Shown: one piece after another, positions 1 through 64,000 of the stretch
Layout of the letters: every line of letters starts with the position of its first letter
Numbering within the stretch: the stretch's first letter is position 1
Assembly: GCA_977020255.1 (NCBI GenBank)
Contig: CDROCS010000004.1
Coordinates: forward strand, 62,001 to 126,000
Reading direction: 5' to 3'
Length of the DNA: 64,000 nucleotides
Source of the DNA: Obrimoposthia wandeli
Lineage: Eukaryota
Program-made: the position numbers and the translations under genes
The notes under the pieces: generated by a model
Told to the model about the DNA's origin: nothing
The model's database searches: none
Seen by the model: the letters and a program-made list of their open reading frames with translations, nothing else

Positions 1-3000
1 ATTTTTGGTAACAACTGTTTTCTTAAATTAACGTTTTTACATTCCACAAAGAATGAATCGGTATCACCGGCAACTATATTAATTGAACAATTGAATAAAT
101 TACGATATATTTGTAAATCATGATACTGAAGAGTATACATTCGTAATTTGCTAAGGTCTAGTACAGCTTGGCCTATATAATTTGGTCGATCGAGACAAAT
201 AAAATCTTTTCTTAATAAAACAGCTATTAAATTATCATGAATTTCAATTGTTCGTTGAAACATAGGTTTGCTAGTATATGTAATTAATTTTGTAGAACTA
301 GTGCAGATGCGAAGATTCAATCGTTTCTTAACATTTTCAACGGTCTTTCCATACAAACTAACATTTTTAAGTTTATAAAAATCTTTGTCACATTTATTCG
401 TTGCTTGTGATCTCATTTCTGAATTATATTCTATATATTCTGCGAATATCTTAGCCTGAGAGAATTTTATTGCTCGATGAATAATTGTTACCACTGCTCC
501 TAAACTAACATACATCTGCAATAGTCTCCAATGAATAACATAATGACTTTTTGGCGAATGCGTCATTAAAAGTTTTTCAACTTTTTTACCAGGTGGACAT
601 TTCTTTTCTGGAGCTATAGGAAGATCATCTAAAAAGTCATGAAGGTTTTCTGGTATTACCAAGTCTACTTCCATAAAATAACCATATTCAATATGTTTCA
701 TGTTCACATTTTTCATTTCATGCAATATTTCGTTTAATTTTATATCATCAAGAATCCATTCAAAATCTCCTTTTGGTAAAGGTTGATCAAGAGCCCATCC
801 ATATAAATTATTAACATCTATATATAAAAGACTTGTTTCTTCATCAGCGACTACATGATGCTTATTGACAAATGTCATTCCTCCTCGTATACCCGAAGAA
901 ATCATGTTGTACATTTCAGGATCCTGCATCAGTTCAACCTTATGTTTTAACATTTTTAGAGCACTTGCCCAACTCAACCCAGGAATGCTAAAAAGTTAAG
1001 TGGTTCTAAACCATCTTCACTGAGAGCTTTTCTTCTGAATGTTTGAAATACGTCAGCTAATAAATATACGTCAGTCTTTAAGTAAACTAACATATAATCC
1101 AACATATTTCTACAATTGGTTATTTTCCAAACATCTTGTGCTTTTTGATATTCAGTGTCTGTGATTTTATCATTCCATTTTACTGGTAAACTTAACTTAT
1201 TCTGGAGGACATTTAATGATGTAGCAAAATCATATGGGAATATTCCTTTGCCATCAATAAGTTTAGATTGAAAAACTGATCTTGTTAACCGAATAGTTGG
1301 TAATTTACCGGCTAAATTTTCTAAAGATGATTGCAAAAATTGCAAAGAATCTATAAATCTCAGAGTTATTTGACCTAATCTTACAATCATGGCTTGAAAC
1401 TTTTCCGTTGATTGTGGTATAATATTTATATCCCAGTCAGTAAATTTATTCAATGCATGTTTTAAAATATGATGTAAATCATAACCTCTGAGATTATGAA
1501 ACACAATAGGTAAAGTTGGACGAAGTTTTCTTGATAAATTACATTCATTGCATGCAGGACCTAGATACTTGCCAGTAAAGTGATCATGATCTTTAACATA
1601 TTTTTCAGATGATTCGCGACATAAATAACATTCATCGGCATTGCTAAATGTATGAATCTCTGCATTTGTTAAGGGTATCATTACGTTTTTAAGAGCATCT
1701 AAATATCATGGCAAAACCTTTTCTTTAGCCAAGTTCTCTATTGACTGAAGAAATTTAACTATGCAGTCATCACCAACATTATATTGATACTGGGTTTCAA
1801 TTTCATCTGTACTCATAAATAACATACCAGATGCGACAGGCATATGCTTTTGATGATAACTCTCATCTGGTACTAATACAGATTCAAAATCAGCGTAAAC
1901 GACATATTTCGGTGATATTGTTTTTGACCAATCGTTGAATTTAACGTACTTATTCTTAGGCATAGTATACATTGTAGTGCTTTCTTGATTATAGTCACAT
2001 AAAACTTTATGCTTTTCTAATGACAAATCGGTTTTGAAACCATGTAAACACTTTTCACACCATTTTCTGCTAATTCTAGTCGTTCCAGTTCGAATATTTA
2101 ATAGCCGGTTAAGACAAGTTATTCCTATATAATGAAACCGTTCCTTGGATTCTAGTAACAATAAATTAACTATAGTTCCTTCCTTTATTTTTGATTTGTA
2201 TGCAATATCAATATAAGGATTCTTGATAACATCAGTTTTTGATTCTTTTTACTTATCTCGTTGAATATGAATACATTTATTATTATACCAGGATTTTGCA
2301 TTTCAAATTTTGATATATTTGATATTTTCATAGGCATGTCTTCGGAATTATATACAAAATCATTTAAAAATCTTTCATATTGGCTTGGTCTATTTCTATG
2401 TACTTCTATTTCATTATATTTAAGTATTGACAATATTGCATAAATAAAGCAAAGATTATCAGAGTTTTGAATATTGACGACTGCTTTAGATTTTGTAAGA
2501 GAATTTGGTGATTTAATATATGAATGACCTGACAATGCACAAATTTGACTATATTTAGTAGCAATAAATGTATATTCAAGTATATTCATCAATTTCCAAC
2601 CACTACCCTTTTCTGAATATTCTTCAACTTTATTTTCCATTGTATCTTCCATTTCTGAAATTATAGCATGTGAAAAAATCATTGCTCGATGCGAAGCATA
2701 CCATTCTTTAGTTTCTCCATCATTCTTTTCAAACCTCATTCTAATGATGTATTGTATCTTTGCTTTTCCCATTAATTGCACTATTCTTTCTAGTTCGTTT
2801 AATAATGAAACTGGAACCTTAAGACTTACAAGATTGAGATGATCTACTTTCATGGATATCATTGAATAACTATTTTCTAACGATGTTTTAGTATGTATAT
2901 TGTCATTTATTTTACGTTTTCGTGACGGAGTAGGAGCTGAAATTACTATGTTTGATGGTACATTAATTATATCAGTTCTTTTGCTTAAAGCCGGTACTTT

Positions 3001-3165
3001 AAATAATTTTTTCTTACTAACATTTTCATATTCTTTTAAATGACTAACATGTCGACTATAAAATAAGTTGTAATCAATATTTTCAGTGCTTAAACATTGT
3101 GGACATATGAAATAATTTATCCTTTTGTATGAATAACCATAATATTTTTCATTATATCATGACAT
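1..3165 (-). pseudogene. Protein-primed family B DNA polymerase (pPolB) with vOTU-like and endonuclease VII-like domains, disrupted
   Basis: Joining ORFs 2185-2862, 1706-2161 and 974-1681 with manual translation of 1-990 gives: NIQNSDNLCF...HY (vOTU-like), YADFES (ExoI), CYLC..DHDHFTGKYLGPACNECN (EndoVII-like), FHNLRGYD (ExoII), YLKTDV (ExoIII), YIDVNNLYG (motif A), KLKNVSLYGK (motif B) and GDTDS (motif C, about 61-75). Breaks: 1-nt homopolymer losses near 2245 and 990, and an in-frame TGA at 1706-1708 (VLP*Y). The 5' boundary is approximate. Confidence 0.92.
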
Positions 3166-3329
3166 TCTTGAGGATTAAAATGTGTATCCGAATAACAAAT
3201 ATTTGAATAAGTTTTACATATACTCATCTGATGATATGATTGATTTGATTGGACTTGAGATATTGGCTGATTTGTATACTGAATAAAAAAAATATATATA
3301 AATACAATAATTTAATTATTTTACTTACA

Positions 3330-3884
3330 ATGTTAACAAATATTAATTATAAAGGAATTTGCTTAGATGATGTATCCAAATTAAAATTTCGAACACGACC
3401 AGAACAATACGTTTATAAAGCCAAAGATTATACAATACTTATTTTTAGAAATAAGAAATGCAGGATTATGGGATGTAAGGTACCTATTAAAAATATTTCT
3501 TACCCTTTAAGAATAAATATACTTGGTATTCAATCAATTACGATATGTGAAAATTTAGATCAAAGTATCAATCTATTTAAATTATGGAATGTATTACGTA
3601 ATGCATGTTCATTTGACCCTGAGGTTTTCCCAGGCTTAAGATTAAATATTTTCAATCCATTGTGTGTAAATATTTTCACATCTGGAAAGGTCGTAATTTT
3701 AGGTCTTAGAAATTTAGATTTTCAAAATCAAGTTAACGATATCATGACATACATTAAAAAAAATTATATAAATACGAAACAATTTCTAATTAATTATGGT
3801 GAAACAAAGATTTCGGATATTCAAGAAGATGGAAGAAGTCTCATCTGGAGGATTCATACAGCGACCGAATATTTTGATGTTTAA
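3330..3884 (+). CDS. TATA-binding-protein-like protein (element 1)
   Basis: FDPEVFPGL...VNIFTSGKVVILG matches the TBP repeat-2 signature YEPELFPGL...LLIFxSGKVVxTG. TILIFRNKKCRIMG matches repeat 1. Likely ATG at 3330. The C-terminal tail may be read-through caused by an 8-A run near 3756-3763. Confidence 0.85.
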   Translation: MLTNINYKGICLDDVSKLKFRTRPEQYVYKAKDYTILIFRNKKCRIMGCKVPIKNISYPLRINILGIQSITICENLDQSINLFKLWNVLRNACSFDPEVFPGLRLNIFNPLCVNIFTSGKVVILGLRNLDFQNQVNDIMTYIKKNYINTKQFLINYGETKISDIQEDGRSLIWRIHTATEYFDV

Positions 3885-3966
3885 TAAATATTTAATAAAA
3901 TGTTGTTATTGTTATAAACATGTACTTATTCTGATATATTTATTTTATATTAATATTTATATATAA
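3796..3966 (+). CDS. Small 56-aa ORF with hydrophobic C-terminus
   Basis: Manual translation MVKQRFRIFKK...HVLILIYLFYINIYI*. Its TAA overlaps the ATPase ATG (TAATG). Positionally equivalent to the 90-aa ORF of element 2. Confidence 0.35.
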   Translation: MVKQRFRIFKKMEEVSSGGFIQRPNILMFNKYLIKCCYCYKHVLILIYLFYINIYI

Positions 3967-4613
3967 TGTTATTAACAAACAATTCGACTTTTCAAGTAGT
4001 AGGACCAAGTGGTAGTGGAAAAACTTTATTTGTTTGTAAATTATTAAATTCAAAAATGTTTAAAAATAAATTTAATAAAATATATTGGCATCAAGGTGGT
4101 GACGGAGAAGCTGGTTTAACAAACCAAGAATTTAATAAAATAAAAAACATTAAGATTATTAACGGTTTTGATGAAAATTGGAAGACAAGACTCGTAAAAG
4201 GTGATGTAATTGTTATTGATGACTTATATCAAGAGGCTAACAAAGAATCTGATTTTAATGATTTATTTACAAAAATTGCAAGACATAGAGAAGTTACTGT
4301 AATTTTTATAACCCAAAATTTATTTCATCAAGGAGGAAATCATCGTACTCGTAATCTTAATGTACATTATTTGATTTTATTCAAAAATCCTAGAGATCAG
4401 ACAGTGATAGATTTTATTGCTCGTCAAGCATTTCCTCATAACAAGAGTTATTTAATTGATGCGTTTCATGATGCTACATCTTTACCTCATGGTTATTTAT
4501 TTTTAAATTTTACTCAATCATGTCCTGATGATTTAAGAATTGTTACTGATATATTTAACCGTAATGGTATTACAGTCTATAAACAAATAAATAATAATAA
4601 TGTTTTAAAATAA
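3966..4613 (+). CDS. A32/FtsK-like genome-packaging ATPase
   Basis: Walker A GPSGSGKT, Walker B VIVIDD, downstream RH..vt.ifitQ and KNPRD motifs; intact 215 aa. Confidence 0.93.
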   Translation: MLLTNNSTFQVVGPSGSGKTLFVCKLLNSKMFKNKFNKIYWHQGGDGEAGLTNQEFNKIKNIKIINGFDENWKTRLVKGDVIVIDDLYQEANKESDFNDLFTKIARHREVTVIFITQNLFHQGGNHRTRNLNVHYLILFKNPRDQTVIDFIARQAFPHNKSYLIDAFHDATSLPHGYLFLNFTQSCPDDLRIVTDIFNRNGITVYKQINNNNVLK

Positions 4614-4614
4614 A

Positions 4615-5028
4615 ATGAATTTTAAAAAGAGTATTCTTAAACATAGTAAAAGGACAGATAAAGATGAAGTTAAAAAATTAATAAATACTGTATTATATGA
4701 TCGTAATAATATTGAATTTTCAAAAAGTTTACCTTATTTTAAAACCTTAATTGACGTACCAAAAACGAATAAAATGAAAATGTTGAAATCATTTCCAATT
4801 TATGTAGTTGATGATTTAATAAAAATTTTAAATAAAATAATTTATGGTAAAATTAAACCTGATGATAATATTTTAAAATATAAAAATTCATTAATAAATT
4901 TAGCAAATTCACATGGTAAAATTAATAAAAGAAACATTATTTATAATCAAAATGGCGGATTCATATTGGCCCTACTGCCCGCTATAGCATCAGTAATAGC
5001 TAGTGTTATATCTTCAAGATGGGGATAG
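4615..5028 (+). CDS. Basic virion core protein precursor (pVII-like)
   Basis: Lys-rich, with a QNGG^F adenain-type cleavage motif followed by a hydrophobic tail (ILALLPAIASVIASVI). Homolog at 24824-25153. Confidence 0.7.
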   Translation: MNFKKSILKHSKRTDKDEVKKLINTVLYDRNNIEFSKSLPYFKTLIDVPKTNKMKMLKSFPIYVVDDLIKILNKIIYGKIKPDDNILKYKNSLINLANSHGKINKRNIIYNQNGGFILALLPAIASVIASVISSRWG

Positions 5029-5189
5029 TTGTCTTAATAACGAAAATTATAATAATATTAAATAATTACATTCTTTCGTTTTATACAAACATATAAACAG
5101 ATTAAAAATATATTTAACTTTTATAATAATGGGGATAAACAATACAAAGTTGTCTAACTTATTTATAAATTTTAATTCTTCATGCTGCA

Positions 5190-6215
5190 ATGGAAAAGAT
5201 TTGGAACAATCCAGAAGATCCAGACGGTTATACAGGGTTAGAAAAATTGACAAAAAGAGTCAAACAATCAAAAACAAACACACAAAAATGGTTAAGAAAT
5301 GAATTATCATATAGTCTGAATAAACCTTTAAGACGTAAATTCCCTACTAGATCATATAAAACTAATGGTATTAATTCGTTATGGCAGATGGATTTAATGG
5401 AAATGATTCCTTATTCTTCAGTAAATAATGGATTCAAGTATATTTTAACTTGTATTGATGTATTTAGTCGTTTTGCAAGGACAGTTGGTGTTAAATCAAA
5501 ATCAGGTATTGATTTATTACATGCAATAGAATCTTTAATTGTTGATGATGTACCAGTAAATATCCAAACCGATGAAGGTAAAGAATTTTTTAATTCACAT
5601 GTTAAGAAATTATTTAAAACTGAAAATATCAATCATTATTCAGTATATTCTCAATATAAAGCTGCAGTAGTTGAAAGATTTAATAGAACGTTAAGAGAAC
5701 GGTTAAAGAAATATTTTACTAAACAAGGTAATAAGAAATGGGTGAATGTATTACCAAAAATTATTTATGCTTATAATAATTCTAAACATAGAGGTTTAGA
5801 TGGTTTAAAACCTGTAGATGTAAATAATAAAAATGAATTTGATATTTTGTTGAAACAAAATCTAAAAGAAAAGAAAGTTAAATCTAAATATAAAATTGAT
5901 GATTATGTTCGAATATCAAAAATAAGTACAAGTCCATTTATTAAAAATTTTAATCAAAATTGGAGTGATGAGGTTTTTCAAATTCATGATATTAATTATA
6001 AACAAAATCCAATAATGTATATTTTAAAAGATATTGATAACGTCATCATCAAAGGAAAATTTTATAAACAAGAGTTACAATTAATTGATAAACCTAAACT
6101 ATATCGAATACAAGAAATTTTAGAAACTAAAGGTCGTGGTAAGAATAAACAATATTACGTAAAGTGGCACGGATACTCTGAACCTTCTTGGATATTTGCT
6201 TCTCAAATTGAATAA
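5190..6215 (+). CDS. Retroviral-like (RVE/DDE) integrase with C-terminal chromodomain
   Basis: WQMDL, IQTDEGKEF and VERFNRTL supply the D-D-E triad; the C-terminus YRIQEIL...YYVKWHGY...SW is chromodomain-like; intact 341 aa. Confidence 0.95.
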   Translation: MEKIWNNPEDPDGYTGLEKLTKRVKQSKTNTQKWLRNELSYSLNKPLRRKFPTRSYKTNGINSLWQMDLMEMIPYSSVNNGFKYILTCIDVFSRFARTVGVKSKSGIDLLHAIESLIVDDVPVNIQTDEGKEFFNSHVKKLFKTENINHYSVYSQYKAAVVERFNRTLRERLKKYFTKQGNKKWVNVLPKIIYAYNNSKHRGLDGLKPVDVNNKNEFDILLKQNLKEKKVKSKYKIDDYVRISKISTSPFIKNFNQNWSDEVFQIHDINYKQNPIMYILKDIDNVIIKGKFYKQELQLIDKPKLYRIQEILETKGRGKNKQYYVKWHGYSEPSWIFASQIE

Positions 6216-7228
6216 TGTCAAAATATATTATTTTACCTAGTAATAGTTGTCCAAGTACTCAACCTAACAATACAGCCAATCAATTTACTGTAGATTGGGA
6301 AAACTCTCTAAATTTAGATGGTGAATGGGAGGTTGCCTTGACTGAATTAGTATTTAATTATACTCCTTTAACAATACAAACTAATTCAAAAATACTTTAT
6401 AAAACGGAAAAGATAGAAATGAAAACTTTCGATGTATCTTTTGCAATTTTAAATGGATTAATTTTTAATAATTTAAATACTGTTTTCAATTTCAAAATTA
6501 CAAAGGATCAAAAATTAGAAATAAGTACAATTAACAGTATTCATCGAATGTTGTTAAAATTCGAAACTTTAGAAGAATCAAAAATTATAGGTTTTAATGA
6601 AATACAAAAAATTTCTAGTCATGTTATAACAAGTGATGAAATTGTTGACATAAATAAAAATATTCATGCTAAAATGAGAATTACAATTTAATCTTTAGCT
6701 GAATATGAATACGAAATAAAATTTAATCAAAATTATTTGATACAAGATAGTTCTTCATTATGTAATATTATAGCCAGTAAATGTAATGAAATTTTTAAAA
6801 GCTGTAATATAGATTCAAACGGATTATTTGATATTTTAATAAAGAAAAATGTAAAATCAGTTTTATTTGACGAAAAACTTGCATCTTTATTAGGTTTAAA
6901 TAATGTTTTCTTTGAGAAACGAATTAAAGGTTTTCAAAAACCAACACTTTCTAGCTCATATAATCAAATGTATATTTATACTAGTTTAACAGATTCTGTC
7001 TTAGTAGGATCTGATTATGTTCCACTGTTAAAGTCTATTTGGTTAAAATCATTAAAATATCGATATGGAGATGTAGTAAATGTTAAAATTGATAATCCAA
7101 TGTACTTGAAAATGAGAGATTCAAGTATTAATAGAATCGAGGTAAATATACGTGATGATTCTGGTAATTTAATTCCATTTTCATATGGAGCAAAAACTAG
7201 TTTAACTCTTCATTTACGTAAAGTATAA
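6215..7228 (+). pseudogene. Minor capsid (penton-like) protein, one in-frame stop
   Basis: N-terminus LPSNS...PNNTANQF...L.G.WEVAL.E and C-terminus YIYTS...LVG...PLL...IEV.IRD..G...F.....LHLR. ORFs 6215-6691 and 6737-7228 are in the same frame, separated by TAA at 6689-6691. Confidence 0.88.
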
Positions 7229-7271
7229 ACAATATAAATATATTTAAAATATAAATATATATATATATAAA

Positions 7272-7675
7272 ATGAATACATCAATTATAAAATTTTATAG
7301 CAAAAGTCAACAGGGCGGTGAACTTCCCTATTTCATTGGTAAACAATATGGATCTGGTTGGTATCAAACTATTTCTAGATTAGCTATTCCATTTATTAAA
7401 AAAGTTGGTTTATCAGCAGCTACAAGTGCTGCAAATGTAATTGGTGAAACGGTAGGAACTGCGTTAACAAACCCAAAACAATAATTTCATCTCTCAAAGA
7501 AAATACAATCAAAGAAGTCAAAACTTTGATTCCAAAATTAAAAAATAATGCTGTTGAGAGTTTAAATAAAGTCGCAAATTGTGTTGAACAAAATGGAAAG
7601 GGTCTTAAACGTAAAAGAAATAATTTAAATAGTATAAACAAACGTCTTAAAGGTACTATTTTCCAAAATGACTAG
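7272..7675 (+). pseudogene. Conserved small Polinton virion protein (QxGG / QYGSG motifs, amphipathic helix), frameshifted
   Basis: [18 protein letters not shown]... A frameshift at an A run near 7476 continues as TIISSLKEN...KRLKGTIFQND*, collinear with the intact homolog at 23341-23718 (ends GTIFAK). Confidence 0.75.
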
Positions 7676-8888
7676 TATAAAATCTGAATTGTGTATTTTC
7701 GATAGACCACTACCTCAAGTAGTGATTGAAAATTCAAGTTTTGAAGAAATATTTCCAATCAATTCAATTACTGGAAAAAATTTAAATGACATAGAATTTA
7801 ATATTCATGCATCTGAAGAAGATTATCTGGATTTGAATGATACTTTGTTAAATATTAAATTAAAAGTTGTAAATGAAGATGGTACTGATTTAATGAAAGA
7901 TAGCGATGTAACTCCAGAGAATTACATGTTTCAAACTTTGTTTAGAGATGTTATTCTAACACTTAATAATGTAAAGGTTGAAGGAGGAAATGGAACGTAT
8001 ACTCATAAGGCTATATTCGATACTCTTTTGAATTTTAGTAGTGATACCAAGTATACTAACCTTGAATGTTCCGGGTATGATGATGATGCAGAAAATCGTA
8101 AACAATGGATTAGTGAATCTAAAATATTTTCATTGTGTAATTCAATTAGATTAGATTTCTTTGATCAACCAAAATATTTGATTCCAGGGATTAATGTTCA
8201 TTTGAGATTTATGAGAAATCAGCATAATTTTTCGCTCTATTCAGAAACTTCAAAACCAATTATTCAAATTCTAGATGCTAGATTGTATGTTAGAAGAGTA
8301 AAAGTTGATTCTTCAGTAATGATTGGACATCAGTTAGGTTTGCAAAGTCAGAATGCAGTTTACCCAATTAGAAAAACTCAGTTAGTAACATATTCAATAC
8401 CTCAGGGTTCTTTGGAACTTAATAAAGATCAAATATTCGGAGACTATCGTTTACCCAAGTTCATTTTGATTGCTTTCAAAGATACACCTCAGGGTGGTAA
8501 GGAATACAAAGTTAAATCTTCTACGTTCAATACATTTAATGTTTCAACAATATCATTAGCTAGAAATACAGATTATCGAGAAACTTATAATCTAGATAAT
8601 AACAATTTTTCATTAGCATATATGCAGTCAATTATTCGAAATATGAATATTTTAGATAAAAACGTGAATAATGGTATCAGATTTTCTGATTTTAAATCAG
8701 GAAGTTCGATTTTCACTTTCCTATTAGCACCAGATTTTGATATAAACACTACTCAAGTGCCTAAAACTGGTAATTTAAGACTTGAAATTAGATTTAATTC
8801 TCCTTTGACCGTTCCAACAAGTGTTTTGATTTACGGAATATTTGATTCCGAAATTCAGATTACGAAAAATAAAACTGTGATTGTATGA
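7668..8888 (+). CDS. Major capsid protein (double jelly-roll, hexon-like)
   Basis: KSELCIFD.P.PQ...E N-terminus, [26 protein letters not shown] and GNLRLEIRF..PL motifs typical of Polinton MCP; intact 406 aa. Confidence 0.92.
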   Translation: MTSIKSELCIFDRPLPQVVIENSSFEEIFPINSITGKNLNDIEFNIHASEEDYLDLNDTLLNIKLKVVNEDGTDLMKDSDVTPENYMFQTLFRDVILTLNNVKVEGGNGTYTHKAIFDTLLNFSSDTKYTNLECSGYDDDAENRKQWISESKIFSLCNSIRLDFFDQPKYLIPGINVHLRFMRNQHNFSLYSETSKPIIQILDARLYVRRVKVDSSVMIGHQLGLQSQNAVYPIRKTQLVTYSIPQGSLELNKDQIFGDYRLPKFILIAFKDTPQGGKEYKVKSSTFNTFNVSTISLARNTDYRETYNLDNNNFSLAYMQSIIRNMNILDKNVNNGIRFSDFKSGSSIFTFLLAPDFDINTTQVPKTGNLRLEIRFNSPLTVPTSVLIYGIFDSEIQITKNKTVIV

Positions 8889-9261
8889 AGTAAGCTTATT
8901 GTATATTATATTCTTTATTTAAATTAGTACTTTAGAAATTCATAAATCCGGAAAAATATTATTGAATAACAAATTTAATGGAGTATATTCATTGGATAAA
9001 ATTCCATCATTAAAACCCGGAGGTTACATTATCAATACTCATACTTCAAATCTACCAGGCGAACATTGGATAGCAATATTCGTTGACAGATTCGAGATTC
9101 GAGTGTTTGATCCTTTTGGATTCTATTATCCTGCAAAGTTGGTGTCTACACTTGAAAAAGAAAACATTCCAGTCTACTATAATCGAGTTAAATGTCAGAA
9201 TCCATTAACTAAAAACTGCAGACCTCTGAGTCTTTTATCGTTGAAACTTCAACACAAATAA
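8885..9261 (+). CDS. Adenain-like cysteine protease, spliced join(8885-8889,8928-9261)
   Basis: [14 protein letters not shown] (His), FDPFG (Asp), Q.P.T.NC (Gln/Cys). A 38-bp GTAAGC...AATTAG intron supplies the ATG that overlaps the MCP stop (ATGA). Spliced ORF 112 aa. Confidence 0.85.
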
Positions 9262-9312
9262 TTTTAAGTATAAACAAATATATCATTATAGTATTTCATT
9301 TTATTTTTTCAA

Positions 9313-9765
9313 ATGGCTTTTATTGATTTAGAATGTTTTATTGATAATAATGGAGAATATATTCCAAAGGAATTATGTATAATGTATGTGAATGATATGA
9401 CTTGTCCATTTCATTACGTGTTTAAAAATCAAATACCATGGAGTAGTTTATCATTTACAGTTAAAAGAAAAAATCTATATTTGATAAATCATCATCATCA
9501 GTTATCCTGGTTTGAAGGTGAAAGCTCTGATATTCATATTGATGATGTTGAAACAATATTCTATGTTATGGATTCTATTGATGGAAAGAAAATTAATTTA
9601 GTGAAACGAATGTTTCCAAATTTGAGAATTGTGAATTATAATAAAAGTTTCAAAAATTTAAAGAAAATGCCAAAAAATATTCGATGTCCGTTTAGAAAAC
9701 ACGGAAAACATTGTGCTTATTTGAAATGTTTTTCTCTATGTATTGATTATGTAAATTGTATATAA
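9313..9765 (+). CDS. DEDD/DnaQ-like exonuclease-fold protein with C-terminal Cys/His cluster
   Basis: ExoI-like FIDLECF, IPKEL, HHQLSW..G and terminal CPFRKHGKHCAYLKC. Resembles a small ORF family I recognise from invertebrate Polintons; the fold assignment is by eye. Confidence 0.55.
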   Translation: MAFIDLECFIDNNGEYIPKELCIMYVNDMTCPFHYVFKNQIPWSSLSFTVKRKNLYLINHHHQLSWFEGESSDIHIDDVETIFYVMDSIDGKKINLVKRMFPNLRIVNYNKSFKNLKKMPKNIRCPFRKHGKHCAYLKCFSLCIDYVNCI

Positions 9766-9870
9766 ATATATTTATTAAGGATATTTTATTTTAATATATA
9801 ATTTATGTTATTTAAATAAATTTTACCATAATTCTTTAGATGTGTAAGCCTGGAAAAAAAAAACTTTGAT

Positions 9871-10025
9871 CTAAATTTTCACATAGAATAGTATGTGTGT
9901 GATTACGTAATACATTCTTAACTGATAAGAGTGAACTTTAGTATAAATTTCACATAAAATATTGTGTGTATGATTACGTCATACATTCTTAACTGATAAG
10001 AGTGAACTTTATCCTAAATTTTCAT
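9871..10025. repeat. About 71-bp tandem duplication in the subterminal region of element 1
   Basis: GATTACGT(A/C)ATACATTCTTAACTGATAAGAGTGAACTTTA occurs at about 9901 and 9972. Confidence 0.9.
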
Positions 10026-10027
10026 TA

Positions 10028-10373
10028 TGGACTAGATCACAAAAAGAAGGGTGGAGACTAAGCCACTTGATCCTTTGAATTAGTAGTTAGCCAAAAAGAA
10101 GGGTGGAGACTAGACCACAAGAGAAGGGTGGAGACTAAGCCACTTGACCCTTTCATAGTGGTATATCATAAAAAGAAGGGTGGAGACTAAGCCACTTGAC
10201 CCTTTCATAGTGGTATATCACAAAAAAAAGAAGGGTGGAGACTAAGCCACTTGACCCTTTCATAGTGATATATCACAAAAAGAAGGGTGGAGACTAAGCC
10301 ACTTGACCCTTTGAATTATGGACGACCATAGATTATAGCCAAAAGAAGGGTGGAGTCTAGATCACTTGACCCC
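10028..10373 (+). repeat. Seven copies of an approximately 30-bp core (period about 50 bp) in the terminal region
   Basis: AGAAGGGTGGAGACTAAGCCACTTGACCC(T) starts near 10041, 10093 (truncated), 10121, 10170, 10225, 10277 and 10341. Confidence 0.92.
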
Positions 10374-10412
10374 CTCACCCTCTCCCTCCCCTCCCCCTCC
10401 CCGCCTCCTCCT

Positions 10413-10541
10413 CCCTAAAGGGTGTCACACCATAAGGATGTCTTGCCACACCATACGGGTATATGTTGCCTCACCGGAGGTGAGGCAACATATACCCGTA
10501 TGGTGTGGCAAGACATCCTTATGGTGTGACACCCTTTAGGG
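10413..10541. repeat. Perfect palindrome, 63-bp arms with 3-nt loop (GGA)
   Basis: 10413-10475 is the exact reverse complement of 10479-10541, checked base by base. Confidence 0.97.
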
Positions 10542-11307
10542 GGGGTCAAGTGGTCTAGACTCCATCCTTCTACCTACTTGTTTACGTGAAATAAATATAT
10601 TGGAAAATCTTCTTTGAATACCTTTAAATAAATTTTGAATAATATATTTTAAATTTGTATTTATTTGCAAAATTACCTCGTGTATTCTTTTTTCTAAAAT
10701 TTTTCCATCAACATAATCTGACATTAATTACAAAACATTCTCTATGATATTAACCCATTACTTCGGGGTTTAATTTTTTCAAAAGTTCTTCAAAATTTTG
10801 CATATTATAGCTATTTGTGGATACCCTTAAATATACTAAACACAAAATTATTATATTTACACTATTCAGCATAAAATTAATAATACTATATCGAAAGAGT
10901 AAATTGAAAATGAGTTCTTGAAAGCTACTGATGAATCGAGAGTTATTGTATCTCTAGCTTGTGAGTTCTTAAAGGTATTGGACTTGTGTGAATGTGACTG
11001 TATGCTGCTGCTATTTATATGTGGATCCGTTTTTATTGTTCTCTCTTTCTGCCACGTTGCATCAAGTTTCTCAACACTGTCACAGTAAAAATGGTGATGA
11101 CTTTTACAGTTATCAAGGTCACCTGATGTTAATTAACTCACTTATTGAAAAAATTAAACAACCTTTTTTCGTATTTATTATTTCCCCTAATTTAATTTCA
11201 ATTTATTGACAATTATACTATTTAAAATTAATTGAATTAGTTGTGGTACAACAAGTGTACAATAATCACATAAATTTATGTTACATTAAACCATCTTTAA
11301 TCTGCAG

Positions 11308-14300
11308 ACGTGCAAGTGGACACAAAAACTTACCCAGAGATCGAGGCGGCCATCGATCGGCAGATAGGGGAACATTCGCTCATCAACCACGATGCCTGGC
11401 GCAAGAAGTTGATTCAGTTGTATGAGACCCAGCGTGTCCGGCACGGTATGATGACGCTGGGTCCATCTGGAGCCGGCAAGACCAAGTGCATCAGCGTCTT
11501 GATGAAAGCCATGACGGACTGTGGCGAGCCGCACAAGGAGATGCGCATGAATCCCAAGGCCATCACTGCACCACAGATGTTCGGTCGACTGGACGTTGCC
11601 ACAAACGACTGGACTGACGGTAAGTGATGGCTATATCATCAAGATTGATTTATGAAACCTTTTACTACTCATTACAGTCAATACCACATTTTAGGTATTT
11701 TCTCGACACTGTGGCGACGTACCCACAAAGGGAAGAAGGGCGACCACATCTGGCTGGTGCTGGACGGTCCTGTGGATGCCATTTGGATTGAGAACCTCAA
11801 CTCTGTATTGGATGACAACAAAACACTGACTCTGGCCAATGGAGATCGAATCACGATGGCACCAAACACAAAGATCATATTCGAGGTGCATAACATTGAC
11901 AATGCCAGTCCAGCGACCGTCTCCCGAAACGGCATGGTCTACATGAGCAGCTCCATTCTTGACTGGCAACCGATATTGAAGAGCTGGCTACTCAAGTACA
12001 CCCAGGGTTCCGTGTCCAGCACCATCTTTGAAACCTTCAATCTGATATTCACCGATACCTATCGATATGTCACTCGCGACCTTTTCCCCAAGATAGAAAC
12101 CCTAGAATGCAACTACATCAGACAGGCCATTGATCTTCTAGAAGGATTGCTACAAGGTTAATGTTCTGTTCTGTTTACTGGACATTTTAGAAATTTAATA
12201 ATTTGTAGCATAAATTCCTAATACCTGAAATTAACATTTGTATTCTTCAGGCATGGATGAGAAGGACATCAAGACTAATCATCTGGAGAAGTTGATTGTA
12301 TTTTCGATCATGTGGTCAGTTGGTGCTCTTCTAGAACTGGAAGATCGTCTGAAGCTACAGGAGTTCTTGCAGCAAAAGAACTGCATACCGCTTCCGAAGC
12401 TGACAAACGACAACACAATATTCGAGTACGTTGTTAACAAAGAAGGCGAATGGGAACATTGGGACAACAGGATCTCTGAGTACAACTATCCGACAGATCA
12501 TATCCCCGAGTATATAAGCATCCTTGTCCCGAATGTCGACAACACGCGGACTGATTTCCTCATCGATACCATCTCAAAGCAAGGAAAAGCAGTACTGTTG
12601 ATCGGTGAACAGGCAAGTGCACACACCATCAAACATGGCAAAGCTCAGTGAACTCTATAAGAATTTCAATAATCTCCTTGTCATTGCAGGGCACAGCCAA
12701 GACAGTGATCGTGAAAGGCTACTGTGGCAAGTACAATCCCGAGGACCACATGTTCAAGTCGTTGAACTTTTCCAGTGCTACAACTCCCAACATGTTCCAG
12801 CGCACTGTGGAGAGCTACGTCGACAAGCGGATGGGCTCCACATTTGGTCCTCCGACTGGTAAGAAGATGACCATATTCCTGGACGACATCAATATGCCCG
12901 TCATCAACGAGTGGGGAGATCAGGTGAGCTACTTACAATCAAAAATAACAAATTTACATTCAAAATGAAATGTTATTGTTCTTATATTGTAAATTACGAT
13001 AATTATTCCTTTAATTGCATTCAGTCAGATTATATATTTGGGAGGATATGTTGACAGAGTTTTTGACTCACATGCAGATCACCAATGAAATCGTGCGTCA
13101 AATGATGGAAATGTCCGGCTTCTACAGTCTCGAGAAACCGGGTGACTTCACTAGCATCGTTGATATCCAGATCATGGGGGCCATGATCCACCCGGGCGGT
13201 GGGCGCAATGACATTCCACAGCGACTAAAGCGCCAGTTCAGCATCTTCAACTGCACTCTGCCCAGCAACACAAGCATTGACAGGATCTTCTCCATTCTGT
13301 GCATCGGATACTTCTGTCCTGAACGCGGTTTCAGTAAGGAGGTTCTGGCCACTGTCAAGATCCTGGTCGGTTGCACTCGCAAGCTCTGGCAGAAGACCAA
13401 GGTAGGTCTCTTCTTTTCTTGAATTGAAATATTGATTGATTGATTGATTGAAATATTGATTGTTTTATTGTTTTATTGAAATATTGATTGATTGATTGGT
13501 TGGTTGGTTGAGAGCGTGCTGTTTTTCTCAAAAAACGAATTTACCAATTTGAAAGTATTGTCATTTTTTAAAAGTTTCAAACTTTAAGTGCTTACCTAGT
13601 TATTAGTGTTTCCAATACCGGTATTTTTAAAACCTTGATCCCGATATTACCGGTGAAAATGCAATATACAAATACAGGTTTAGCAACACAAAATAAAACG
13701 TAATCTGGTACTGAATTTTACCGATATATGTTTTAAATTTTTGATATTTTTCTACATAACTTTCATAAAATTTTAAATATATATGTATCTTTTATGAGAA
13801 ACAACTGGACAATATCAATCTTAATGTGATGAATGCTTTGATAATTTTAATGTATTTAGCTCTCTAAAAACATTATTAAAAATATATATAAATCGAACTA
13901 TTAAATTTGTACATTGATATATTGTTTAATACCTATGTTTCTTAGTGTTGTATAAATTTATGTATTTAAATGTTTTATTTAATATTTATTGACATTTTTA
14001 AATTTGAGAATGAATCTTCTTAATGTTGTCACTTTCTCGTTAAGTAAAGTAAAGAAGTATAAACTCTAAAAAATGATATGGCATTACCTGTTGTTTTATA
14101 AATCTGTTAAAGTTTATCAATGTGAATAGTGACAAACAAGTATATGTCGCCACATACAGGTAAAAATGCTGCCCACACCGGCCAAGTTCCACTACGTGTT
14201 CAACTTGCGCGACCTCAGTCGCATCTGGCAGGGCATGCTTAACTGCACCAGTGACATCGTAAACACCCCTGGCAAGGCTATGTCGCTGTGGAAGCACGAG

Positions 14301-17300
14301 TGCATGCGCGTTATCACGGACCGATTCGTTGAACAGACAGACACCAACTGGTTCGACAAGATGCTCAAGGTCATAGGTAAGTCATCCGATTAGAAAATCG
14401 GACGGATTTTGAGCAGTTTCAGATAGATTAATTTAATTAATATGTGATAACTTTTACAACTAAACATATAATTATGACTTAAATTTGAATCAAATAATGA
14501 TTTATAAAACATTAATATTTAAATATTTTGATAAATTAATTTATTAATGAAATTACAATCAGATATAACGTGAAATATGATCAAAAGGAAATCAGAGGGC
14601 CAACAATTAAGAGAGCTTTAAACCATTTATGTGATTAGTTTAAACTTACCGACGATGATGATGTATATTACTGAGACTAAAACTACCCTGTTCTGGTCGG
14701 TGAGAGCCGGTCCAGGTAAGAGTGAGAATTTAGTCTAACTATATGTCTCGAAATTTTGATCTAGTTTAAGGGTTCTTATAGAGTACCCAAGTAATCATGG
14801 CGGTCTTTGAATTTTTTTGCAAAATTAAATTTTCAATAGCTATCATTATTAATGGATTACAAGAAACCCCTAGTATGTGTACGTGTATGTTAGTATTAGT
14901 ATAATTTCGTACGAATGCATGTGGAATTGCATGTGCTTCGGAAATTAATATTTTAAAATATTCTGGATCAATTTGTTGAAAGATCAGCAAGAAAAAGAAA
15001 ACAGGTTTAAGTAGCTATATATATATATATGTACAGTATCGGTATTTCAGTATTATTTTGTTTCATGCTAATTAAATTAATTATTTGTTACTACTTTAAT
15101 TACTTAATTTGTAATGTTAATGTAATAAATTGTACGAAATAAAAGCGTGCAATTCGCTGTGAAATGTCGAGGGGCCAAAAGAAACTCGAAGCTTAGGAGT
15201 CTTGTCATATGCTAGTGCTGCAATTTCGTACGCGTCTCAACCTACAAGTCAAGTTTTGGAACAAGTGATCAGGGAGACACTTTTTATTTGCCAACATGAA
15301 TTTTTGTGATACGAGAAATTTCCAGTAAAATGACGAATTGCGTGATCTGATCGAATTTAATTTTGTTGTCTTAACAAAATTGTATATTAGCAAAGCAAAT
15401 TTAGCAAACTGTTGGGCAAATCGTCACTACATTCAACCTGGTAGATATTTAGATATATAGTCATTTCGATTCAAGAATTAAATGACAAACGTCCAGAATA
15501 TGCCAGAGATGACAGAGTGATTGTTCATTGTAAATTGCCAAACATAACCAAGAAATATTGTATCTTCTTCGATAGGATGTGCTATTATCCAGATAATGTT
15601 CCCATTAATTCCTTTTTTCTATCAATGTACTCATTCGTTTCAGATCAACACTTCAATTTTTTATGATGGCTTTAAGGTTGAACAGCTTTAAAATAACGGC
15701 TTTTTGTATCTGAAAATCAATTAATTTTTTAAAAATGAGAAAATATCTGATCCAGAGATGAAAAATATTTGTTGAATAAAATTTTGTTGATTTATTTTAT
15801 TATTAATATTATAGTTTATTTTAAAACAGCAGAAACTTATTCTAGTATCAAAATTATTTCAATGATATTTTAAAAGTTCAAAAGTAGACTCAGGGATATT
15901 TCTAATTATTCTAATATAAAGAATTTAAACAGGAAAGTAAAATTGAATTAATTGAATATATTAAAGAATAAAAAATAAATAAACATATTTTTGAAAAACA
16001 GTGTTGACCATGTTAATTATATACCTTTTATAAATTAATTGATTACTTTATTTTATATTAGTTAATTTATCGACAGTTGATGACATTTTCAAAATTCATT
16101 GCAGGCGAAGAGGACTGTGGTGAGGCTGCAGTAGCTGAAATGGAGGAGGAGCCCTACTTCATAGATTTCTTGCGCGACGCTCCAGAGCCCACTGGAGAAG
16201 AGGCAGAAGATGCAGACATGGAGGCGCCTAAGATTTATGAGCCAATTGAGTCCTACGAGCAGTTGGCTGAGCGACTGATGGTGATGATGTCACTCTACAA
16301 CGAGTCCATTCGCGGTAGCAAGCTGGACTTGGTGTTCTTCAAGGACGCGATGACGCACTTGGTGAAGATAAGCCGCGTCATTCGGACAACGAAGGGTCAC
16401 TCTCTGCTGGTGGGCGTAGGCGGCTCCGGCAAGCAGTCACTCACACGCTTGGCTTCCTTCATTGCCGGCTACGAGACCTTCCAGATTGTGCTCACCAGGT
16501 AAGCTCACCGTAACAGTCACCGAGCTAAGAAGAGCTTCCTTGAAGAAGATGATTTATGTAGCAAGAGTAATTTTGATTTCATTAATTGTTTTGATGATGT
16601 TTCGATGGATTTTAGCTTTAAAATTGTTAACATTTAGCTTCCTATGCAAATTAGCAATCGAACTGTTAACTGAGGAAAATATCAAAAGTGTCTCAAGATT
16701 ATTCGGTTAAATAATTCACGTCATATTTTGAGCCCATATTCACATTTAATGACATTTTCAAAACTAAAATGCACTTAACCTCGGATTCAGTACACCATAA
16801 AATAGAAAACACCATAACAGGGCTACATAACAGTTACAATATAAAAATTAAAGTATTTGAAATTAAAACAAAATAACATTCATGATAAAAATATTTTTTA
16901 ATAAAATATAAATAAAAATGTATAATATCATTCGCACATATTTAGTTGTGACAAATACACAACTACAAGATTACATATCAATATCCAATCAAACTATTTA
17001 TCTTCCAATAATAAACGTTCTCAACCCAGTAATCAATCGAAAATTAAACACCTTTGACAAATGTCGAATGTATTTGTCATTCAAATCATATTTACCACTG
17101 CTCGCAACTACGTCATTCGTACATTTTAGTTATGGTAATGGTAAAGAGTGAGATTGGATATTGATATGTCATGGTGTAGCTGTGCGGTTTCCATAACTAA
17201 AAACGAATGAGTGATATTACAAATTTATATTTCTATTCTATTAAAAATATCGTATAATGCATGTGATTTGTGTCTTTTTTGTAAATTTATTGGGAGAGCA

Positions 17301-20300
17301 CGCTTTGAGATATTATTGTTCTTATTCGTAATACTTTCAAATTTATTTTGTAACAGTTAGGTATTCCTGTTTTTGCCAAACAAAGAGATGGTGTTTTCAA
17401 TTTTTCTCAAGTAAACTGAATATCGGGTATTTATTGTTTGGGTTTGAATGTGTAAATGAATTAAAAAATAAATGTTACTCCTTACAATCTTTATATTGTA
17501 TGGGAGGATATTTTTTATTTGAAAGTATTAGTTTGTTTTCCTTTGAAACTTTGTGTGGAACTTAAGATTATTCGAAATTAATTTAACACCGTTATTTATC
17601 ATTGCAGTAGCAGTGACGGGTAAAGGATTTTATTTCATCACCTGTTTCACAGTTCACATATTTTCATGATTTTTTATTAAAATTATCTACATAAAAATCT
17701 CTCTTCACAATCAAAATTTTGGTGAAAAATGTTTAACATATTAATATTATTGGGACGCTGTAAAAGGAAATTGCCGTTTGTATACATTACGCCGTCCACG
17801 GAGCCTAGAAAGAGAAGAAGGCGAAATATATATGTTATATAGTATTATCATTATTTAAATGTTAGTTGGTGGAAAAGTTTATTTATTAAGGGAGAGCACA
17901 GGCAGATTTAAAATGACATTTGTATTTCATTGACTTCCAATTAGTATTTTAAACTGGATTAATACACTTAGAAATTAATTATTGTTGTTAATTTTATCAT
18001 TAGTAAGTAGGTGGATGTGTCCGGTCTAATCCACACCCCCTCCACCCCCCTGTCCTTTAAAACCGAGCATGTGTGTGGAGTGAAATTTCGTGTAGGTGTG
18101 TGGAGTGAAATTTCGTATATGTGTGTCTCCATCCCGCCCAAAGGGGGAAGGAAGGGGGGGGGGGTACCCCCCACCATATTTGTTAAACTTTTACCATGAA
18201 TCTCAAAAGTGGTTAGAGAAGACCACGAGAATCCATATTGACCCCGGCGACTTTTCGCAGACGAGATTTCAAATATTACTACTATTTTTAAGAAAGATTT
18301 TAGATTAATAAATTACTACATGTTAAATATCTATGTCAGTTTTAGAATTTAGAGGAGAAAAATCGGTCAGATCTATATAATTTAGAGGAGCAAAAACAAA
18401 ATACGAGACAAAATTATTTTTCAAAATATTTATTAAACATAAAACAACATATTGGCTTCACTCAAAGTCCAGAGAGGCTGCATTTTCCCGTCATTAGCAA
18501 AATATCCATTCAGACGTATTGAGATATTCCATAGTTCTTCATCTAGAATTGGAGCAATCAAATATCCCAGATCATCTTTAAAATCCAGACTGGGATCAGT
18601 TTCAAGCTCGAAACAATTTCCTTCATATACATAATCAGAAATGTAAAAGCCCAAAATATTTTTCAGTTGATCAAAATCAGTTGTTGTTAAAATTTCGATG
18701 AGATATTTTTTCTCCACTTTTGATATTTTCACAGGATTCATAATTCGTATAATTTGATGCCTCTTTAATATATTACATAGTTTTCCTTTTGAAATTCTTT
18801 CTGGATAATAAAAATTTGCTACACATCTCATATCCATTCTAAAATAAGGAAACTGATTAAAAACAATGTTTATAAAAAAATACACATAAGATACAAATAA
18901 GATACAAATAAAACTGATTATTAAATGAAAGAAACATAGTAAAACCGATTACAATTTATTACACACAAAAGTTAAAACATAGAAATATGAGCACGTTCAA
19001 TTTTCCACATAGGCAACTTTGTCCCCATTTCATCTTTCTTGTAACCATAAAGTCGAATTGTTAGAGTCCATTGCTTCTTTTTCGGAAACGCATCAATATC
19101 AACATATCTTCCATAGTCATCTAGAAATGCTTCATCGGCTCCTCGGATATAAAATTCGTTCTTATTGAAAGTAAAATTTGGAACTGCCTTTTCTATTTTC
19201 TGTTTAAGATATTGAAAATCAGGTTTTTGAATACCTGATAGATAGTAGCTGAACTTTCTTCTTTCAATTGTCACAGGATTTACTAAAGCAATCAGTTTAG
19301 CCTTCTTCAAGAATCTGACTTTGTATTTGAAATATTGTTTCACTTCTTCATACATATCCTTATCCGATTCTTCAAACATTTCTTCGTCATCGCTTAATAC
19401 CCGTTGGCTATCGTCCATCGTTGATAATTGTCTTTGATATGAATGCATTTACTGTGATTTGTCCTCCAATGGCGCATTCTTTTATACTAATTTCTAACAA
19501 AGACAAGAATCTCATTGGTTAATATAACTAAAGCATTGAATTTGATTGGACTAAATCTATATTAAAAATCAAAATTTATTGGAAGAAATATATCATCCAA
19601 TTATAATAGGTTTGCAAGATAATTACAAGAAACGTGCAATAAAAAGCAGGTTCAGACATATATAAAGAAGATTTTACAGAATACAATTTCAGTCTAATGA
19701 AACTCGTAAATATAAATTATAAAGGTAGAACAGAAGATGATGTTTCGTACTTACCATTCAATGAATGGAAGCCGAGACAATATGTAGAAAAGTTTGACAA
19801 TTTCACAGTTGTTATGTTTCCTACAGGTTAGTTTTTTATTTTATTTTCATATTGAATTCTTTAGGAAATTGTCGTGTTATGGGATGCAAAATACCAATGC
19901 TTGGGTTCAATTTACCATTTGGAATTCAAATCACTGCAATACAATCAATCACGATTTCGGCTAATCTCGGGAAACAGATAAATATTTTTAAAACTGCAGA
20001 GAAAATGAAAGAAGAATGCATGTTTGAACCAGAAATTTTTCCTGCTCTCAGTTATTTGAAGTTTAAACCGCTATGTGTAAATATATTTTCCAGTGGTAAA
20101 GTTATGATATTGGGATTGAAAAATTTTGATTATCCAGACATAGTTGATTTGATTTTAGAAAATATATCTTATTACATCTTGTTATCTTTTCTATAAACAA
20201 ACCCGTTTAAACTTATTGTTTTGAATGAATAATACTATAAATAGAGACAATGAAGTGGATCGGCTTGCCGATGAAATTTTTTCTGGAAAAATTAGGGTTA

Positions 20301-23300
20301 AAGAAATTTTATCAGAATTAAAAAATAATGATATAACAAGAGATAACATTGAAATATTGGTTAGATCTCACGTTATTCGAGAATTTAGAAATCGTACACA
20401 AATAAATAAAATTATAGCCAAATATTCATTAATTAATTTTTGTATTTCATCTACAATAGCTCTAACATTGTACATTTCAATAAGGAAACTTCTATGATAA
20501 TATAAACAATATTAAAAATGAAAGAGTATATGCAATGGAGCTAAATAATAATGCTGTATTTCAAATAGTTGGCCCAAGTGGAAGTGGAAAGACACATTTC
20601 GTCTGTAAATTGTTGCAAAATGAATCTCTTTTCAAATCTAGTTTCAAAAATATTTATTGGCATCATGGTGGAGGAGGGGAAAGCGGGTTAACCAAAACAG
20701 AAGTTTGCAAGTTGAAGGGTATAAAATTTATTGAAGGATTTGATGCAAATTGGTGTGAAAGATTGAAAAAAGAAGATGTAATAATAATTGATGATTTGTA
20801 TGAGGAGGCTAACAAGGAATCGGACTTTAATAATTTATTTACAAAGATTGCAAGACATCGTGAAGTAACAGTTATATTTATCACTCAAAATCTGTTTCAC
20901 CAAGGAGGTCACCATAGAACAAGAAATCTTAATGTACATTACTTAGTTTTATTTAAAAATCCTAGATATCAAACAGTTGTTGATTTTGTGGCCAGACAGG
21001 CATTTTAGAATGTAGGAATGTTAGTTTAAATAATCAATTATTACCAGCAATGTTTAGGGACAACTTACTAGATACCCATAAATATCCCGCTAACCATCCT
21101 CTACACTCTATGAGTTTAAAGGACATTATCGGGAAATTTAAGGATGAAAGCGAGGGACAGGTTTCGTATGATGATTGTATTTTCCTACGCCCTAAATGCT
21201 ACAGTTTACAATGTAAACTTTACATGCATCTAATAATACATGTTCAATGAGAGCAAAGGGTGTGGGAAGAAACAATCTTACACATGAGGCCTACCGGAAA
21301 GTTTATGATACTGGGTGTATTGAAAACGTTGAGCAAAGTAGATTTATTTCAAGAGCCCATCAACTGTATTCCCATAAATCAACCAAAATCGCTTTGAGTA
21401 GTAATGACGACAAGCGCTTTTGGGTAGAAAAGAACGCTAGCCTGGCTTATGGACACTTCAGAATTTAAACGGTTTTCATTTTTTGATTTTTTTAGTTTAG
21501 TTTTTTAAAATTTTAGATCCCTATGGCACCTAGACTCTAACTTATTTGTTATTTCAATACGTTTTTTTAGGATGGACCTTATCTTTGCTGACATATCTCA
21601 TTGTGATGTTGTGATTAATAAATGTATTAAAAACAATTGTCTTATGTCTTTTATTATTTTACCCTTATATTTTTAGAGATTTAAAAAATAATTCAAAATA
21701 AAACATTTAAATTTTTTATTTTTATAACACACTAATTGTTTTGCAACGATAACCATTAAATACATAAATGTCCACAGTTTCTCGTCGCAGGATCCTGATA
21801 TTGTATCTTGTTGTAAAATACTCTTCTTCGTCCTTTTTGAATAGTTGAAACAAGTTTGTGTGGATAATACATTGCAAGTGGATCAAATACATGTATTGTT
21901 CACTCTCTAACATAAATAGCTATCCAATGTTCTCCTGGTAAATTCGAAGTATGAGTATTGATAATGTAACCTCCAGATTGAAAAAATGGAATCATATCAA
22001 TAGGATAAACTCCATTGAATTTATCACCCAGGACCTTCTCTGCTGATTCTTTTACTTGTTTTGAACTAAATAAAAATTAATAAATATAAATTTAAAATAT
22101 GTCTTACTCCATTCTATAATATGACAGTTCTGTTTTTATTGATTTGTATTTCCGAATCAAATACTCCGTAAATAAGCACCGTAGTAGGATGTGTTAAAGC
22201 TGCATTGAACTTAATTTCTAGTCGTAAATTTTCATCCTTTGGTAGTTGGCATTGGTTTATATCAAAGTCTGGTGCCAAAACGAATGTGAAGAACGGGCAG
22301 CTACTTTTAAACTCAGTGAAAGAAATACCATTGTTTATATTTTTATCTAGTTGACCCAAATTTCCGAATAATAGATTGGGTATAAGCCAAAGCATAAGCG
22401 TTACCTTCGAAATCTGTTTTATATGTTTCACGATAATCAGTATTTCTTGAAAGTGTCACTGAACCTACACTAAGATTGTCAAATTGAGTTGCATCTGTCG
22501 TATAATTTCCTAGAAACTTTGCAGTTTTTTGAAAAGAAATTAAAATGAATTTCGGTAATCTTACATCACCAAAAATTTGATCCTTATTAAAAGCTTGTGT
22601 ACTCGTACCTAAAGAATAAGATATAAGTTTAGTTTCTCTAATAGGATAACAAGCATTGTTTTTTTCCATTCCTATATTATGTGCCATTAAAACTGATTGC
22701 TCGGTTATAACTCTTCGAACATACAATTTTGCATTCAAAATATCAAGTCTAGGTTTTAGAATGTTCGTGCTTATCAAAGAAAAATTCCATTTATTACGTT
22801 TCAAACGAAAATGTACATTAACACCGGGAATTAAATATTTCGGTTGTTCAAAGAAATTCAATCTCAAAGACCCACACATTTCGTAAGCTTTAGAACCTGC
22901 AATCCATTCTTTGCGAGTTGCAACAGTTTTACCATAACCAATGGTTGCCAAATTAGTATTTTGAGTATCAGTACTATAATTCAAAAGACTTTCAATCAAA
23001 GCTTTATGAGCATAGAAAGAATTTCCACCTTCAATTTTGACATTATTAAGAGTAACAATTTCATCATTAAATAAAGAATTAAAGAGATAATTTACAGGTG
23101 TTACATCTGCATTTTCATCTAAATTAGTACCATCCCGATTTAATACTTTTATTTGAACATAAAGCAAAGTATCATTCAAATCTAAATACTCGCTATTGGA
23201 ACCATTAATATTAAATTCTAAATCGGTTAAAGTGGTTCCTGAAACTGAGTTAACTAGGAATATTTCTTCAAAGGAAGCATTATCTACAACTACTTGTGGA

Positions 23301-26300
23301 AGCGGTTTATCAAAAATACATAATTCAGTTTTGGCGCAACTCATTTTGCAAATATTGTTCCTTCAACATTCTTACGTTTGTTTATATTAATTTTTAGCTT
23401 CTTTTTACTTTTAAATCCACTACCTCCTTGGCTTTTATTTGATTTACGTTTTCTAATCAAATTAGCAACTTCAGGTAAAACATTATCAAGTTCATCAAGC
23501 GCATGCTTCTTAAAAGTTGGTATTAGTTTGTTGTCCTTAGATGAAAGGTAATCCTTTCCTAATTTTGATATAAATCGCCCGAGTCTCTTTAAAAGAGGAA
23601 AGGCAAATCTACCTAATGTTCTAAGCCAGCCAGATCCGTATTGTTTACCAACAAAATATGGTAATTTTCCACCTTGTTGGCTTTGACTATAAGCTTCAAT
23701 TATTGCTGGATTCGCCATTTTGTTTTCTTAAATGTATTGTTAAACTTGTCTTGGCCACGTACGTGAAATCTATTAGTTGTCCAGAATCATCTCTAATATA
23801 TACTTCAATATTGTTTATAGAAAAGAGAGAAACTGGAAGATACATTGGTTGATCTATACACATACCGACAGCGTCCCCATCTCTAGTTTCATTTTTAGAA
23901 ATCCATATTGTTCTCAAAAGTGGAACTCGCTGTCCTCCTACAAGCGTTGGTTCTATTCTGCTCCAATTCTGATCAAAGTTTTTAATAAATGGAGTAGAGC
24001 TAATTTTCGAAATTCGAACATATTCGTTTTTCTTATATTTTGCTTTTTTTAATTTAATCTTTTTTATTCCTGTTCATCCAAATGTCCATAGAGTTTTTAT
24101 TAGTAACATCAACAGGTCTCATTCCCTTGAGACCTCTATGTTCAGAGTGATTATATGCATGTATTATTTTAGGTAAAACTTGGATCCATTTTTTATTTCC
24201 TTCTTTTGTGAAATACTTTTTTATTCGATCTCTTAGAGTACGATTAAATCTTTCTACTACTGCTGCTTTGTATTGTGAAAACACAGAGTAGTGATTTATA
24301 TTATTTTGTTTAAATAATGATTGAACTTGCTTATTATAAAATTATTTTCCTAAATCAGTTTGCACTTTTTGTGGAATGTCCTCTTTTAATATTTCTTTAA
24401 TGGCTTCAAGCATAGCTATTGAAGACTTTGCTTTAACTGGAATTGCACGAGTAAACCTGCTAAATACATCAATACATTTTAAAATATATCGATATCCCTT
24501 ATTAATGGAAGAATATGGGATCATCTCCATCGAATCCATTTGCCATAAATTATTAGGACCGCTGGTTTTGTAAGCTCTAGTTGGAAACCTTCTTCTCATC
24601 GGCTTGTTCAGACTGTAGGCTAACTGGTCGCTCAGCCATTTCTGCGTTTTCTTGTAATTTTGTTTTGTTCTTTTTGCTAATTTTGAAACTCCTGTGTAGC
24701 CAATTGGATCTTTTGGATTGAACCATATCTTCTCCATTACAACAATTTGAATAGAAAGAAAATTTAAGTTTAGGCAAAGAAGGGCTAGCACCCATATCTT
24801 TAGCTGATTTTAGAAATAATAGTTTATGAACGTGTCGCAGCTATAATACTACTGATAATTGAAGCAACAACTGGAATAACAGCCCCTATGAAACCACCAT
24901 TCTGTTTAAGAATAATATTTCGTTTCCTTTTTTTACTTTTTACATTAGCAATATCTAGAAGAGTTTTTCTATATTTCTTTAATATATTTTTCCGATTTCC
25001 AACTTTTACTCGACCCAAAACTATATTATACAAAACTTCCAATAAATCATCTACAACAAAGGATGGAAATGCTTTAAGAATAATCATTCTCTTATTAGAA
25101 GAAGCTTTGACTAAAGTTTTAAAATAGGGTATGCTTCTTTGTATTTTCTTCATTTTAATAAAAAAGGTTTAATTTAAATATTGTTTATATTCGAAGCCAT
25201 TAAAGTTTTTTTTTATTTTTAACTACAGATTTGATTAATTTTTTCACTTCTTTTTTCTTAATGATTCTTTTTTTTGATTTCTTAGATTTTACTTTACGTT
25301 TTACTATCAACTTTGTAAAAGGCATTGGGAATTTATTTTTTATAATTGTTCTCTATTTCTTTATAAACAGTTACTCCCTTAGAATTAAATATGTCTGTTA
25401 AAACACGTAAATCATCTGGGCAAGCTTGTGTAAAGTCAATAAATATATACCCATGTGCTTGTTTAGCAGCATCATGGAATGAATCAACTAGAAAGTTCTT
25501 ATTTTGAGGAAATGCCTGTCTGGCCACAAAATCAACAACTGTTTGATCTCTAGGATTTTTAAATAAAACTAAGTAATGTACATTAAGATTTCTTGTTTAA
25601 TACATTTATTAATCACAACATCACAATGAGATATGTCAGCAAAGATAAGGTCCATCCTAAAAAAACGTATTGAAATAACAAATAAGTTAGAGTCTAGGTG
25701 CCATAGGGATCTAAAATTTTAAAAAACTAAACTAAAAAAATCAAAAAATGAAAACCGTTTAAATTCTGAAGTGTCCATAAGCCAGGCTAGCGTTCTTTTC
25801 TACCCAAAAGCGCTTGTCGTCATTACTACTCAAAGCGATTTTGGTTGATTTATGGGAATACAGTTGATGGGCTCTTGAAATAAATCTACTTTGCTCAACG
25901 TTTTCAATACACCCAGTATCATAAACTTTCCGGTAGGCCTCATGTGTAAGATTGTTTCTTCCCACACCCTTTGCTCTCATTGAACATGTATTATTAGATG
26001 CATGTAAAGTTTACATTGTAAACTGTAGCATTTAGGGCGTAGGAAAATACAATCATCATACGAAACCTGTCCCTCGCTTTCATCCTTAAATTTCCCGATA
26101 ATGTCCTTTAAACTCATAGAGTGTAGAGGATGGTTAGCGGGATATTTATGGGTATCTAGTAAGTTGTCCCTAAACATTGCTGGTAATAATTGATTATTTA
26201 AACTAACATTCCTACATTCTAAAATGCCTGTCTGGCCACAAAATCAACAACTGTTTGATATCTAGGATTTTTAAATAAAACTAAGTAATGTACATTAAGA

Positions 26301-29300
26301 TTTCTTGTTCTATGGTGACCTCCTTGGTGAAACAGATTTTGAGTGATAAATATAACTGTTACTTCACGATGTCTTGCAATCTTTGTAAATAAATTATTAA
26401 AGTCCGATTCCTTGTTAGCCTCCTCATACAAATCATCAATTATTATTACATCTTCTTTTTTTCAATCTTTCACACCAATTTGCATCAAATCCTTCAATAA
26501 ATTTTATACCCTTCAACTTGCAAACTTCTGTTTTGGTTAACCCGCTTTCCCTCCTCCACCATGATGCCAATAAATATTTTTGAAACTAGATTTGAAAAGA
26601 GATTCATTTTGCAACAATTTACAGACGAAATGTGTCTTTCCACTTCCACTTGGGCCAACTATTTGAAATACAGCATTATTATTTAGCTCCATTGCATATA
26701 CTCTTTCATTTTTAATATTGTTTATATTATCATAGAAGTTTCCTTATTGAAATGTACAATGTTAGAGCTATTGTAGATGAAATACAAAAATTAATTAATG
26801 AATATTTGGCTATAATTTTATTTATTTGTGTACGATTTCTAAATTCTCGAATAACGTGAGATCTAACAAATATTTCAATGTTATCTCTTGTTATATCATT
26901 ATTTTTTAATTCTGATAAAATTTCTTTAACCCTAATTTTTCCAGAAAAAATTTCATCGGCAAGCCGATCCACTTCATTGTCTCTATTTATAGTATTATTC
27001 ATTCAAAACAATAAGTTTAAACGGGTTTGTTTATAGAAAAGATAACAAGATGTAATAAGATATATTTTCTAAAATCAAATCAACTATGTCTGGATAATCA
27101 AAATTTTTCAATCCCAATATCATAACTTTACCACTGGAAAATATATTTACACATAGCGGTTTAAACTTCAAATAACTGAGAGCAGGAAAAATTTCTGGTT
27201 CAAACATGCATTCTTCTTTCATTTTCTCTGCAGTTTTAAAAATATTTATCTGTTTCCCGAGATTAGCCGAAATCGTGATTGATTGTATTGCAGTGATTTG
27301 AATTCCAAATGGTAAATTGAACCCAAGCATTGGTATTTTGCATCCCATAACACGACAATTTCCTAAAGAATTCAATATAAAAATAAAATAAAAAACTAAC
27401 CTGTAGGAAAAATAACAACTGTGAAATTGTCAAACTTTTCTACATATTGTCTCGGCTTCCATTCATTGAATGGTAAGTACGAAACATCATCTTCTGTTCT
27501 ACCTTTATAATTTATATTTACGAGTTTCATTAGACTGAAATTGTATTCTGTAAAATCTTCTTTATATATGTCTGAACCTGCTTTTTTATTGCACGTTTCT
27601 TGTAATTATCTTGCAAACCTATTATAATTGGATGATATATTTCTTCCAATAAATTTTGATTTTTAATATAGATTTAGTCCAATCAAATTCAATGCTTTAG
27701 TTATATTAACCAATGAGATTCTTGTCTTTGTTAGAAATTAGTATAAAAGAATGCGCCATTGGAGGACAAATCACAGTAAATGCATTCATATCAAAGACAA
27801 TTATCAACGATGGACGATAGCCAACGGGTATTAAGCGATGACGAAGAAATGTTTGAAGAATCGGATAAGGATATGTATGAAGAAGTGAAACAATATTTCA
27901 AATACAAAGTCAGATTCTTGAAGAAGGCTCAACTGATTGCTTTAGTAAATCCTGTGACAATTGAAAGAAGAAAGTTCAGCTACTATCTATCAGGTATTCA
28001 AAAACCTGATTTTCAATATCTTAAACAGAAAATAGAAAAGGCAGTTCCAAATTTTACTTTCAATAAGAACGAATTTTATATCCGAGGAGCCGATGAAGCA
28101 TTTCTAGATGACTATGGAAGATATGTTGATATTGATGCGTTTCCGAAAAAGAAGCAATGGACTCTAACAATTCGACTTTATGGTTACAAGAAAGATGAAA
28201 TGGGGACAAAGTTGCCTATGTGGAAAATTGAACGTGCTCATATTTCTATGTTTTAACTTTTGTGTGTAATAAATTGTAATCGGTTTTACTATGTTTCTTT
28301 CATTTAATAATCAGTTTTATTTGTATCTTATTTGTATCTTATGTGTATTTTTTTATAAACATTGTTTTTAATCAGTTTCCTTATTTTAGAATGGATATGA
28401 GATGTGTAGCAAATTTTTATTATCCAAAAAGAATTTCAAAAAGAAAACTATGTAATATATTAATGAGGCATCAAATTATACGAATTATGAATCCTGTGAA
28501 AATATCAAAAGTGGAGAAAAAATATCTCATCGAAATTTTAACAACAACTGATTTTGATCAACTGAAAAATATTTTGGGCTTTTACATTCCTGATTATGTA
28601 TATGAAGGAAATTGTTTCGAGCTTGAAACTGATCCCAGTCTGGATTTTAAAGATGATCTAGGATATTTGATTGCTCCAATTCTAGATGAAGAACTATGGA
28701 ATATCTCAATACGTCTGAATGGATATTTTGCTGATGACGGGAAAATGCAGCCTCTCTGGACTTTGAGTGAAGCCAATATGTTGTTTTATGTTTAATAAAT
28801 ATTTTGAAAAATAATTTTGTCTCGTATTTTGTTTTTGCTCCTCTAAATTATATAGATCTGACCGATTTTTCTCCTCTAAATTCTAAAACTGACATAGATA
28901 TTTAACATGTAGTAATTTATTAATCTAAAATCTTTCTTAAAAATAGTAGTAATATTTGAAATCTCGTCTGCGAAAAGCCGCCGGGGTCAATATGGATTCT
29001 CGTGGTCTTCTCTAACCACTTTTGAGATTCATGGTAAAAGTTTAACAAATATGGTGGTGGGTAACCCCCTTCCTTCCCCCTTTGGGCGGGATGGAGACAC
29101 ACATACACAAAATTTCACTCCACACACCTACACGAAATTTCACTCCACACACATGCTCGGTTTTAAAGGACAGGGGGAGGGGGGTGTGGATTAGACCGGA
29201 CACATCCACCTACTTTAGTATATTTAAAAAATAATTAACACCGATTATATGATAGTAACTGACCTCTTAGGCGGGGTGCAACGATTTAATTTAAAAAAAA

Positions 29301-32300
29301 CAATACTTGTGTAGGCTACTGGCTGATATTTGAGATTCCCTGAGTAATTTGTAACGGCTAATACATAGAAGCTGCTGGTAACAAGATTGATTGGGTTTAG
29401 TAAATAAAGGTTCACCCTCATGGGATACGTTATCTCTGTTAATTATAGTTTTTTATCTACTTTACCTTAAAAATTATTATATTTGAAAAATTTAAGGGAC
29501 TTGTAGAAAATATTTCCATTCAGCATCTTTCATAATATTATAGAAAAACGTTTTAAACAATTAATTCACAAATTTTATTAAAAAATAAAGCTTATAACCT
29601 TATGGATGGATATCAATTATGTGTAACAGTAGCAAAATAAAGTATAACATAGAAAAAGATATTTTTTGAATGTTTCCAATTGATTTGTCATTTGATAATA
29701 ACATTTAATCACATTTGAGTAATATACTGCATGGTGTTGAAGGTCGTATTTACTTTATATACGTTACACGTTTCTGTTTTAACGTGTAACATTTGATCCG
29801 TATATTTTTGTCTGAACTCTAGCCGAAATTTTGTCGTTTTACTTGTTTATTATTATTATTAAATCAGAATTTAGGAAATTCAACTCTTAATTTGTTCGAC
29901 TTTAACAATTCAAATCAATATTGTTTCATTTTCTTTGATTATCGTGATATAGAATGAGAGGCTGAAATGTTTTAACAAGCACTAAAATGCTTTATGTTGT
30001 GTGCATATGTGTATGAAGTATGCGTATGTAGTTGGTCAATTGGACATTGTTTTGTGTGTGTTGTCAGTATGTCAGACATGTTATTAAATTTCCGTTTTGC
30101 AGTTAATTGACGAAATAGAGAAGATATGATGCAATTAGTTTTGTCATATTTGTGTTGTAAATAAAATTTTAAAAATGTCTATATTATTACAGTTTTATGA
30201 GTGTTTTCATTGAGGCTGTTTTATGATCTTCCATTGATTGTTTTTATTTAAGATATTCGTAACATATTCTAATGTTGATTTGCTTGTTTCCATTTTGTAT
30301 AGTCCAAATGGGTACGTGCACATGACTATTTTCACAGTTTGAAATTTTTGAACGTCACAATTTGGTATGATAAAATAATTTAAAATAAACCCACATTCAA
30401 TTACATAAATCAAACTGTATTTCGTGAATTGTTAGGAATAGAGGTTCTAACAGATATTTTGAATCACCTCTATATATATTGAAATGATTCACGTATTTTG
30501 AGAGTGAATTTTCACGATCTATTGTTTTTCTTATCGAAAGACTTTTTTGAACATAATTCCAAGGTTTTATTATAGGTTATCCTAATTTTTTGATATATGG
30601 TCAAGAATGTACCGCAAATTTTTCTACTTATTTGGATGACCAAAGACGTGTACCCCTGCAAAAGTGACATTGACGAACAAGATATACTTATCATATATAG
30701 CAGAGGTATTCAAAACATGGTACAACAAAAGCTTTTTACAGAACGTATCAACCCAGTCTACTGCACATATCTCCCTACCCAAGAATGTGAATTGTTAATT
30801 GATTTGCGGAATAGATTCCAGTCACAGTTTTCTCGTTTAGTTTAGGTTTATTTTGTTTATTATCTGCAAGTCACGCTATTTGAAGTTATTCGATTTAGCA
30901 ATGAGATGCATACTTCCTCTTGTTTATGTGAAACTAGCTTTTCCCACTACAATACAATGAAGAGCAAACTAATTAGCCGATTGAAAGCGAAACCCTGCAG
31001 CTCTGCTATAAACATAATAAAACTCAGCAAACATAATAAAAATTTGTGCTCCTCACTAATATGGGTACCAGTTATTTGTTATTTATTCTGTGTGCATATT
31101 TAGTAAATATTAAATATATTACATTTGCATGTTTGATTTGCCTTATCCTTATATTTTTTTAGCATGGATACTAGTTGGGAATTAAATAGACGATGTGAAT
31201 GTTAGGGAATTGGTATACCGTAATGGCATTGGGCCCCTCCTGGGCGTCATGGCTTTAAAATCAATAGGGACGAGTTCCACCACCGACCTTTGAGTGGAAT
31301 TTTGGGGAGGATTTGTCAGTACAAGTGAAATTAGGATCACAGTTCAAACTGACACCCAAATTATATACAAATCTTTTGCCTTACAGTTATGTTAAACAAA
31401 TATGGTGTTAAATATTTTCATTTTTTAACATATATATTCTAACTGTTTGACACACACGCGGGGTCATATTATCTAGTCCGATGTGGTTCCCCCGTCCATG
31501 ACGTTTTCCAACTATTATAAAAATGCTTATAAGCTATCACAACATGGGATCTTTTTATAGTTAAATCTGCATATTGGAAAACATAAATATCTTAGTAACC
31601 TGATGACGTTTTAGCTATTGTAAATTTTCCAAAATAAATTCTAAATAAACCTAGTATGAGTCAGAGAGCGCACATATTAGAGTGTCTGTACGCTTACGAC
31701 TGTATAAGTTACAGATATTGATTCAACAAAAAATCAAGATATGTTTTCATGGTGTACCAAGCCCTACACTCTTGAATTATTCGTTTAGGCACAGTCTGAC
31801 TGTTAGTTGACTTTACTGGCAACAAAGATAACAACATCGAGTGTGAAGTCGAACTAAAAAGTCAAGGATCACGTAGGTGCAGTGACAACTTCAGACGAAG
31901 AAGTAGATAATGCAAACAAAGATATTGATGAAGATATACCATTTCAATTTTACTTTAGTGAATAAGTTGGTTCCGCAGTCGTTGCGAGATGTGGTACTGA
32001 ATAATGGCAATCTGTCGAAGAGACGAGTCGTGGTCAATGTGATATACATGCTTATACACTGCTGAACTCGTTTCCTGTTATTCCTGAAGAGATCATAAAC
32101 GTTTCCCTGATGAACACTAACATTAGTGAGCGATTCTTTTATGAAATAACACCAATCTGAACGAGATCATATATATTTGAACTGGCGAGAACGTTTCTAT
32201 ATGTTTACTTTTTTATAAATACATTCATACAATGCCTCAAGGCGCAACTTATTCTCCCAGAAAACATTATTAGGCATGTGATTCCAATTGAGAAACACTT

Positions 32301-35300
32301 TGGGCAGTTGAAAGCTACATTGAGGTTTCACGACTCGTTATGGCACGACCGTACATTCATATGAACATTTTCTATTGACGAGATCCTCGTCGAGTTTCAT
32401 GAAGGGTTATCTTCAGGCAGTGCATCCCAACTAAACCAAGTAAGAATCAATGTGTAACTGGGTAATGTAAGCAGAGACTGAAACCTCTCTAACATGTATC
32501 ATATGAAACAGAAAAGACGCCCTCGAAGAAGCAGAAAATACGAAACACGCAATCACGTTCCTGGTTTTTGGAAGGAGAACGCAACATTACGACTGACAAT
32601 TGATTCAGCACTGATTGGAAGAGTGAAAGCGAGTGCCATGAGCCTCCCAGCGGTTGCCAAATCAATTGACGGACGTCAACGTTGAAACACAAAATATTTG
32701 TAATACAGCAAAGCAACTCTCTTTTCCTTCTGAGACAAAGTCAACATGCTGGTGAATGAGATTTTCACGGTGCACAGTGCACTTAGATTAGGGGAAAAGT
32801 GATATAATTGAGTTCTATAATCAGACAAAGTCTGGAGCCGACACAATAGATAAAATAGTTCAGAGCGCAAGTACAGTCGTTTGCGGACTGATTAACTGCA
32901 GTGTTTATTTCTGCTATCATTTATGGGATCAACGACAAACTATGAGGGGAAATATTGGCTATGAACCTTTTCTTTCAATAGTTTGTCTTGATTTTCCCGG
33001 GCAACAGTTGCTACAATCTTCTGTACGTGCTCTTAAAAAATCAAGAGGCTATTTATGACTAAGGGTTTCTAACTGAATGTCCCGCATGAAATGCCAACGC
33101 TGCAGTTAACTTGTTTATTTGAATTATAATGTAACTATGTTCTCCTCTCACCAGTGGTACAATATAATTCTTGTAACTAAAAACTAGTAACTGAATATGT
33201 ATTAAATTTTTATTACACTTTTGGTGCTAATATTCCGGGTGATACATATTTTCTACTTTCTACCATCATTTGTAACATAACGATGTCTCTGATGGTACTA
33301 AAAGTCGGTTAAACTAGTGTAAATTTGTGATGGGAGCTAATTAAGGGTCAATTTGAACTATACTAAAATTCATAGAGATATGTAGGCTTAAGACGACAAA
33401 AATTCCCTCTAGTCTGTAATTTCCGATTGAGATGGCTTCATTTTAAGTTGGAAAAACTGAAAGCGGCTCTAATACATCCTAAACTTTGACGCTATCCGAT
33501 CATCAAGGATATTAAAATCCAAGAATGCTCATGGGAACTGTAATTTAAATCGCTTATTATTGTAATGAACTGAGAAATAATCTTACCTTCGTTGCAGGTC
33601 GTACAACGTGTCGAATCTGATGGAAGACCTGAAGTCACTATACCGCCACTCTGGTCAGCAAGGCAAAGGCATCACGTTCCTGTTCACCGACAACGAGATC
33701 AAGGACGAGAGTTTCCTGGAGTTCCTCAACAACATGCTCAGCTCTGGCGAGATTGCCAACTTGTTCGCTCGTGATGAGATGGACGAGATCCTCCAAGAGC
33801 TGGTTGGTGTCATGAAGAAGGAGCATCCGCGCCGACCACCCACAAATGAGAACCTCCAGGTAGGTCGTACGTTATTCTTATAAACACTAAATATGTCTAG
33901 CAGTATTTGCGATATATCTTGTAATCAGTGAATAGGTCAAAAAACTATATAAAGGCTGTTTCAAAATAACTGTTACAACTTCATTTCCTAGTAATTCTCG
34001 AAAAACAGTTTGTGTGCAATTTATTTTTCAAATTTTATATATTAAATAAATCAATTTTTGGATAGATTGAACTTTGTCATATAGTGATACACGATATTCT
34101 ACTTTCAGGAGTACTACATGAGCCGCGTGTTGCGCTATCTACATGTAGTCATGTGTTTCTCTCCCGTGGGTGAGAAGTTCCGCAGCCGATCGCTGCGTTT
34201 CCCGGGTCTAATCAGTGGCTGTACAATCGATTGGTTCCAGCGTTGGCCACGGGATGCCCTCATTGCCGTTTCCGATTACTTCATTTCCTCATTCGAAATT
34301 GTCTGCTCACCTGAAGTCAAGAAGGCTGTAGTCAATACTATGGGCACTTTCCAGGCATGTGTTTGCTATTGAGCCTTACATCCTACTAGAGAGATGTCAT
34401 GGGGGCAATTCTATCTAAATTTTTTTTAATTTCAAAAGTTAATCTCTCCTAACCGTGAAATATTTTTACAAAATATAGTAAATCTTTATTCAATTTATGC
34501 TATATTTAAATTTCAAATTATAAAAATATAATCATGAAACTTTACATGTAAAAATGTAGATGAGAGATCTTTGTGGCGCACTATAGTTTGTGTGTAGGGC
34601 TTCAATTGAACTTCACATATAATTTGTGGCCTTGCGTGAAAACATTAAACAAGAAGGCTAATCGCCAGATTGGTCAAACATCAGTTCTGATAAAATACGG
34701 ATTAACCTATGAAAACGTCAATTTTTTTAATTGAGTTTTTCATATGATTATTTTTATTATTTTAGTTTTCACCTTAAACTTATTTTCAAACAAATTAATT
34801 TTGCATTTTATTATTAAGAGTGGATAATAAATTAAAATTGCATCAAACAGGTCTTGGATGGAAATACGTAACGTAAACATATAAATTGGTGATGAAAAAT
34901 AAAGAGCAAGTCCTGGCGGAAGATCATTATGAATAAGAGTTTATTTGATGGATAATAATAATATTGTTATGTGTGATAATGATGTTGTAAAATATGCAAT
35001 TCGACATTTTGTGTCAGTTGTTTTAATACTGAGTTGTGTTCTGTATGTGTAAATAATAGAAGCTTTAGTTGTTTTCCTCATAACAAATGCAAGAAATAGC
35101 ATGCTAATAATCGAGGACGGAGATTTTCTAAAAATGAATAAAGATTCATTGATTGTGTTCGTCAACATCAAATATTCAAGAACCTAACGCTATTGAACCG
35201 CATATGCGATGCGGATTATGAATAAAATAATTTAATTCATATTATACCTTAATAAAATGAAAATTTGTATTGTACAAAATCAAAGATTTCATAATGTACA

Positions 35301-38300
35301 AAATTAAAAACGCTAAAAAATGTAATTTTTTTTCTAAAAACGTCTCAACACTAACAGAAGTTGTCTAAACTGAAACTAGGAAGTCTTGAATCATAAATAT
35401 TTGTACAAAAATACTGATAACCAAGTTGATTTATGAAATACCAACAATCTTACTTCCGATTTTTTTGAGTTTCTATTAAATAATTTATTAAACAATGACG
35501 TTTTCCATAAAGTTTAAAATTAATCCTTGAAGTTAAGGGTCGCACTCCCACTTGCTGGTCACCATATGAACATCGAAGTTCTTTTAAATAGTTGGATGTT
35601 TTTTCTAAATTGTTGAGATTTGCGCTAAATAATATGATAATTAGCAGAGTAAATTAAATATCATCATCGCACTAAGTCAGATCATCTTCAAAAGATTGGA
35701 AAAGTTCAGAAATTGGAAGCAGGAGTACCGCATAAGTTTCGTGAGTAGAACAAAAACCACCAGTTCTAAATTTGCGCTTTTTCGTCTAATTTTCATTGGA
35801 TCTAGTTCTTTCTGACTTTGGAATGTTTTATGCTTTGTCTGAGGCTCTTCGTGGAAAAATTTCAACGTGAATTCAGAAATCTGAGATTACATAAGATCAT
35901 CTTTCAGGTAATTTTTCAATTCATTGTCGAAATATATCTGTGTATTTTGCAACAAACCATTCATCCAGTCAATTTATATCGACTGTGAACAAATTGTTGA
36001 TTGATTATAGTTAAGCTTTTTTAAAAACTAACTGTTCTTCCTTTTATTTCTATAATAAAAATGCTGGGAACTACAACGTGCCCCGACAGTAAAATAGCTT
36101 GTGATAAAATATTATATTTTCAAAAAAAATAGAGGTAAATAATCAATAAAAAATAAGAATTTGGGCATCAAAAGGATCATTTTTGTATTCATCCTTCTCA
36201 ATACACAGATATTCTTTCGAAATTGCAGTCGGGTAATCTTTCCTGGTGGCCTTGAACTCCTCTATGATGACCTCTTGATCAACATGTTCAACCCATTTAG
36301 TTATTATTGTAGGTTTTAACAACTCCCACAATGAATTGTGACAGAACAAAAAATCAAGAGAACCCATTTTGACCAATCCAACGATATTGAAAATGCTCAA
36401 TTAAGAAGTCAAGTGTGCGGTTTGAGTTATGCTTCTTCAAGAATTTTCCATATTCAAGTATTCAATCGTGTACTTACTGATGTCACTCATTTTAGATTAA
36501 CCACGATATAGTGTGTAGCTGATTACAATCGGGAAGTGAAATTTATAGTTTTTTTGATATAATTCATGAAATAAAATGAACTGAAACATATTTAGAAAAA
36601 TAGTCTTCGTGTTTAGACTTATAATGGACTTATACTTGTCAGTAACTGATTTTATAAAATATGTATCTGAACATTACTAAATAATCAAAATGTCAGTTAA
36701 TTTTCCCCCAATACAGGATCTGGTTTCGGACAACTGCATCAACTACTTTCAACGGTTCCGGCGTCTGACTCACGTCACTCCCAAGTCGTATCTGTCCTTC
36801 ATATCCGGCTACAAGGAGATCTACAAGAAGAAGCACTTGGAAATCGGCCAGCTTGCAGATCGCATGAACACCGGTCTGAAGAAGCTGGTTGAGGCTACTG
36901 AGTCCGTAGACGTCCTCAGTCAGCAACTCAAGGTCAAAGAGAAGGAGTTAGATGTGGCCAGCAAGAAGGTGGGTGTCTTATCTGCTTCATTAAAGGCAAA
37001 ATTACCATTTAGCAATCAAAATTGTCCCGATACTTTAAAGATTGAATCGAGTGTTGTTTTATTTGGCTCAATCGCAGATCATCACAGTTTTTCGAGTTTA
37101 ACTTTTGCGTTTACAGTTACAAATTTGTTACTAATAGGTTTCAATTTTAATCATTTTTTATTTATATTTTGTTTATCTATACAGTATAATCTGGTTAACA
37201 TGATTGAATAGACCGCGAAATTTGCTTGTAATTTTAATGTACAATTTACAAAACAATGTGTTTATACATACCAGTTTTTACCAGTACCAGACAAGTTTCA
37301 GATTTTTGTATTCAGTTTCTTTATGAACTTATTCAAAGCTTCTGACATTGGTTTAAAACAAAATTGTTAATAAATTAAAATTTGGTAAAGAAAATTATTA
37401 AAAATAACTATGTGGAAATTTAATTGAACATTGTAAATTTATTAATCGAAACACTGTTAATTCTGATAAACTCTGTAATATGTCCTCCAAAACACACACG
37501 TTGTAAATGTTTTTTCTTTTTATATAATAATATAATATTCAAAATTTATGCTATAAAAATATGTTTAAACAATTAATATAAATCTTGAATAAAGATCTAA
37601 TTTTGGTTTGAATTTAATTTACGCAACAATACCAAAATGTTAATACAGTGTTGATGTCGTATTTTAATGAGAATAGATAACTATTAAAACTGGTTTATAA
37701 ACCCCACCTTTAGACCCCAATGTTGTTCAAATTTATGGTTCACATACATATATTTTGCTTTTCAAAAATATAGGACTTGGTGCCGATTGCCTTAAACACC
37801 ATCTTTCACGGTATTAGAGTCTTTCAAAATCAGCTCAAAATTGCTGTTTTCATGAAAGGATCTATTAAACACAAAATATTTGCTTCTGAACTATAAAAGT
37901 AATCAGTTAATCGATTTAGTTTTAAAATATTTGAAAACAATTACCAAAGCAAAATTTTCTAATAATGATAATAATAATACGCAGAAAGTTGTGAGGGATT
38001 TTATTTTTGTTTAAATTTATTTTAATTAAAAAAACATACTATCTCAAATGCTACTGAACGATAGAGAATTATTAAATCAATAGATATTATTAAACAAATC
38101 GATTTCAGTTATTTTTACATAACACACTCGATATGAGTTAGAATCAGTTTTGAGAGCTTGATTAAAGAAAATTACCACAGATAAACAGAAAATTTAATAA
38201 AATTTGAGCATTCAAACATGGAAAAAATAAAACTTTTCAATAAGTAAATAAAATAATATAATTTACAAAGAGCTGAAAGAAAAGAATTTTATGAAAGTGA

Positions 38301-41300
38301 AATGTATAAAAGTCTGTGAATAAAGTGTCTTTTTGGTTAATATAATTTTCTAAACAATGTAAAGAGAGTTAGTTTTATTTGTATGAAATAATTCTTTTGA
38401 TTGAAAAATTAAGGCGTTATTGTGAAGACATTGGCTATAAGTTTATTTGTTTAAATACTACAAGTCAAACATTTTAACCACCACTTAAAAAGAACAATGA
38501 AACAGCTCAAATTTATAAACAATTGTATACATAATTTTATTTGGAATAATAATAAACTTATTTACTAAAGAAATGAATATTGTATTAGTAATCATAATTT
38601 GGTAAACAGTTTTTTTGAGTTTTTAATTTTCATATATTTGATTACGTACAGTCGTTTTGATTTACTTTTTTGATAAAATAAACAATTATTAAAAATGTTT
38701 GAAACCTTTTATAAAAAAAATTGTCTTTGAATTTTTCTAGTCTTGATCTGAACTAAAGTAAAATAAGATAAATATTTCCTCTATTTTTACTTGAAATATG
38801 TTAAAAAATATAAATGATTTTTATTTCTCCAGTTAAAATAGGATGTAAGTGGTTAAATCATAATCGAAATAAGATAAATATGGAGTCTTACACGATGACA
38901 GGCCGAGGAGGTGCTGGCAGTAGTGACGACTCAGGCGACAGCAGCTCAGAAAGTGAAGGAACAGGTCCAGGTGGTCAAGGATAGGGCAGAGAATCTAGTG
39001 CGCAGTATTGAGGCCGACAAGGCGGTGGCTGAGGGCAAGCTAGAGGCCGCGAAGCCAGCACTAAGGGAGGCGGAGGAGGCGCTGGGGACCATCAAACCGG
39101 CTCACATCTCCACAGTGAAGAAGCTGGGTCGTCCCCCGCACTTGATCATGCGCATCATGGACTGCGTGCTATTGCTCTACAAAAAGCGAATAGACCCCGT
39201 CACACCCGACCCCGACAAGCCGAGCTTGAAGCCATCTTGGGCAGAGGCAGGCAAACTAATGAGCAAGAGTGACTTTCTCACATCGCTACTCAGCTTTCCC
39301 AAGGTCAGTAGTGTTCCGAAGTTTTCTTATCTTAACTAATATGATAAGTAAAATGTTATAAAAACTCAAACCTTGAAATGACATCTCGATAGTAGTTGTA
39401 ACAAAATTCGAATTCATGAAGTATGGTTTGAAATTTAAAACAAGCGTTACTTGCGGCCGCCCTTGTAATTTTACCATAATACAATATCATATGTAGGAGC
39501 TGGGACTACAGTTAATAATAGCTGATATTCAGATTGTTTATTGTTCAGAATAATGAATACATTTTTGAAATAATTTATGTTGCTCGTCCACTGACAGGAT
39601 ACAATCAATGACGAGCAAATTGACCTGATGGAGCCATACTTCGCGGCTGAAGACTACAATCTGCAGAACGCGAAGAGCGTGTGTGGAGATGTGGCCGGTT
39701 TGTGTTCTTGGACCAAGGCAATGGCATCTTTCTTCAGTATCAACAAAGAAGTCCTTCCACTGAAGGTGATCTCGGGTTTTGTAGAACTTCGATGATGATA
39801 CTTCTTGATATTTAATTATAATTGCCTACAATGAGACACAACGTCTTTCTGGAGTGATTAGAAAGCAACGATGTGCGTTTTGTCATCAAAATATTTCAAG
39901 TTCTTTCTTGCTAAAATTGAACTCGGACACACAGACAGACATTTTGCAAATTATAGTTGGATATTCACTATGATAAAAGTTCAGTAAGAGGCAGCTGGTC
40001 GGATTTTATAATTTATCTTTTTATATTATTTTTTAAAATCAACTCCTCAATTTAACCATTTGACTTCTTCAAACAGTGTGACAAATTTGTGATGATTTAA
40101 CGTTCTATTATGAATAAAGTTTATTGTTTGAATTAATATTTTTAAAACCTTATCCTCCTGTAATTTTTGGTAAACCAAGTTGCATATTATCTGCCTTGTA
40201 ATATTTCCTTTATAACTTTACGGATACAGATTATGAAAAACCGATGTCTATTGAACCGTTATTAGTAAATCAGGGTCAGTTAAATAACCTATTTAGATAT
40301 TTAAATCTTTATAAACGAAAAGCTGAAATACTTGGCTCATGGAATCTATTATAAATCAATAATGTATTCCAAATTTTCCTGACATGTAGTATCTAATAAT
40401 TAATTATTATAACTAAATATACTGTTTCATATACATCTCAAATCGTTATTTTGTATATAAAAAATTGTTGTCTGACCATGGCCATATCTCAAAATTATGG
40501 AAAGATAGATATTTTAAAGTAACATTTTCATAATATTCTATCATCTTTAGAGAAGAAGTATGATATTTTATTAAAGGAAAAGAGTAAAAATTACTATTCG
40601 TTTTAGAGTGTTAGACAATAATGAAAACTCACATATTTAGATATCATTTAATACTTTAAATTTCATTTTGATTCACTAACATTACATAATTGATTATCTG
40701 TGTTGTAGTCAAATCTGGCGGTGCAAGGAGTGAAACTAGAAGGTGCAATGCGAGAGCTCAATTCAGCACAAGAAGCACTCGATGAAAAACAACGAGAACT
40801 TGACATTGTACAAGCCGAATATGATGCCGCTATGTCAGAAAAACAGGTTTATTTTATTCTTCTTCTACTTTATGTTATCGTCATCTTCAGTAATGTTGGG
40901 TTTTAGCCAAACAAATGAAACACTATCCTCGACACCGCACAAAAAGGAGAATTAGATTACTTATTTCACCTTCAGTGGTTATTATGGAGTATATTTATAT
41001 GCCTTCACGTATATCTTCTTTTCTCACTAAATATGCGTATTAGGTTCCATATGTATGTTTGGGACGTTTCAAATTGATTTTTATTGAGTTTGAGAAGCTA
41101 TGGTCAAAATTGAGTTTCGCGGTTATTGCTAGAACTTCAATTCAAAGAACAAGACAAGTTATAAAAGTCAGTGTCAGTTGAGCAGAGTCAGTTTTCGGAT
41201 CTGTTTGATATTACGAACGCAAAAGGTGTTTGGCTAAACCATGAAAGTCGGGATTTTTATTATCGTCCAAGGGCGAAGTTGGTTACTCAGTTGCAGCTAC

Positions 41301-44300
41301 AGTGCCAGTTCATCCAAGTAAATCTCTCCCTAAGACAGAAACAGATCAAAGCACCTCATTCAGACACCGAATCAACATCCACTATTGAAATTACACTTTT
41401 TATAGACCACCTGTTAAATTGAATAAAAAATTACATATCATTCTACAAGTACAGCTATCGAGAAAATCAAATCAAAACTCAGCTCCCACAAAACAAACAA
41501 AGTTTGCCAACAGCTAGCTACTGATGGTATAGCCAACCCTTGCGCAAGTTAGAGTTCTTAAAGCAATCCATCGAGAAGAAGATAAAGTGACAGCTACCCC
41601 GAAACATACAATTCTACAGGAGAAATGGGCTTCCATTTCGATGGAAAAAAGATTGGCAATATAGAAATGCAAGTCGAGATTTTGAAAAATGAAAATAGAG
41701 AAGTCAAGCTAGTTGTTCTTGAATTGAAAAACGGCTTGGAAGTAACTATTTTTGAGGGTTGGAGAGACATTATTGATGATGTTAATTTGGGGTGCTGAAA
41801 TGAAGGCTGTGCTACGAAAATGGGTTACAAAAGATAAACTAAGTGAGTCATCAGCAGAAAAACAAATCAAAGGTTTATTGTCACCAAAAGTGTCAATGAT
41901 AAATAAAGAAATAGACATTCATCAAACGATGGAGATAAATTTGAAGAATTTAATGATCGCATTCAGGAAAATTTACTATGACGAGTTTCAGTAACTGAGA
42001 AAGAGAATTTAGCAATGCTTGAGAATTTTTGGGGTTTTGACTCATTAGTAAAGTAACATTGGAACATTTTCTTAACTTTAAATTTTAGGTAAAAGAAAAG
42101 TTTTATAAGAAACTAAATCTATTGAACAACTAAAGCAATTTAAAACATATAAGATAAAAATAATCCTCGAGAAATAATTATAAAAAAGCTTTTGCAAGCT
42201 CGGGGAAGAATTTCGGTCAGTATTTTGTTGTATTCAAAAGTTTCCAATTATTTTCTCTGATTTTTTTAATATTGTTTATTACTAAAATCAAAAATCTCTA
42301 TTTACTCATCATTATCGTCCCCATTACATGTAGGCTCTCCTCGACGATGCTGAGGCTTGTCGGCGCAAAATGACCAACGCCAGTGCTCTCATTGATGGTT
42401 TGTCCGGAGAACGTAAGCGCTGGACCGAAGCGAGCAAGACCTTCGATCTGCAGACTCAGCGACTGGTTGGCGATGTCCTGCAAGTTACTGCCTTCCTCTC
42501 TTATTGTGGACCGTTTAACCAAGATTTTCGGTCGGTCTTGCAGCGCAGCTGGCGCACAGAACTCATCACCAACAACATACCCTTCTCGGAGGTGAGAAAA
42601 TGACCGTTTGTCTGAATAACCATTGACCGGCTTGAAAGTTCATGTGATTTCTAAATGCATGTGTCGAGAATCAATACCGATTAACTCGTGGTGAGAAACC
42701 TTTTCAGCTTCTGACGAATTAACAATTTTCACAGATACCGCAGATAACTGCATCATATTTTAATAATTTCTTCTTTAATTTCTGTCCATGAACTACATAT
42801 ACGAAAAAGTAGAATTATTTTCGGAAAATCTCACATGCATATAGTACAATATTTGTACGTTTGTTTTGATTAACTGGTCGTAGACTGATTGTACTCAATG
42901 AATGAGAATTCCTGCAAAACTGATGATGTGTACTGATTAGAAGTACTAAAGGTGCAATGTTCTCAACTTATTCTCAAACTTCTCATGAGTGACTTCTTAA
43001 ATAAAGTCACATGAACTAGCGATGTGGGACGAACCTGTTGGTTCCCTCCGAAGTTTCATTCCGATTAGCTGGGATTTAGAGCGTAGTTGTATCTGGTGAA
43101 GCGAATGATTAGAAGTACTGAGGATTTAGTCACCAACTTATTCTCAAACTTTAACTGGATATGACGTGGGGCTTTGTTCATTGAAGTTGCTTATTACTAC
43201 GAAAATATATATATCCAGTATTATTTTTGAAATCAAGTTTAAAAGCCGAGTTTTGGGTTAGCCATGACTCTGAAACCCGACGTTTTAAAATATAAAAACG
43301 ACGTTTATTTAATTTTAAGACCAAAATATTATTTTTTAAAATGGTTAAAATTAAAATATATCTTTAATAATCTTTTAGAAATACTTTTAACATTTAAAAA
43401 ACAACAATTAAAATGAGACTGAGGCAATATAAAGATAATAATTACAATATGCTAACTTGTAGCCAGAAAGAAGCTTGGGGACCCGTTCATAGACTCTTAG
43501 GTAATGAAAACTGCATTTGTCTTATTAGCAAAATATTAAAATGCAATCTTAATTGCAAAACGATCATGTAAACTCCTCAAAGCTCAAACGAAACAATCTA
43601 TACTCATATCATCAGTTTTCATGGTATAGATGTGGAATAGAATCTAATTTGAAGCAAAATGTTATTAAATATCTGAAGTTCGCAAATATAATGTCTTTTG
43701 GACATTTAAATCACATAATATTTTCCAGCCGGGATTTAGCCGGGGTTCAAAAGAAATGTTTCTCTGTGTAATAAAATTCTGATCGAACTGAAATCTGGCT
43801 AGCAAGTTGTGATCGATATCTGGTAACCATTCTCAAAGTTTCATTCACAAATATTAATTACTTCCGGAGATATTTAGCACAAAGCTGGATTTTAGCTCTC
43901 CGATTCAAAGAATATGTGGAATCCGATCGATGATATTAAATCATGGGTGTGAGATAAAAAAAGGTTACAACCCGGGAAATTGTTTAAACTGAAAGTTCAA
44001 CAACCATATTATTTGATGAATGGACATTTATAAATTTCATAGTTAATTTACTAAGAACGATTTTAATTTAGAATTAATTGAAATTTACACAAAAAAAGCC
44101 GGAGAACTTGAAATAAAATAATTATTTGTGAATATACTCAAAGGGTTTGAAATTGATTCTTAAAATGTTATAACCATCACAGCAGATGGTACTTCGACTA
44201 ATATAAAAAAATCAGAGATTATCGATATTCTATTTCAAAAATGTGTTAATCACTGCATACAATTAGCCATATGCGATACTATTTACTAAAAGAAAAATAA

Positions 44301-47300
44301 TGATACAGAAACTTTGAATGATTTTGATGAGAGCCAAGATGAAGTTGTCGAGACAAAAGAGCCAGTATCAGAAGAAGTATATTTGGTTGACAAATTGACT
44401 TCATGGAAGATTTAATCAAAAAATATTTCCATACAATTGAAAATGTTCGTTGTATTGTCAGAAAATTTAAAAACAGCCGTAAAAGAAGAAGATGTAAAAA
44501 AACATGCTTTAAAACACTTTTTTAAATTTGAACTGTTTTCAGAATTGTTAATATGTACAATTTATATTTGGTGTACACGATTATGTTTGTTCACCTGAGA
44601 GTACATGTGTATCTTTGTTATTAAACATTTGCGTTCAAACCCTATACACATATGTTATAGTTTTCTTTCCTGTTTGCTTTGATATGGTACAAACCATATA
44701 ATTTCGGGCAATCTTTAGACACGTACGTGCTAGTGAATAATTGAGCAAATACAAAATTGTATGTAGTCTAAACAAAAACCAATGCTTCAATATTGATAAG
44801 ACCTTTTAAAATCCCTTGGTATGCTGCATTATGTGATCTTTTCAAAGGGTATCTCGGGCTGCATAGAAATAGACAATTTGATAATATCGGCCTGGATTAG
44901 TCGAGATTGAGTGCATCCGTCGTGCAGGACCTCAACACCATTGGTATGCTGGTGGACAACGCGACCATCAGCGAGTGGAATGTACAGGGCCTGCCCAATG
45001 ATGAGCTATCCATCCAGAACGGTCTGATCGTCACGCGGGCACCCCGATTCCCTCTGCTGATCGATCCACAGGGTCAGGGCAAACTCTGGCTGAAGAGCAA
45101 GGAAAAGAACAACGAGCTACAGGTATCCCGTAAGATGATACAACAATCATTTGTTGATTTTAATACGTGCAGGTTACCACTCTCAATCACAAATACTTTC
45201 GTAACCATCTAGAGGACAGTTTGTCTTTGGGACGCCCGCTGCTGATTGAGGATGTCGGTGAAGAGATTGATCCGGTCATTGACAACGTTCTCGAGAAGAA
45301 CTTCATCAAGTCCGGTAGCACCTTCAAAGTCAAGGTCGGTGACAAGGAAGTCGATGTGATGAAGGGCTTTCAGATGTACATCACCACAAAGCTGCCTAAT
45401 CCCAGCTACACACCTGAGGTGTTTGCCAAGACGTCTATCATCGACTTCACGGTCACCATTAAGGGTCTCGAAGATCAGTTGCTGGGTATCGTCATCCTCA
45501 CTGAGAAACAGGTACAACCTGTCGCGGTTTAAATCTGATAGAGTAGACAAAACTTCTTCACTATTTAATTTTCTAAAAAACATGTAGCTAACAATATAAA
45601 GTAGATTATGGGCAATGGAAATATAAATGCATCTCTGCACAGGAACTGGAGGCTGAGCGTACCAAGCTAATGGAGGAAGTAGCCGAAAACAAGCGTAAAA
45701 CAAAGGAACTCGAAGACAACTTGTTGTATCGGCTCACCTCGACGGAGGGCAGTCTGGTAGAGGACGAGTCATTGATCGAGGTGCTTCGAATCACGAAGAT
45801 CACAGCTGAGGACGTGGAGCAGAAGCTTGGTATCAGTAAAGACACTGAGATCAAGATCAACACCGCTCGAGAAGAGTACCGACCTGTGGCGACTCGTGGT
45901 TCGGTGCTGTACTTCCTGATCGTAGAGATGAGCATGGTCAATGTCATGTACCAGACTTCGCTACGACAATTCCTCGGTCTTTTCGACAAGAGCATGGCCC
46001 TGTCTCAGAAGAACCCCATCAATAGCAAACGCATCAACAACATCATCGAGTACCTCACATTTGAAGTGTTTCGCTACACTGCCCGTGGCTTCTACGAGAA
46101 CGACAAATTCACATTCACAGTACTACTGACCATGAAGATTGCGTTGCAGTCGGGACAAATCCGCCATGAGGAGTTTCAGGTTTTCATCAAGGGTGAGTGC
46201 CATCAAGTTATTATGTGCACAATCTAATTCTTTGGTTACAATTCATAAATATCTAAAATAATCTATCCAATTGCAATTTCCAATTGGAAATTTTAAAAGG
46301 TATCGAAAACCTTCATATTTGTAATGAATAGCGTAAATTAGGATTTACGAATTTATAGATTTCTTAAGTCATATTTCTAAATACAGATATTAGCGCTTTT
46401 CATGCAGATTTTTGTTTGTTTGCATTTAAAACATTTAAAAGTCTAAACAATATATTTAAAACTTTGAAACATAACTAAGGTAAAATAATTTCATAGTACC
46501 GTATTTTCGGGACCATTGGTTGAATTGCTAATTTTCGACTAAAATCGAGAAAACAGTCTAATATAGGTCAATCCGGACTATAGGTCGATTTAAATATGAC
46601 ATAATAAATTATTCAATAACAATATGTAATACCAATAAATGTTTATTAAATATATAAAATTAATACTTCCAAAGTCAATGTATATTTAATCGGACTCAAA
46701 CCCTTCAAAAGACGAATCTTCCACATCACTATGGAATAAGTCAGCTATAGATTGTTTGAAATGGCATCAAAAAATCGTTACACAGTTGACCTCATCAAAT
46801 AACTGAGCTATATGCATGTTTCATTTCTTTGCACTCAATTCCATTCAACAAAGTCAATAACATTTCCCTTATTTAACGCAAATTTTGTAGAACCGGGAAC
46901 TCATTACGTATTCTATCCACGACTAAAAATCATTTACTGACTGGTCAAGCTACTTGGAGGTCATACCATTGGTCATATACGTCCAATTCATTTGTCGGGA
47001 ATTTGTATATTGAAAGCATCTTGACCGAATCCCTTCGGTATCTTGTTAACGGTAAAAACTCATGTTCCGACAATTACACTGACTTTGTCCAGCAACCTCC
47101 CAAAATAATCCCTAAATGTGGTTACAATTTGTTATCTTTTTTCATCTGAAACTTTTTGGTGAGATTGGTCTCCAGTCAGTGTTCTTGGTAGGGTTGTGTG
47201 GAATTTATTTTTCCAGTCAAGAATTGTGCGATATGGATTTGCTTCTTTTTGAGATTTTGCTTCAAACATTCACTGAGATTCTTTGCAATAAAATACCACA

Positions 47301-50300
47301 CTTGATGAAGCAATGTAAGCTAGATGAGCTGACTCCAACTCTCTGTAGTTCTTCATGTTGACGTATTGATTTTAAGAGTATTGATATCATGGTGTATTGG
47401 GAATTAAAAGTACCTGCATGTGTTTACTATTAATATAGTCTTGTGATCTTAGTTTATTAATGTCATTTAGCATACAATATCAGTATTAAGTTTGAATTAT
47501 TTGTTTTAAAATGTTCTAAACCCAGGATACGAAAATCGGTGGGAAAATCGCTAACGTACTGCATATATCATCAGCAACAAAATTGTTATAATTGTCATTT
47601 TGATTTTCGATCGTTTGAAAGAACATTTAAATTTTTTTTGGCTAGATCCCAACCAGATCAAGTGTTACTATATGCATGCTTACTTATAAACTATAAAAAA
47701 GTCAAGCATTTTATGTGAGAACATATAATACATAACAATTATTTAGTAATTTGAAATTACATTCATATTTTCCCATACCATAAAAATATGAATTGTAAAT
47801 AATTATTTTAACGGAATAGTTACCTGGTAATTAAGTAATTTCACTCATCAATTTTATTGTCGCTTCCATCAATTTCAGAAATCGTTGTCATTGTCAAGAG
47901 TATTTTACTTTTTTTTGTCTCATATATAATTAGACAAGTAACAATAATTTTTGACTCTTTCCGCCTAAGACACAAGAAGAGGTATGAAGTATAATATCTG
48001 GCTGCGATCCTCACCGAGATAATGCCGTATTCTAAATTCAAAGGGGGGTACTCAAATACCTCTAAATACAGTCCTGATATTCTAGAACTCAAAATAATTG
48101 TATGTATCTCTGAACCTAATAGTTTCCTTTGAATAAAACGAAAATCATCTTATCATACAAATAAAAATATGTGAATTTAAAAAATGAAGCTGCCATACTT
48201 TATATAATTTTAGAATTTAATGAGCATATAGAATATAATCACATTATAACGAAAACTAAATGAACTATAATATTTGTACGTTATAACCAATGTCCGCTTT
48301 ATAATTAGAGTAACTTACATTTAGAAAATTTGAAGAAAATAATGATCCTAGGTATTAAATATTACTACATTAAACATTGGCGCATAAATACACCTACGTT
48401 GCACTTGTCAGCATATTTAACAATTCATTATTTATGTACAAAGAAAGCATGAAGAAAAAATGTCCATTTTTATAATGCGACCATAAAAATTTACTTTGAA
48501 AACAGTGGATTTCTAGGAAACGGTGAATACGATTTGAGGAGAGAAATGTTGTTATCTGAGCCTAAGCTTTGTTTGTTGGGTGAGATGGAATTGAATCGCT
48601 CAGTTTATTAACGCTACTGAAGAGATCATCGTTGGCACATTCATTAATCTGGGCGCAATGGGGTCACAATAAACATTGAAATAATCATTTGTCAACCATT
48701 TTTCGTCTAAAGGAAAAAAAATTTTTTTTCAAACCTATTTATTTTAATGTGTACCAGTGTGGTAATTTCTACAAAGTATTACACTTTAATTATATCCAGC
48801 TCTATTATTTATAAATAAGGAAAATATTTTTCAAAAACTTACTTATTCATATTGCGCGATTTACAGGAGGTGCAGCTCTGGATTTGAATATAGTGGAGCC
48901 GAAGCCGAAGAAGTGGATCCAAGACATGACCTGGTTGAATCTGGTGGAACTATGTAAACTGCCGTACTTTGCGAACATAACCGACCAGGTCACCAAGAAT
49001 GATCGGGGCTGGAAAGCGTGGTTCGATGAAGACGCTCCAGAAGAAGCAGAGATCCCTGATGGATTCAATTCGCTGGAGACATTCCGGAAGTTGCTTCTGA
49101 TCCGGTCGTGGTGCCCAGACAGGTAGGATTTTAAATTCTGGGACAGTGGATGATCAGAATTCGGTTCTGAAACGACTGCTGTTAACCAGCTCTACACTGA
49201 CAGGACGGTGCCTATGGCAAAGCGCTACATCGAGGAGACGATGGGCCTACGGTTTGCAGAAGGAGTCATTACGAACCTAGAGGAGATGGCCGAGGAGGCA
49301 GATGAACGCACTCCAATGGCTTGCTTCCTCTCGATGGGCTCTGATCCCACCGACAACATCGAGCGACTGGCCAAGAAGCGAGGACTCAGTGAGTTTGTTC
49401 AATTATTAGCAGACTTTTATCGGGATTCAGAATGATATTTTACCAAGAGAAAGCTACGTTGTGTTTCAACATATTAGAATCGCCATAAAAATTATGTTAA
49501 TTACATTGTAAAATGGAAGTTTATGTCACACATTTAATTTATAAGACATTCGATTCTATTCTTAGGAATCAATCAATACTTTAAGAAATTTACGAACTGT
49601 TTGTATATTTTGTTGATTAAATTAGAAATATAGTTATTTTCAAGATAACTGCGCATATTTAATAAAAACGGTAATATTTTTTAAACAATAAAAACGTTAT
49701 ATAAAGTTATAAAGTTTAATTTCTTAACTTTTAAAATTTACCAGTATCTTTTCCCTTTAAATCATAAAAAAATAATGCTTGGTCACATATCTCAAAATAT
49801 CACGTATTCACATCTCTGAAAGATCTAATTTACGGAATCGAAGAATTGAAATAGAAAGATGTTTTATGAATAGAAGTACAAGAAACTGCAAAAATGCCTA
49901 TGACCTAAAGTATGTATGATGGAATTTAAGAGATATTGCTTTATTTGGCGTATGATCAAGGAAATAACTACATTTTTGTTTCATGTTATTTGTCTATTTT
50001 CTATTTACAGGCTTATATTGGCAGTATTATTAGTGTTACGTAAAATTAACCAAAATAATGTTAAAATTGAATGCACCTTTAAAAATAAATTAAAATGTCT
50101 TAAATATCAAAATCTTAACATCAATTCAAATGACTAATCTCTTAAGACTTTTTTAATAATCTCAAGAATAAGTAATTTGTTAAGTATTCAATCAACTGGA
50201 AAACGACTATATAAATTATACATTAATGTGATTTTTATTTTCATTTACTTGTATCGTCAAAGTAGGCTCTACCTGGCTTCAAATTTCAATATAAAGAATT

Positions 50301-53300
50301 GATCATAACATTTTCATCTTAAAATAAAATTTTCTTATAACCCATTATTAGCTGTATAGAATTGTATGCAACAAATTCATGTTACAAAATTGTAGAAAAA
50401 ATTTATTAATAAAGTGTTTCTGGATAAAATAGCAGGTGTATTCAAGTTTATGGAAACAAAAAAAGTATTAATTCAGATATAATTGATGTTTTTAAAGTCG
50501 TTCAAATAATTCAAGTTTCTTACTACTATTAATTAAAAACATTAACGAATTATTGATTTAGTTCATCATGTTTTTTTCGTCTTACAAATGTGGGTGATTG
50601 TGTAATATTATTTTCGTAATTTATCAGAATGCGGATCAATATCGATGGGTCAAGGTCAGGAAATACATGCACGGAAGCTGCTTAGTGTGAGCATGCAAGA
50701 AGGTCGTTGGATTCTTCTTCAGAACTGCCACCTTGGCCTCAATTTCATGGACGAGTTGCTCGAAATTGTAAGTTGTTCAAAAGTAATGAATCATGTTTGT
50801 GGCAAAATTTTATTTTAAAAAAATGTTTAAATACACAGACAGAAATAATGCAAAATTGTATATGCGTAAAGTATAAAGAATTTAAGAACTTAAAGAAATA
50901 ATAACTTTATTCATTACTTAAATTTTAAAGTTACTTAATTAATTACTGCATGCTTATTTTTAACTTTTCGCACTGAAACGTGACACTGGTTATTATAATA
51001 TATTAAATGACAAATCCTAAATTGGGCAAGTTAATTATAATGATTTCTTTCAATTATTTTTGTTTGGAAATATAATCTTAATCGGTTTAATTAAATTAGC
51101 TTGAACTTGGAATACTTTAACTCATCTAACACTTTACGATTTTTAGTCTTATATTTGAATCAACTGTCCTTAGTCATTTTCGAGGAATAAATATATATTG
51201 GTTAAGACAAATATAAAAAGTCCTAGGTAAAATTGATTTTCAACAATTTATATTTATTTTCATTTTTGTAGTTCATGAATTTCTATTCCAGTAAAAATAT
51301 AAATTTCAAGTAACCGATAATCTAAAACAAACAAAAGCTAGTGAAAATAAAATACTAAACAAAATTATTTCCAGATGTGATATTTTATGGTTTCTGTGGG
51401 ATTATTTAAGTTATTTTATTTTTGTGAGATATTTTTCAATTTATGGTTTTTATGTTATATAAAGTGGAGTATGAATGATCTTGTCAATTTACGAAATATA
51501 TTTGTAATCCTCAGTTTTTTAAATTGACCAAAGTCGTCACAACTTTGAATATAAATATAAATGGTGGATATTGTTAATATGAAACTTCAAACGACTACTA
51601 TTTACTAAATTTATTTATTTTTATTTATTATTACTAAATAAAATGGATGTAAAGTCCCCAAACACTTTTTAGGCTTAATTTCCAATATTTTTATAAATAA
51701 AGATATTTGAATATTGTCCACTTTAGGTAAATGATTTTAACTTCTTTATGGATAATAAAATACATCGCCCAATAAAGTGAAATAATATTTTTTGTCAATA
51801 TATAGTTAACTATTATTATTTTTCAAAAAATTAGTTATATTAAATTTTGAAAATACATTTGAAATTGAATCAAGTTTCTTCTAGAATCAAGTGATCCGAT
51901 ACTTGATTGAATTTTTTTTCGCAGATCACCGCAACGGAGGTCTGTCATGAGTCATTTCGCTGCTATCTCACGACGGAGGCCCACCCTAAGTTCCCGATCA
52001 ACCTGCTGCAAACGAGTATCAAGTTCACATACGACCCACCGCTTGGTATTCGGGCCGGTCTGCGCCGCACCTATGCCATGCTGACCCAGGACCAGCTCGA
52101 CATCAGCAACTTGCCACAGTGGAAACCAATGCTCTACTGTGTGGCTTTCCTACACACCACTGTTCAGGAGCGCCGTAAATTTGGACCAATAGGTTGGAAC
52201 ATTCCTTACGAGTTCAACCAGTCAGACTTCACTGCTACTGTTCAGTTCATACAAAATCATCTCGACGACCTCGACCTCAAGCGGGTATGGCTGTTTGCAT
52301 TAGCATTTTTAGAAATGGATTATTGATAAATGTCAGTAGCATATTCCATTTAAATATCAACCTGTGCAGGGTGTATCGTGGGCTACTGTTCGTTACATGA
52401 TCGGTGAAGTACAATACGGTGGCAGAGTCACTGATGACTACGATAAGCGACTTCTCCTGACGTACGCTCGCAAATGGTTCTCAGAACAGATGTTTGTAGA
52501 CTCCTTCAAATTCTCCAAGGGATACCCGATTCCCAAAGGCAAAGCGCTTGACGAATATCGAGGCTTCATCGAGAAATTGCCGCTGATCGACTCTCCCGAA
52601 TGCTTTGGACTTCATGCCAATGCCGATATCACGTTAGTTCGAAATTGTTTCTGCTTAATGCAGCAATAATCGCAATTGAAGAGACATGAATATCTCATCA
52701 CCGCCATCTCACCCCAGCCCAACTCATCTCTGGCCTTCTCACTCCCAGCCCAACTCATCGCCCGCGATGAAAATGTTATTATGTTTATGATTTCATATTT
52801 GAAAAGAAAACAACCTTTTTTCATTTTAACGAAAAGAAACTGTAATGGAATTTTATTACTTTTTAAGAACAGTTCTTTTTTAAGTATTCTTGCTTTGCAT
52901 CTGCCGAGCTGTTCACATTTCCAAAACAACAAATTGCTGTCGGTTTTACTGAATTTATCAAAAATGAACAAATATCCATTATGTAAAAACTTATCTTTGC
53001 CTCTCTAACTTAAGACTGGCTCCATTGTAATGGGTTTACTGGAAGAATTTAAAATAAATAAAGAATTTAAAATAAATAAAGAATTTAAAATAAATACAAA
53101 AGTTGTTTGTAATTGTTGAATAATGTTTGCTTACAAGTAGTTAAGTTGGTAATTGATATTGTGACTATTCTTTTCATTGAACTGTTCTTTAAAAGTAATA
53201 AAATTCCATTACAGTATATTTTCGTTAAAATGAAAAAATAACGAAAAAAAGGTTGTTTTCCTTTCAAATATGAAATCATAAACATATAAACAAAATAACA

Positions 53301-56300
53301 TTTTCCTCGCCAGCTATGAGTTGGACTGGCGATGAGATGGCGGCGATGAGTTGTCCCATTCCCTGTGACTGGGACTTAATTATGTCCAATGGGAGAAACC
53401 TCGGTTGTGTTATGGGGTTGCTCAAACAGGAAGAACAATTATATGCAAATTAAGACTTTCAAGTTTGTTTTGTCTAAAATGTGCATAAAGCTGAAAGTAA
53501 AAGTAATCTAAATAACAAGCATTCTTCCTTTTAAAAAATTGTAGACGAATTTGATACAAAATTGCAGATATTTAAGTGTGAACTCCCATTAAAATTATAT
53601 TTTAAAAATGATAAAATAGCTAATGGGATTTAAAATTGTTTACATAATGTTCTAGAAACATGTATCTGATACGTATATCAAGAAACCTTGGATAAATATT
53701 ACTTTTCAGGTTATTTTTAATGTAAATAACCACGCATACAAAAATAAATTTATTTTGTATTTATTAAACAAACTTGGATGTATTTTTAGACAAATGTTTA
53801 AAATATTTTTTCATTAATTTTTTTTATTTTCTTTAAGTATTACATCTGATATTCAAGTGGCTCAATCAAAATGTCGGATTTCAATCAGTCATCACTTTAT
53901 TAATACTCTAATACTTTACTAATACTATATTTACATTAAACTTTCACACAACATTCATATATATTAACAATTTATGTACTGGGAATGACAGTTCAAATCC
54001 CTAAATATGGACCTATACTTGGCCATCACCCAATGCCATCACTTTATCGTATCTTTCACGATATTCCATCATAATTTTCTGCTGCATGGAAACCGTTATA
54101 TCAGCAAAGGTGTTTATTTTGGAAATGTTCCTGGACCGTGTCTCGTACACCTTAGATTTGATAAATTACCACTGTATGCATGTCATTATCGGTAGAGAAA
54201 TTGCGAATATATATTTATATCAATGTTGTGTGGATGTTTCATATAAATATGTAGTCCGTTCTTAATTTTATCATCATGGGAAGTGTTGTGAAGCTTTTAT
54301 ATATATATATATCCAAAACCAAAACACTGAGACTAAGTTTATATTGATTAATTTAAATTTTTATACTTTCAAAGTTCATTAACTACATCAATCAACGCTA
54401 CTAAGTAGCAACAAGCAGTAATAAAATAATTAACAACCTTATTGTTTTAAAATTAATCACATGACTGATCATGATATTATTATCGCTACACGTCATCATC
54501 CTCACCATCACTTATCATCACCATTATCATCATTTCAATTACCACATATTTTGGTCTCATTAAAAAAATCAATACAACCAATGCTTACTTTCTTAATTCA
54601 GCATTGGCCAAGTTAGGTGCGGATAAGCATTTAATTTACCAAAACAATAAAACCAATGCTTACTTTTATTATTCAGCATTGTCCAAGTTTATTAACCTTT
54701 AACAATTAAACAACTCAATTCATCCTACGAATAAACCGTTGATATACAACTATTGATTTTTTCCTATCATCTAATTTTATTAGCCATGAATATTGACGAA
54801 TGGGTTTTATTATTATCCCGTATTTAAAAGTGTGTTTATCCCCAAACTTAATCATCACTCTCTCACCCTGTTTGAAAATTTGCTGGACACTACGCTTTTT
54901 GTAATACAATAGGGGTGCAGATATTTCATAAATATTTTTTTAAATCTATTTTGCTGACCACGTAATATGTTAAGTTTGGTTCACGGAACTATAGATAGAA
55001 CTATTTCTACAGTTTTCAGTGGTTTGGTATGTAAGGAAATACAGGTACCTACATACAACAAAAGCATATACCCAGAGTTTGAGAAACAAAATATTGATTA
55101 ATGACTGTTATCTTATTGTTCGTAATGACTCTTTTTTAAATTATCTAAACCTAAAAGTTGGGTGCGTTCTATTTGTGGGTCATAAATTATTCTTTGATAT
55201 ATTTTCTAAAGTATGTTGTGCGTACTATGCACAAGCGTCTTATCTGTTGGTAAATATGGTAACTTAAAATTATTACTATCTCCAAATCATTTAAAAATTA
55301 TATAAACAACTATAATCTCGTAAAAGAGTTTCAATGGTTTCTTAACCTTTTCCTTAAAATATATATTAAAATATATAGGACGGTTTATGAATATCAATCG
55401 TTAAAATTTCAATTAATTATTCATCAAAATTTCCTCAGATAAGCATTTTCTTAATGAAGGTTCATGAATACGGCCCTAAACTAGAGAATTTTAAACTACT
55501 TAATTGCTTCTCTGCTTTACTATCTTGAAATGGTTGGATAGACACTATTCCAAACAAATAGCCATGCTGTTCACAAGGGAATTCAGGTAACCGACATCGA
55601 GATTTCAGTGATCAATCGAGTCTGTAACTGTGACCTCCGTCTTCCGTGCCCAGATACGAGACCAACAACGCCAACCAGATGCTGACCACAGTGCTCAATA
55701 TCCAACCCAAGGACAGTGGAGGGGGAGGCGGAGAAACCCGGGAGTCGGTAGTCTATCGACAGGCAGAAGACATGCTCCAGAGACTGCCCGAGAACTATAA
55801 TCCCTTCCAGGTTCGCTGCTTCTCAGCTAATCAACATATTTTAATCCTTCTCTAACCTTTACATTTATTTTTGGGTAATTTTAAATCGCTTGCACTGTTG
55901 TTTTCAAATGTATCGATGCATTGGTGCTAAAGTTACATTATTTGCTGATGTACAGGTGAAGGAGCGCCTGAACAAAATGGACCCACTCAAGTCGCTCAAC
56001 ATTTTCCTGAAGCAAGAGGTCGACCGCATGCAGAAGATCATAACTGTGGTGCGGTCCACCCTGGTGGATCTGCGATTGGCCATAGACGGTACCATCATTA
56101 TGTCTGAGAATCTCAAGGATGCTCTTGACAACATCTTCGATGCTCGAATCCCACAATTCTGGAAAAAGGTAAAATACTTCTTATTTGCAAATCTCTATAC
56201 TGGGTCCAAATTACTACAAAACTAAAACCATTTTTGGAGGACTTTTTAAAAATATAAGGAGCTATAAAACTATTTAATTATTCTAAATATGTTTCTTTAT

Positions 56301-59300
56301 TCGATTTGATGTAAACTTGAGATTGTACAGTTGTAGGCCATTGTATATAGGCTGCAAAAGAATTTTCCAACATTATACTTTTCAATAAAATCAAAATAGG
56401 CTTTGTATAGAATTAATCAGTATCATTAAACATACAAAAAGATTGCCTACAACTGCTAAAAATATTTTAACATTAATGCAGAATTTCACTATTTTGGGAT
56501 GGCACATAATGCTAATGTCCGCATACTTGACGGTTAACAGCAAAGTGGGTGTTTTTAGCCATTTCTTTAATAATTTAACTTTTCTGAAGTAGATAAATGA
56601 AATTATTGATATTTCATGACGTCGTCAATTTATATTTTTGTAAATACACAAACAAATTTTTTAATAATTTTTTAATAGTGGTTAAAAGTTGTGCGTAAAA
56701 ACTAATTAAATGAAAAATACGGGTATTTTTCCCATATTTAAATTTTGTTAAATTAGCATAATTGCATAATTGTTTAACCAAACTGATTAACCAAAAATGT
56801 CCGATGACGAAAAAATAATCTGATATAATAAATTTAATGTTGGACTCTGATGGCGAAAATTCTTTTGGAGATATTCAAGAAGATGTAGATGATAAACTGA
56901 CTGACGATGAATATATTATAGAGATTTCGAGTGATGATGATTTGTCTAGTGATGAAAACGATGAATGTGACCTATTGTATATATCCCCATCAGGTTTAGT
57001 TTGGAGTTATGTTCCTGTAAGATCTAGATCAACAAGAAATATTTTCAGAGGTGATCCATTTAAAATAAAGAGGCATCACTCCATATTGCGAAAAACGGCA
57101 TTTTTGATGTTTTGTGACTATATTATTGAGGAAGCGGTTAGATACACTAATCTATACGAAAAGAGAAAAATAATTAAATATATTCGCGATAATAAAACAA
57201 AGAAGAGATGGAAGTTAACAGATCAATGCGAAGTGGAAGCTTTCATTTGCTGATGTTTTGATTGGCTCATTTTTTAAGTAATAGTTAATGGTTATTTTTT
57301 TTTTATTGACTATGTACTTATTAATAATTTTTAATGTAAATAAACTTTCACATTTTGTCTTGAAAGTTTTATTGTTGTATCCAGAAAACATTATAAACAA
57401 ACAATGTATATCATAAAATTATCGATAAACTCATTAAGTTATTATACTTTGTATTTTGGATCTGTCAGTTATGACTATAGTCAAATATTAGATTATATTG
57501 AATAGCCTTCCGTTTGTCTTTCCAGGTATCTTGGGAAAGTGCCACCTTGGGCTTCTGGTTCACAGATTTGTTGGAAAGAAACGACCAATTCCGAACCTGG
57601 CTCTTTGAGGGCCGACCGAACTGTTTCTGGATGACAGGATTTTTCAATCCACAGGTAGACAATGAATTCAGTATCGTTACATTTGATTGCACCGGTTTTC
57701 AAGATGAACACCCTGTCATGTTAGATATTACTTCGCAAGATAATATTATAATAGAAAAACTATATCAGGATTATCAGTTCAAAATCACAAACCCATTCGT
57801 CCCACTACATCCTAACCTTGAATTTTTATTATTATTATATAAAGTTTGTTATTAGAAGTCTTAGATTTTTTATTTTTTAGGTAAGTTTTTTGTAACTTTA
57901 TGTCTTTGTTACATTTTACATTCATTGGAAATATTTACGTATTCATAGTTGGGAAACTAAAGTCAGGTCCCTTTGGAAATGCACAATTTGACATAATTAA
58001 CTTGATTAACCATATAGCATTTAATTGCTATTTACACGATTTATTTGTGATTTATGTTCATTCAAATTGAATATAAAAACGATCATTGAAAAAAAAGTAG
58101 TTAGAAAAAATGTAGCTCTTCAAAATTTGGAATAAAATTAATCAAACAATACTTAGAAAAATTTTATTGAACGAACACTGACCTCCTGATGGTAAATATG
58201 CACTAGCTTTGACAATGTATTATCTGTTGTAGGGATTCCTGACTGCAATGCGTCAAGAAATAACTCGCAATCATGCTGGATGGGCTTTGGATGCTGTGGT
58301 TTTGAGCAATGAAGTCACCAAGAGCATGCGCGAGGAGATTACCAGTGGACCCCACGAAGGTTTGTGAACCCTTGTAACCCTTCAGAAGTGTCAATTAAAT
58401 TCATTTATCCTTCTAATTTATTCTCCTAATGCGAAAATGTGCACCAAAATTAAAAAGATATAAAATAAGATAAACAGTCTCCTATTGGTCTAGAAATTGA
58501 GTTCTATGAATGAAATGTGAAGAATGGGAGTTTTCATTTATTATTTAAAAGTTTTTCGGTGATATTTTTACACAGCCACTAAGTAAATTTAGAGGAAGTT
58601 ATCAATGATGCATATTATAAATCTTATTTTATGTTGAGTGCTAAAGGATTAATTGACATATTGAAAAAGTTTGGGCAATTTAAAATTTCCTTATTGTGAC
58701 AACCAGAAGTTTTGGTTTACATCATTTATTTAGAATATCCCTAACTTTTGCCTGGTATTTATTCCTTCTAACATGTGATAACCCCTCTTTAATCATACTG
58801 TTTTTCTAGAACTAAAAGGAGTGATATCTTATGAATGAAGCTGCTTTTTAAAACGGCTCAAAAATCATATTAATCCTTTAAAATCTTAACGGGTGAATTT
58901 GTACCAATCAAATTTGAATCATAAATTGATATGCATAATTGATATGCTTTTAAAATAGCACACTTTTATTCAGCAAACATTCGTCTATATGAATTAGAAG
59001 TCCACGCCAACTAATTAAGCGGCATAATATGGAAAGCTTTCCTCTAATATAAATAAGTTTCTAGGGATTATTTTGCTTCCTGGTAATAAAAATAATTTTA
59101 ATGCAGCATCACGTCACAAAAAGGGAAACGTAAGGTTATGTCTAATAGGGCATTTTAAAAAATTTCATGGTCACATTTCATAAAGAATGTTTATTAGTTT
59201 ATCAAAACTAAGTTTGAAAGTTGTTCTACTTCATCATGGAAATATATTGTCTTCCTTTTGCGCTGACCATGCAATACATGTATAAACTTAACTTACGGTG

Positions 59301-60687
59301 TAAATAATCCAATTTCGAAAATGACTGCTAAATTGATCCAGAATTTTAAGTGATATTGCATAATACTATAGACACTGTTCGCTAAATTTTTGAACTTGCT
59401 GCTTTTTCTGAGCAGTTATTGTACTTAATCATGTTTTCAGGAATCTTTTGAATACTAAATATATTTACTCAAATAAAACAGGATTATAATGTATAAGACT
59501 AATAGTAAAATGTTATTTAAACATTTGTATATTAGAACAGAATTTTAAAAATTTAAATAATTTTTTTTTAAAAACTTGTTTATATGGTTTAATACATAAA
59601 TTTTCAAGACTAAGTTATTTTTAAAAGATTACTTTCGTCGTGTATCTGCTTAAAACAGTTAATTATTTTTCATAGAAATAAAAGCTTTTTAGATAGTGTA
59701 TCTTTTTAGCAAGGTCAGAGTTGGAATTGACAAGAAATATTTTGGCTGGTAACAGATGATTTTAAAGTAAAATATGTTTATTTCTTGTTTTTTAAAAGAA
59801 TAATATGCTACTTGTATTTAATAGTAAGATATGTATGTATACTTAAGTAAGATATTTTTTCTCTTTTCAATATTTTACATATATTACAAAACGTCTGCTT
59901 CTGAAAGTATGTTTCTTGCTAAAAAATAATCGAAAATAATTTTAATCAATTTTTTAATTGACTGTTTGGGACCGGTTTTAACTCTGATCAAGGTAAGTAT
60001 TCGAATTTAATTACTCTGATGTCGATGAAAATTGGTGAGAATGATTAAAACAAAGAGACAAAGTACATAATTTTTCATATAAGGTCACAGGAAGTCAAGA
60101 TACTATCAAAAGGTTCGTTATAATTTATAATGTTACTTCCTTTTTCGAATACTCAGTGATTCAATACAAAAAATCAACGTTTACTAACAACGTGCTAAAT
60201 TTGATTTTTCAGTTTTTGGGAGAGCTAAAAACTAAGTACCTACAATTTCGTTCTGAGACTTTTGTACGTGCAGGAGTGTACGTGTACGGTCTGCAACTTG
60301 ATGGTGCGGGCTGGGACCGGAAACAAGCTCGTCTTCTGGAGCCGCAGCCAAAGGTGCTATACACTCTTCTACCGGTGGTGCACGTATACGCCGTCAGCCA
60401 AAACGACGCCACCAAGCCGGGCAAGCAGGCGCAGAATCCAGCAATGGTAGGCATCGACTATACAGAAGCATTTTAATTTCTATTAATTTTCTTCGATATA
60501 TTTTGTAAGTTTAAAATGTTTAACCAGTCCTTTATTTGGCTTTCTCCTGCAGATGTACAGTTGCCCAGTGTACAAAAAGCCGCGCAGAACAGACCTCAAC
60601 TACATATTCCCACTGAATCTGCGCACTAACGTGGACCCGGATCACTGGATCATGCGTGGAGTGGGGCTTCTGTGTGATATCAAGTAG
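11308..60687 (+). CDS. DNAH5: Axonemal outer-arm dynein heavy chain (DNAH5/DNAH8 family), 3' portion from AAA2 to the C-terminus
   Basis: Exons 11308-11619, 11695-12156, 12251-12612, 12690-12923, 13078-13401, 14160-14376, 16105-16498, 33598-33859, 34109-34354, 36717-36968, 38902-39303, 39598-39765, 40709-40846, 42334-42591, 44928-45122, 45173-45511, 45643-46192, 48867-49122, 49204-49388, 50628-50767, 51925-52284, 52370-52632, 55654-55810, 55956-56168, 57526-57654, 58233-58359, 60274-60446, 60553-60687; all phases are compatible. Motifs: [50 protein letters not shown], terminal LLCDIK*. DNAH5 versus DNAH8 cannot be resolved; 5' exons lie upstream of the window. Confidence 0.95.
18433..18885 (-). 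CDS. Uncharacterised element-2 protein A (paralog of B; likely start 18837)
   Basis: ORF track; C-terminal W.I.IRL.GY...P.W.L..A motif shared with ORF B. Confidence 0.7.
   Translation of the reverse strand: MYFFINIVFNQFPYFRMDMRCVANFYYPERISKGKLCNILKRHQIIRIMNPVKISKVEKKYLIEILTTTDFDQLKNILGFYISDYVYEGNCFELETDPSLDFKDDLGYLIAPILDEELWNISIRLNGYFANDGKMQPLWTLSEANMLFYV
18972..19448 (-). CDS. Uncharacterised element-2 protein B (acidic N-terminus; paralog of A)
   Basis: 158-aa ORF preceded by a canonical TATAAAAG; shares NPV.I, DD.G and the C-terminal motif with A. Confidence 0.75.
   Translation of the reverse strand: MHSYQRQLSTMDDSQRVLSDDEEMFEESDKDMYEEVKQYFKYKVRFLKKAKLIALVNPVTIERRKFSYYLSGIQKPDFQYLKQKIEKAVPNFTFNKNEFYIRGADEAFLDDYGRYVDIDAFPKKKQWTLTIRLYGYKKDEMGTKLPMWKIERAHISMF
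19449..19696. promoter_or_regulatory. Bidirectional TATA/CCAAT/Inr promoter between ORF B and the TBP-like gene (mirror at 27531-27779)
   Basis: TATAAAAG on the minus strand at about 19479-19486; TATATAAAG on the plus strand at 19659-19667 with TCAGT at 19689-19693; several CCAAT/ATTGG boxes between them. Confidence 0.6.
19697..20196 (+). CDS. TBP-like protein (element 2, left arm), join(19697-19826,19865-20196)
   Basis: Removing a 38-bp GTTAGT...CTTTAG intron gives 153 aa [10 protein letters not shown]...[17 protein letters not shown]...FEPEIFPAL...[13 protein letters not shown], collinear with the intronless element-1 protein. Confidence 0.85.
20225..20497 (+). CDS. 90-aa protein with C-terminal hydrophobic (tail-anchor-like) segment
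   Basis: ORF track; ends [24 protein letters not shown]; mirrored at 26730-27002. Confidence 0.55.
   Translation: MNNTINRDNEVDRLADEIFSGKIRVKEILSELKNNDITRDNIEILVRSHVIREFRNRTQINKIIAKYSLINFCISSTIALTLYISIRKLL
20535..21008 (+). pseudogene. Packaging ATPase 5' fragment, truncated at a recombination junction
   Basis: GPSGSGKT and IIIDD present; homology to the element-1 ATPase stops at ARQAF, where pPolB sequence begins. Confidence 0.9.
21004..21468 (+). pseudogene. pPolB C-terminal fragment (after motif C)
   Basis: [16 protein letters not shown] matches element-1 VECKNVNLRKQLLPK after GDTDS; also [32 protein letters not shown]...SLAYGH. Frameshift near 21210. Confidence 0.88.
21732..22112 (-). 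pseudogene. Adenain-like protease (element 2), spliced join(22112-22108,22065-21732), two in-frame stops
   Basis: Manual translation MD|[21 protein letters not shown]...[27 protein letters not shown]...[22 protein letters not shown]. Intron 22066-22107 (42 bp, GTAAGA...TTTAG). Confidence 0.85.
22114..23344 (-). pseudogene. Major capsid protein (element 2), +1 frameshift near 22362
   Basis: ORFs 22343-23344 and 22114-22431 join into a homolog of 7668-8888. Confidence 0.9.
23341..23718 (-). CDS. Conserved small Polinton virion protein (QQGG, QYGSG motifs)
   Basis: Intact 125 aa, homologous to 7272-7675. Confidence 0.8.
   Translation of the reverse strand: MANPAIIEAYSQSQQGGKLPYFVGKQYGSGWLRTLGRFAFPLLKRLGRFISKLGKDYLSSKDNKLIPTFKKHALDELDNVLPEVANLIRKRKSNKSQGGSGFKSKKKLKININKRKNVEGTIFAK
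23696..23955 (-). pseudogene. Minor capsid 3' remnant
   Basis: [18 protein letters not shown]...[10 protein letters not shown]...LTIHLRK is homologous to the element-1 penton C-terminus. Confidence 0.85.
23956..24737 (-). pseudogene. Integrase (element 2), nonsense mutation, frameshift and 3' deletion
   Basis: MEKIWFNP...WQMDS...QTDLGK*FY...VERFNRTL. Homology ends at [11 protein letters not shown], where penton sequence begins. Confidence 0.92.
24824..25153 (-). CDS. Basic core protein precursor (pVII-like, element 2)
   Basis: QNGG^F motif and hydrophobic tail; homolog of 4615-5028. Confidence 0.75.
   Translation of the reverse strand: MKKIQRSIPYFKTLVKASSNKRMIILKAFPSFVVDDLLEVLYNIVLGRVKVGNRKNILKKYRKTLLDIANVKSKKRKRNIILKQNGGFIGAVIPVVASIISSIIAATRS
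25200..25325 (-). CDS. 41-aa extremely basic peptide
   Basis: Manual translation [41 protein letters not shown] (18 K + 2 R); below the ORF-track cutoff. Confidence 0.5.
   Translation of the reverse strand: MPFTKLIVKRKVKSKKSKKRIIKKKEVKKLIKSVVKNKKKL
25333..25595 (-). pseudogene. Packaging ATPase 3' fragment
   Basis: [17 protein letters not shown]...[17 protein letters not shown]; overlaps the 5' fragment by about 88 bp, which is duplicated. Confidence 0.9.
25759..26223 (-). pseudogene. pPolB C-terminal fragment (right-arm copy)
   Basis: Translations identical to those of 21004-21468. Confidence 0.88.
26219..26693 (-). pseudogene. ATPase 5' fragment (right-arm copy, extra A frameshift near 26460)
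   Basis: Mirror of 20535-21008 with a 7-A versus 6-A run. Confidence 0.88.
26730..27002 (-). CDS. 90-aa tail-anchor-like protein (right-arm copy)
   Basis: Mirror of 20225-20497 (L/F difference). Confidence 0.55.
   Translation of the reverse strand: MNNTINRDNEVDRLADEIFSGKIRVKEILSELKNNDITRDNIEIFVRSHVIREFRNRTQINKIIAKYSLINFCISSTIALTLYISIRKLL
27031..27530 (-). CDS. TBP-like protein (right-arm copy), join(27530-27401,27362-27031)
   Basis: Same 38-bp intron (27363-27400); one M/I difference from the left copy. Confidence 0.85.
27780..28256 (+). CDS. Protein B (right-arm copy)
   Basis: Mirror of 18972-19448 (K/Q difference). Confidence 0.75.
   Translation: MHSYQRQLSTMDDSQRVLSDDEEMFEESDKDMYEEVKQYFKYKVRFLKKAQLIALVNPVTIERRKFSYYLSGIQKPDFQYLKQKIEKAVPNFTFNKNEFYIRGADEAFLDDYGRYVDIDAFPKKKQWTLTIRLYGYKKDEMGTKLPMWKIERAHISMF
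28343..28795 (+). CDS. Protein A (right-arm copy; likely start 28391)
   Basis: Mirror of 18433-18885 (5 amino-acid differences). Confidence 0.7.
   Translation: MYFFINIVFNQFPYFRMDMRCVANFYYPKRISKRKLCNILMRHQIIRIMNPVKISKVEKKYLIEILTTTDFDQLKNILGFYIPDYVYEGNCFELETDPSLDFKDDLGYLIAPILDEELWNISIRLNGYFADDGKMQPLWTLSEANMLFYV
30560..31060 (+). mobile_element. Decayed hAT transposase C-terminal (dimerisation) remnant
   Basis: [23 protein letters not shown] resembles the hAT P.TTYLCE.GFS....IK.K.R.RL motif. Confidence 0.55.
31850..33120 (+). mobile_element. Decayed piggyBac-like transposase
   Basis: Fragments LKATLRFHD (about 32310), [12 protein letters not shown] (about 32365) and [11 protein letters not shown], in broken frames; boundaries approximate. 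Confidence 0.6.
43900..44520 (+). mobile_element. Decayed hAT transposase remnant
   Basis: [14 protein letters not shown] (44171) followed by [15 protein letters not shown], matching the hAT TDGA.../C.AH.LQL motifs. Confidence 0.55.
46497..47400 (-). mobile_element. Decayed pogo/Tigger-like element
   Basis: TA-CCGTATTTTCGG terminus at about 46497; minus-strand GMTSK*LDQSVN resembles the DDE_1 GG.TS.LQPLDVSVN motif. Confidence 0.45.
52690..53358. mobile_element. Fold-back MITE-like element with about 200-bp imperfect TIRs
   Basis: 52690-52880 is an imperfect reverse complement of about 53175-53358. Internal tandem TTAAAATAAATAAAGAAT. No TSD resolved. Confidence 0.7.
53990..54200 (-). mobile_element. 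Possible Tc1/mariner-like transposase C-terminal remnant
   Basis: [15 protein letters not shown] resembles WG.LK.KVY...P.NI. Confidence 0.35.
54715..54909 (-). mobile_element. Possible Gypsy-type integrase C-terminal (SH3-like) remnant
   Basis: FKQGERVMI...GIII...[10 protein letters not shown]...QRFIR. Confidence 0.45.
56837..57253 (+). mobile_element. piggyBac-like transposase 5' fragment
   Basis: Acidic N-terminus, then [17 protein letters not shown]...W..T...EVEAFI (DDE_Tnp_1_7 N-terminal region). Confidence 0.7.
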
Positions 60688-60769
60688 AAAACTCTCACTT
60701 CCATTCTGGCATACATACACTCTGACTGTGATTTATAGATTATTAATATATATTGATTGCTGTTAAACA

Positions 60770-60792
60770 AATAAAAATATGTTTAAAATAAA
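60770..60792 (+). terminator. Candidate poly(A) signals of the dynein gene
   Basis: AATAAA at 60770 and 60787, 83-100 nt after the stop codon. Confidence 0.4.
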
Positions 60793-61762
60793 CTACTTGT
60801 AGTTAAAAATAGTAGGTCATATGATACTTTCAATAAAGTGATTTCAAATTATGATCAAATTTAATCAAGAGTGTGAATCCGTACAATTTTGAATTCAGGG
60901 TAGAATTCGAGTTCAAAAATATTTATTGTAAAAGAAAACAACTCCTTATTTAGCGAGCAAGCAATTTTATTGTATACTCGGTAAGTTGAGCTCTTGCGTG
61001 GAAACATTATTTTTAACACCGGAAATGCTCTTTCAATACTAACTTGGGTCGCTTAAATTGCTAAAGCAACTAAAGATAATTAATGAAGTAACATAAATTA
61101 TAAATTAAGCTTCTCACGAACCTCAAGAAAGTCTGAACAAAACCCAAACATGATCATTTGTAGTCATTTGGGAATCTAGCAGATCAGAACAAAACCTATT
61201 ATAATCTACCAATCGCTGAATCGTATTATAAGTCAATTTCCACCTGGTTGTGTATTCTAGTATAGTTTCTCATTGAACTTATTAGCTAGACTTCTTATTT
61301 TTGAAGTTTTTGATGGATCGATATTTGTTTGAGTATATGAAGATGAGGAAATGGTATCTTGAACTGCTCATGTGAGCCATATTTAGATTAAATGCGGTTA
61401 ATAAATCAGTTTCTTCTTCAATGATGATATCGGCTGCTCATTTTTATCATATAACTCTTCTAAAGTAAATGAATAAACGTCTTATATTCTTTAGTCAAAA
61501 TCTTAGCTTATTTATGCTTATTTTTGTCACTGAATAAATTTGATGGAGTTTTACATTAAAAAGATTGGATGAACTTGATGTTTGTTTCACTTCTTGTTGA
61601 ATCTAGATTTCAACAAATTGGAATAGATAAATATTAAATTATACCTTTCTTTCGCAAAAATTAGACGGAAGGAACGTGGATTTTTATCCCATTCAAAGCA
61701 CTTAAATTAATTTCCACTTAAAGTTCGGACATTGTTGCTTTAGGTCGAAGTCAACATTTGTT

Positions 61763-61970
61763 TCAGGACTGACCAACAACATATTTCGCTTCAATGGACT
61801 TTGTCAATCTCTGTGTAGATGAGCACGGTGCAGTTTGACAGCTAATGTCATTGAAACTGTCCCAGACCAGGTGGCAGTGAGAGTCAGCGTTGACTTGGCT
61901 CAGTGATGATGTGTGCTTATCAACCTTATCTGTGGTCAGTGATGGTCGCCTCTGATTGATCAGAGGTGTG
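61763..61970 (-). CDS. Possible terminal exon of a convergent neighbouring host gene
   Basis: GC-richer island with exon-like composition, a TTTATAG acceptor (61971-72) and an open frame to TGA; no recognisable domain. Confidence 0.3.
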
Positions 61971-62559
61971 CTATAAATAATAATAAAGAAAACAAAATTT
62001 GAATACAGATAGAACTCGCTAATCCAAAATAATATTTTATTTACATTTCGGATAAAGAAATATTTTTTATAATTATTCTGTGAAAACTGAAAATTATGAT
62101 TCTTTTTAAAATAATTATAATTTATTGACAATAAATTAAGATAATTTTCAACTAAGATACATATTCAAGACAATTTGGGCTTTTCTGAAAAATCTGAAAG
62201 CATATTTTGCTTTCTATTTTTAACAATGAAATCGTTTGCATCCCATTTCATTTTGGCAAGTTTCGTTGAACTTCTCTATTAATTAGAACATTTGTATTAA
62301 ATTGTGGGCAATATTTTATCACAATATGAAAAGAATGTAAAACTGTGATCAAAGTTAGAGATTTTGTAGCATCATTAATTTCTTCACGTTCACTAACATC
62401 ATCAATTTGTTTTAGATTATCTTCTATTAGATAACTGATATCAGAATCAAAATGATTTTCACAGGTTTCTGCAAATTTTTATCCATTAATAATTTCCTTC
62501 ATCGTAGGCGACAAATCATCGAATATTGGATCAGTTCCTTGAATTTCTAGTGAACTCTC

Positions 62560-63060
62560 TGTTGATCATCTCAGTTTTGTGAACAATTATAAATTGTTGT
62601 TTTAGAAACTTTTGCATATGCTACATTGACCATAAGTATAGCTTTCTTTATATCTATAATACATGGTCTATCAAATTTATCGAATAATCTGTAACAGTTT
62701 GCTTGCGGTAATATAATTTGAAATTTACAATCATTCCTGCATCGAAAGGCTATAAATGAGCTGTAGTATTTTTCAGCAACGTACAAATAGTGATATTGTG
62801 GTAACTTCGTTGTTCAATATGCAAGGAAGTTTTATCCAAAATCATGGGGAAAATTTTGTTTGGATGTAATCTGTGGAGTTCGGTACTGGTTAAGGAAAGC
62901 CATTTATTAAAAAGTTCTTCAGTCATCCACGCTTTTGAATTGCTAAAATAAATCACGAATTGAGAAAATTTTAAGTTTATGACGCATCCAGATTTTTTTC
63001 GAGTCACCTATTGTTGCTGTTGAATTTGGACATGAATCAATGGTTATTATTCGTTTGGAC
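62560..63060 (-). mobile_element. Decayed Tigger/pogo (DDE_1) transposase
   Basis: YFSNSKAWMT..LF..WL...ILD..SLH...LLKNTTAHL and IKKAILMV..AY..VS..TI.NC. Confidence 0.7.
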
Positions 63061-64000
63061 CTTTTCCCTCTTCTCCTATTTGTATGTGAAATTTAATGTT
63101 CTGGGAAGGCTTGATAACTCAGTCCTGTTTCGAATTTGTATTCATTATGTTTGTAATTTTTTAGACAATTGTCATGTTTAAGTCTTTCATATCAAAACTA
63201 GTTTTAATATGAATTAATATTTTCTTTGAATTACCATGGCATAATACTTTGTGTATTTCTAAAACAAAATCTGACCTATTTTTAAAAGATTGTATATTTT
63301 CTAATGTTTATAGTTAATACAGTTAATATAGTTAATATAGTTAATATAGTTAATAGATTCTCAATATTCATTGGTTTCTTTTTGTTTCTTAAAATTAGCT
63401 ATTTCATCTGAATATTTTTGTACATCATGAATCTGTGACTCGTCTGACATAACTAAAGTTATCGTCTTTAGTTTCTCCAACTTTGGGTGAGTAAGTGTAT
63501 CTAAACTCATACGTGACAAGAAATCCATTTAAATGTCCCTTTATGTACTCTAATCTAATATCGAAACAACTTATAAAATTTGTCCAGCTTTGGAACTGCG
63601 CTGTAATGAGCTTCTTTGTTGTCATAATAAAGGTTACGCTCAGTAAAATTGAATTTCATAACCTATAGTAAAATGAAATTAACAATTAACATACACTAAT
63701 AAAAACTTACCATTGAACATAAATGAATAACATGGCGCAAAATCAATTCCATAAATATATGGATGCATACACACACTAACATGCATGGGTAGAAAAAATA
63801 GTTGGTATGTGATTTTAATACAAAGGACAATGAAACAAAATGAATACCATAACGAAAAGTGAATACCATAAAAGAAAACGACCTAAACTCAGTTTTTTAC
63901 GTGTTATTTGACGTTTAGAACGAATTTATAGGCATGAAAAGGTAATTTAAGCAATATATTTTGAATTTTTAATATAAAATATGGCAGAAAATGAATTAGA

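What the first reader, a model, noticed from the sequence alone, without database searches (positions are those of the whole stretch)
3330..3884. Polinton/adintovirus lineage encoding its own TATA-binding-protein-like factor
Seen: both elements carry a gene with the TBP saddle signature (FDPEVFPGL...NIFTSGKVV; FEPEIFPAL...NIFSSGKVM). It sits just upstream of the packaging ATPase block in each, inside the element boundaries, with AT-rich element-like codon usage. The two copies are clearly orthologous yet diverged, and both frames are open in otherwise decaying elements. Known: TBP homologs occur in large DNA viruses such as NCLDVs and WSSV, while the standard Polinton set (pPolB, INT, ATPase, MCP, mCP, PRO) does not include TBP, and no RNA polymerase gene is visible in either element. 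Inference: this lineage may supply its own promoter-recognition factor to redirect host Pol II to viral promoters, or to inhibit host pre-initiation complexes. I do not recall this being described for Polintons, but could not search to confirm novelty.
Basis: partly seen in the sequence, partly recalled or inferred. Interest (0 to 1): 0.92.

Follow-up and report, generated by a model that had tools for sequence, protein, structure and literature searches.

The report
Polinton-encoded miniature TATA-binding protein
A virus-like mobile element sitting in an animal dynein gene carries its own shrunken TATA-binding protein, and most of the element's other genes have one fixed TATA-like box (TATAAACA) in front of them, which suggests the element steers the host's RNA polymerase to its own genes.

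Summary
The gene is real. Window 3330-3884 (+) encodes a 184-aa protein that passes Pfam TBP (E 7e-12). A confident AlphaFold model of it matches only TBPs in the PDB. It is not a standard TBP. The C-terminal repeat is complete, but the N-terminal lobe is four strands with both helices missing ('mini-TBP', about 150 aa in relatives). It is a core gene of one Polinton/Maverick clade (pPolB, rve integrase, A32-type ATPase, double-jelly-roll capsid, adenain): 7 of 7 capsid-selected contigs carry it. The second element is a palindromic, badly decayed copy. It holds two mini-TBP copies, each with one frameshift, so 'both frames open' is wrong. New here: the 8-mer TATAAACA lies about 32-54 nt upstream of the start codons of most element genes (40 of 80 upstream regions against 3.4 expected; strand-specific). 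It was never found in front of the mini-TBP gene (0/22) or pPolB, and the mini-TBP genes tend to have ordinary TATA boxes instead. The best reading is a virus-encoded promoter-recognition factor driving a two-tier programme, like the herpesvirus TBP-like/TATT system. A 'TBP' label already appears in a figure legend of Starrett et al. 2021, but I found no analysis of it. All evidence is computational.

The parts
3330..3884 (+). Mini-TBP gene of element 1, intact, 184 aa. Residues 1-53 form a helix-less four-strand N lobe and residues 62-147 a complete TBP repeat. Residues 148-184 are a tail not shared by relatives.
3293..3304 (+). Ordinary TATA-type box (TATATATAAATA) 26-37 nt upstream of the mini-TBP start codon. 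There is no TATAAAC box here.
3913..3920 (+). TATAAACA box 53 nt upstream of the ATPase start codon
4578..4585 (+). TATAAACA box 37 nt upstream of the orf137 start codon
5092..5099 (+). TATAAACA box 98 nt upstream of the integrase start codon
7224..7231 (+). TATAAACA box 48 nt upstream of the orf70 start codon
7633..7640 (+). TATAAACA box 35 nt upstream of the major capsid protein start codon
9269..9276 (+). TATAAACA box 44 nt upstream of the orf150 start codon. Three further boxes on the same strand lie at 5997-6004, 6063-6070 and 8741-8748.
1..2161 (-). Protein-primed DNA polymerase B gene of element 1, with an endonuclease VII domain at its N-terminus. It runs off the window start. It is broken in the visible part (1 frame change, 1 stop). 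It has no TATAAAC box.
2185..2862 (-). orf225, function unknown, divergent from the mini-TBP gene
3966..4613 (+). A32/FtsK-type packaging ATPase, intact
4615..5028 (+). Conserved orf137, function unknown, intact
5190..6215 (+). rve integrase with a weak C-terminal chromodomain hit, intact
6215..7228 (+). Penton-sized gene (single ORF of about 346 aa in relatives), broken by 1 stop
7668..8888 (+). Double-jelly-roll major capsid protein, intact, 406 aa
8962..9261 (+). Adenain-like protease, shortened (covers 103 of 126 reference residues)
9313..9765 (+). Conserved orf150, intact. It is the last gene of element 1 before the GC content rises.
18005..29215 (.). Element 2, a rearranged palindromic remnant. 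It has 3.6-kb inverted arms that are 99.3% identical. Only the last ~165 codons of pPolB remain, and the ATPase, integrase, capsid and protease genes are broken.
19703..20196 (+). Mini-TBP copy in the left arm of element 2, broken (1 frameshift)
27031..27524 (-). Mini-TBP copy in the right arm of element 2, broken (1 frameshift)
11310..46227 (+). Exons of the host DNAH5-type axonemal dynein heavy chain gene (for example 11310-13422, 16077-16502, 36690-37211, 38911-39339, 45670-46227). Element 2 lies in one of its introns. Element 1 lies upstream of the AAA1 exon, so it is presumably in an intron too.

Best explanation
Window 3330-3884 encodes a compact TBP-fold protein ('mini-TBP') that is a core gene of one clade of Polinton/Maverick virus-like elements. 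Copies of that clade sit here in and next to introns of an animal DNAH5-type gene.

Shown:
- The C-terminal lobe is a complete TBP repeat. It keeps the acidic stirrup motif and both phenylalanines of the DNA-kinking pair.
- The N-terminal lobe is a four-strand remnant of the first repeat, without helices H1 and H2.
- An invariant TATAAACA box sits on the coding strand about 32-54 nt upstream of the start codons of the packaging, capsid and accessory genes and some integrase genes.
- The mini-TBP gene and pPolB never have this box. Mini-TBP genes often have an ordinary TATAWAWR box plus a TCAT[AT] element.

Inferred:
- The mini-TBP (and probably pPolB) is transcribed first, from a host-type promoter.
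- The protein then binds the TATAAACA boxes. Its canonical C lobe would sit on the TATA half and its remodelled N lobe on the AACA half.
- Through its conserved stirrup it recruits host TFIIB and RNA polymerase II, switching on the virion and packaging module.
- Loss of the N-lobe helices, which are docking surfaces for host TBP regulators, would make it independent of TFIID-type control.
For: Fold:
- Pfam TBP E 7.3e-12; PDB sequence hits are TBPs only.
- AlphaFold pLDDT 86.5, above 94 in the core.
- The top 44 Foldseek PDB hits are all TBP, covering both lobes (171 columns, TM 0.61, E 1.6e-9).
- hhalign against canonical TBPs gives probability 99.9 and E 2e-31. The match is colinear from strands S3/S4 of repeat 1 through repeat 2, with a ~13-residue gap where helix H2 of repeat 1 lies.

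Conservation:
- 56 cluster representatives at E<=1e-30.
- Window residues N6, M47, S69, L82, F100, N114 and F116 are identical in all 58 aligned sequences. P97, E98, F39, R45 and G119 are identical in at least 95%.
- pN 0.30-0.43 against a saturated pS of 0.65-0.92.

Core gene:
- Neighbours are always Polinton genes.
- 7 of 7 capsid-bearing contigs carry it, including four picked by capsid alone.

Promoter box:
- TATAAAC was the top enriched 7-mer, present in 40 of 80 upstream regions against 3.4 expected.
- The window holds 29 TATAAACA against 9.5 expected, and all 9 in element 1 are on the gene strand.
- Strand counts in related loci are 11:0, 10:0, 9:1 and 8:1.
- It replicated in independent loci.
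- Mini-TBP genes have it 0/22 times against 51/147 for other ORFs, p 2.8e-4. TATAWAWR is found in 10/22 against 24/147, p 0.0035. TCAT[AT] is found in 13/22 against 30/147, p 3e-4.
- The box persists in front of orthologous genes although synonymous sites are saturated.

Precedent: beta- and gamma-herpesviruses have no polymerase of their own and use a TBP-like protein on a variant TATT box at late promoters (PMC4893493). These proteins appear among the weak structural hits.
Against: - There is no expression, binding or transcription-start data. Everything is sequence and predicted structure.
- TATAAACA contains a perfect TATAAA core, so host TBP may read it unaided.
- The box-to-ATG distance (mode 32-38 nt) would leave leaders of only a few nucleotides if initiation is about 30 nt downstream, which is unusual for animal mRNAs.
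- Only about a third to a half of ORFs have the exact box, and several integrase genes lack it.
- The N lobe keeps only one of the two kinking phenylalanines (F39). The position that is Asn in canonical C lobes is an invariant Ser. DNA binding of the canonical kind is therefore not assured.
- The window copy has Asp where 97% of relatives have Glu in the stirrup, and it carries an unshared, low-confidence tail. It sits in an element whose pPolB is already broken, so this particular copy may be inactive.
- The only TBP-less distant relative examined (L102) lacks the box. That is one locus.
Confidence: 0.5

Rival explanations
1. Host TBP reads the element's TATAAACA boxes. The mini-TBP acts as a decoy or competitor instead. 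It would occupy host TATA boxes or soak up TFIIB/BRF-type partners without supporting full complex assembly, and so damp host transcription or host restriction.
For: TATAAACA keeps the canonical TATAAA core. The mini-TBP lacks the N-lobe helices that full TBPs use for several partner contacts, so it could form dead-end complexes. The stirrup motif is conserved.
Against: This reading does not explain why C at position 7 is invariant and A at positions 8-9 is strongly preferred (41/49 and 30/49) across loci whose neutral sites are saturated. It also does not explain why the mini-TBP and pPolB genes are the ones that avoid the box.
Confidence: 0.2
2. The protein is a non-transcriptional DNA-bending factor. 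It would act in replication (for example at the element termini) or in genome condensation and packaging, using the TBP fold only as a DNA-binding module.
For: The gene lies directly upstream of the packaging ATPase in the window and in L001-L003 and L100. TBP-fold domains are known outside transcription (my own knowledge, not tested here).
Against: The gene's position is not fixed. It is divergent from the ATPase in L007/L008 and lies after the protease in L004, L005, L099 and L101. Unlike virion and packaging genes, it lacks the TATAAACA box. The TFIIB-facing stirrup motif is among the best conserved columns.
Confidence: 0.12
3. It is a passenger: a fragment of a host TBP gene picked up by chance, with no function for the element.
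For: The element-2 copies are broken, and element 1 is itself partly decayed.
Against: It is present in 7 of 7 capsid-bearing contigs of the clade. Dozens of diverged intact copies exist, with invariant columns and pN well below pS. The best cellular matches are only about 22-30% identical.
Confidence: 0.02

Closest known systems
Cellular and archaeal TATA-binding protein (Pfam PF00352)
   Same: Same fold over both lobes (Foldseek TM about 0.6, 171 columns). Complete C-terminal repeat with the acidic stirrup motif and both phenylalanines.
   Different: About 150 aa instead of a core of about 180 aa. The N lobe has four strands and no helices H1/H2. Only one Pfam repeat is detected. An invariant Ser stands where canonical C lobes have Asn. 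It is encoded by a mobile virus-like element.
Beta/gamma-herpesvirus TBP-like late factor (BcRF1 / ORF24 / UL87) with TATT late promoters
   Same: A nuclear DNA virus without its own RNA polymerase encodes a TBP-fold protein. A variant TATA box marks the late (virion) genes, while early genes have ordinary boxes (PMC4893493). Here the two-class box pattern is shown.
   Different: The herpesvirus proteins are several-fold larger (577-1005 aa among the hits). The review puts their identity to TBP at about 10% and has them working within a six-protein complex. They give only weak structural matches here (E about 1e-3, TM about 0.3). The box differs (TATT against TATAAACA). No partner proteins were identified in the Polinton.
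TBP homologues of giant viruses (Nucleocytoviricota)
   Same: These are the best viral structural matches (E 1.5e-7 to 1e-4). They are virus-encoded TBP-fold proteins.
   Different: By my own knowledge, not tested here, those viruses carry their own RNA polymerase, and the small matches (186-197 aa) look like full two-repeat proteins. Identity is 10-21%. IMG/VR holds only such distant relatives and none of the mini-TBP family.
'TBP' gene labelled in MELD viruses by Starrett et al. 2021 (Virus Evol, PMC8502044, Fig. 5)
   Same: A TBP-like gene in a midsize linear dsDNA virus with adintovirus-like PolB. The same legend lists TRAF, and TRAF/MATH genes accompany the mini-TBP in L003 and L097.
   Different: It is only a label in a figure legend, for non-animal datasets. 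There is no architecture, family or promoter analysis.

Membership tests
TBP superfamily (PF00352) | Significant match to the TBP repeat profile above the curated cut-off | tested here: met
   45.4 bits against 22.9, E 7.3e-12, residues 67-130. All 17 first relatives carry PF00352.
TBP superfamily (PF00352) | Two complete tandem repeats (each strands plus two helices) forming the saddle | tested here: not met
   Only one Pfam repeat is found. In the model the N lobe has strands 2-11, 26-30, 35-39 and 43-49 and no helix. hhalign shows the H2 segment of repeat 1 deleted. The overall two-lobed fold still aligns to full TBPs.
TBP superfamily (PF00352) | Pair of phenylalanines in each lobe that kink the DNA | tested here: inconclusive
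   In the C lobe, F100 and F116 are invariant. In the N lobe only F39 is conserved (98%), and the other position is variable. Which canonical residues these correspond to rests on the tool alignments.
TBP superfamily (PF00352) | Acidic C-terminal stirrup that contacts TFIIB (role known from published TBP-TFIIB structures; my own knowledge) | tested here: met
   The motif columns are 95-97% conserved in 58 relatives and align to the canonical motif. The window copy has Asp for the first Glu. Binding itself was not tested.
TBP superfamily (PF00352) | Binds TATA-type DNA | not testable with these tools
   There is only the indirect link to the TATAAACA box.
Polinton / Maverick elements | Protein-primed family B DNA polymerase | tested here: met
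   PF03175 E 5.9e-15 on 974-1681(-). 49-54% identity to the pPolB of L006. The gene is broken and cut by the window start.
Polinton / Maverick elements | Retroviral-type (rve) integrase | tested here: met
   PF00665 E 9.8e-10, 39.1 bits against 32.6, on 5190-6215.
Polinton / Maverick elements | Double-jelly-roll major capsid protein | tested here: met
   Model pLDDT 87.6. Foldseek matches PBCV-1 Vp54 at 1.9e-16 and also mavirus and Sputnik capsid proteins.
Polinton / Maverick elements | A32/FtsK-type packaging ATPase and adenain-like protease | tested here: met
   Pox_A32 26.3 bits against 22.8. Peptidase_C5 is weak in the window (E 0.003) but on record for the orthologue in L005.
Polinton / Maverick elements | Terminal inverted repeats and target-site duplication | tested here: inconclusive
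   The left end of element 1 is outside the window. Element 2 is a 3.6-kb-armed palindrome, not a normal TIR pair.
Adintoviruses (Starrett et al. 2021) | [quoted passage not shown] | not tested
   No adintovirus comparator came back as a named hit, and none was fetched. Only the animal host (DNAH5 exons) fits.
Herpesvirus TBP-like late factors | Homology to BcRF1/ORF24/UL87 and a set of partner late factors | tested here: not met
   Only weak structural hits (E about 1e-3, TM about 0.3). No partner genes were recognised. The likeness is one of working principle, not membership.

The most novel reading that the evidence does not exclude
A clade of Polintons resident in animal genomes runs its own two-tier transcription programme without a polymerase. 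A minimal TBP is made from a host-type promoter. It then redirects host RNA polymerase II to a clade-specific TATAAACA box on the capsid and packaging genes. Its helix-less N lobe both changes the box preference and frees it from the host's TBP regulators. This would be the smallest known two-lobed TBP and the first dedicated transcription switch described for Polintons.
Probability: 0.4. Interest if true: 0.85.

Novelty: new variant of a known kind. Interest (0 to 1): 0.7.

Why it matters
Polintons/Mavericks are usually described by their replication, integration and capsid genes. How they time their expression in the nucleus is essentially unknown. A conserved element-encoded TBP paired with a clade-wide, strand-specific promoter box would give a concrete, testable model. 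That model would be an early/late switch built on the same principle as herpesvirus late transcription, but with a protein of only about 150 residues. The truncated architecture also bears on TBP biology, because it shows which parts of the saddle can be lost while the fold stays under selection. In practice, the mini-TBP plus the TATAAACA box is a sharp marker for recognising and annotating this Polinton clade. The clade is abundant in metagenomes but absent from IMG/VR.

Tried and rejected
- Exact-sequence look-ups of the window's mini-TBP and capsid protein found no record. The host species stays unidentified. A literature search for the accessions of related contigs also found nothing.
- Rfam found nothing in the window.
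- IMG/VR scans with the mini-TBP, capsid and ATPase alignments returned no member of the clade.
Synonymous sites are saturated for every pair, and the two element-2 arms differ too little.
- The supplement of Starrett et al. is not held, so I could not find out which virus carries their 'TBP'.
- Searches for Polinton or Maverick with TBP, TATA-box or core promoter found nothing beyond that legend.
- I considered and rejected a single-repeat TBP that must dimerise. The model and hhalign show a second, reduced lobe in the same chain.
- I considered and rejected TATAAACA as a 3'-end signal of the upstream gene. It keeps a tight distance to the downstream ATG, and it also occurs where no gene lies upstream on that strand (L003 TRAF genes, L007 divergent genes).

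Full report
**1. What is at the coordinates**

- The ORF 3249-3884 has its first ATG at 3330 and gives a 184-aa protein containing the first quoted motif.
- Pfam scores it as TBP (PF00352) at E 7.3e-12, 45.4 bits against a cut-off of 22.9. Only one repeat is found, at residues 67-130.
- A sequence search of the PDB returns TBPs almost exclusively: 35 of the 36 hits, the exception being a non-significant one at E 0.41. The best is an archaeal TBP, 1mp9_A, at 4.6e-14. Query residues 64-143 match both repeats of those proteins.
- tblastn inside the window finds two more copies, at 19703-20208 (+) and 27019-27524 (-), about 44% identical. The second quoted motif is there.

**2. Architecture**

- Eighteen relatives were aligned (A1) and used for AlphaFold2. 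Mean pLDDT is 86.5, pTM is 0.75, and blocks 1-140 mostly score above 94.
- The model has an N lobe of four strands (2-11, 26-30, 35-39, 43-49) with no helix.
- The C lobe has the full strand and helix set of a TBP repeat (strands 62-75, 93-95, 103-105, 112-115, 120-126; helices 82-92 and 132-157).
- Residues 166-184 have pLDDT below 50. Residues 148-184 are present in fewer than 35% of relatives.
- Foldseek against the PDB gives 44 hits at E<=0.001, and all are TBPs. They align over about 171 columns, so both lobes are covered, with TM about 0.6.
- Against viral models the best hits are giant-virus TBPs (E 1.5e-7 and weaker). Much weaker hits include herpesvirus BcRF1/UL87/U58 and poxvirus early transcription factor subunits.
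- A profile-profile comparison with 13 canonical two-repeat TBPs (A2; all PF00352 with two stretches) gives probability 99.9 and E 2e-31.
  - Window residues 30-147 are colinear with the last strands of repeat 1 followed by all of repeat 2.
  - A gap of about 13 residues lies where helix H2 of repeat 1 sits.
- The protein is therefore a single-chain, two-lobed TBP in which the first repeat has lost both helices.

**3. Family and conservation**

- A word-indexed search found 17 relatives of 105-275 aa at 42-52% identity. All are from metagenomes, and JGI names one of them 'TATA-box binding protein'.
- An exhaustive profile search of 1.84 billion cluster representatives found 3253 hits at E<=0.001. 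These include ordinary TBPs, which match in two stretches.
- Of those, 56 hits at E<=1e-30 match the whole profile in one stretch. Their typical length is 145-175 aa.
- In 58 aligned members:
  - window residues N6, M47, S69, L82, F100, N114 and F116 are identical in all;
  - N4, Y7, P24, F39, R45, G48, P97, E98, P110, C112, G119, K120 and G125 are identical in at least 95%;
  - at window position 96, 97% share one residue, while the window has Asp.
- Codon comparisons give pN 0.30-0.43 and pS 0.65-0.92. Synonymous sites are saturated, and where a ratio can be computed it is 0.13-0.32. This fits long-term purifying selection, but it says nothing about the window copies since they integrated.

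**4. The elements and the host**

*Element 1* runs from the window start to about 9.8 kb at 24-27% GC. Its genes are:

| Gene | Position | Evidence |
|---|---|---|
| pPolB with N-terminal endonuclease VII domain | minus strand, 1-2161 | |
| orf225 | minus strand, 2185-2862 | |
| mini-TBP | 3330-3884 | |
| A32-type ATPase | 3966-4613 | |
| orf137 | 4615-5028 | |
| rve integrase with weak chromodomain | 5190-6215 | |
| penton-sized gene | 6215-7228 | |
| small ORF (orf70) | 7272-7484 | |
| capsid protein | 7668-8888 | |
| adenain-like protease | 8962-9261 | |
| orf150 | 9313-9765 | |

- The capsid protein was modelled at pLDDT 87.6. It matches PBCV-1 Vp54 (1.9e-16) and the mavirus and Sputnik capsid proteins, so it has a double jelly roll.
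- Break counts against intact relatives:
  - pPolB has 1 frame change and 1 stop in the visible part;
  - the penton-sized gene has 1 stop;
  - the small ORF and the protease are shortened;
  - the mini-TBP, ATPase, orf137, integrase, capsid protein and orf150 are intact.

*Element 2* (18005-29215) is a palindrome with 3.63-kb arms that are 99.3% identical.
- Only the last ~165 codons of pPolB remain.
- Each mini-TBP copy has 1 frameshift.
- The ATPase, integrase, capsid protein and protease genes are broken.

*The host gene.*
- The surrounding DNA carries exons of an axonemal dynein heavy chain on the + strand.
- These exons score about twice as high to human DNAH5 as to ciliate or algal chains: 173 against 87 bits, and 145 against 89 bits. 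The host is therefore an animal or a very close relative of animals.
- Element 2 lies between exons, so it is intronic. Element 1 lies upstream of the AAA1 exon, so it is presumably intronic too.

**5. Is the mini-TBP a regular gene of this lineage?**

- Contigs that encode relatives always show Polinton neighbours that are 50-75% identical to those of element 1.
- Four more contigs were chosen through the capsid protein alone. One is from an NCBI assembly (GCA_031406105.1). All four carry the gene. Together with the earlier ones, 7 of 7 capsid-bearing contigs have it.
- Its position varies:
  - upstream of the ATPase on the same strand (window, L001-L003, L100);
  - divergent from the ATPase (L007, L008);
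  - after the protease (L004, L005, L099, L101).
- IMG/VR holds no member of the clade. JGI metagenomes hold at least 327 relatives.

**6. The promoter box**

- I took 80 nt upstream of 80 called genes in element 1 and five related loci and ranked the 7-mers. The top ones were TATAAAC and ATAAACA. They were present in 40 and 43 regions against 3.4 and 3.7 expected.
- The window has 29 TATAAACA against 9.5 expected, and 0 of 100 shuffles reach 29. Twenty of the 29 lie in the two elements. All nine in element 1 are on the gene strand.
- The box starts mostly 32-54 nt before the ATG of the ATPase, orf137, capsid protein, orf150 and accessory TRAF/LRR genes, among others.
- Strand counts in other loci are 11:0, 10:0, 9:1 and 8:1.
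- In an independent set of JGI loci, 25 of 99 ORFs have it 21-43 nt upstream (one more at 67), and none of 15 mini-TBP genes do.
- Pooled results:

| Upstream feature | Mini-TBP genes | Other ORFs >=80 aa | Fisher p |
|---|---|---|---|
| TATAAAC | 0/22 | 51/147 | 2.8e-4 |
| TATAWAWR | 10/22 | 24/147 | 0.0035 |
| TCAT[AT] within 30 nt of the ATG | 13/22 | 30/147 | 3e-4 |

- After TATAAAC, the next two bases are A in 41/49 and 30/49 instances.
- pPolB genes also lack the box.
- In the window, the mini-TBP gene has a TATATATAAATA box at 3293-3304.
- The box is kept in front of orthologous genes although neutral sites are saturated, so it is under selection.
- The single distant TBP-less relative I could fetch (L102) shows no enrichment or strand bias. 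That is only one locus.

**7. Mechanism**

Shown:
- a conserved TBP-fold core gene;
- a clade-wide, strand-specific, position-fixed box on the packaging and virion genes and some integrase genes;
- absence of that box from the mini-TBP and pPolB genes.

Inferred: the mini-TBP is an early product that recognises the box and recruits host TFIIB and Pol II.

Two points in this inference rest on my own knowledge of published TBP-DNA and TBP-TFIIB structures, not on a test here:
- The C-terminal repeat of TBP sits on the 5' half of the TATA box and the N-terminal repeat on the 3' half. This would place the canonical lobe on TATA and the remodelled lobe on AACA.
- The conserved acidic stirrup is the TFIIB contact.

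The working principle has a published precedent in beta- and gamma-herpesviruses (PMC4893493).

Open problems are the very short leaders implied by the 32-38 nt spacing, and the possibility that host TBP reads the box.

**8. Novelty**

- Full-text searches found no analysis of a Polinton or Maverick TBP.
- The one exception is the legend of Fig. 5 in Starrett et al. [quoted passage not shown] Automatic annotation also recognises the domain.
- What appears new is the truncated architecture, the status as a core gene of a large clade found in an animal genome, and the two-class promoter pattern.

In my working I also reasoned from the bounds of ORF pieces of broken genes. Those places are not repeated in this report or in the notes.
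- In my working I also recalled short motif strings of canonical TBP from memory. All comparisons with canonical TBP rest on the tool alignments.

Noticed in passing
window 18005-21631 and 25596-29215: Element 2 is a palindrome: 3.63-kb inverted arms, 99.3% identical, around a 4-kb centre. This could be a real inverted duplication of a decayed element. It could also be a fold-back artefact of a long-read assembly.
   Followed up: partly
window 974-1681 (-): The N-terminus of the pPolB carries a recombination endonuclease VII domain (PF02945, E 7e-7), where Starrett et al. imply an OTU domain in adintovirus PolB.
   Followed up: no
window 9874-10544: Just past the last gene of element 1 lie a 71-nt tandem pair (9874-10015), four copies of a 52-87-nt unit (10042-10312) and a near-perfect 66-nt hairpin (10410-10544). 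They may be the element's terminal repeats, or they may be host satellite DNA.
   Followed up: no
window 11310-46227 (+): The host gene is a DNAH5-type outer-arm dynein heavy chain with large introns. Both elements sit inside or next to it, and the capsid module of element 1 has the same orientation as the gene.
   Followed up: partly
L003:854-1858 and 5476-6447; L097:3952-4941; L006:1292-3001: Related elements carry TRAF/MATH-domain and leucine-rich-repeat accessory genes. Those in L003 and L006 each have a TATAAACA box; the L097 TRAF gene has none. 'TRAF' is also a label in the same Starrett et al. figure legend that lists 'TBP'.
   Followed up: partly
upstream of mini-TBP genes in L017-L035, L046, L005-L008: Mini-TBP genes often have a TCAT[AT] element within 30 nt of the ATG (13/22 against 30/147). 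It is sometimes preceded by a TATAWAWR box about 25-30 nt further up, which looks like an ordinary TATA-plus-initiator core promoter.
   Followed up: partly
window 3771-3884; window 19852-20196: The intact window copy has a 35-residue C-terminal tail that relatives lack, and Asp where 97% of relatives have Glu in the stirrup. The element-2 copies also differ from the family at two otherwise highly conserved columns.
   Followed up: no
IMG/VR scans: This Polinton clade has well over a hundred capsid relatives (171 at E<=1e-5) in ENA, JGI and Logan assemblies, yet it is absent from IMG/VR. Viral-catalogue-based surveys would therefore miss it.
   Followed up: yes
ENA sample ERZ25039515 (L003, L007, L097, L100): One metagenome sample holds at least four distinct copies of the clade, some of them decayed (in L097 the mini-TBP is reduced to a 56-aa fragment and pPolB is split in two). 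This suggests host-genome DNA of an unidentified AT-rich animal in that sample.
   Followed up: no

Follow-up and report, generated by a model that had tools for sequence, protein, structure and literature searches.

A probable conserved micro-intron in codon 2 of the maturation protease gene of animal Polinton elements

Two Polinton elements and their host gene

The window, meaning the whole 64-kb stretch of DNA that was analysed, is animal DNA in which a dynein heavy chain gene holds two Polinton/Maverick-type elements. The host gene encodes a DNAH5/8-like axonemal dynein heavy chain and runs on the plus strand from 11300 to 60700 with GC-rich exons; its protein matches, at 64–73%, are spread over many phyla. 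Element 1 occupies positions ~1–10580, with its left end beyond the window edge, while element 2 (~18000–29200) is located within a 17-kb intron of the dynein gene. Both copies are partly degraded.

Element 1 encodes a pPolB (PF03175, E 6.5e-15 on 977–1705 by Pfam) that is split over several ORFs in this copy, an rve integrase (PF00665, E 1e-9) with a chromodomain (PF00385, E 0.0025), a packaging ATPase of the A32 type (PF04665 Pox_A32, E 6e-6), and a TBP-like protein (PF00352, E 7e-12) whose intronless gene lies at 3330..3884 on the plus strand. Also on the plus strand are a probable minor capsid gene (6212–7228), which carries an in-frame stop at 6689–6691, and the major capsid protein gene (7668..8888), an open ORF of 406 aa. 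A Pfam search with this ORF gave no match. Its ESM Atlas feature matches reach 0.98, in clusters where a PF21738 DJR-like domain occurs on 15–30% of members, and its product is probably a double jelly-roll capsid protein, the Atlas lead being one of shared features rather than of an alignment or a predicted fold. Judged by its polymerase, integrase, ATPase, protease and probable capsid, the carrier is a Polinton. The same set is common to the animal Polinton/Maverick elements described as adintoviruses or Eupolintoviridae (PMC8097293, PMC8502044, bioRxiv 10.1101/2022.07.12.499685), which likewise have pPolB, rve integrase with chromodomain, ATPase, minor and major capsid genes, an adenain-like protease gene directly behind the major capsid gene, and insertion in host DNA.

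Element 2 consists of a unique core flanked by gene-bearing inverted arms of ~3.6 kb (18005–21631 and 25596–29215) that are 96–100% alike. Its major capsid gene (22114..23344, minus strand) is broken into two frames, and this element showed no full-length polymerase frame.

At the right end of element 1 (9874–10544), tandem repeats of 71 nt and ~54 nt lead into a hairpin of 135 nt at 10410–10544 that is nearly perfect. Summed contig depth over positions 7500–10580 of element 1 is ~150,000–850,000, while the adjacent exons of the host dynein gene have 0–10 in those runs. The figure is not a copy number, but it points towards very strong amplification of the family.

The codon-2 segment of the protease gene

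The protease gene of element 1 begins where the capsid gene ends. Its first coding exon is an ATG plus two nucleotides (8885..8889, plus strand), and the ATG (8885–8887) shares bases with the capsid-gene TGA (8886–8888). A GT-AG segment of 38 nt and 84% AT (8890..8927) then divides codon 2 in phase 2, and an open, adenain-like second exon of 334 nt including the stop follows at 8928..9261. The match of the protein to PF00770 (E 0.0037) falls under the Pfam cut-off; the protease family profile matches adenovirus protease structures at E 2e-4 with the His and Cys regions aligned, and the residue adjoining the catalytic Cys of element 1 is atypical in the alignment. Element 2 has the same arrangement on the minus strand, with a first coding exon of ATG plus two nucleotides (22108..22112) one base past the capsid stop, a phase-2 GT-AG segment of 42 nt and 90% AT (22066..22107), and a second exon of 334 nt (21732..22065). 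Since this exon contains two internal stops, at codons 55 and 103, the protease of element 2 is a dead copy.

These coordinates bear out an earlier note on this DNA, made from the sequence alone, which described a codon-2 GT-AG segment of 38 and 42 nt at a shared position and phase in the two elements, and second exons of equal length. Its figure of 112 codons for both spliced products stands as a span, but the frame of element 2 is not open, and the overlap of ATG and capsid stop that it reported for element 1 is confined to that element. The arrangement is also rare. Counted over both strands of the 64 kb, the layout ATG-NN-GTRAG-(24–40 nt)-TAG occurs exactly twice, namely at the two protease starts. 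When the bases of the 80 nt preceding exon 2 were shuffled 220,000 times, 13 of the shuffles contained a slightly more relaxed form of this layout.

Relatives were collected by a metagenome scan that yielded 37 loci, 34 of them readable at the 5′ end of the protease gene and three unreadable (L012, L040, and L041). Scans of viral contigs gave nothing, or only four distant matches (L001–L004), which were left out of the analysis. The 13 closest loci (L005–L017) share 50–62% identity; as L012 starts inside the segment, 12 of these are readable. All 12 possess an ATG plus two nucleotides, then a GT donor and, past an AT-rich interior, a YAG acceptor in identical phase. The survey of related protease genes for a 5-nt first exon that the earlier note had proposed is thereby answered in the affirmative for close relatives, and its statement that the segment is kept across diverged elements extends well beyond two copies. 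In contrast, the 22 distant loci (L018–L039) are all contiguous at this point and collinear with the spliced form, beginning M-x-S/T in 21 cases and M-x-A in one. Exon 2 of the interrupted genes starts at residue 3 of intronless-type homologues (e.g., P0158, at 50% identity), and the split codon specifies Asn in 12 of 14 cases and Asp in the other two.

In a tree of capsid C-termini, 11 intron-bearing and 18 intronless rows are separated by one change of state with 100/100 support. The tree is unrooted and retains 29 of 36 loci, L016 and loci with <100 open codons having been left out. Given that intronless is the widespread state, a single gain of the segment is likely, on an unrooted tree. 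A quick protease tree was poorly resolved, and the capsid tree was used in its place. In the protease tree, a few contiguous proteins (the P0013 cluster, P0034, P0158, P0042, and P0044) nest inside the intron group (group support 91); these may be either intron losses or cDNA contigs.

Database proteins reflect the same division. By a rough rule-based sorting, the N-terminus is of the read-through or late-start type in 34 of the 40 best homologues, compared with seven of those ranked 61–120, of which 47 are contiguous. The N-terminal extensions consist of F/Y/I/L/N/K to 71%, versus 42% in the protein body. A protease start that lies in a 5-nt coding exon is readily mis-annotated, and the 34 proteins just mentioned appear to be instances of this.

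The segments have the character of introns. Across 14 copies (12 loci plus the two in the window), their lengths run from 37 to 43 nt and fall into mod-3 classes of 3/6/5, so length is not bound by frame, and removal of the segment restores collinearity with the intronless homologues. Among 11 non-redundant loci, the ATG, GT, and AG are invariant while interior columns mostly agree in 4–8 of 11; even between L006 and L007, which are nearly identical, the interior differs by 2 nt. Donors are close to consensus (GTAAG in 9/14, GTAAT in 3/14, and GTGAG in 2/14), acceptors are TAG (12/14) or CAG (2/14), and the segments are 80–93% AT, in line with a U-rich tract ahead of the acceptor. Branch-point-like motifs are present in seven of 11, which is at chance level (shuffle mean 5.3, p 0.25). 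A length of 37–43 nt is above the ~30 nt that is usually assumed as the floor for animal introns (PMC13644364) and below the shortest host intron counted here, at 50 nt. On these grounds, it is highly probable that the protease segment is a real spliceosomal (U2-type) intron. Trans-splicing of a leader with the ATG was also weighed and dismissed, because the phase-2 start of exon 2 and the conserved cis donor speak against it. The sequencing runs X1–X4 are DNA, since their contigs pass unbroken through host dynein introns, and no joint across 8890–8927 was found in these contigs among the 15 joints listed of 170, so that no intron-less DNA copy was seen among those 15.

Could the protease be made without splicing, whether by initiation downstream or at a non-AUG codon, or through frameshifting that yields a capsid–protease fusion? 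A fusion of this kind (“Hexain”) has been published as a hypothesis (bioRxiv 10.1101/2024.03.25.586562). Of the 14 intron loci, four have an in-frame Met ahead of the catalytic His and three an in-frame ATG located 5′ of exon 2. The earlier note had held that there is no proper start without splicing; this fits element 1, whose second exon contains no Met at all, but it is not strict among the relatives. Nevertheless, the other 10 of 14 loci lack any Met ahead of the catalytic His, and the frame relation of capsid to protease and the length of the spacer take all phases. With a stop-to-ATG offset that ranges from +1 to −7, the loci share no non-splicing route, which argues against a conserved frameshift fusion. 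Such routes would also leave the invariant ATG, GT, and AG unexplained, together with a mid-gene intron in the TBP-like gene (described below), and are hardly credible overall.

Further micro-introns are found elsewhere in these elements. The TBP-like gene of element 2 contains a 38-nt GT-AG segment in phase 1 (19827..19864, plus strand), with a copy in the inverted arm at ~27363–27400 on the minus strand, and its flanks match consecutive parts of the contiguous protein of element 1 in two different frames. At locus L016, the gene after the protease has a GT-AG segment of 43 nt by hand count (L016 3029–3071), which coincides with a break in the tblastn alignment. Alternative starts cannot account for the segments in these two genes, which therefore provide independent support for splicing. 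For comparison, five introns measured in the host dynein gene are 50, ~75, 77, 94, and ~155 nt long, all longer than the element introns. The 50-nt host intron lies at 45123–45172, and one GC-AG intron is located near 12613.

A promoter-like motif and the expression of the protease

The motif ATAAAC precedes the protease gene in both elements, lying within the capsid gene of element 1 at 8742..8747 (plus strand), 143 nt before the protease ATG, and in element 2 at 22255..22260 (minus strand), 148 nt before it. In the form ATAAA[C/T], it precedes the protease ATG in 36/36 loci, always within the capsid coding end, against a background in the capsid body of 0.0006–0.0015 per nt. Its distance to the ATG is −70 to −78 in 22/22 intronless loci, −31 to −46 in 12/12 intron loci, and −143/−148 in the window.

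The motif is not confined to the protease. Element 1 has ATAAAC motifs at 3914, 4579, 5093, 5135, 6145, 7225, 7634, 8742, and 9270 on the plus strand and at 3416 on the minus strand, and nine of its 11 plus-strand matches to ATAAAC[A/G] are followed within 150 nt by the start of a gene. ATAAAC(A) precedes almost every gene in the window and in L006, L013, L014, L023, and L034, often within the coding end of the previous gene, and the looser ATAAA[C/T] is found ≤150 nt upstream of 59/59 genes picked. Two matches in L006 sit near convergent 3′ ends. A role as poly(A) signal was rejected: the motif lies ~70–80 nt before the capsid stop in intronless loci, which would place cleavage inside the coding region.

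The motif is likely a TATA-like promoter element, and since the elements encode a TBP-like protein, it is a candidate element-specific TATA box, with the TBP-like protein of element 1 as its candidate reader. As it stands before the protease and the other genes alike and lies, in the intronless loci, too deep for a poly(A) signal, each gene would appear to have its own TATA-like promoter, and that of the protease is probably inside the capsid gene. For the window elements, a separate promoter is less certain because the motif is so far from the ATG. If a motif at −31 to −35 is spaced like a normal TATA box, the 5′ UTR comprises a few bases only. Relative to the protease ATG, the motif has shifted from ~−70 in the intronless loci (L018–L039) to ~−33 in the intron group (L005–L017), and 76–84 nt separate it from codon 3 in 11/14 intron and 22/22 intronless loci. 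This constancy is probably coincidental, since other genes of the intron group also have shorter distances from motif to ATG.

The spacing of the two genes could instead be read as that of a bicistronic mRNA, with the protease as second cistron of the capsid message, re-initiation at the adjacent ATG, and removal of the intron from the shared mRNA. The ATG lies ≤7 nt from the capsid stop in 13/13 measurable intron loci and overlaps the capsid end in 21/22 intronless loci, and the remoteness of the motif in both window elements would also fit. However, the motif lies upstream of the protease in every locus, as it does with other genes, the spacing from stop to ATG varies from +1 to −7, and tight gene packing is general in these elements. 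With what seems to be a promoter-like motif of its own, the protease does not have to be translated from the capsid mRNA as a downstream cistron, and re-initiation is considered quite improbable.

The explanation that best fits the observations, with a probability of roughly 0.65, is that the segment is an ordinary constitutive first intron of a protease mRNA started at its own TATA-like motif in the end of the capsid gene. Transcription would begin from this motif, and the host spliceosome would remove the codon-2 GT-AG segment constitutively as a cap-proximal first intron. Retention of the intron over time may reflect the difficulty of precise loss, or a benefit to the expression of a gene whose first exon is very short, rather than the timing of the protease. 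Lying immediately after the capsid stop, the intron would also not disturb the capsid coding sequence of any read-through mRNA.

The earlier note had proposed a different role, namely a splicing-dependent switch that limits or delays protease production. On this reading, regulated or inefficient splicing would leave a retained form with a two-residue ORF and hold the protease low or late relative to the capsid protein. Unspliced RNA would indeed read Met-Lys/Glu-stop in 14/14 loci, the lengths occupy a narrow band under the measured host introns, and the intron has been kept although the capsid proteins of intron-bearing loci are only ~47–54% identical to that of element 1. Because the protease introns are shorter than the five measured host introns, their splicing may be inefficient, and throttling is conceivable. 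A parallel exists in adenovirus, in which the protease gene follows hexon and is expressed from a separate mRNA that arises by alternative splicing (PMC7851563). On the other side, the stop is a by-product, as any phase-2 GTAA/GTGA donor carries it, and the splice sites look strong, with consensus-like donors. Neither an interior element nor the length is conserved, introns of the same size occur in the TBP-like gene and in another gene of the group, and the intron is absent from 22/22 distant loci and probably from some close ones. Given the donor-derived stop, the unconserved interior, and the intronless relatives, the switch is not supported; it is doubtful, and less likely than constitutive splicing. 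A related idea, in which the element runs an expression programme of its own, with the TBP-like protein reading ATAAAC and the sub-host-length intron acting as a splicing-rate throttle that keeps the protease scarce or late, is unlikely. If true, such a throttle would give Polintons their first described means of controlling virion maturation.

Comparison with known systems, and implications

Splicing of the protease mRNA would set these elements apart from animal Polintons with intronless core genes. In 134 intact vertebrate elements and in the C. plicata Maverick, the core genes are reported as intronless, with introns in cargo genes only (PMC8097293; bioRxiv 10.1101/2022.07.12.499685). Compared with the described animal Polintons, the elements examined here differ in the conserved codon-2 protease intron and in an element-encoded TBP-like protein, and they very likely carry a conserved, clade-specific micro-intron in a morphogenesis gene of a group whose core genes had been described as intron-free. 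Splicing of the protease goes unmentioned in the excerpts of PMC8502044, bioRxiv 10.1101/2023.08.22.554363, and PMC12220804, and a literature search, with Repbase, the 2006–2007 discovery papers, supplements, and subscription papers outside its scope, found nothing on the protease intron or the motif.

The nearest parallels are of three kinds. In adenovirus, the homologous protease gene (L3-23K) also lies behind the major capsid gene and is expressed via splicing, with a choice of alternative 3′ splice sites on a single long late transcript and with the ATG in the last exon (PMC7851563). In contrast, the intron here lies within codon 2, and the protease gene probably has its own promoter. Eupolintoviral elements of dinoflagellates also contain spliceosomal introns, which derive from introners and are young, repeated, and transposon-derived in their protist hosts (PMC12166617), whereas the protease intron is old, confined to a single site, diverged in its interior, and carried by animal elements.

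The third parallel is with start-codon-proximal first introns of eukaryotic genes, in which the first coding exon extends little beyond the ATG. The protease intron is distinguished from these by its phase-2 position in codon 2, its length below that of the measured host introns, and its abutment on the stop of the upstream gene.

A spliceosomal intron in a morphogenesis gene, if confirmed, would imply nuclear transcription of the Pol II type and continued selection on protease expression, and such selection bears on whether the elements form virions. The splice junction would offer an RNA marker of late-gene expression that is proof against DNA. Where Polinton copies are screened as “intact” by uninterrupted ORFs, the group with a 5-nt-exon protease may be scored as degraded. 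The best side lead is the element-wide motif, which together with the TBP-like gene provides a testable model of Polinton transcription.

One additional segment of element 1 was observed on the minus strand at 3279–3328. It is a 50-nt, AT-rich GT-AG stretch that lies upstream of the polymerase frames, ~90 nt past the sole minus-strand ATAAAC motif, and is possibly an intron of the polymerase 5′ region.

Follow-up and report, generated by a model that had tools for sequence, protein, structure and literature searches.

Mavericks are usually described as intronless except for captured cargo. Barreat & Katzourakis 2021 (PMC8097293) report having seen no introns in the genes of intact vertebrate Mavericks/Polintons, and in nematode Mavericks the core genes are intronless, with introns borne by the cargo (Widen et al., bioRxiv 10.1101/2022.07.12.499685). 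Introners were found in dinoflagellate maverick-polinton-like elements (PMC11957031, PMC12166617), and group I introns in some PLVs (PMC12220804). Introns, RNA-validated and with a mean of 176 bp, are carried by 61 genes of Punuivirus, an endogenous giant virus of an alga (10.64898/2026.10.09.758095). For viruses from non-animal datasets, one figure legend names a TBP-like gene (PMC8502044). Searches of the accessible literature yielded no report of the intron described below or of an animal Polinton TBP family, and PMC10748475, PMC6431247, PMC12166617 and 10.64898/2026.10.13.758929 gave nothing further.

Here we analyse a stretch of 64,000 nt (the window, meaning the whole of the DNA studied) with two elements of this type, one of which, element 2, has a predicted 38-nt spliceosomal microintron in a TBP-like gene. 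The element-2 lineage shares with vertebrate Mavericks protein-primed PolB (pPolB), a retroviral-type integrase, an A32-like ATPase, terminal inverted repeats and a 6-bp target-site duplication (TSD), but has in addition a conserved TBP-like gene with its predicted microintron, whereas a mention of TBP was not found in the accessible part of PMC8097293. Nematode Mavericks likewise have introns inside the element and in non-core genes; there, however, the introns belong to host cargo genes of recent capture, whereas the element-2 gene is long-resident (about 22% identical to cellular TBP), mostly intronless in its family, and interrupted at a position unseen in the cellular TBPs checked. The dinoflagellate introners are also intron-type inserts in integrated Polinton-like elements. 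In contrast to them, the inserts of element 2 and of its relative L020 have no common interior, and near-identical copies at unrelated sites are absent from the window and from loci L006-L034 beyond the duplicate in the second arm of element 2, other matches being short, weak and T-rich; the insert is old and position-conserved, not part of a young repeat family. Punuivirus, too, is an integrated dsDNA virus with spliceosomal introns of host type in its regulatory-phase genes, and its late genes have a promoter motif of their own, but it is a giant virus of a green alga, whereas element 2 is a Polinton of intermediate size in which a single intron, of 38 nt, is predicted. Finally, flatworm microintrons (PMC6530080) resemble this one in length (near their 37-bp peak), gene-5' position and canonical ends, but the element-2 intron lies in a virus-like element, and the 27 modelled introns of its host species are at least 50 nt long. 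A position-conserved microintron in a resident gene would mean that some Maverick lineages depend on the host spliceosome, and ORF-based screens would score such intron-bearing genes as broken.

The two elements and the host gene

The features on the window are the following.

18006..29214, no strand: element 2, a rearranged, internally deleted Polinton/Maverick with AGTAGG...CCTACT ends, 3.6-kb inverted arms, and pieces of ATPase, pPolB, integrase and capsid-position genes
18000..18005, forward strand: TSD TTAGTA, 6 bp, left copy (right copy at 29215-29220)
19697..19826, forward strand: exon 1 of the compact TBP-like gene, 43 codons plus 1 nt, matching first-lobe strands of the TBP fold (alignment, model)
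19827..19864, forward strand: predicted spliceosomal microintron of the left arm, 38 nt, GT-AG, phase 1, 63% T (sequence, variants, alignments)
19865..20196, forward strand: exon 2 of the TBP-like gene (Pfam TBP, E 1.8e-11)
27363..27400, reverse strand: mirror insert in the right arm, with 1 difference
27031..27530, reverse strand: mirror copy of the entire TBP-like gene, right arm
3330..3884, forward strand: uninterrupted TBP-like ORF of element 1 (Pfam TBP, E 7.3e-12; model pLDDT 93, TBP fold)
11309..60687, forward strand: host axonemal dynein heavy chain, DNAH5/8-like, 28 exons modelled, with element 2 inside its intron 16499-33597

Element 2 is an 11.2-kb palindromic derivative with the terminal features of a Polinton, and since the 6-bp TSD around it is exact, it seems to have inserted already rearranged. 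This copy is defective, so that its intron informs on the family and not on the activity of the copy itself. The initial annotation had reported the intron in both arms; the mirror insert is indeed present, but between the arms 17 of 3,618 aligned bases are different, which marks a recent duplication, and the two occurrences therefore amount to one observation and not to a second line of evidence.

Element 1, located upstream of element 2, carries by Pfam pPolB (PF03175, E 5.9e-15), integrase (PF00665), the A32-like packaging ATPase (PF04665, detected in element 2 as well) and the uninterrupted TBP-like ORF. Element 2 has a short piece of pPolB, assigned by eye, and a deleted integrase copy, 67% identical; a full integrase copy is present in L020. 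The capsid-position ORFs (406 aa and 158 aa) have no Pfam match and were assigned by size, order and conservation in L016 and L020. A fragment past the capsid-position gene may resemble an adenovirus-type protease.

Some further features of the two elements were observed. Tandem repeats of 71 nt and 52-55 nt occur at the right end of element 1 (9874-10570), where a near-perfect hairpin of 66 bp (10410-10544) lies just inside the terminal motif. At 4615-5028 of element 1, a small lysine-rich ORF and a pX-like ORF appear fused; they are separate in element 2 (24824-25345, reverse strand), L009, L012 and L020. Two unannotated, distantly related ORFs (18433-18837 and 18972-19448, reverse strand) lie next to the TBP-like gene of element 2, and their homologs flank the gene in relatives among L007-L010, L012 and L015, in the last of these twice. 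A 150-aa ORF without a Pfam match is immediately upstream of the TBP-like gene in many relatives (L013-L024) and at the far end in element 1 (9313-9765), so gene order is variable within the group.

The host dynein model joins its 28 exons into 2,416 aa without a stop, the window having the 3' part of the gene only. Its 27 introns are 50-17,099 nt long (the first modelled one, assigned by hand, is 75 nt, and element 2 occupies the largest), with 25 GT and 2 GC donors (the latter at 12613 and 34355) and 23 CAG and 4 TAG acceptors. The protein joins three schistosome proteins with support 100 in a FastTree tree of 23 rows, and its closest full-length match is from a schistosome (74.6%); thus the host is probably a flatworm. 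A dataset that contains the sequence bears the label marine metagenome, and the flatworm is likely a marine one. Both statements that had been made about host splicing agree with this model: the donor GTTAGT is used at 52633, in one of the 27 introns, and the shortest intron among these is 50 nt. The caveat attached to the latter, that the insert is smaller than any host intron, is eased by what is known of flatworms. Liver-fluke introns peak at 37 and 90 bp, and microintrons that favour gene 5' ends occur in other flatworms including a free-living one, with splicing by intron definition suggested (PMC6530080); cestode TBP2 introns of 29-45 bp have been tabulated (PMC13134418). For this host the caveat still stands, all 27 introns having at least 50 nt.

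The insert at 19827-19864

The TBP-like gene of element 2 is interrupted in phase 1, 130 nt from its ATG, by 38 nt of the form ACAG/GTTAGT...TTCTTTAG/GA (slashes mark the insert ends), with GT at 19827 and AG ending at 19864. This is the sequence that the initial annotation described, and, as stated there, the frame of exon 1 (ATG 19697) when read without splicing runs into TAG, one codon into the insert. The same annotation had found that the spliced product aligns without a gap to the intronless gene of element 1, and this extends to the family. With an X set at the break, the element-2 and L020 products align gaplessly from -5 to +8 with 15 uninterrupted homologs, and X stands opposite Gly in 30/30 alignments; the ORF of element 1 (3330-3884) runs without interruption, with Lys in this column. 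The column is Gly in 100 of the 114 relatives with a readable motif (170 examined). The insert ends coincide with the break in homology, and coding residues are neither gained nor lost in any of the 30 alignments.

A metagenome scan over 21 of 64 parts gave 436 relatives, of which the best 80 were retained. Among these, 20 of the 21 family loci L006-L026 read through the insert site. L020, the sole outside intron-bearing locus found among the loci scanned, has a 40-nt insert, ACAG/GTATAA...GTCTTAG/GG, at the identical nucleotide position and in phase 1; the initial annotation had proposed to look for the intron in further family copies, and one of these has a predicted intron at the same site. 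The L020 and element-2 proteins are 50% identical over 146 columns, and the flanks of the inserts keep 18/30 and 23/30 bases, whereas the insert interiors match no better than chance, 1,227 of 2,000 shuffles reaching their score. Ends and position kept, interior free and length differing modulo 3 are the pattern of a spliced intron, which would be hard to explain by two accidents. Moreover, as the insert lengths are unequal modulo 3 (38 vs 40, plus variants of 1-5 nt), splicing fits and a fixed frameshift does not.

Both inserts have the splice signals of a U2-type intron: a 5' GT (donors GTTAGT in element 2 and GTATAA in L020) and a TAG acceptor behind a pyrimidine tract (10 and 12 of the 15 upstream bases, respectively). 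A branch-like YTNAY match places an A at -16 in element 2 and at -15 in L020, but such matches are several per intron, absent from many host introns and frequent in T-rich DNA. Since AGG is repeated at both insert ends, the insert has four equivalent placements, and the chance of GT...AG ends is below 1% per insert; in element 2 as a whole, 23 of 10,762 38-nt windows begin with GT and finish with AG (0.2%). Rfam gave no match over 17900-29300, and the insert is 38 nt, so that it has no group I/II catalytic RNA fold.

Several other candidates were set aside. L024, which like L020 matches a degenerate intron-plus-flank pattern applied to loci L001-L085, reads through without stops, and the split gene of L034 has a frameshift at a different place. 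Among viral contigs, a scan with alignment A1 gave five loci, all with giant-virus or cellular-type TBPs, and the degenerate pattern gave 14 loci with no convincing TBP-like gene (one match, E 0.006). The protein nearest to exon 1 (P0173, 58.5%) is uninterrupted, but it does not group with element 2 in trees.

In organism A the element-2 family reaches a very high copy number: in runs of a single sample, the contigs aligned over 171 bases at the site number 5,086 (X1), 10,354 (X2) and 8,045 (X4), and X5 covers part of the gene only. An insert-free joint is present in none of the five joints listed, in contigs that drop rare variants. Eight of the 12 indel rows listed fall inside the insert, which makes up 22% of the stretch (binomial p 0.001, with rows that are non-independent), and the summed indel depth share inside versus outside it is 27% vs 0.15% in X1 and 22% vs 4.9% in X2; the insert has three T runs, so the excess is partly slippage. 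No variant of the donor GT is found among those listed in thousands of contigs; the A and G of the acceptor are variable (0.2% and 2.5% of X1 depth, about 7% in X2 and X4). Exonic substitutions that exceed 10% of X1 depth number 14 (among the 40 variants listed of 669); seven of them are synonymous and none makes a stop. In addition, exon 1 and the donor are present, with 2 differences, in a metagenome from a separate study.

From these sequence comparisons we consider it highly probable that the 38-nt insert is a real U2-type spliceosomal microintron, with splicing predicted. The spliceosomal reading proposed in the initial annotation thereby gains support from the L020 insert, from the tolerance of indels among genomic copies and from a host that groups with flatworms.

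Three readings in which the present host splices the insert poorly or never were weighed. The intron might be real but date from a former host whose introns were smaller, while the host of today splices it inefficiently if at all and carries the family passively. The 50-nt minimum of the 27 host introns and the mostly CAG host acceptors (23/27, vs TAG in the insert) would fit, as would the metagenomic origin of L020 and the transfer of Mavericks between hosts (bioRxiv 2022.07.12.499685). We nevertheless find it very unlikely, because the host probably belongs to a phylum with microintrons, free-living species included, these are 5'-biased and the window has the dynein 3' part only, and the donor GT shows no variant among those listed in host copies. 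Less probable again is a dead frame-breaking insertion in a master copy, amplified non-autonomously, with GT...AG ends by chance and no splicing. The rearranged and deleted state of element 2, the very high copy number in organism A and a length below that of any host intron seen (27, minimum 50 nt) are what one would expect from it. However, it has to face an L020 insert at the same nucleotide with the same ends, similar length and unrelated interior in a protein of 50% identity, the less than 1% chance of GT...AG ends for each insert, and common variants in both exons that are synonymous or conservative. Hardly any credence is left for translation of exon 2 alone from ATG 19879 (105 aa) or for a recoded stop: in element 2 as well as in L020 there is an in-frame ATG after the acceptor, and at least 14 database proteins begin at the corresponding Met, but this Met is an invariant internal residue, four of ten such proteins checked have a full-length cluster-mate (152-164 aa), so that at least those four are truncated calls, the short form would, by the model, be without half of the first TBP lobe, and variable insert length rules out a single recoding rule. 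Because of the same cluster-mates, Met-start database proteins were rejected as a tally of introns.

Origin of the predicted intron

Taking the insert as a spliceosomal intron, gain inside the Polinton lineage is likely, rather than inheritance from a cellular TBP: with 20 of the 21 loci uninterrupted and cellular TBP introns elsewhere, gain within the element is simpler. In scanned loci the cellular TBP introns lie downstream of the element position, by 5 nt in L047 and by 8 nt in L077, whose acceptor is shared by L082, and four cestode TBP intron positions also differ from it (PMC13134418). Of the two events that the initial annotation had allowed within a virus-like element, gain or loss, it is thus gain that these data favour. 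Both inserts lie in AG/G, and CAG/G is present at the site in 2 of 21 uninterrupted genes; the intron may have arisen by insertion at an AG/G proto-splice site and would have been maintained by selection while the family was active.

In the trees L020 groups with L012 (99/85), or with L009 and L012, both intronless (98/91), and a sister grouping of element 2 and L020 appears in 0/200 bootstrap trees. AU tests do not reject a single clade of the two intron-bearing genes (p 0.34, 0.28). The ATPase tree places element 2, L009, L012 and L020 close, the branching among them being not settled. The similarity of the DNA flanks of element 2 and L020 is unremarkable (rank 21 of 78 pairs), which argues against a conversion patch. 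Both a single gain, possibly with one or two local losses or with recombination between elements, and two parallel gains are possible, and intron-bearing and intronless relatives at one site make a small natural test of intron gain (single, parallel or by recombination).

The intron could also be ancestral in the subgroup, or have arrived with a captured cellular TBP, and then have been repeatedly lost from the uninterrupted relatives. That the best trees place intronless genes between the two intron-bearing ones, and that two of the four genes close by ATPase bear the intron, speaks for this course. We hold it possible but rather doubtful, as a deep origin would need many losses (20/21 loci uninterrupted) and no cellular TBP intron checked sits at the same codon. 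In addition, DNA elements possess no reverse transcription of their own for exact intron removal.

The TBP-like protein and a candidate promoter motif

In relatives, the neighbours of the TBP-like gene are ATPase, integrase and capsid-position genes, which shows that the gene is resident in this Polinton group. Close homologs of the element-1 protein number 17, and a profile search finds 56 representatives at E <= 1e-30 and also matches PDB TBPs. The top Foldseek matches of its model (pLDDT 93) are TBPs over the whole length (TM 0.70-0.77, E about 1e-9, ~22% identity), consistent with a two-lobed TBP saddle. In the predicted fold the insert site is the turn after the third strand, and exon 1, which holds three strands of the saddle, would therefore belong to the TBP fold. 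The modelled fold suggests that the protein may bind TATA-type DNA. The Gly-Asn pair that follows the insert site was considered as a marker of intron-bearing genes and rejected, as six uninterrupted proteins carry the same pair. In the relative P0114, known from protein alone, about 12 residues are missing and the gap ends exactly at the intron column.

TATAWAWR is present at 8 of 18 TBP-like starts, those of elements 1 and 2 included and that of L020 not. Another motif, TATAAACA, was chosen by eye. Of 27 other ORF starts, among them those of ATPase and capsid-position genes, 14 have it at a distance of 33-53 nt upstream, whereas it precedes none of the 18 TBP-like starts.

20501..20508, forward strand: TATAAACA example, 34 nt upstream of the ATPase start
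3913, 4578, 7224, 7633, 9269, 20192, 20501 (forward strand) and 25189, 23386, 18874 (reverse strand): TATAAACA sites in the window, with further sites in L009, L012 and L020

The motif is enriched in element 1 (9 sites vs 1.9 expected) and element 2 (8 vs 0.9), with 0/200 shuffles reaching these counts, and in L012, L020 and L009 (0, 1 and 1 of 200 shuffles); in host DNA it is weakly enriched (8 vs 4.2 expected; 10/200 shuffles). There are hints in these distributions that TATAAACA is a candidate late promoter and the TBP-like protein a viral late-gene factor; the motif could also be simply a host-TBP box.

Under the microintron reading, the TBP-like gene would be transcribed in the nucleus by host Pol II from the TATA box that precedes its ATG by about 40 nt, and the host spliceosome would remove the 38-nt insert by intron definition, giving a TBP-like protein of 153 residues. 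By analogy with the herpesvirus TBP mimics, we tentatively suggest, while thinking the proposal more apt to fail than to hold, a widespread animal Polinton clade with two-tier transcription: an early, host-type TBP-like gene (with a TATA box and, in some lineages, a microintron gained at one proto-splice site, possibly twice) whose viral TBP would read TATAAACA at packaging and capsid genes. The analogy with the beta- and gammaherpesvirus mimics (ORF24/UL87/BcRF1) consists in a viral TBP-fold protein and a non-canonical TATA-type motif upstream of structural genes. In contrast, the herpesvirus mimics are large proteins of a six-member complex that bind TATT, whereas the element protein has about 150 aa and would stand alone, the likeness being one of predicted fold. 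If the two-tier proposal is true, the late switch would depend, through the intron, on a host that can splice about 38 nt. A TBP-fold protein together with a candidate target motif makes the timing of Polinton capsid genes testable. Finally, between the TBP-like gene and the ATPase of L020 there is an ORF (1710-2171) in which a C-terminal RING-type Cys/His pattern was recognized by eye.

Follow-up and report, generated by a model that had tools for sequence, protein, structure and literature searches.

The question raised by this locus is how a Polinton can come to end in inverted arms of 3.6 kb, each of them filled with genes, and whether such arms are all of one age. The window (the whole stretch of DNA analysed, 64 kb) contains an element of 11,209 bp with this structure, lying within an intron of a dynein gene:

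16499..33597, plus strand, intron of 17.1 kb in a DNAH5-like axonemal dynein gene, containing the element (flanking exons and splice sites)
18000..18005, no strand, left target-site duplication TTAGTA (sequence match)
18006..21631, plus strand, left inverted arm, 3,626 bp (self-BLAST, global alignment)
25596..29214, minus strand, right inverted arm, 3,619 bp (self-BLAST, global alignment)
29215..29220, no strand, right target-site duplication TTAGTA (sequence match)

Architecture and footprint of the element

Self-BLAST of the window gave a single inverted pair for the element, 18005-21631 against 29215-25596, with 99.23% identity over 3,629 columns (17 mismatches, 5 gap openings). Global alignment of the two arms gave 15 substitutions and 6 indel events. 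The arm identity is 99.2-99.4%, depending on the alignment, and the arms make up 64.6% of the element. Each arm carries ORF A, ORF B, a TBP-like gene, a 90-codon ORF, the 5' part of an A32-like ATPase gene and the 3' end of pPolB. The first-pass annotation had described these inverted copies (as about 65% of 11.2 kb), their gene content, their length far beyond that of the usual Polinton terminal inverted repeat (TIR) and a clean 6-bp target-site duplication (TSD), all of which stands. To this we can add an 88-bp ATPase segment present three times, an uneven divergence of the arms, and an intron in the TBP-like gene.

The TTAGTA duplication is perfect (6/6), the chance of such a flank match being ~7.6e-4. 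The termini are AGTAG...CTACT, that is, of the AG...CT type of Polinton TIRs; the first 30 bp at either end are perfect, and a neighbouring Polinton has the identical 7 terminal bases. Beyond the element the inverted repeat stops and is not continued in the flanking DNA. The exons on either side of the intron match DNAH5 residues up to 2983 and from 2985, and are contiguous, in phase and collinear across the element. The non-inverted flanks and the contiguous in-phase exons exclude a read-level fold-back chimera. Two separate elements inserted tail to tail are ruled out by the single TSD and the absence of internal termini.

An A32-like ATPase, a double jelly-roll (DJR) capsid, an adenain-like protease and remnants of pPolB and integrase, all between TIRs with a TSD, mark the element as a defective derivative of a Polinton, and its footprint is of the normal integrase type. 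The relic is unusual but can be explained, and is not a new kind of element.

Genes of the arms and the centre

The genes within the arms are as follows:

18433..18837, minus strand, ORF A, left copy, 134 aa, putative OB-fold ssDNA-binding protein (paralog of ORF B, from which the fold is taken)
28391..28795, plus strand, ORF A, right copy, with 5 amino-acid differences from 6 base differences
18972..19448, minus strand, ORF B, left copy, 158 aa, predicted OB-fold ssDNA-binding protein of T7 gp2.5/Enc34 type (AF2 fold, VIA, Foldseek)
27780..28256, plus strand, ORF B, right copy, mirror of the left
19697..20196, plus strand, TBP-like gene, left copy (Pfam TBP, E 1.8e-11), 38-nt GT-AG intron 19827-19864
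27031..27530, minus strand, TBP-like gene, right copy, intron 27363-27400, start coordinate taken from the mirror alignment
20225..20497, plus strand, 90-codon ORF with hydrophobic C-terminus, no family found; mirror at 26730-27002, minus strand
20535..21005, plus strand, 5' part of the A32-like packaging ATPase, left copy (Pfam Pox_A32), cut at junction J1 (21005/21006)
26222..26692, minus strand, 5' part of the ATPase, right copy; two one-base indels, near 26551 and 26462, are absent from the left copy

ORFs A and B are paralogs (26% identity, E 4e-11). The AF2 model of ORF B (pLDDT 88) aligns with 1je5 at a VIA Z of 7.6 and rmsd 3.2 (110 aligned), and the top four VIA rows all belong to the T7 gp2.5/Enc34/ASFV CP312R group of ssDNA-binding proteins (SSBs), at middling Z values of 6.5-7.6. 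Foldseek against the PDB gave no row reaching E<=0.001, the top rows being Enc34 and ASFV CP312R at E 0.04-0.08. There are 29 BFVD matches to ORF B at E<=0.001, and those with a named organism are large DNA viruses. Both ORFs are predicted to be closest to the ssDNA-binding proteins of the T7 gp2.5/Enc34/ASFV CP312R group, and are predicted to bind DNA; the OB fold is similar, but the identity to ORF B is only 9-13%, and here there are two tandem paralogs. A word search with ORF A found no close match (0/4 candidates significant), and from the 28 homologues retrieved a repetitive protein of 3,921 aa was excluded. Pfam placed no family in more than two of 30 members of the A/B alignment, and the Atlas gave a best score of 0.89 for ORF B, with a Pox_I3 lead at 0.87 that led nowhere. 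The doubled block had earlier been read as a regulatory module; this reading is not supported, A and B being predicted to fold as SSBs and lying beside TBP-like and ATPase genes.

The two TBP-like exons are collinear in 15/15 relatives matching both; 17 were tested, and the two that lack a match to one exon were left out of the count. For the 90-codon ORF there was no Pfam family, and the best Atlas score was 0.83. The ATPase 5' part matches Pox_A32 at 28.8 bits (Pfam cut-off 22.8) and is 76% identical to the ATPase of the neighbouring Polinton. It is worth adding that short GT-AG introns occur here in two Polinton genes, those for the protease (42 nt) and the TBP-like protein (38 nt).

Between the arms lies a row of structural and integration genes:

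25333..25597, minus strand, 3' part of the ATPase, 73% identity to residues 128-211 of the neighbouring Polinton's ATPase
24824..25153, minus strand, conserved basic ORF, 109 aa, between ATPase and integrase (47% to a 137-aa ORF of the neighbour; match also in a second relative, locus L001)
23960..24737, minus strand, RVE integrase remnant with a nonsense codon (24342-24344), a frameshift near 24060 and the C-terminal part lost
23720..23962, minus strand, 3' end of a gene placed where the penton (minor capsid) gene is expected, 57.5% identical over 80 aa to its counterpart in the neighbour
23341..23718, minus strand, conserved 125-aa ORF between the penton and major capsid genes (homology to relatives)
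22114..23344, minus strand, double jelly-roll major capsid gene, one frameshift near 22358
21732..22112, minus strand, adenain-like protease gene with a 42-nt GT-AG intron (22066-22107) and nonsense codons at 21900-21902 and 21756-21758

The integrase remnant matches Pfam rve at E 2.8e-7, just under the cut-off, and is 67% identical to the neighbour's integrase. It is fused to the penton-position remnant by a deletion of ~1 kb, a size estimated from comparison with the neighbour. The latter remnant (80 codons) is homologous to the gene in the same position in both relatives; it has no Pfam match and is named from its position. The AF2 model of the capsid protein (pLDDT 85) superimposes on the PBCV-1 capsid with a VIA Z of 19.0 and rmsd 3.2 (288 aligned). 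Its profile gave 0 matches to PDB sequences, and there are 208 relatives at E<=1e-20, the best being 55-59% identical. The protease is 54% identical to the neighbour's ORF, which itself matches Peptidase_C5 at E 0.004, below the cut-off; the element's own 58-aa protease piece has no Pfam match. A lysine-rich frame of 50 codons (25200-25352) lies upstream of the basic ORF.

What is left of pPolB is about 460 bp of its 3' end, present twice with a common frameshift, and there is no complete gene. Nor does the element contain a complete integrase, ATPase, capsid or protease frame, and it is most likely inert. The loss of pPolB and integrase function proposed in the first-pass annotation is borne out by the absence of all but the 3' end of pPolB and by the stop, frameshift and truncation of the integrase.

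Junctions, age tiers and the origin of the arms

The inner part of the arms contains two duplicated segments, d and p, and the arms themselves fall into two tiers:

20918..21005, plus strand, segment d (88 bp of ATPase), left-arm copy (self-BLAST, alignment)
26222..26309, minus strand, segment d, right-arm copy, identical to the left copy
25510..25597, minus strand, segment d, central copy, differing at one base from both arm copies and beginning at junction J2
21006..21631, plus strand, segment p (pPolB 3' end and intergenic DNA), with the pPolB part at 21006-21468 and one frameshift near 21215-21220
25596..26221, minus strand, segment p, inverted copy within the right ATPase, identical to the left p, frameshift included
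18006..18801, no strand, old tier, 11 substitutions and 3 indels in 796 bp; mirror about 28427-29214
18802..21631, no strand, young tier, 4 substitutions and 3 indels in 2,830 bp; mirror 25596 to about 28426

The element can be written R' d' p C d p' d R, where R runs from the terminus to mid-ATPase, d is the 88 bp of ATPase, p the 626 bp of pPolB 3' end, C the structural centre, and a prime marks inversion. The pPolB part of p starts just after the DTDS motif. Because the right ATPase is interrupted by an inverted 626-bp piece of pPolB, and d is present three times, two non-homologous junctions are needed. Both J1 and J2 join sequences anew, with no more than short overlaps; at J2 (25596-25597) there is a 2-bp overlap and further imperfect similarity. 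At the base that differs, the central d agrees with the ATPase motif of the neighbouring Polinton, and the arm base is the derived one. Since this derived base and the frameshift in p are common to both arms, the damage preceded copying between them.

The arm substitutions are strongly clustered, with 11/15 in the outer 796 bp (KS p 3.3e-4; change-point simulation p 3.5e-4); counted from ORF A inward only, the unevenness has p 0.004. The change-point near 18802 (support interval 18787-18984) rules out a uniform age. Per-copy divergence is 0.69% in the outer tier against 0.07% in the inner tier. The uneven divergence implies that copying between the arms came after their outer parts had diverged. 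The old tier consists of the non-coding terminus (5 substitutions in 427 bp) and most of ORF A (6 in 405 bp), where the differences look neutral, 5 of the 6 base changes altering an amino acid. Since the terminus does not exceed ORF A in age, arms of 0.8 kb or more that contained a gene date to about the time of insertion. The native TIR may be represented by the old tier (about 0.8-1.0 kb with ORF A). Three of the four inner-tier substitutions are G/T transversions and the three indels are in homopolymers, a pattern that resembles sequencing error. The innermost 865 bp have zero differences, which is only suggestive of a third, still younger tier (p 0.08, with the boundary picked afterwards).

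The centre has 3 nonsense codons. The expected number is 0.26 with the rate of the whole arm (P 0.002), 0.86 with that of the outer tier (P 0.056) and 0.09 for the age of the inner tier (P 1e-4), in a test based on these 3 events and on a simple mutation spectrum. The degree to which conserved capsid sites have eroded, assessed in 40 relatives from an alignment of 74 of the 120 listed, is uninformative (7/100 in the element, 8/100 in the neighbour, 0-9 in the 40).

We consider it probable that the arms of a decaying Polinton were lengthened inside the chromosome by inverted-repeat-templated repair, as has been proposed for Galileo. On this view the TTAGTA duplication dates from the integration of the Polinton into the dynein intron, after which the element decayed neutrally. 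Repair, or template switching in replication, would then have copied from the opposite arm and continued beyond the end of homology. In one such event an inverted copy of the SSB-TBP-ATPase end would have taken the place of most of pPolB, and another would have placed the inverted p into the right ATPase, flanked by duplicated d; from the single copy either order is possible. In support of this proposal, internal sequence adjoining one TIR is duplicated inverted at the other end, and the added part is younger than the terminus. The proposal rests on the uneven arm divergence, the lesions common to both arms, the excess of central nonsense codons and the 2-bp overlap at J2, together with the precedents of Galileo and of the regenerated TIRs of truncated EMALEs. 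The chromosomal setting, the native TIR, the parent gene order and break repair as the enzymatic route are what we infer. Against it, gene-containing arms of at least 0.8 kb existed early, and the same two tiers would result if arms already 3.6 kb long had undergone a late gene conversion. The inferred parent layout, with pPolB converging on the protease, is unlike that of both relatives seen, where pPolB points away from the structural genes and searches gave no SSB gene; the capsid relatives are no closer than stated above, ORF A is without a close match, and the few inner-tier differences are error-like. A scan of a collection of genome contigs gave 3 loci from 76 stretches, none with an SSB match or an inverted repeat.

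The first-pass annotation had proposed a copy-back or defective-interfering-like genome. A defective Polinton derivative it is, but a single event does not account for unevenly aged arms and two junctions. In a fuller form, template switches at J1 and J2 during protein-primed strand-displacement replication, with snap-back of the nascent strand on p/p', would have given identical 3.6-kb arms before integration by the element's own, then intact, integrase or a helper's; decay would have followed, and one gene conversion would have refreshed the inner 2.8 kb. Two template switches and one snap-back along a single replication path would suffice to generate the string R' d' p C d p' d R, the number of events is no higher than for repair extension, the terminus and ORF A are equally diverged, and the TSD and outermost 30 bp are perfect. 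Yet a single event should give arms of one age, and the two tiers fit only if a further conversion is assumed, its tract extending to where homology ends on the inner side and including both shared lesions. Within the 64-kb window none of the junctions recurs, and the literature searched listed no report of a Polinton copy-back genome, whereas repair-driven TIR extension has precedent. We regard this reading as unlikely, and likewise the version of it in which the fold-back arose extrachromosomally within a single round of Polinton replication, entered the chromosome with a normal TSD and owed its young inner tier to a later conversion. Integration by a helper, also suggested earlier, is not called for: the TSD equally fits insertion by the intact element itself, whose integrase decayed later.

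It is very unlikely that the structure is an assembly artefact, in which a true locus with TIRs of ~0.8 kb and a p' insertion was misassembled through the wrong branch of a bubble formed by the TIR and p repeats, so that the right arm was used again for the inner left arm, at the cost of the 5' part of pPolB. Two repeats do enclose the young tier, as expected of such a bubble, and its few differences look like errors; but no assembly graph can invent joins such as J1 and J2, the host exons are contiguous and in phase between non-inverted flanks, and the window has no N and resolves a 135-bp hairpin and tandem arrays, which suggests long reads. Slighter still is the probability of a mosaic of family copies, that is, a young fold-back with the outer 0.8 kb of one arm from a diverged member, or remobilised from a decayed donor. 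Two tiers would be expected here too, and such chimeras are reported for Galileo (PMC3573991), but the mostly amino-acid-changing differences in ORF A are unlike those between functional variants, and the centre has more nonsense codons than the inner-tier age allows, unless all of them predate insertion.

Significance and comparison with known systems

At this one locus Polinton TIRs can be seen to grow by kilobases and absorb genes, with the junctions and the age step directly readable. TIR identity has been taken as a sign of recent mobilisation (PMC12220804); here it does not date the insertion, the inner arms looking ten times younger than the outer. As the element lies in an intron, the dynein pre-mRNA would carry a 3.6-kb near-perfect hairpin directed against Polinton SSB, TBP, ATPase and pPolB, a possible source of silencing small RNAs. 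For specialists, the introns in two Polinton genes and the SSB assignment of ORFs A and B may outweigh the fold-back.

The model of Polinton replication rests largely on inference. If extrachromosomal copy-back were true, the element would represent an animal Polinton's copy-back defective genome in fossil form, and provide physical evidence for strand-displacement replication via a panhandle and for helper/defective dynamics. Copy-back and snap-back defective viral genomes have long complementary ends and retain origins but lose the polymerase. The element shares these three features, but its arms are two-aged and share pseudogene lesions.

Intact vertebrate Polintons are 12.7-24.6 kb long with TIRs of 46-1,447 bp (mean 402; 100-1,500 bp in general) (PMC8097293, PMC10748475), and are reported to be intronless (PMC8097293). 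The element resembles them in its AG...CT TIRs, its 6-bp TSD and its remnants of the pPolB, RVE integrase, A32-like ATPase, adenain-like protease and DJR capsid genes. It differs in being 11.2 kb long, with 3.6-kb arms of five genes or gene pieces each, only the pPolB 3' end, and two intron-bearing genes. Long TIRs are known from protist virophages and PLVs, which are compared here by TIR length only: truncated EMALEs keep flanking TIRs, said to have regenerated (PMC8547959), and EMALE TIRs reach 2.3 kb, while the longest PLV TIRs called automatically in three protists measure 4.4, 7.2 and 8.4 kb, with medians of 0.34-0.62 kb (Table S3 of PMC12220804).

The '2RT' copies of Galileo in Drosophila mojavensis have recruited, extended TIRs, for which break repair copying past the TIR was proposed (PMC3573991). 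As here, these copies are non-autonomous, and sequence beside one TIR is duplicated inverted beside the other. Galileo is, however, a P-superfamily transposon with extensions of hundreds of bp and TIRs up to about 1.26 kb, whereas the addition here amounts to 2.8 kb with whole genes, involves two non-homologous junctions and shows an age step that can be measured.

Architecture and insertion site

A self-BLAST of the window finds a single long inverted pair, 18006-21631 and 25596-29214, at 99.2% identity, and global alignment of the two arms gives 15 substitutions and 6 indel events. The element is 11,209 bp long, with the arms making up 64.6% of it; the arm coordinates and gene list of the first-pass annotation are confirmed by this self-comparison and by gene annotation. 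The inversion stops at the element ends, the flanks not being part of the repeat. The termini are AGTAG...CTACT, and the TTAGTA target-site duplication that had been claimed on both sides is indeed present, a 6/6 match with a chance probability of about 7.6e-4.

The insertion site is an intron of 17.1 kb (16499-33597) belonging to a DNAH5-like dynein gene. The match to DNAH5 ends at residue 2983 in the exon upstream and resumes at residue 2985 in the one downstream, and the splice phase matches. The gene is a DNAH5/8-like axonemal dynein heavy chain with many exons (11300-60690, plus strand). Dynein introns also hold two degenerate inverted-repeat elements, at 16871-17269 (a 68% palindrome of about 400 bp) and 52720-53353 (80% arms of about 160 bp), both probably MITE-like relics. 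An ORF at 56819-57253 may be the remnant of a piggyBac-type transposase, whose acidic N-terminal part it resembles.

The fold-back is more intricate than the first-pass annotation reported. With R denoting the stretch from terminus to mid-ATPase, C the centre and a prime an inverted copy, the element has the structure R' d' p C d p' d R, and contains two non-homologous joins, J1 and J2.

Components of the element (window coordinates)
18006-21631 and 25596-29214: left and right arms; block order SSB-SSB-TBP-ORF90-ATPase-5'-pPolB-3'
20918-21005, 26222-26309 and 25510-25597: d, 88 bp of ATPase, three copies
21006-21631: p, 626 bp, including the pPolB 3' end
21005/21006, mirror 26221/26222: J1, ATPase joined to pPolB directly past the DTDS motif position
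25596-25597: J2, end of p to start of d; 2-bp overlap, with further imperfect similarity
21632-25595, minus strand: centre; ATPase 3' part, basic ORF, RVE integrase, 3' end of the penton-position gene, 125-aa ORF, major capsid gene, protease

The arrangement of p' and d at J1 and J2 shows that the right ATPase is split by an inverted p, with duplicated d on its flanks.

Genes of the arms and the centre

The doubled block had been called a regulatory module, a description that its gene content does not support. ORFs A and B (18433-19448 and 27780-28795) are two tandem paralogous genes in each arm (26% identity, E 4e-11). Their family has 28 remote matches among 1.84 billion representatives; no Pfam match was found, and the relatives (about 27) are remote and metagenomic. 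The fold of ORF B, predicted from an alignment with 27 of the 28 remote matches, has a pLDDT of 88. The four structures that match it best are those of T7 gp2.5, Enc34 SSB, DUF2815 and ASFV CP312R (Z 7.6-6.5). Foldseek likewise placed the T7 gp2.5/Enc34/CP312R group on top (E 0.04-0.08), and 29 BFVD entries matched at E<=0.001. With Z scores in the middling range, the identification of ORFs A and B as gp2.5-type ssDNA-binding proteins is a supported prediction, not proof.

The TBP-like gene scores above the Pfam cut-off, and related viruses have been given a TBP label before, in the legend of a figure (PMC8502044). It has 17 database relatives at 42-52% identity. A short (about 150-aa) gene of this kind recurs in this Polinton clade at differing positions: 19697-20196 here, 3330-3884 in a second, neighbouring Polinton of the window, and about 10246-10640 in L001, a Polinton-type contig within a MAG record. 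The gene contains a putative 38-nt GT-AG intron (19827-19864, mirror 27363-27400). When the 17 relatives were tested, the exons abutted with exactly one split codon between them in all 15 that match both exons. This intron is absent from the second Polinton and from L001. A candidate GT-AG intron also follows the fifth coding base of the protease in both Polintons of the window (22066-22107, 42 nt; 8890-8927, 38 nt), while the L001 protease start is uninterrupted. The TBP-like and protease genes would thus both be spliced at introns of 38-42 nt, judging from sequence.

All genes of the centre are homologous to those of the second Polinton (47-76% amino-acid identity) and of L001. The capsid frame is a predicted double jelly roll (pLDDT 85) that matches the PBCV-1 capsid with Z 19.0 and rmsd 3.2 over 288 aligned residues; identity to its closest relatives in the database is 55-59%. 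The centre has decayed: the integrase has one nonsense codon and a frameshift, the protease has two nonsense codons, the capsid gene is frameshifted, and the loss of about 1 kb has joined the integrase to the penton-position gene.

The second Polinton (1-10578) runs off the window start and has 65-74% nucleotide identity to the element in matching genes. Its pPolB (minus strand) diverges from the TBP-like gene, ATPase, integrase, penton-position gene, capsid, protease and a 150-aa ORF, and carries an Endonuclease VII-like segment (977-1705; Pfam PF02945, E 6e-7) before the polymerase domain. Stops and frameshifts disrupt pPolB, as well as the penton-position gene and the ORF after it. The terminus, CTACT at 10578, lies about 0.7 kb upstream of the first dynein exon seen. 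Some 35 bp inward of it is a near-perfect (96%) 135-bp palindrome (10410-10544), with tandem repeats of 52, 71 and 77 bp before it (9872-10312); the palindrome, too, may have arisen by template switching at the end of a Polinton. L001 (1-12666) and a second contig, L002 (465-4905), occur within bacterial MAG records, a probable binning contamination; L002 seems to have two tandem penton-position genes.

Two ages of the arms and their origin

The differences between the arms are unevenly distributed (KS p 3.3e-4): 11 of the 15 substitutions fall in the outer 796 bp and four in the inner 2,830 bp, with the innermost 865 bp identical. A change-point is placed at 18802 (range 18787-18984, around the ORF A start; p 3.5e-4 in 20,000 simulations, and 0.004 without the G/C-tract terminus). 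Composition does not explain the step, since 6 differences fall in the 405 bp of ORF A against one in the adjoining 611 bp, whose GC is similar. Five of the six change an amino acid, as neutral decay predicts. Both arms share two lesions, namely a frameshift in p and one base in d, where the central copy differs and agrees with the second Polinton's motif. Three nonsense codons in the centre are more than the whole-arm rate (0.26 expected, P 0.002) or the inner rate (0.09, P 1e-4) would produce, and roughly fit the outer rate (0.86, P 0.056); the events in this test are few and its mutation model is simple. Taken together, the uneven divergence, shared lesions and central nonsense codons point to DNA copying from arm to arm once decay had begun.

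On balance, we favour in-chromosome repair using the opposite arm as the process that made the long arms. An intact Polinton, with TIRs of perhaps 0.8-1.0 kb, would have inserted, and later breaks or stalled forks would have been repaired from the opposite arm, with copying running past the end of homology. In one possible order, one-sided copying from the TIR replaces most of pPolB, making J1, and a break near the new stem base is then mended with the left arm as template across p, the end rejoining 88 bp back to make J2. In the other, p' is inserted into the ATPase by two switches, making both joins, and gap repair between the TIR and p homologies then overwrites the pPolB side. Both orders fit, and each would keep the TSD intact without a helper. 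The simplest parent would have pPolB converging on the protease, a layout unlike the second Polinton and L001, where pPolB and the structural genes diverge and no ORF A/B-type SSB gene was detected (nor was one in L002 or a third locus of the contig scan, L003).

The first-pass annotation proposed a copy-back or defective-interfering-like genome probably integrated by a helper. A single round of replication, switching template twice and snapping back on p/p', can produce the same string, and divergence at the terminus does not exceed that of ORF A, which favours such a route. It then needs an additional, later conversion to give the two tiers, and we regard a copy-back origin as unlikely. Mis-assembly across a bubble bounded by the TIR and p would account for the error-like character of the inner differences (three of four are G/T, with three homopolymer indels), but the window contains no N and its other repeats are resolved, and we regard it as very unlikely. 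A mosaic with another family copy is hardly to be expected. The element is a dead Polinton whose TIRs have overgrown to an extreme degree, probably in place.

Comparison with known systems

In the literature searched, which lay outside Repbase and most subscription papers, no description was found of multi-gene fold-back arms in any animal Polinton, nor were spliceosomal introns described for the genes of these elements. Intact vertebrate Mavericks are reported to be intronless with TIRs of 46-1,447 bp (PMC8097293), the general Polinton range is quoted as 100-1,500 bp (PMC10748475), and Polinton TIR length is called undefined (PMC11131425). Longer arms are reported in related elements: EMALE TIRs reach 2.3 kb, and those of truncated EMALEs 'must have regenerated' (PMC8547959), while the longest PLV TIRs in automatic calls measure 4.4, 7.2 and 8.4 kb (PMC12220804, text and Supplementary Table S3), and further such cases may stand in Table S4 of that paper. 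For Galileo, TIR extension through repair copying beyond the TIR has been proposed (PMC3573991), and the same paper, citing a 2007 review, notes that inverted-repeat expansion is reported for Polintons; in C. elegans, Polinton TIRs drive in-situ rearrangements (PMC11414722). PMC11296320 contributed nothing further here. On the basis of this comparison, the element is filed as a defective Polinton derivative, rather than as an autonomous Polinton or a demonstrated defective-interfering genome.
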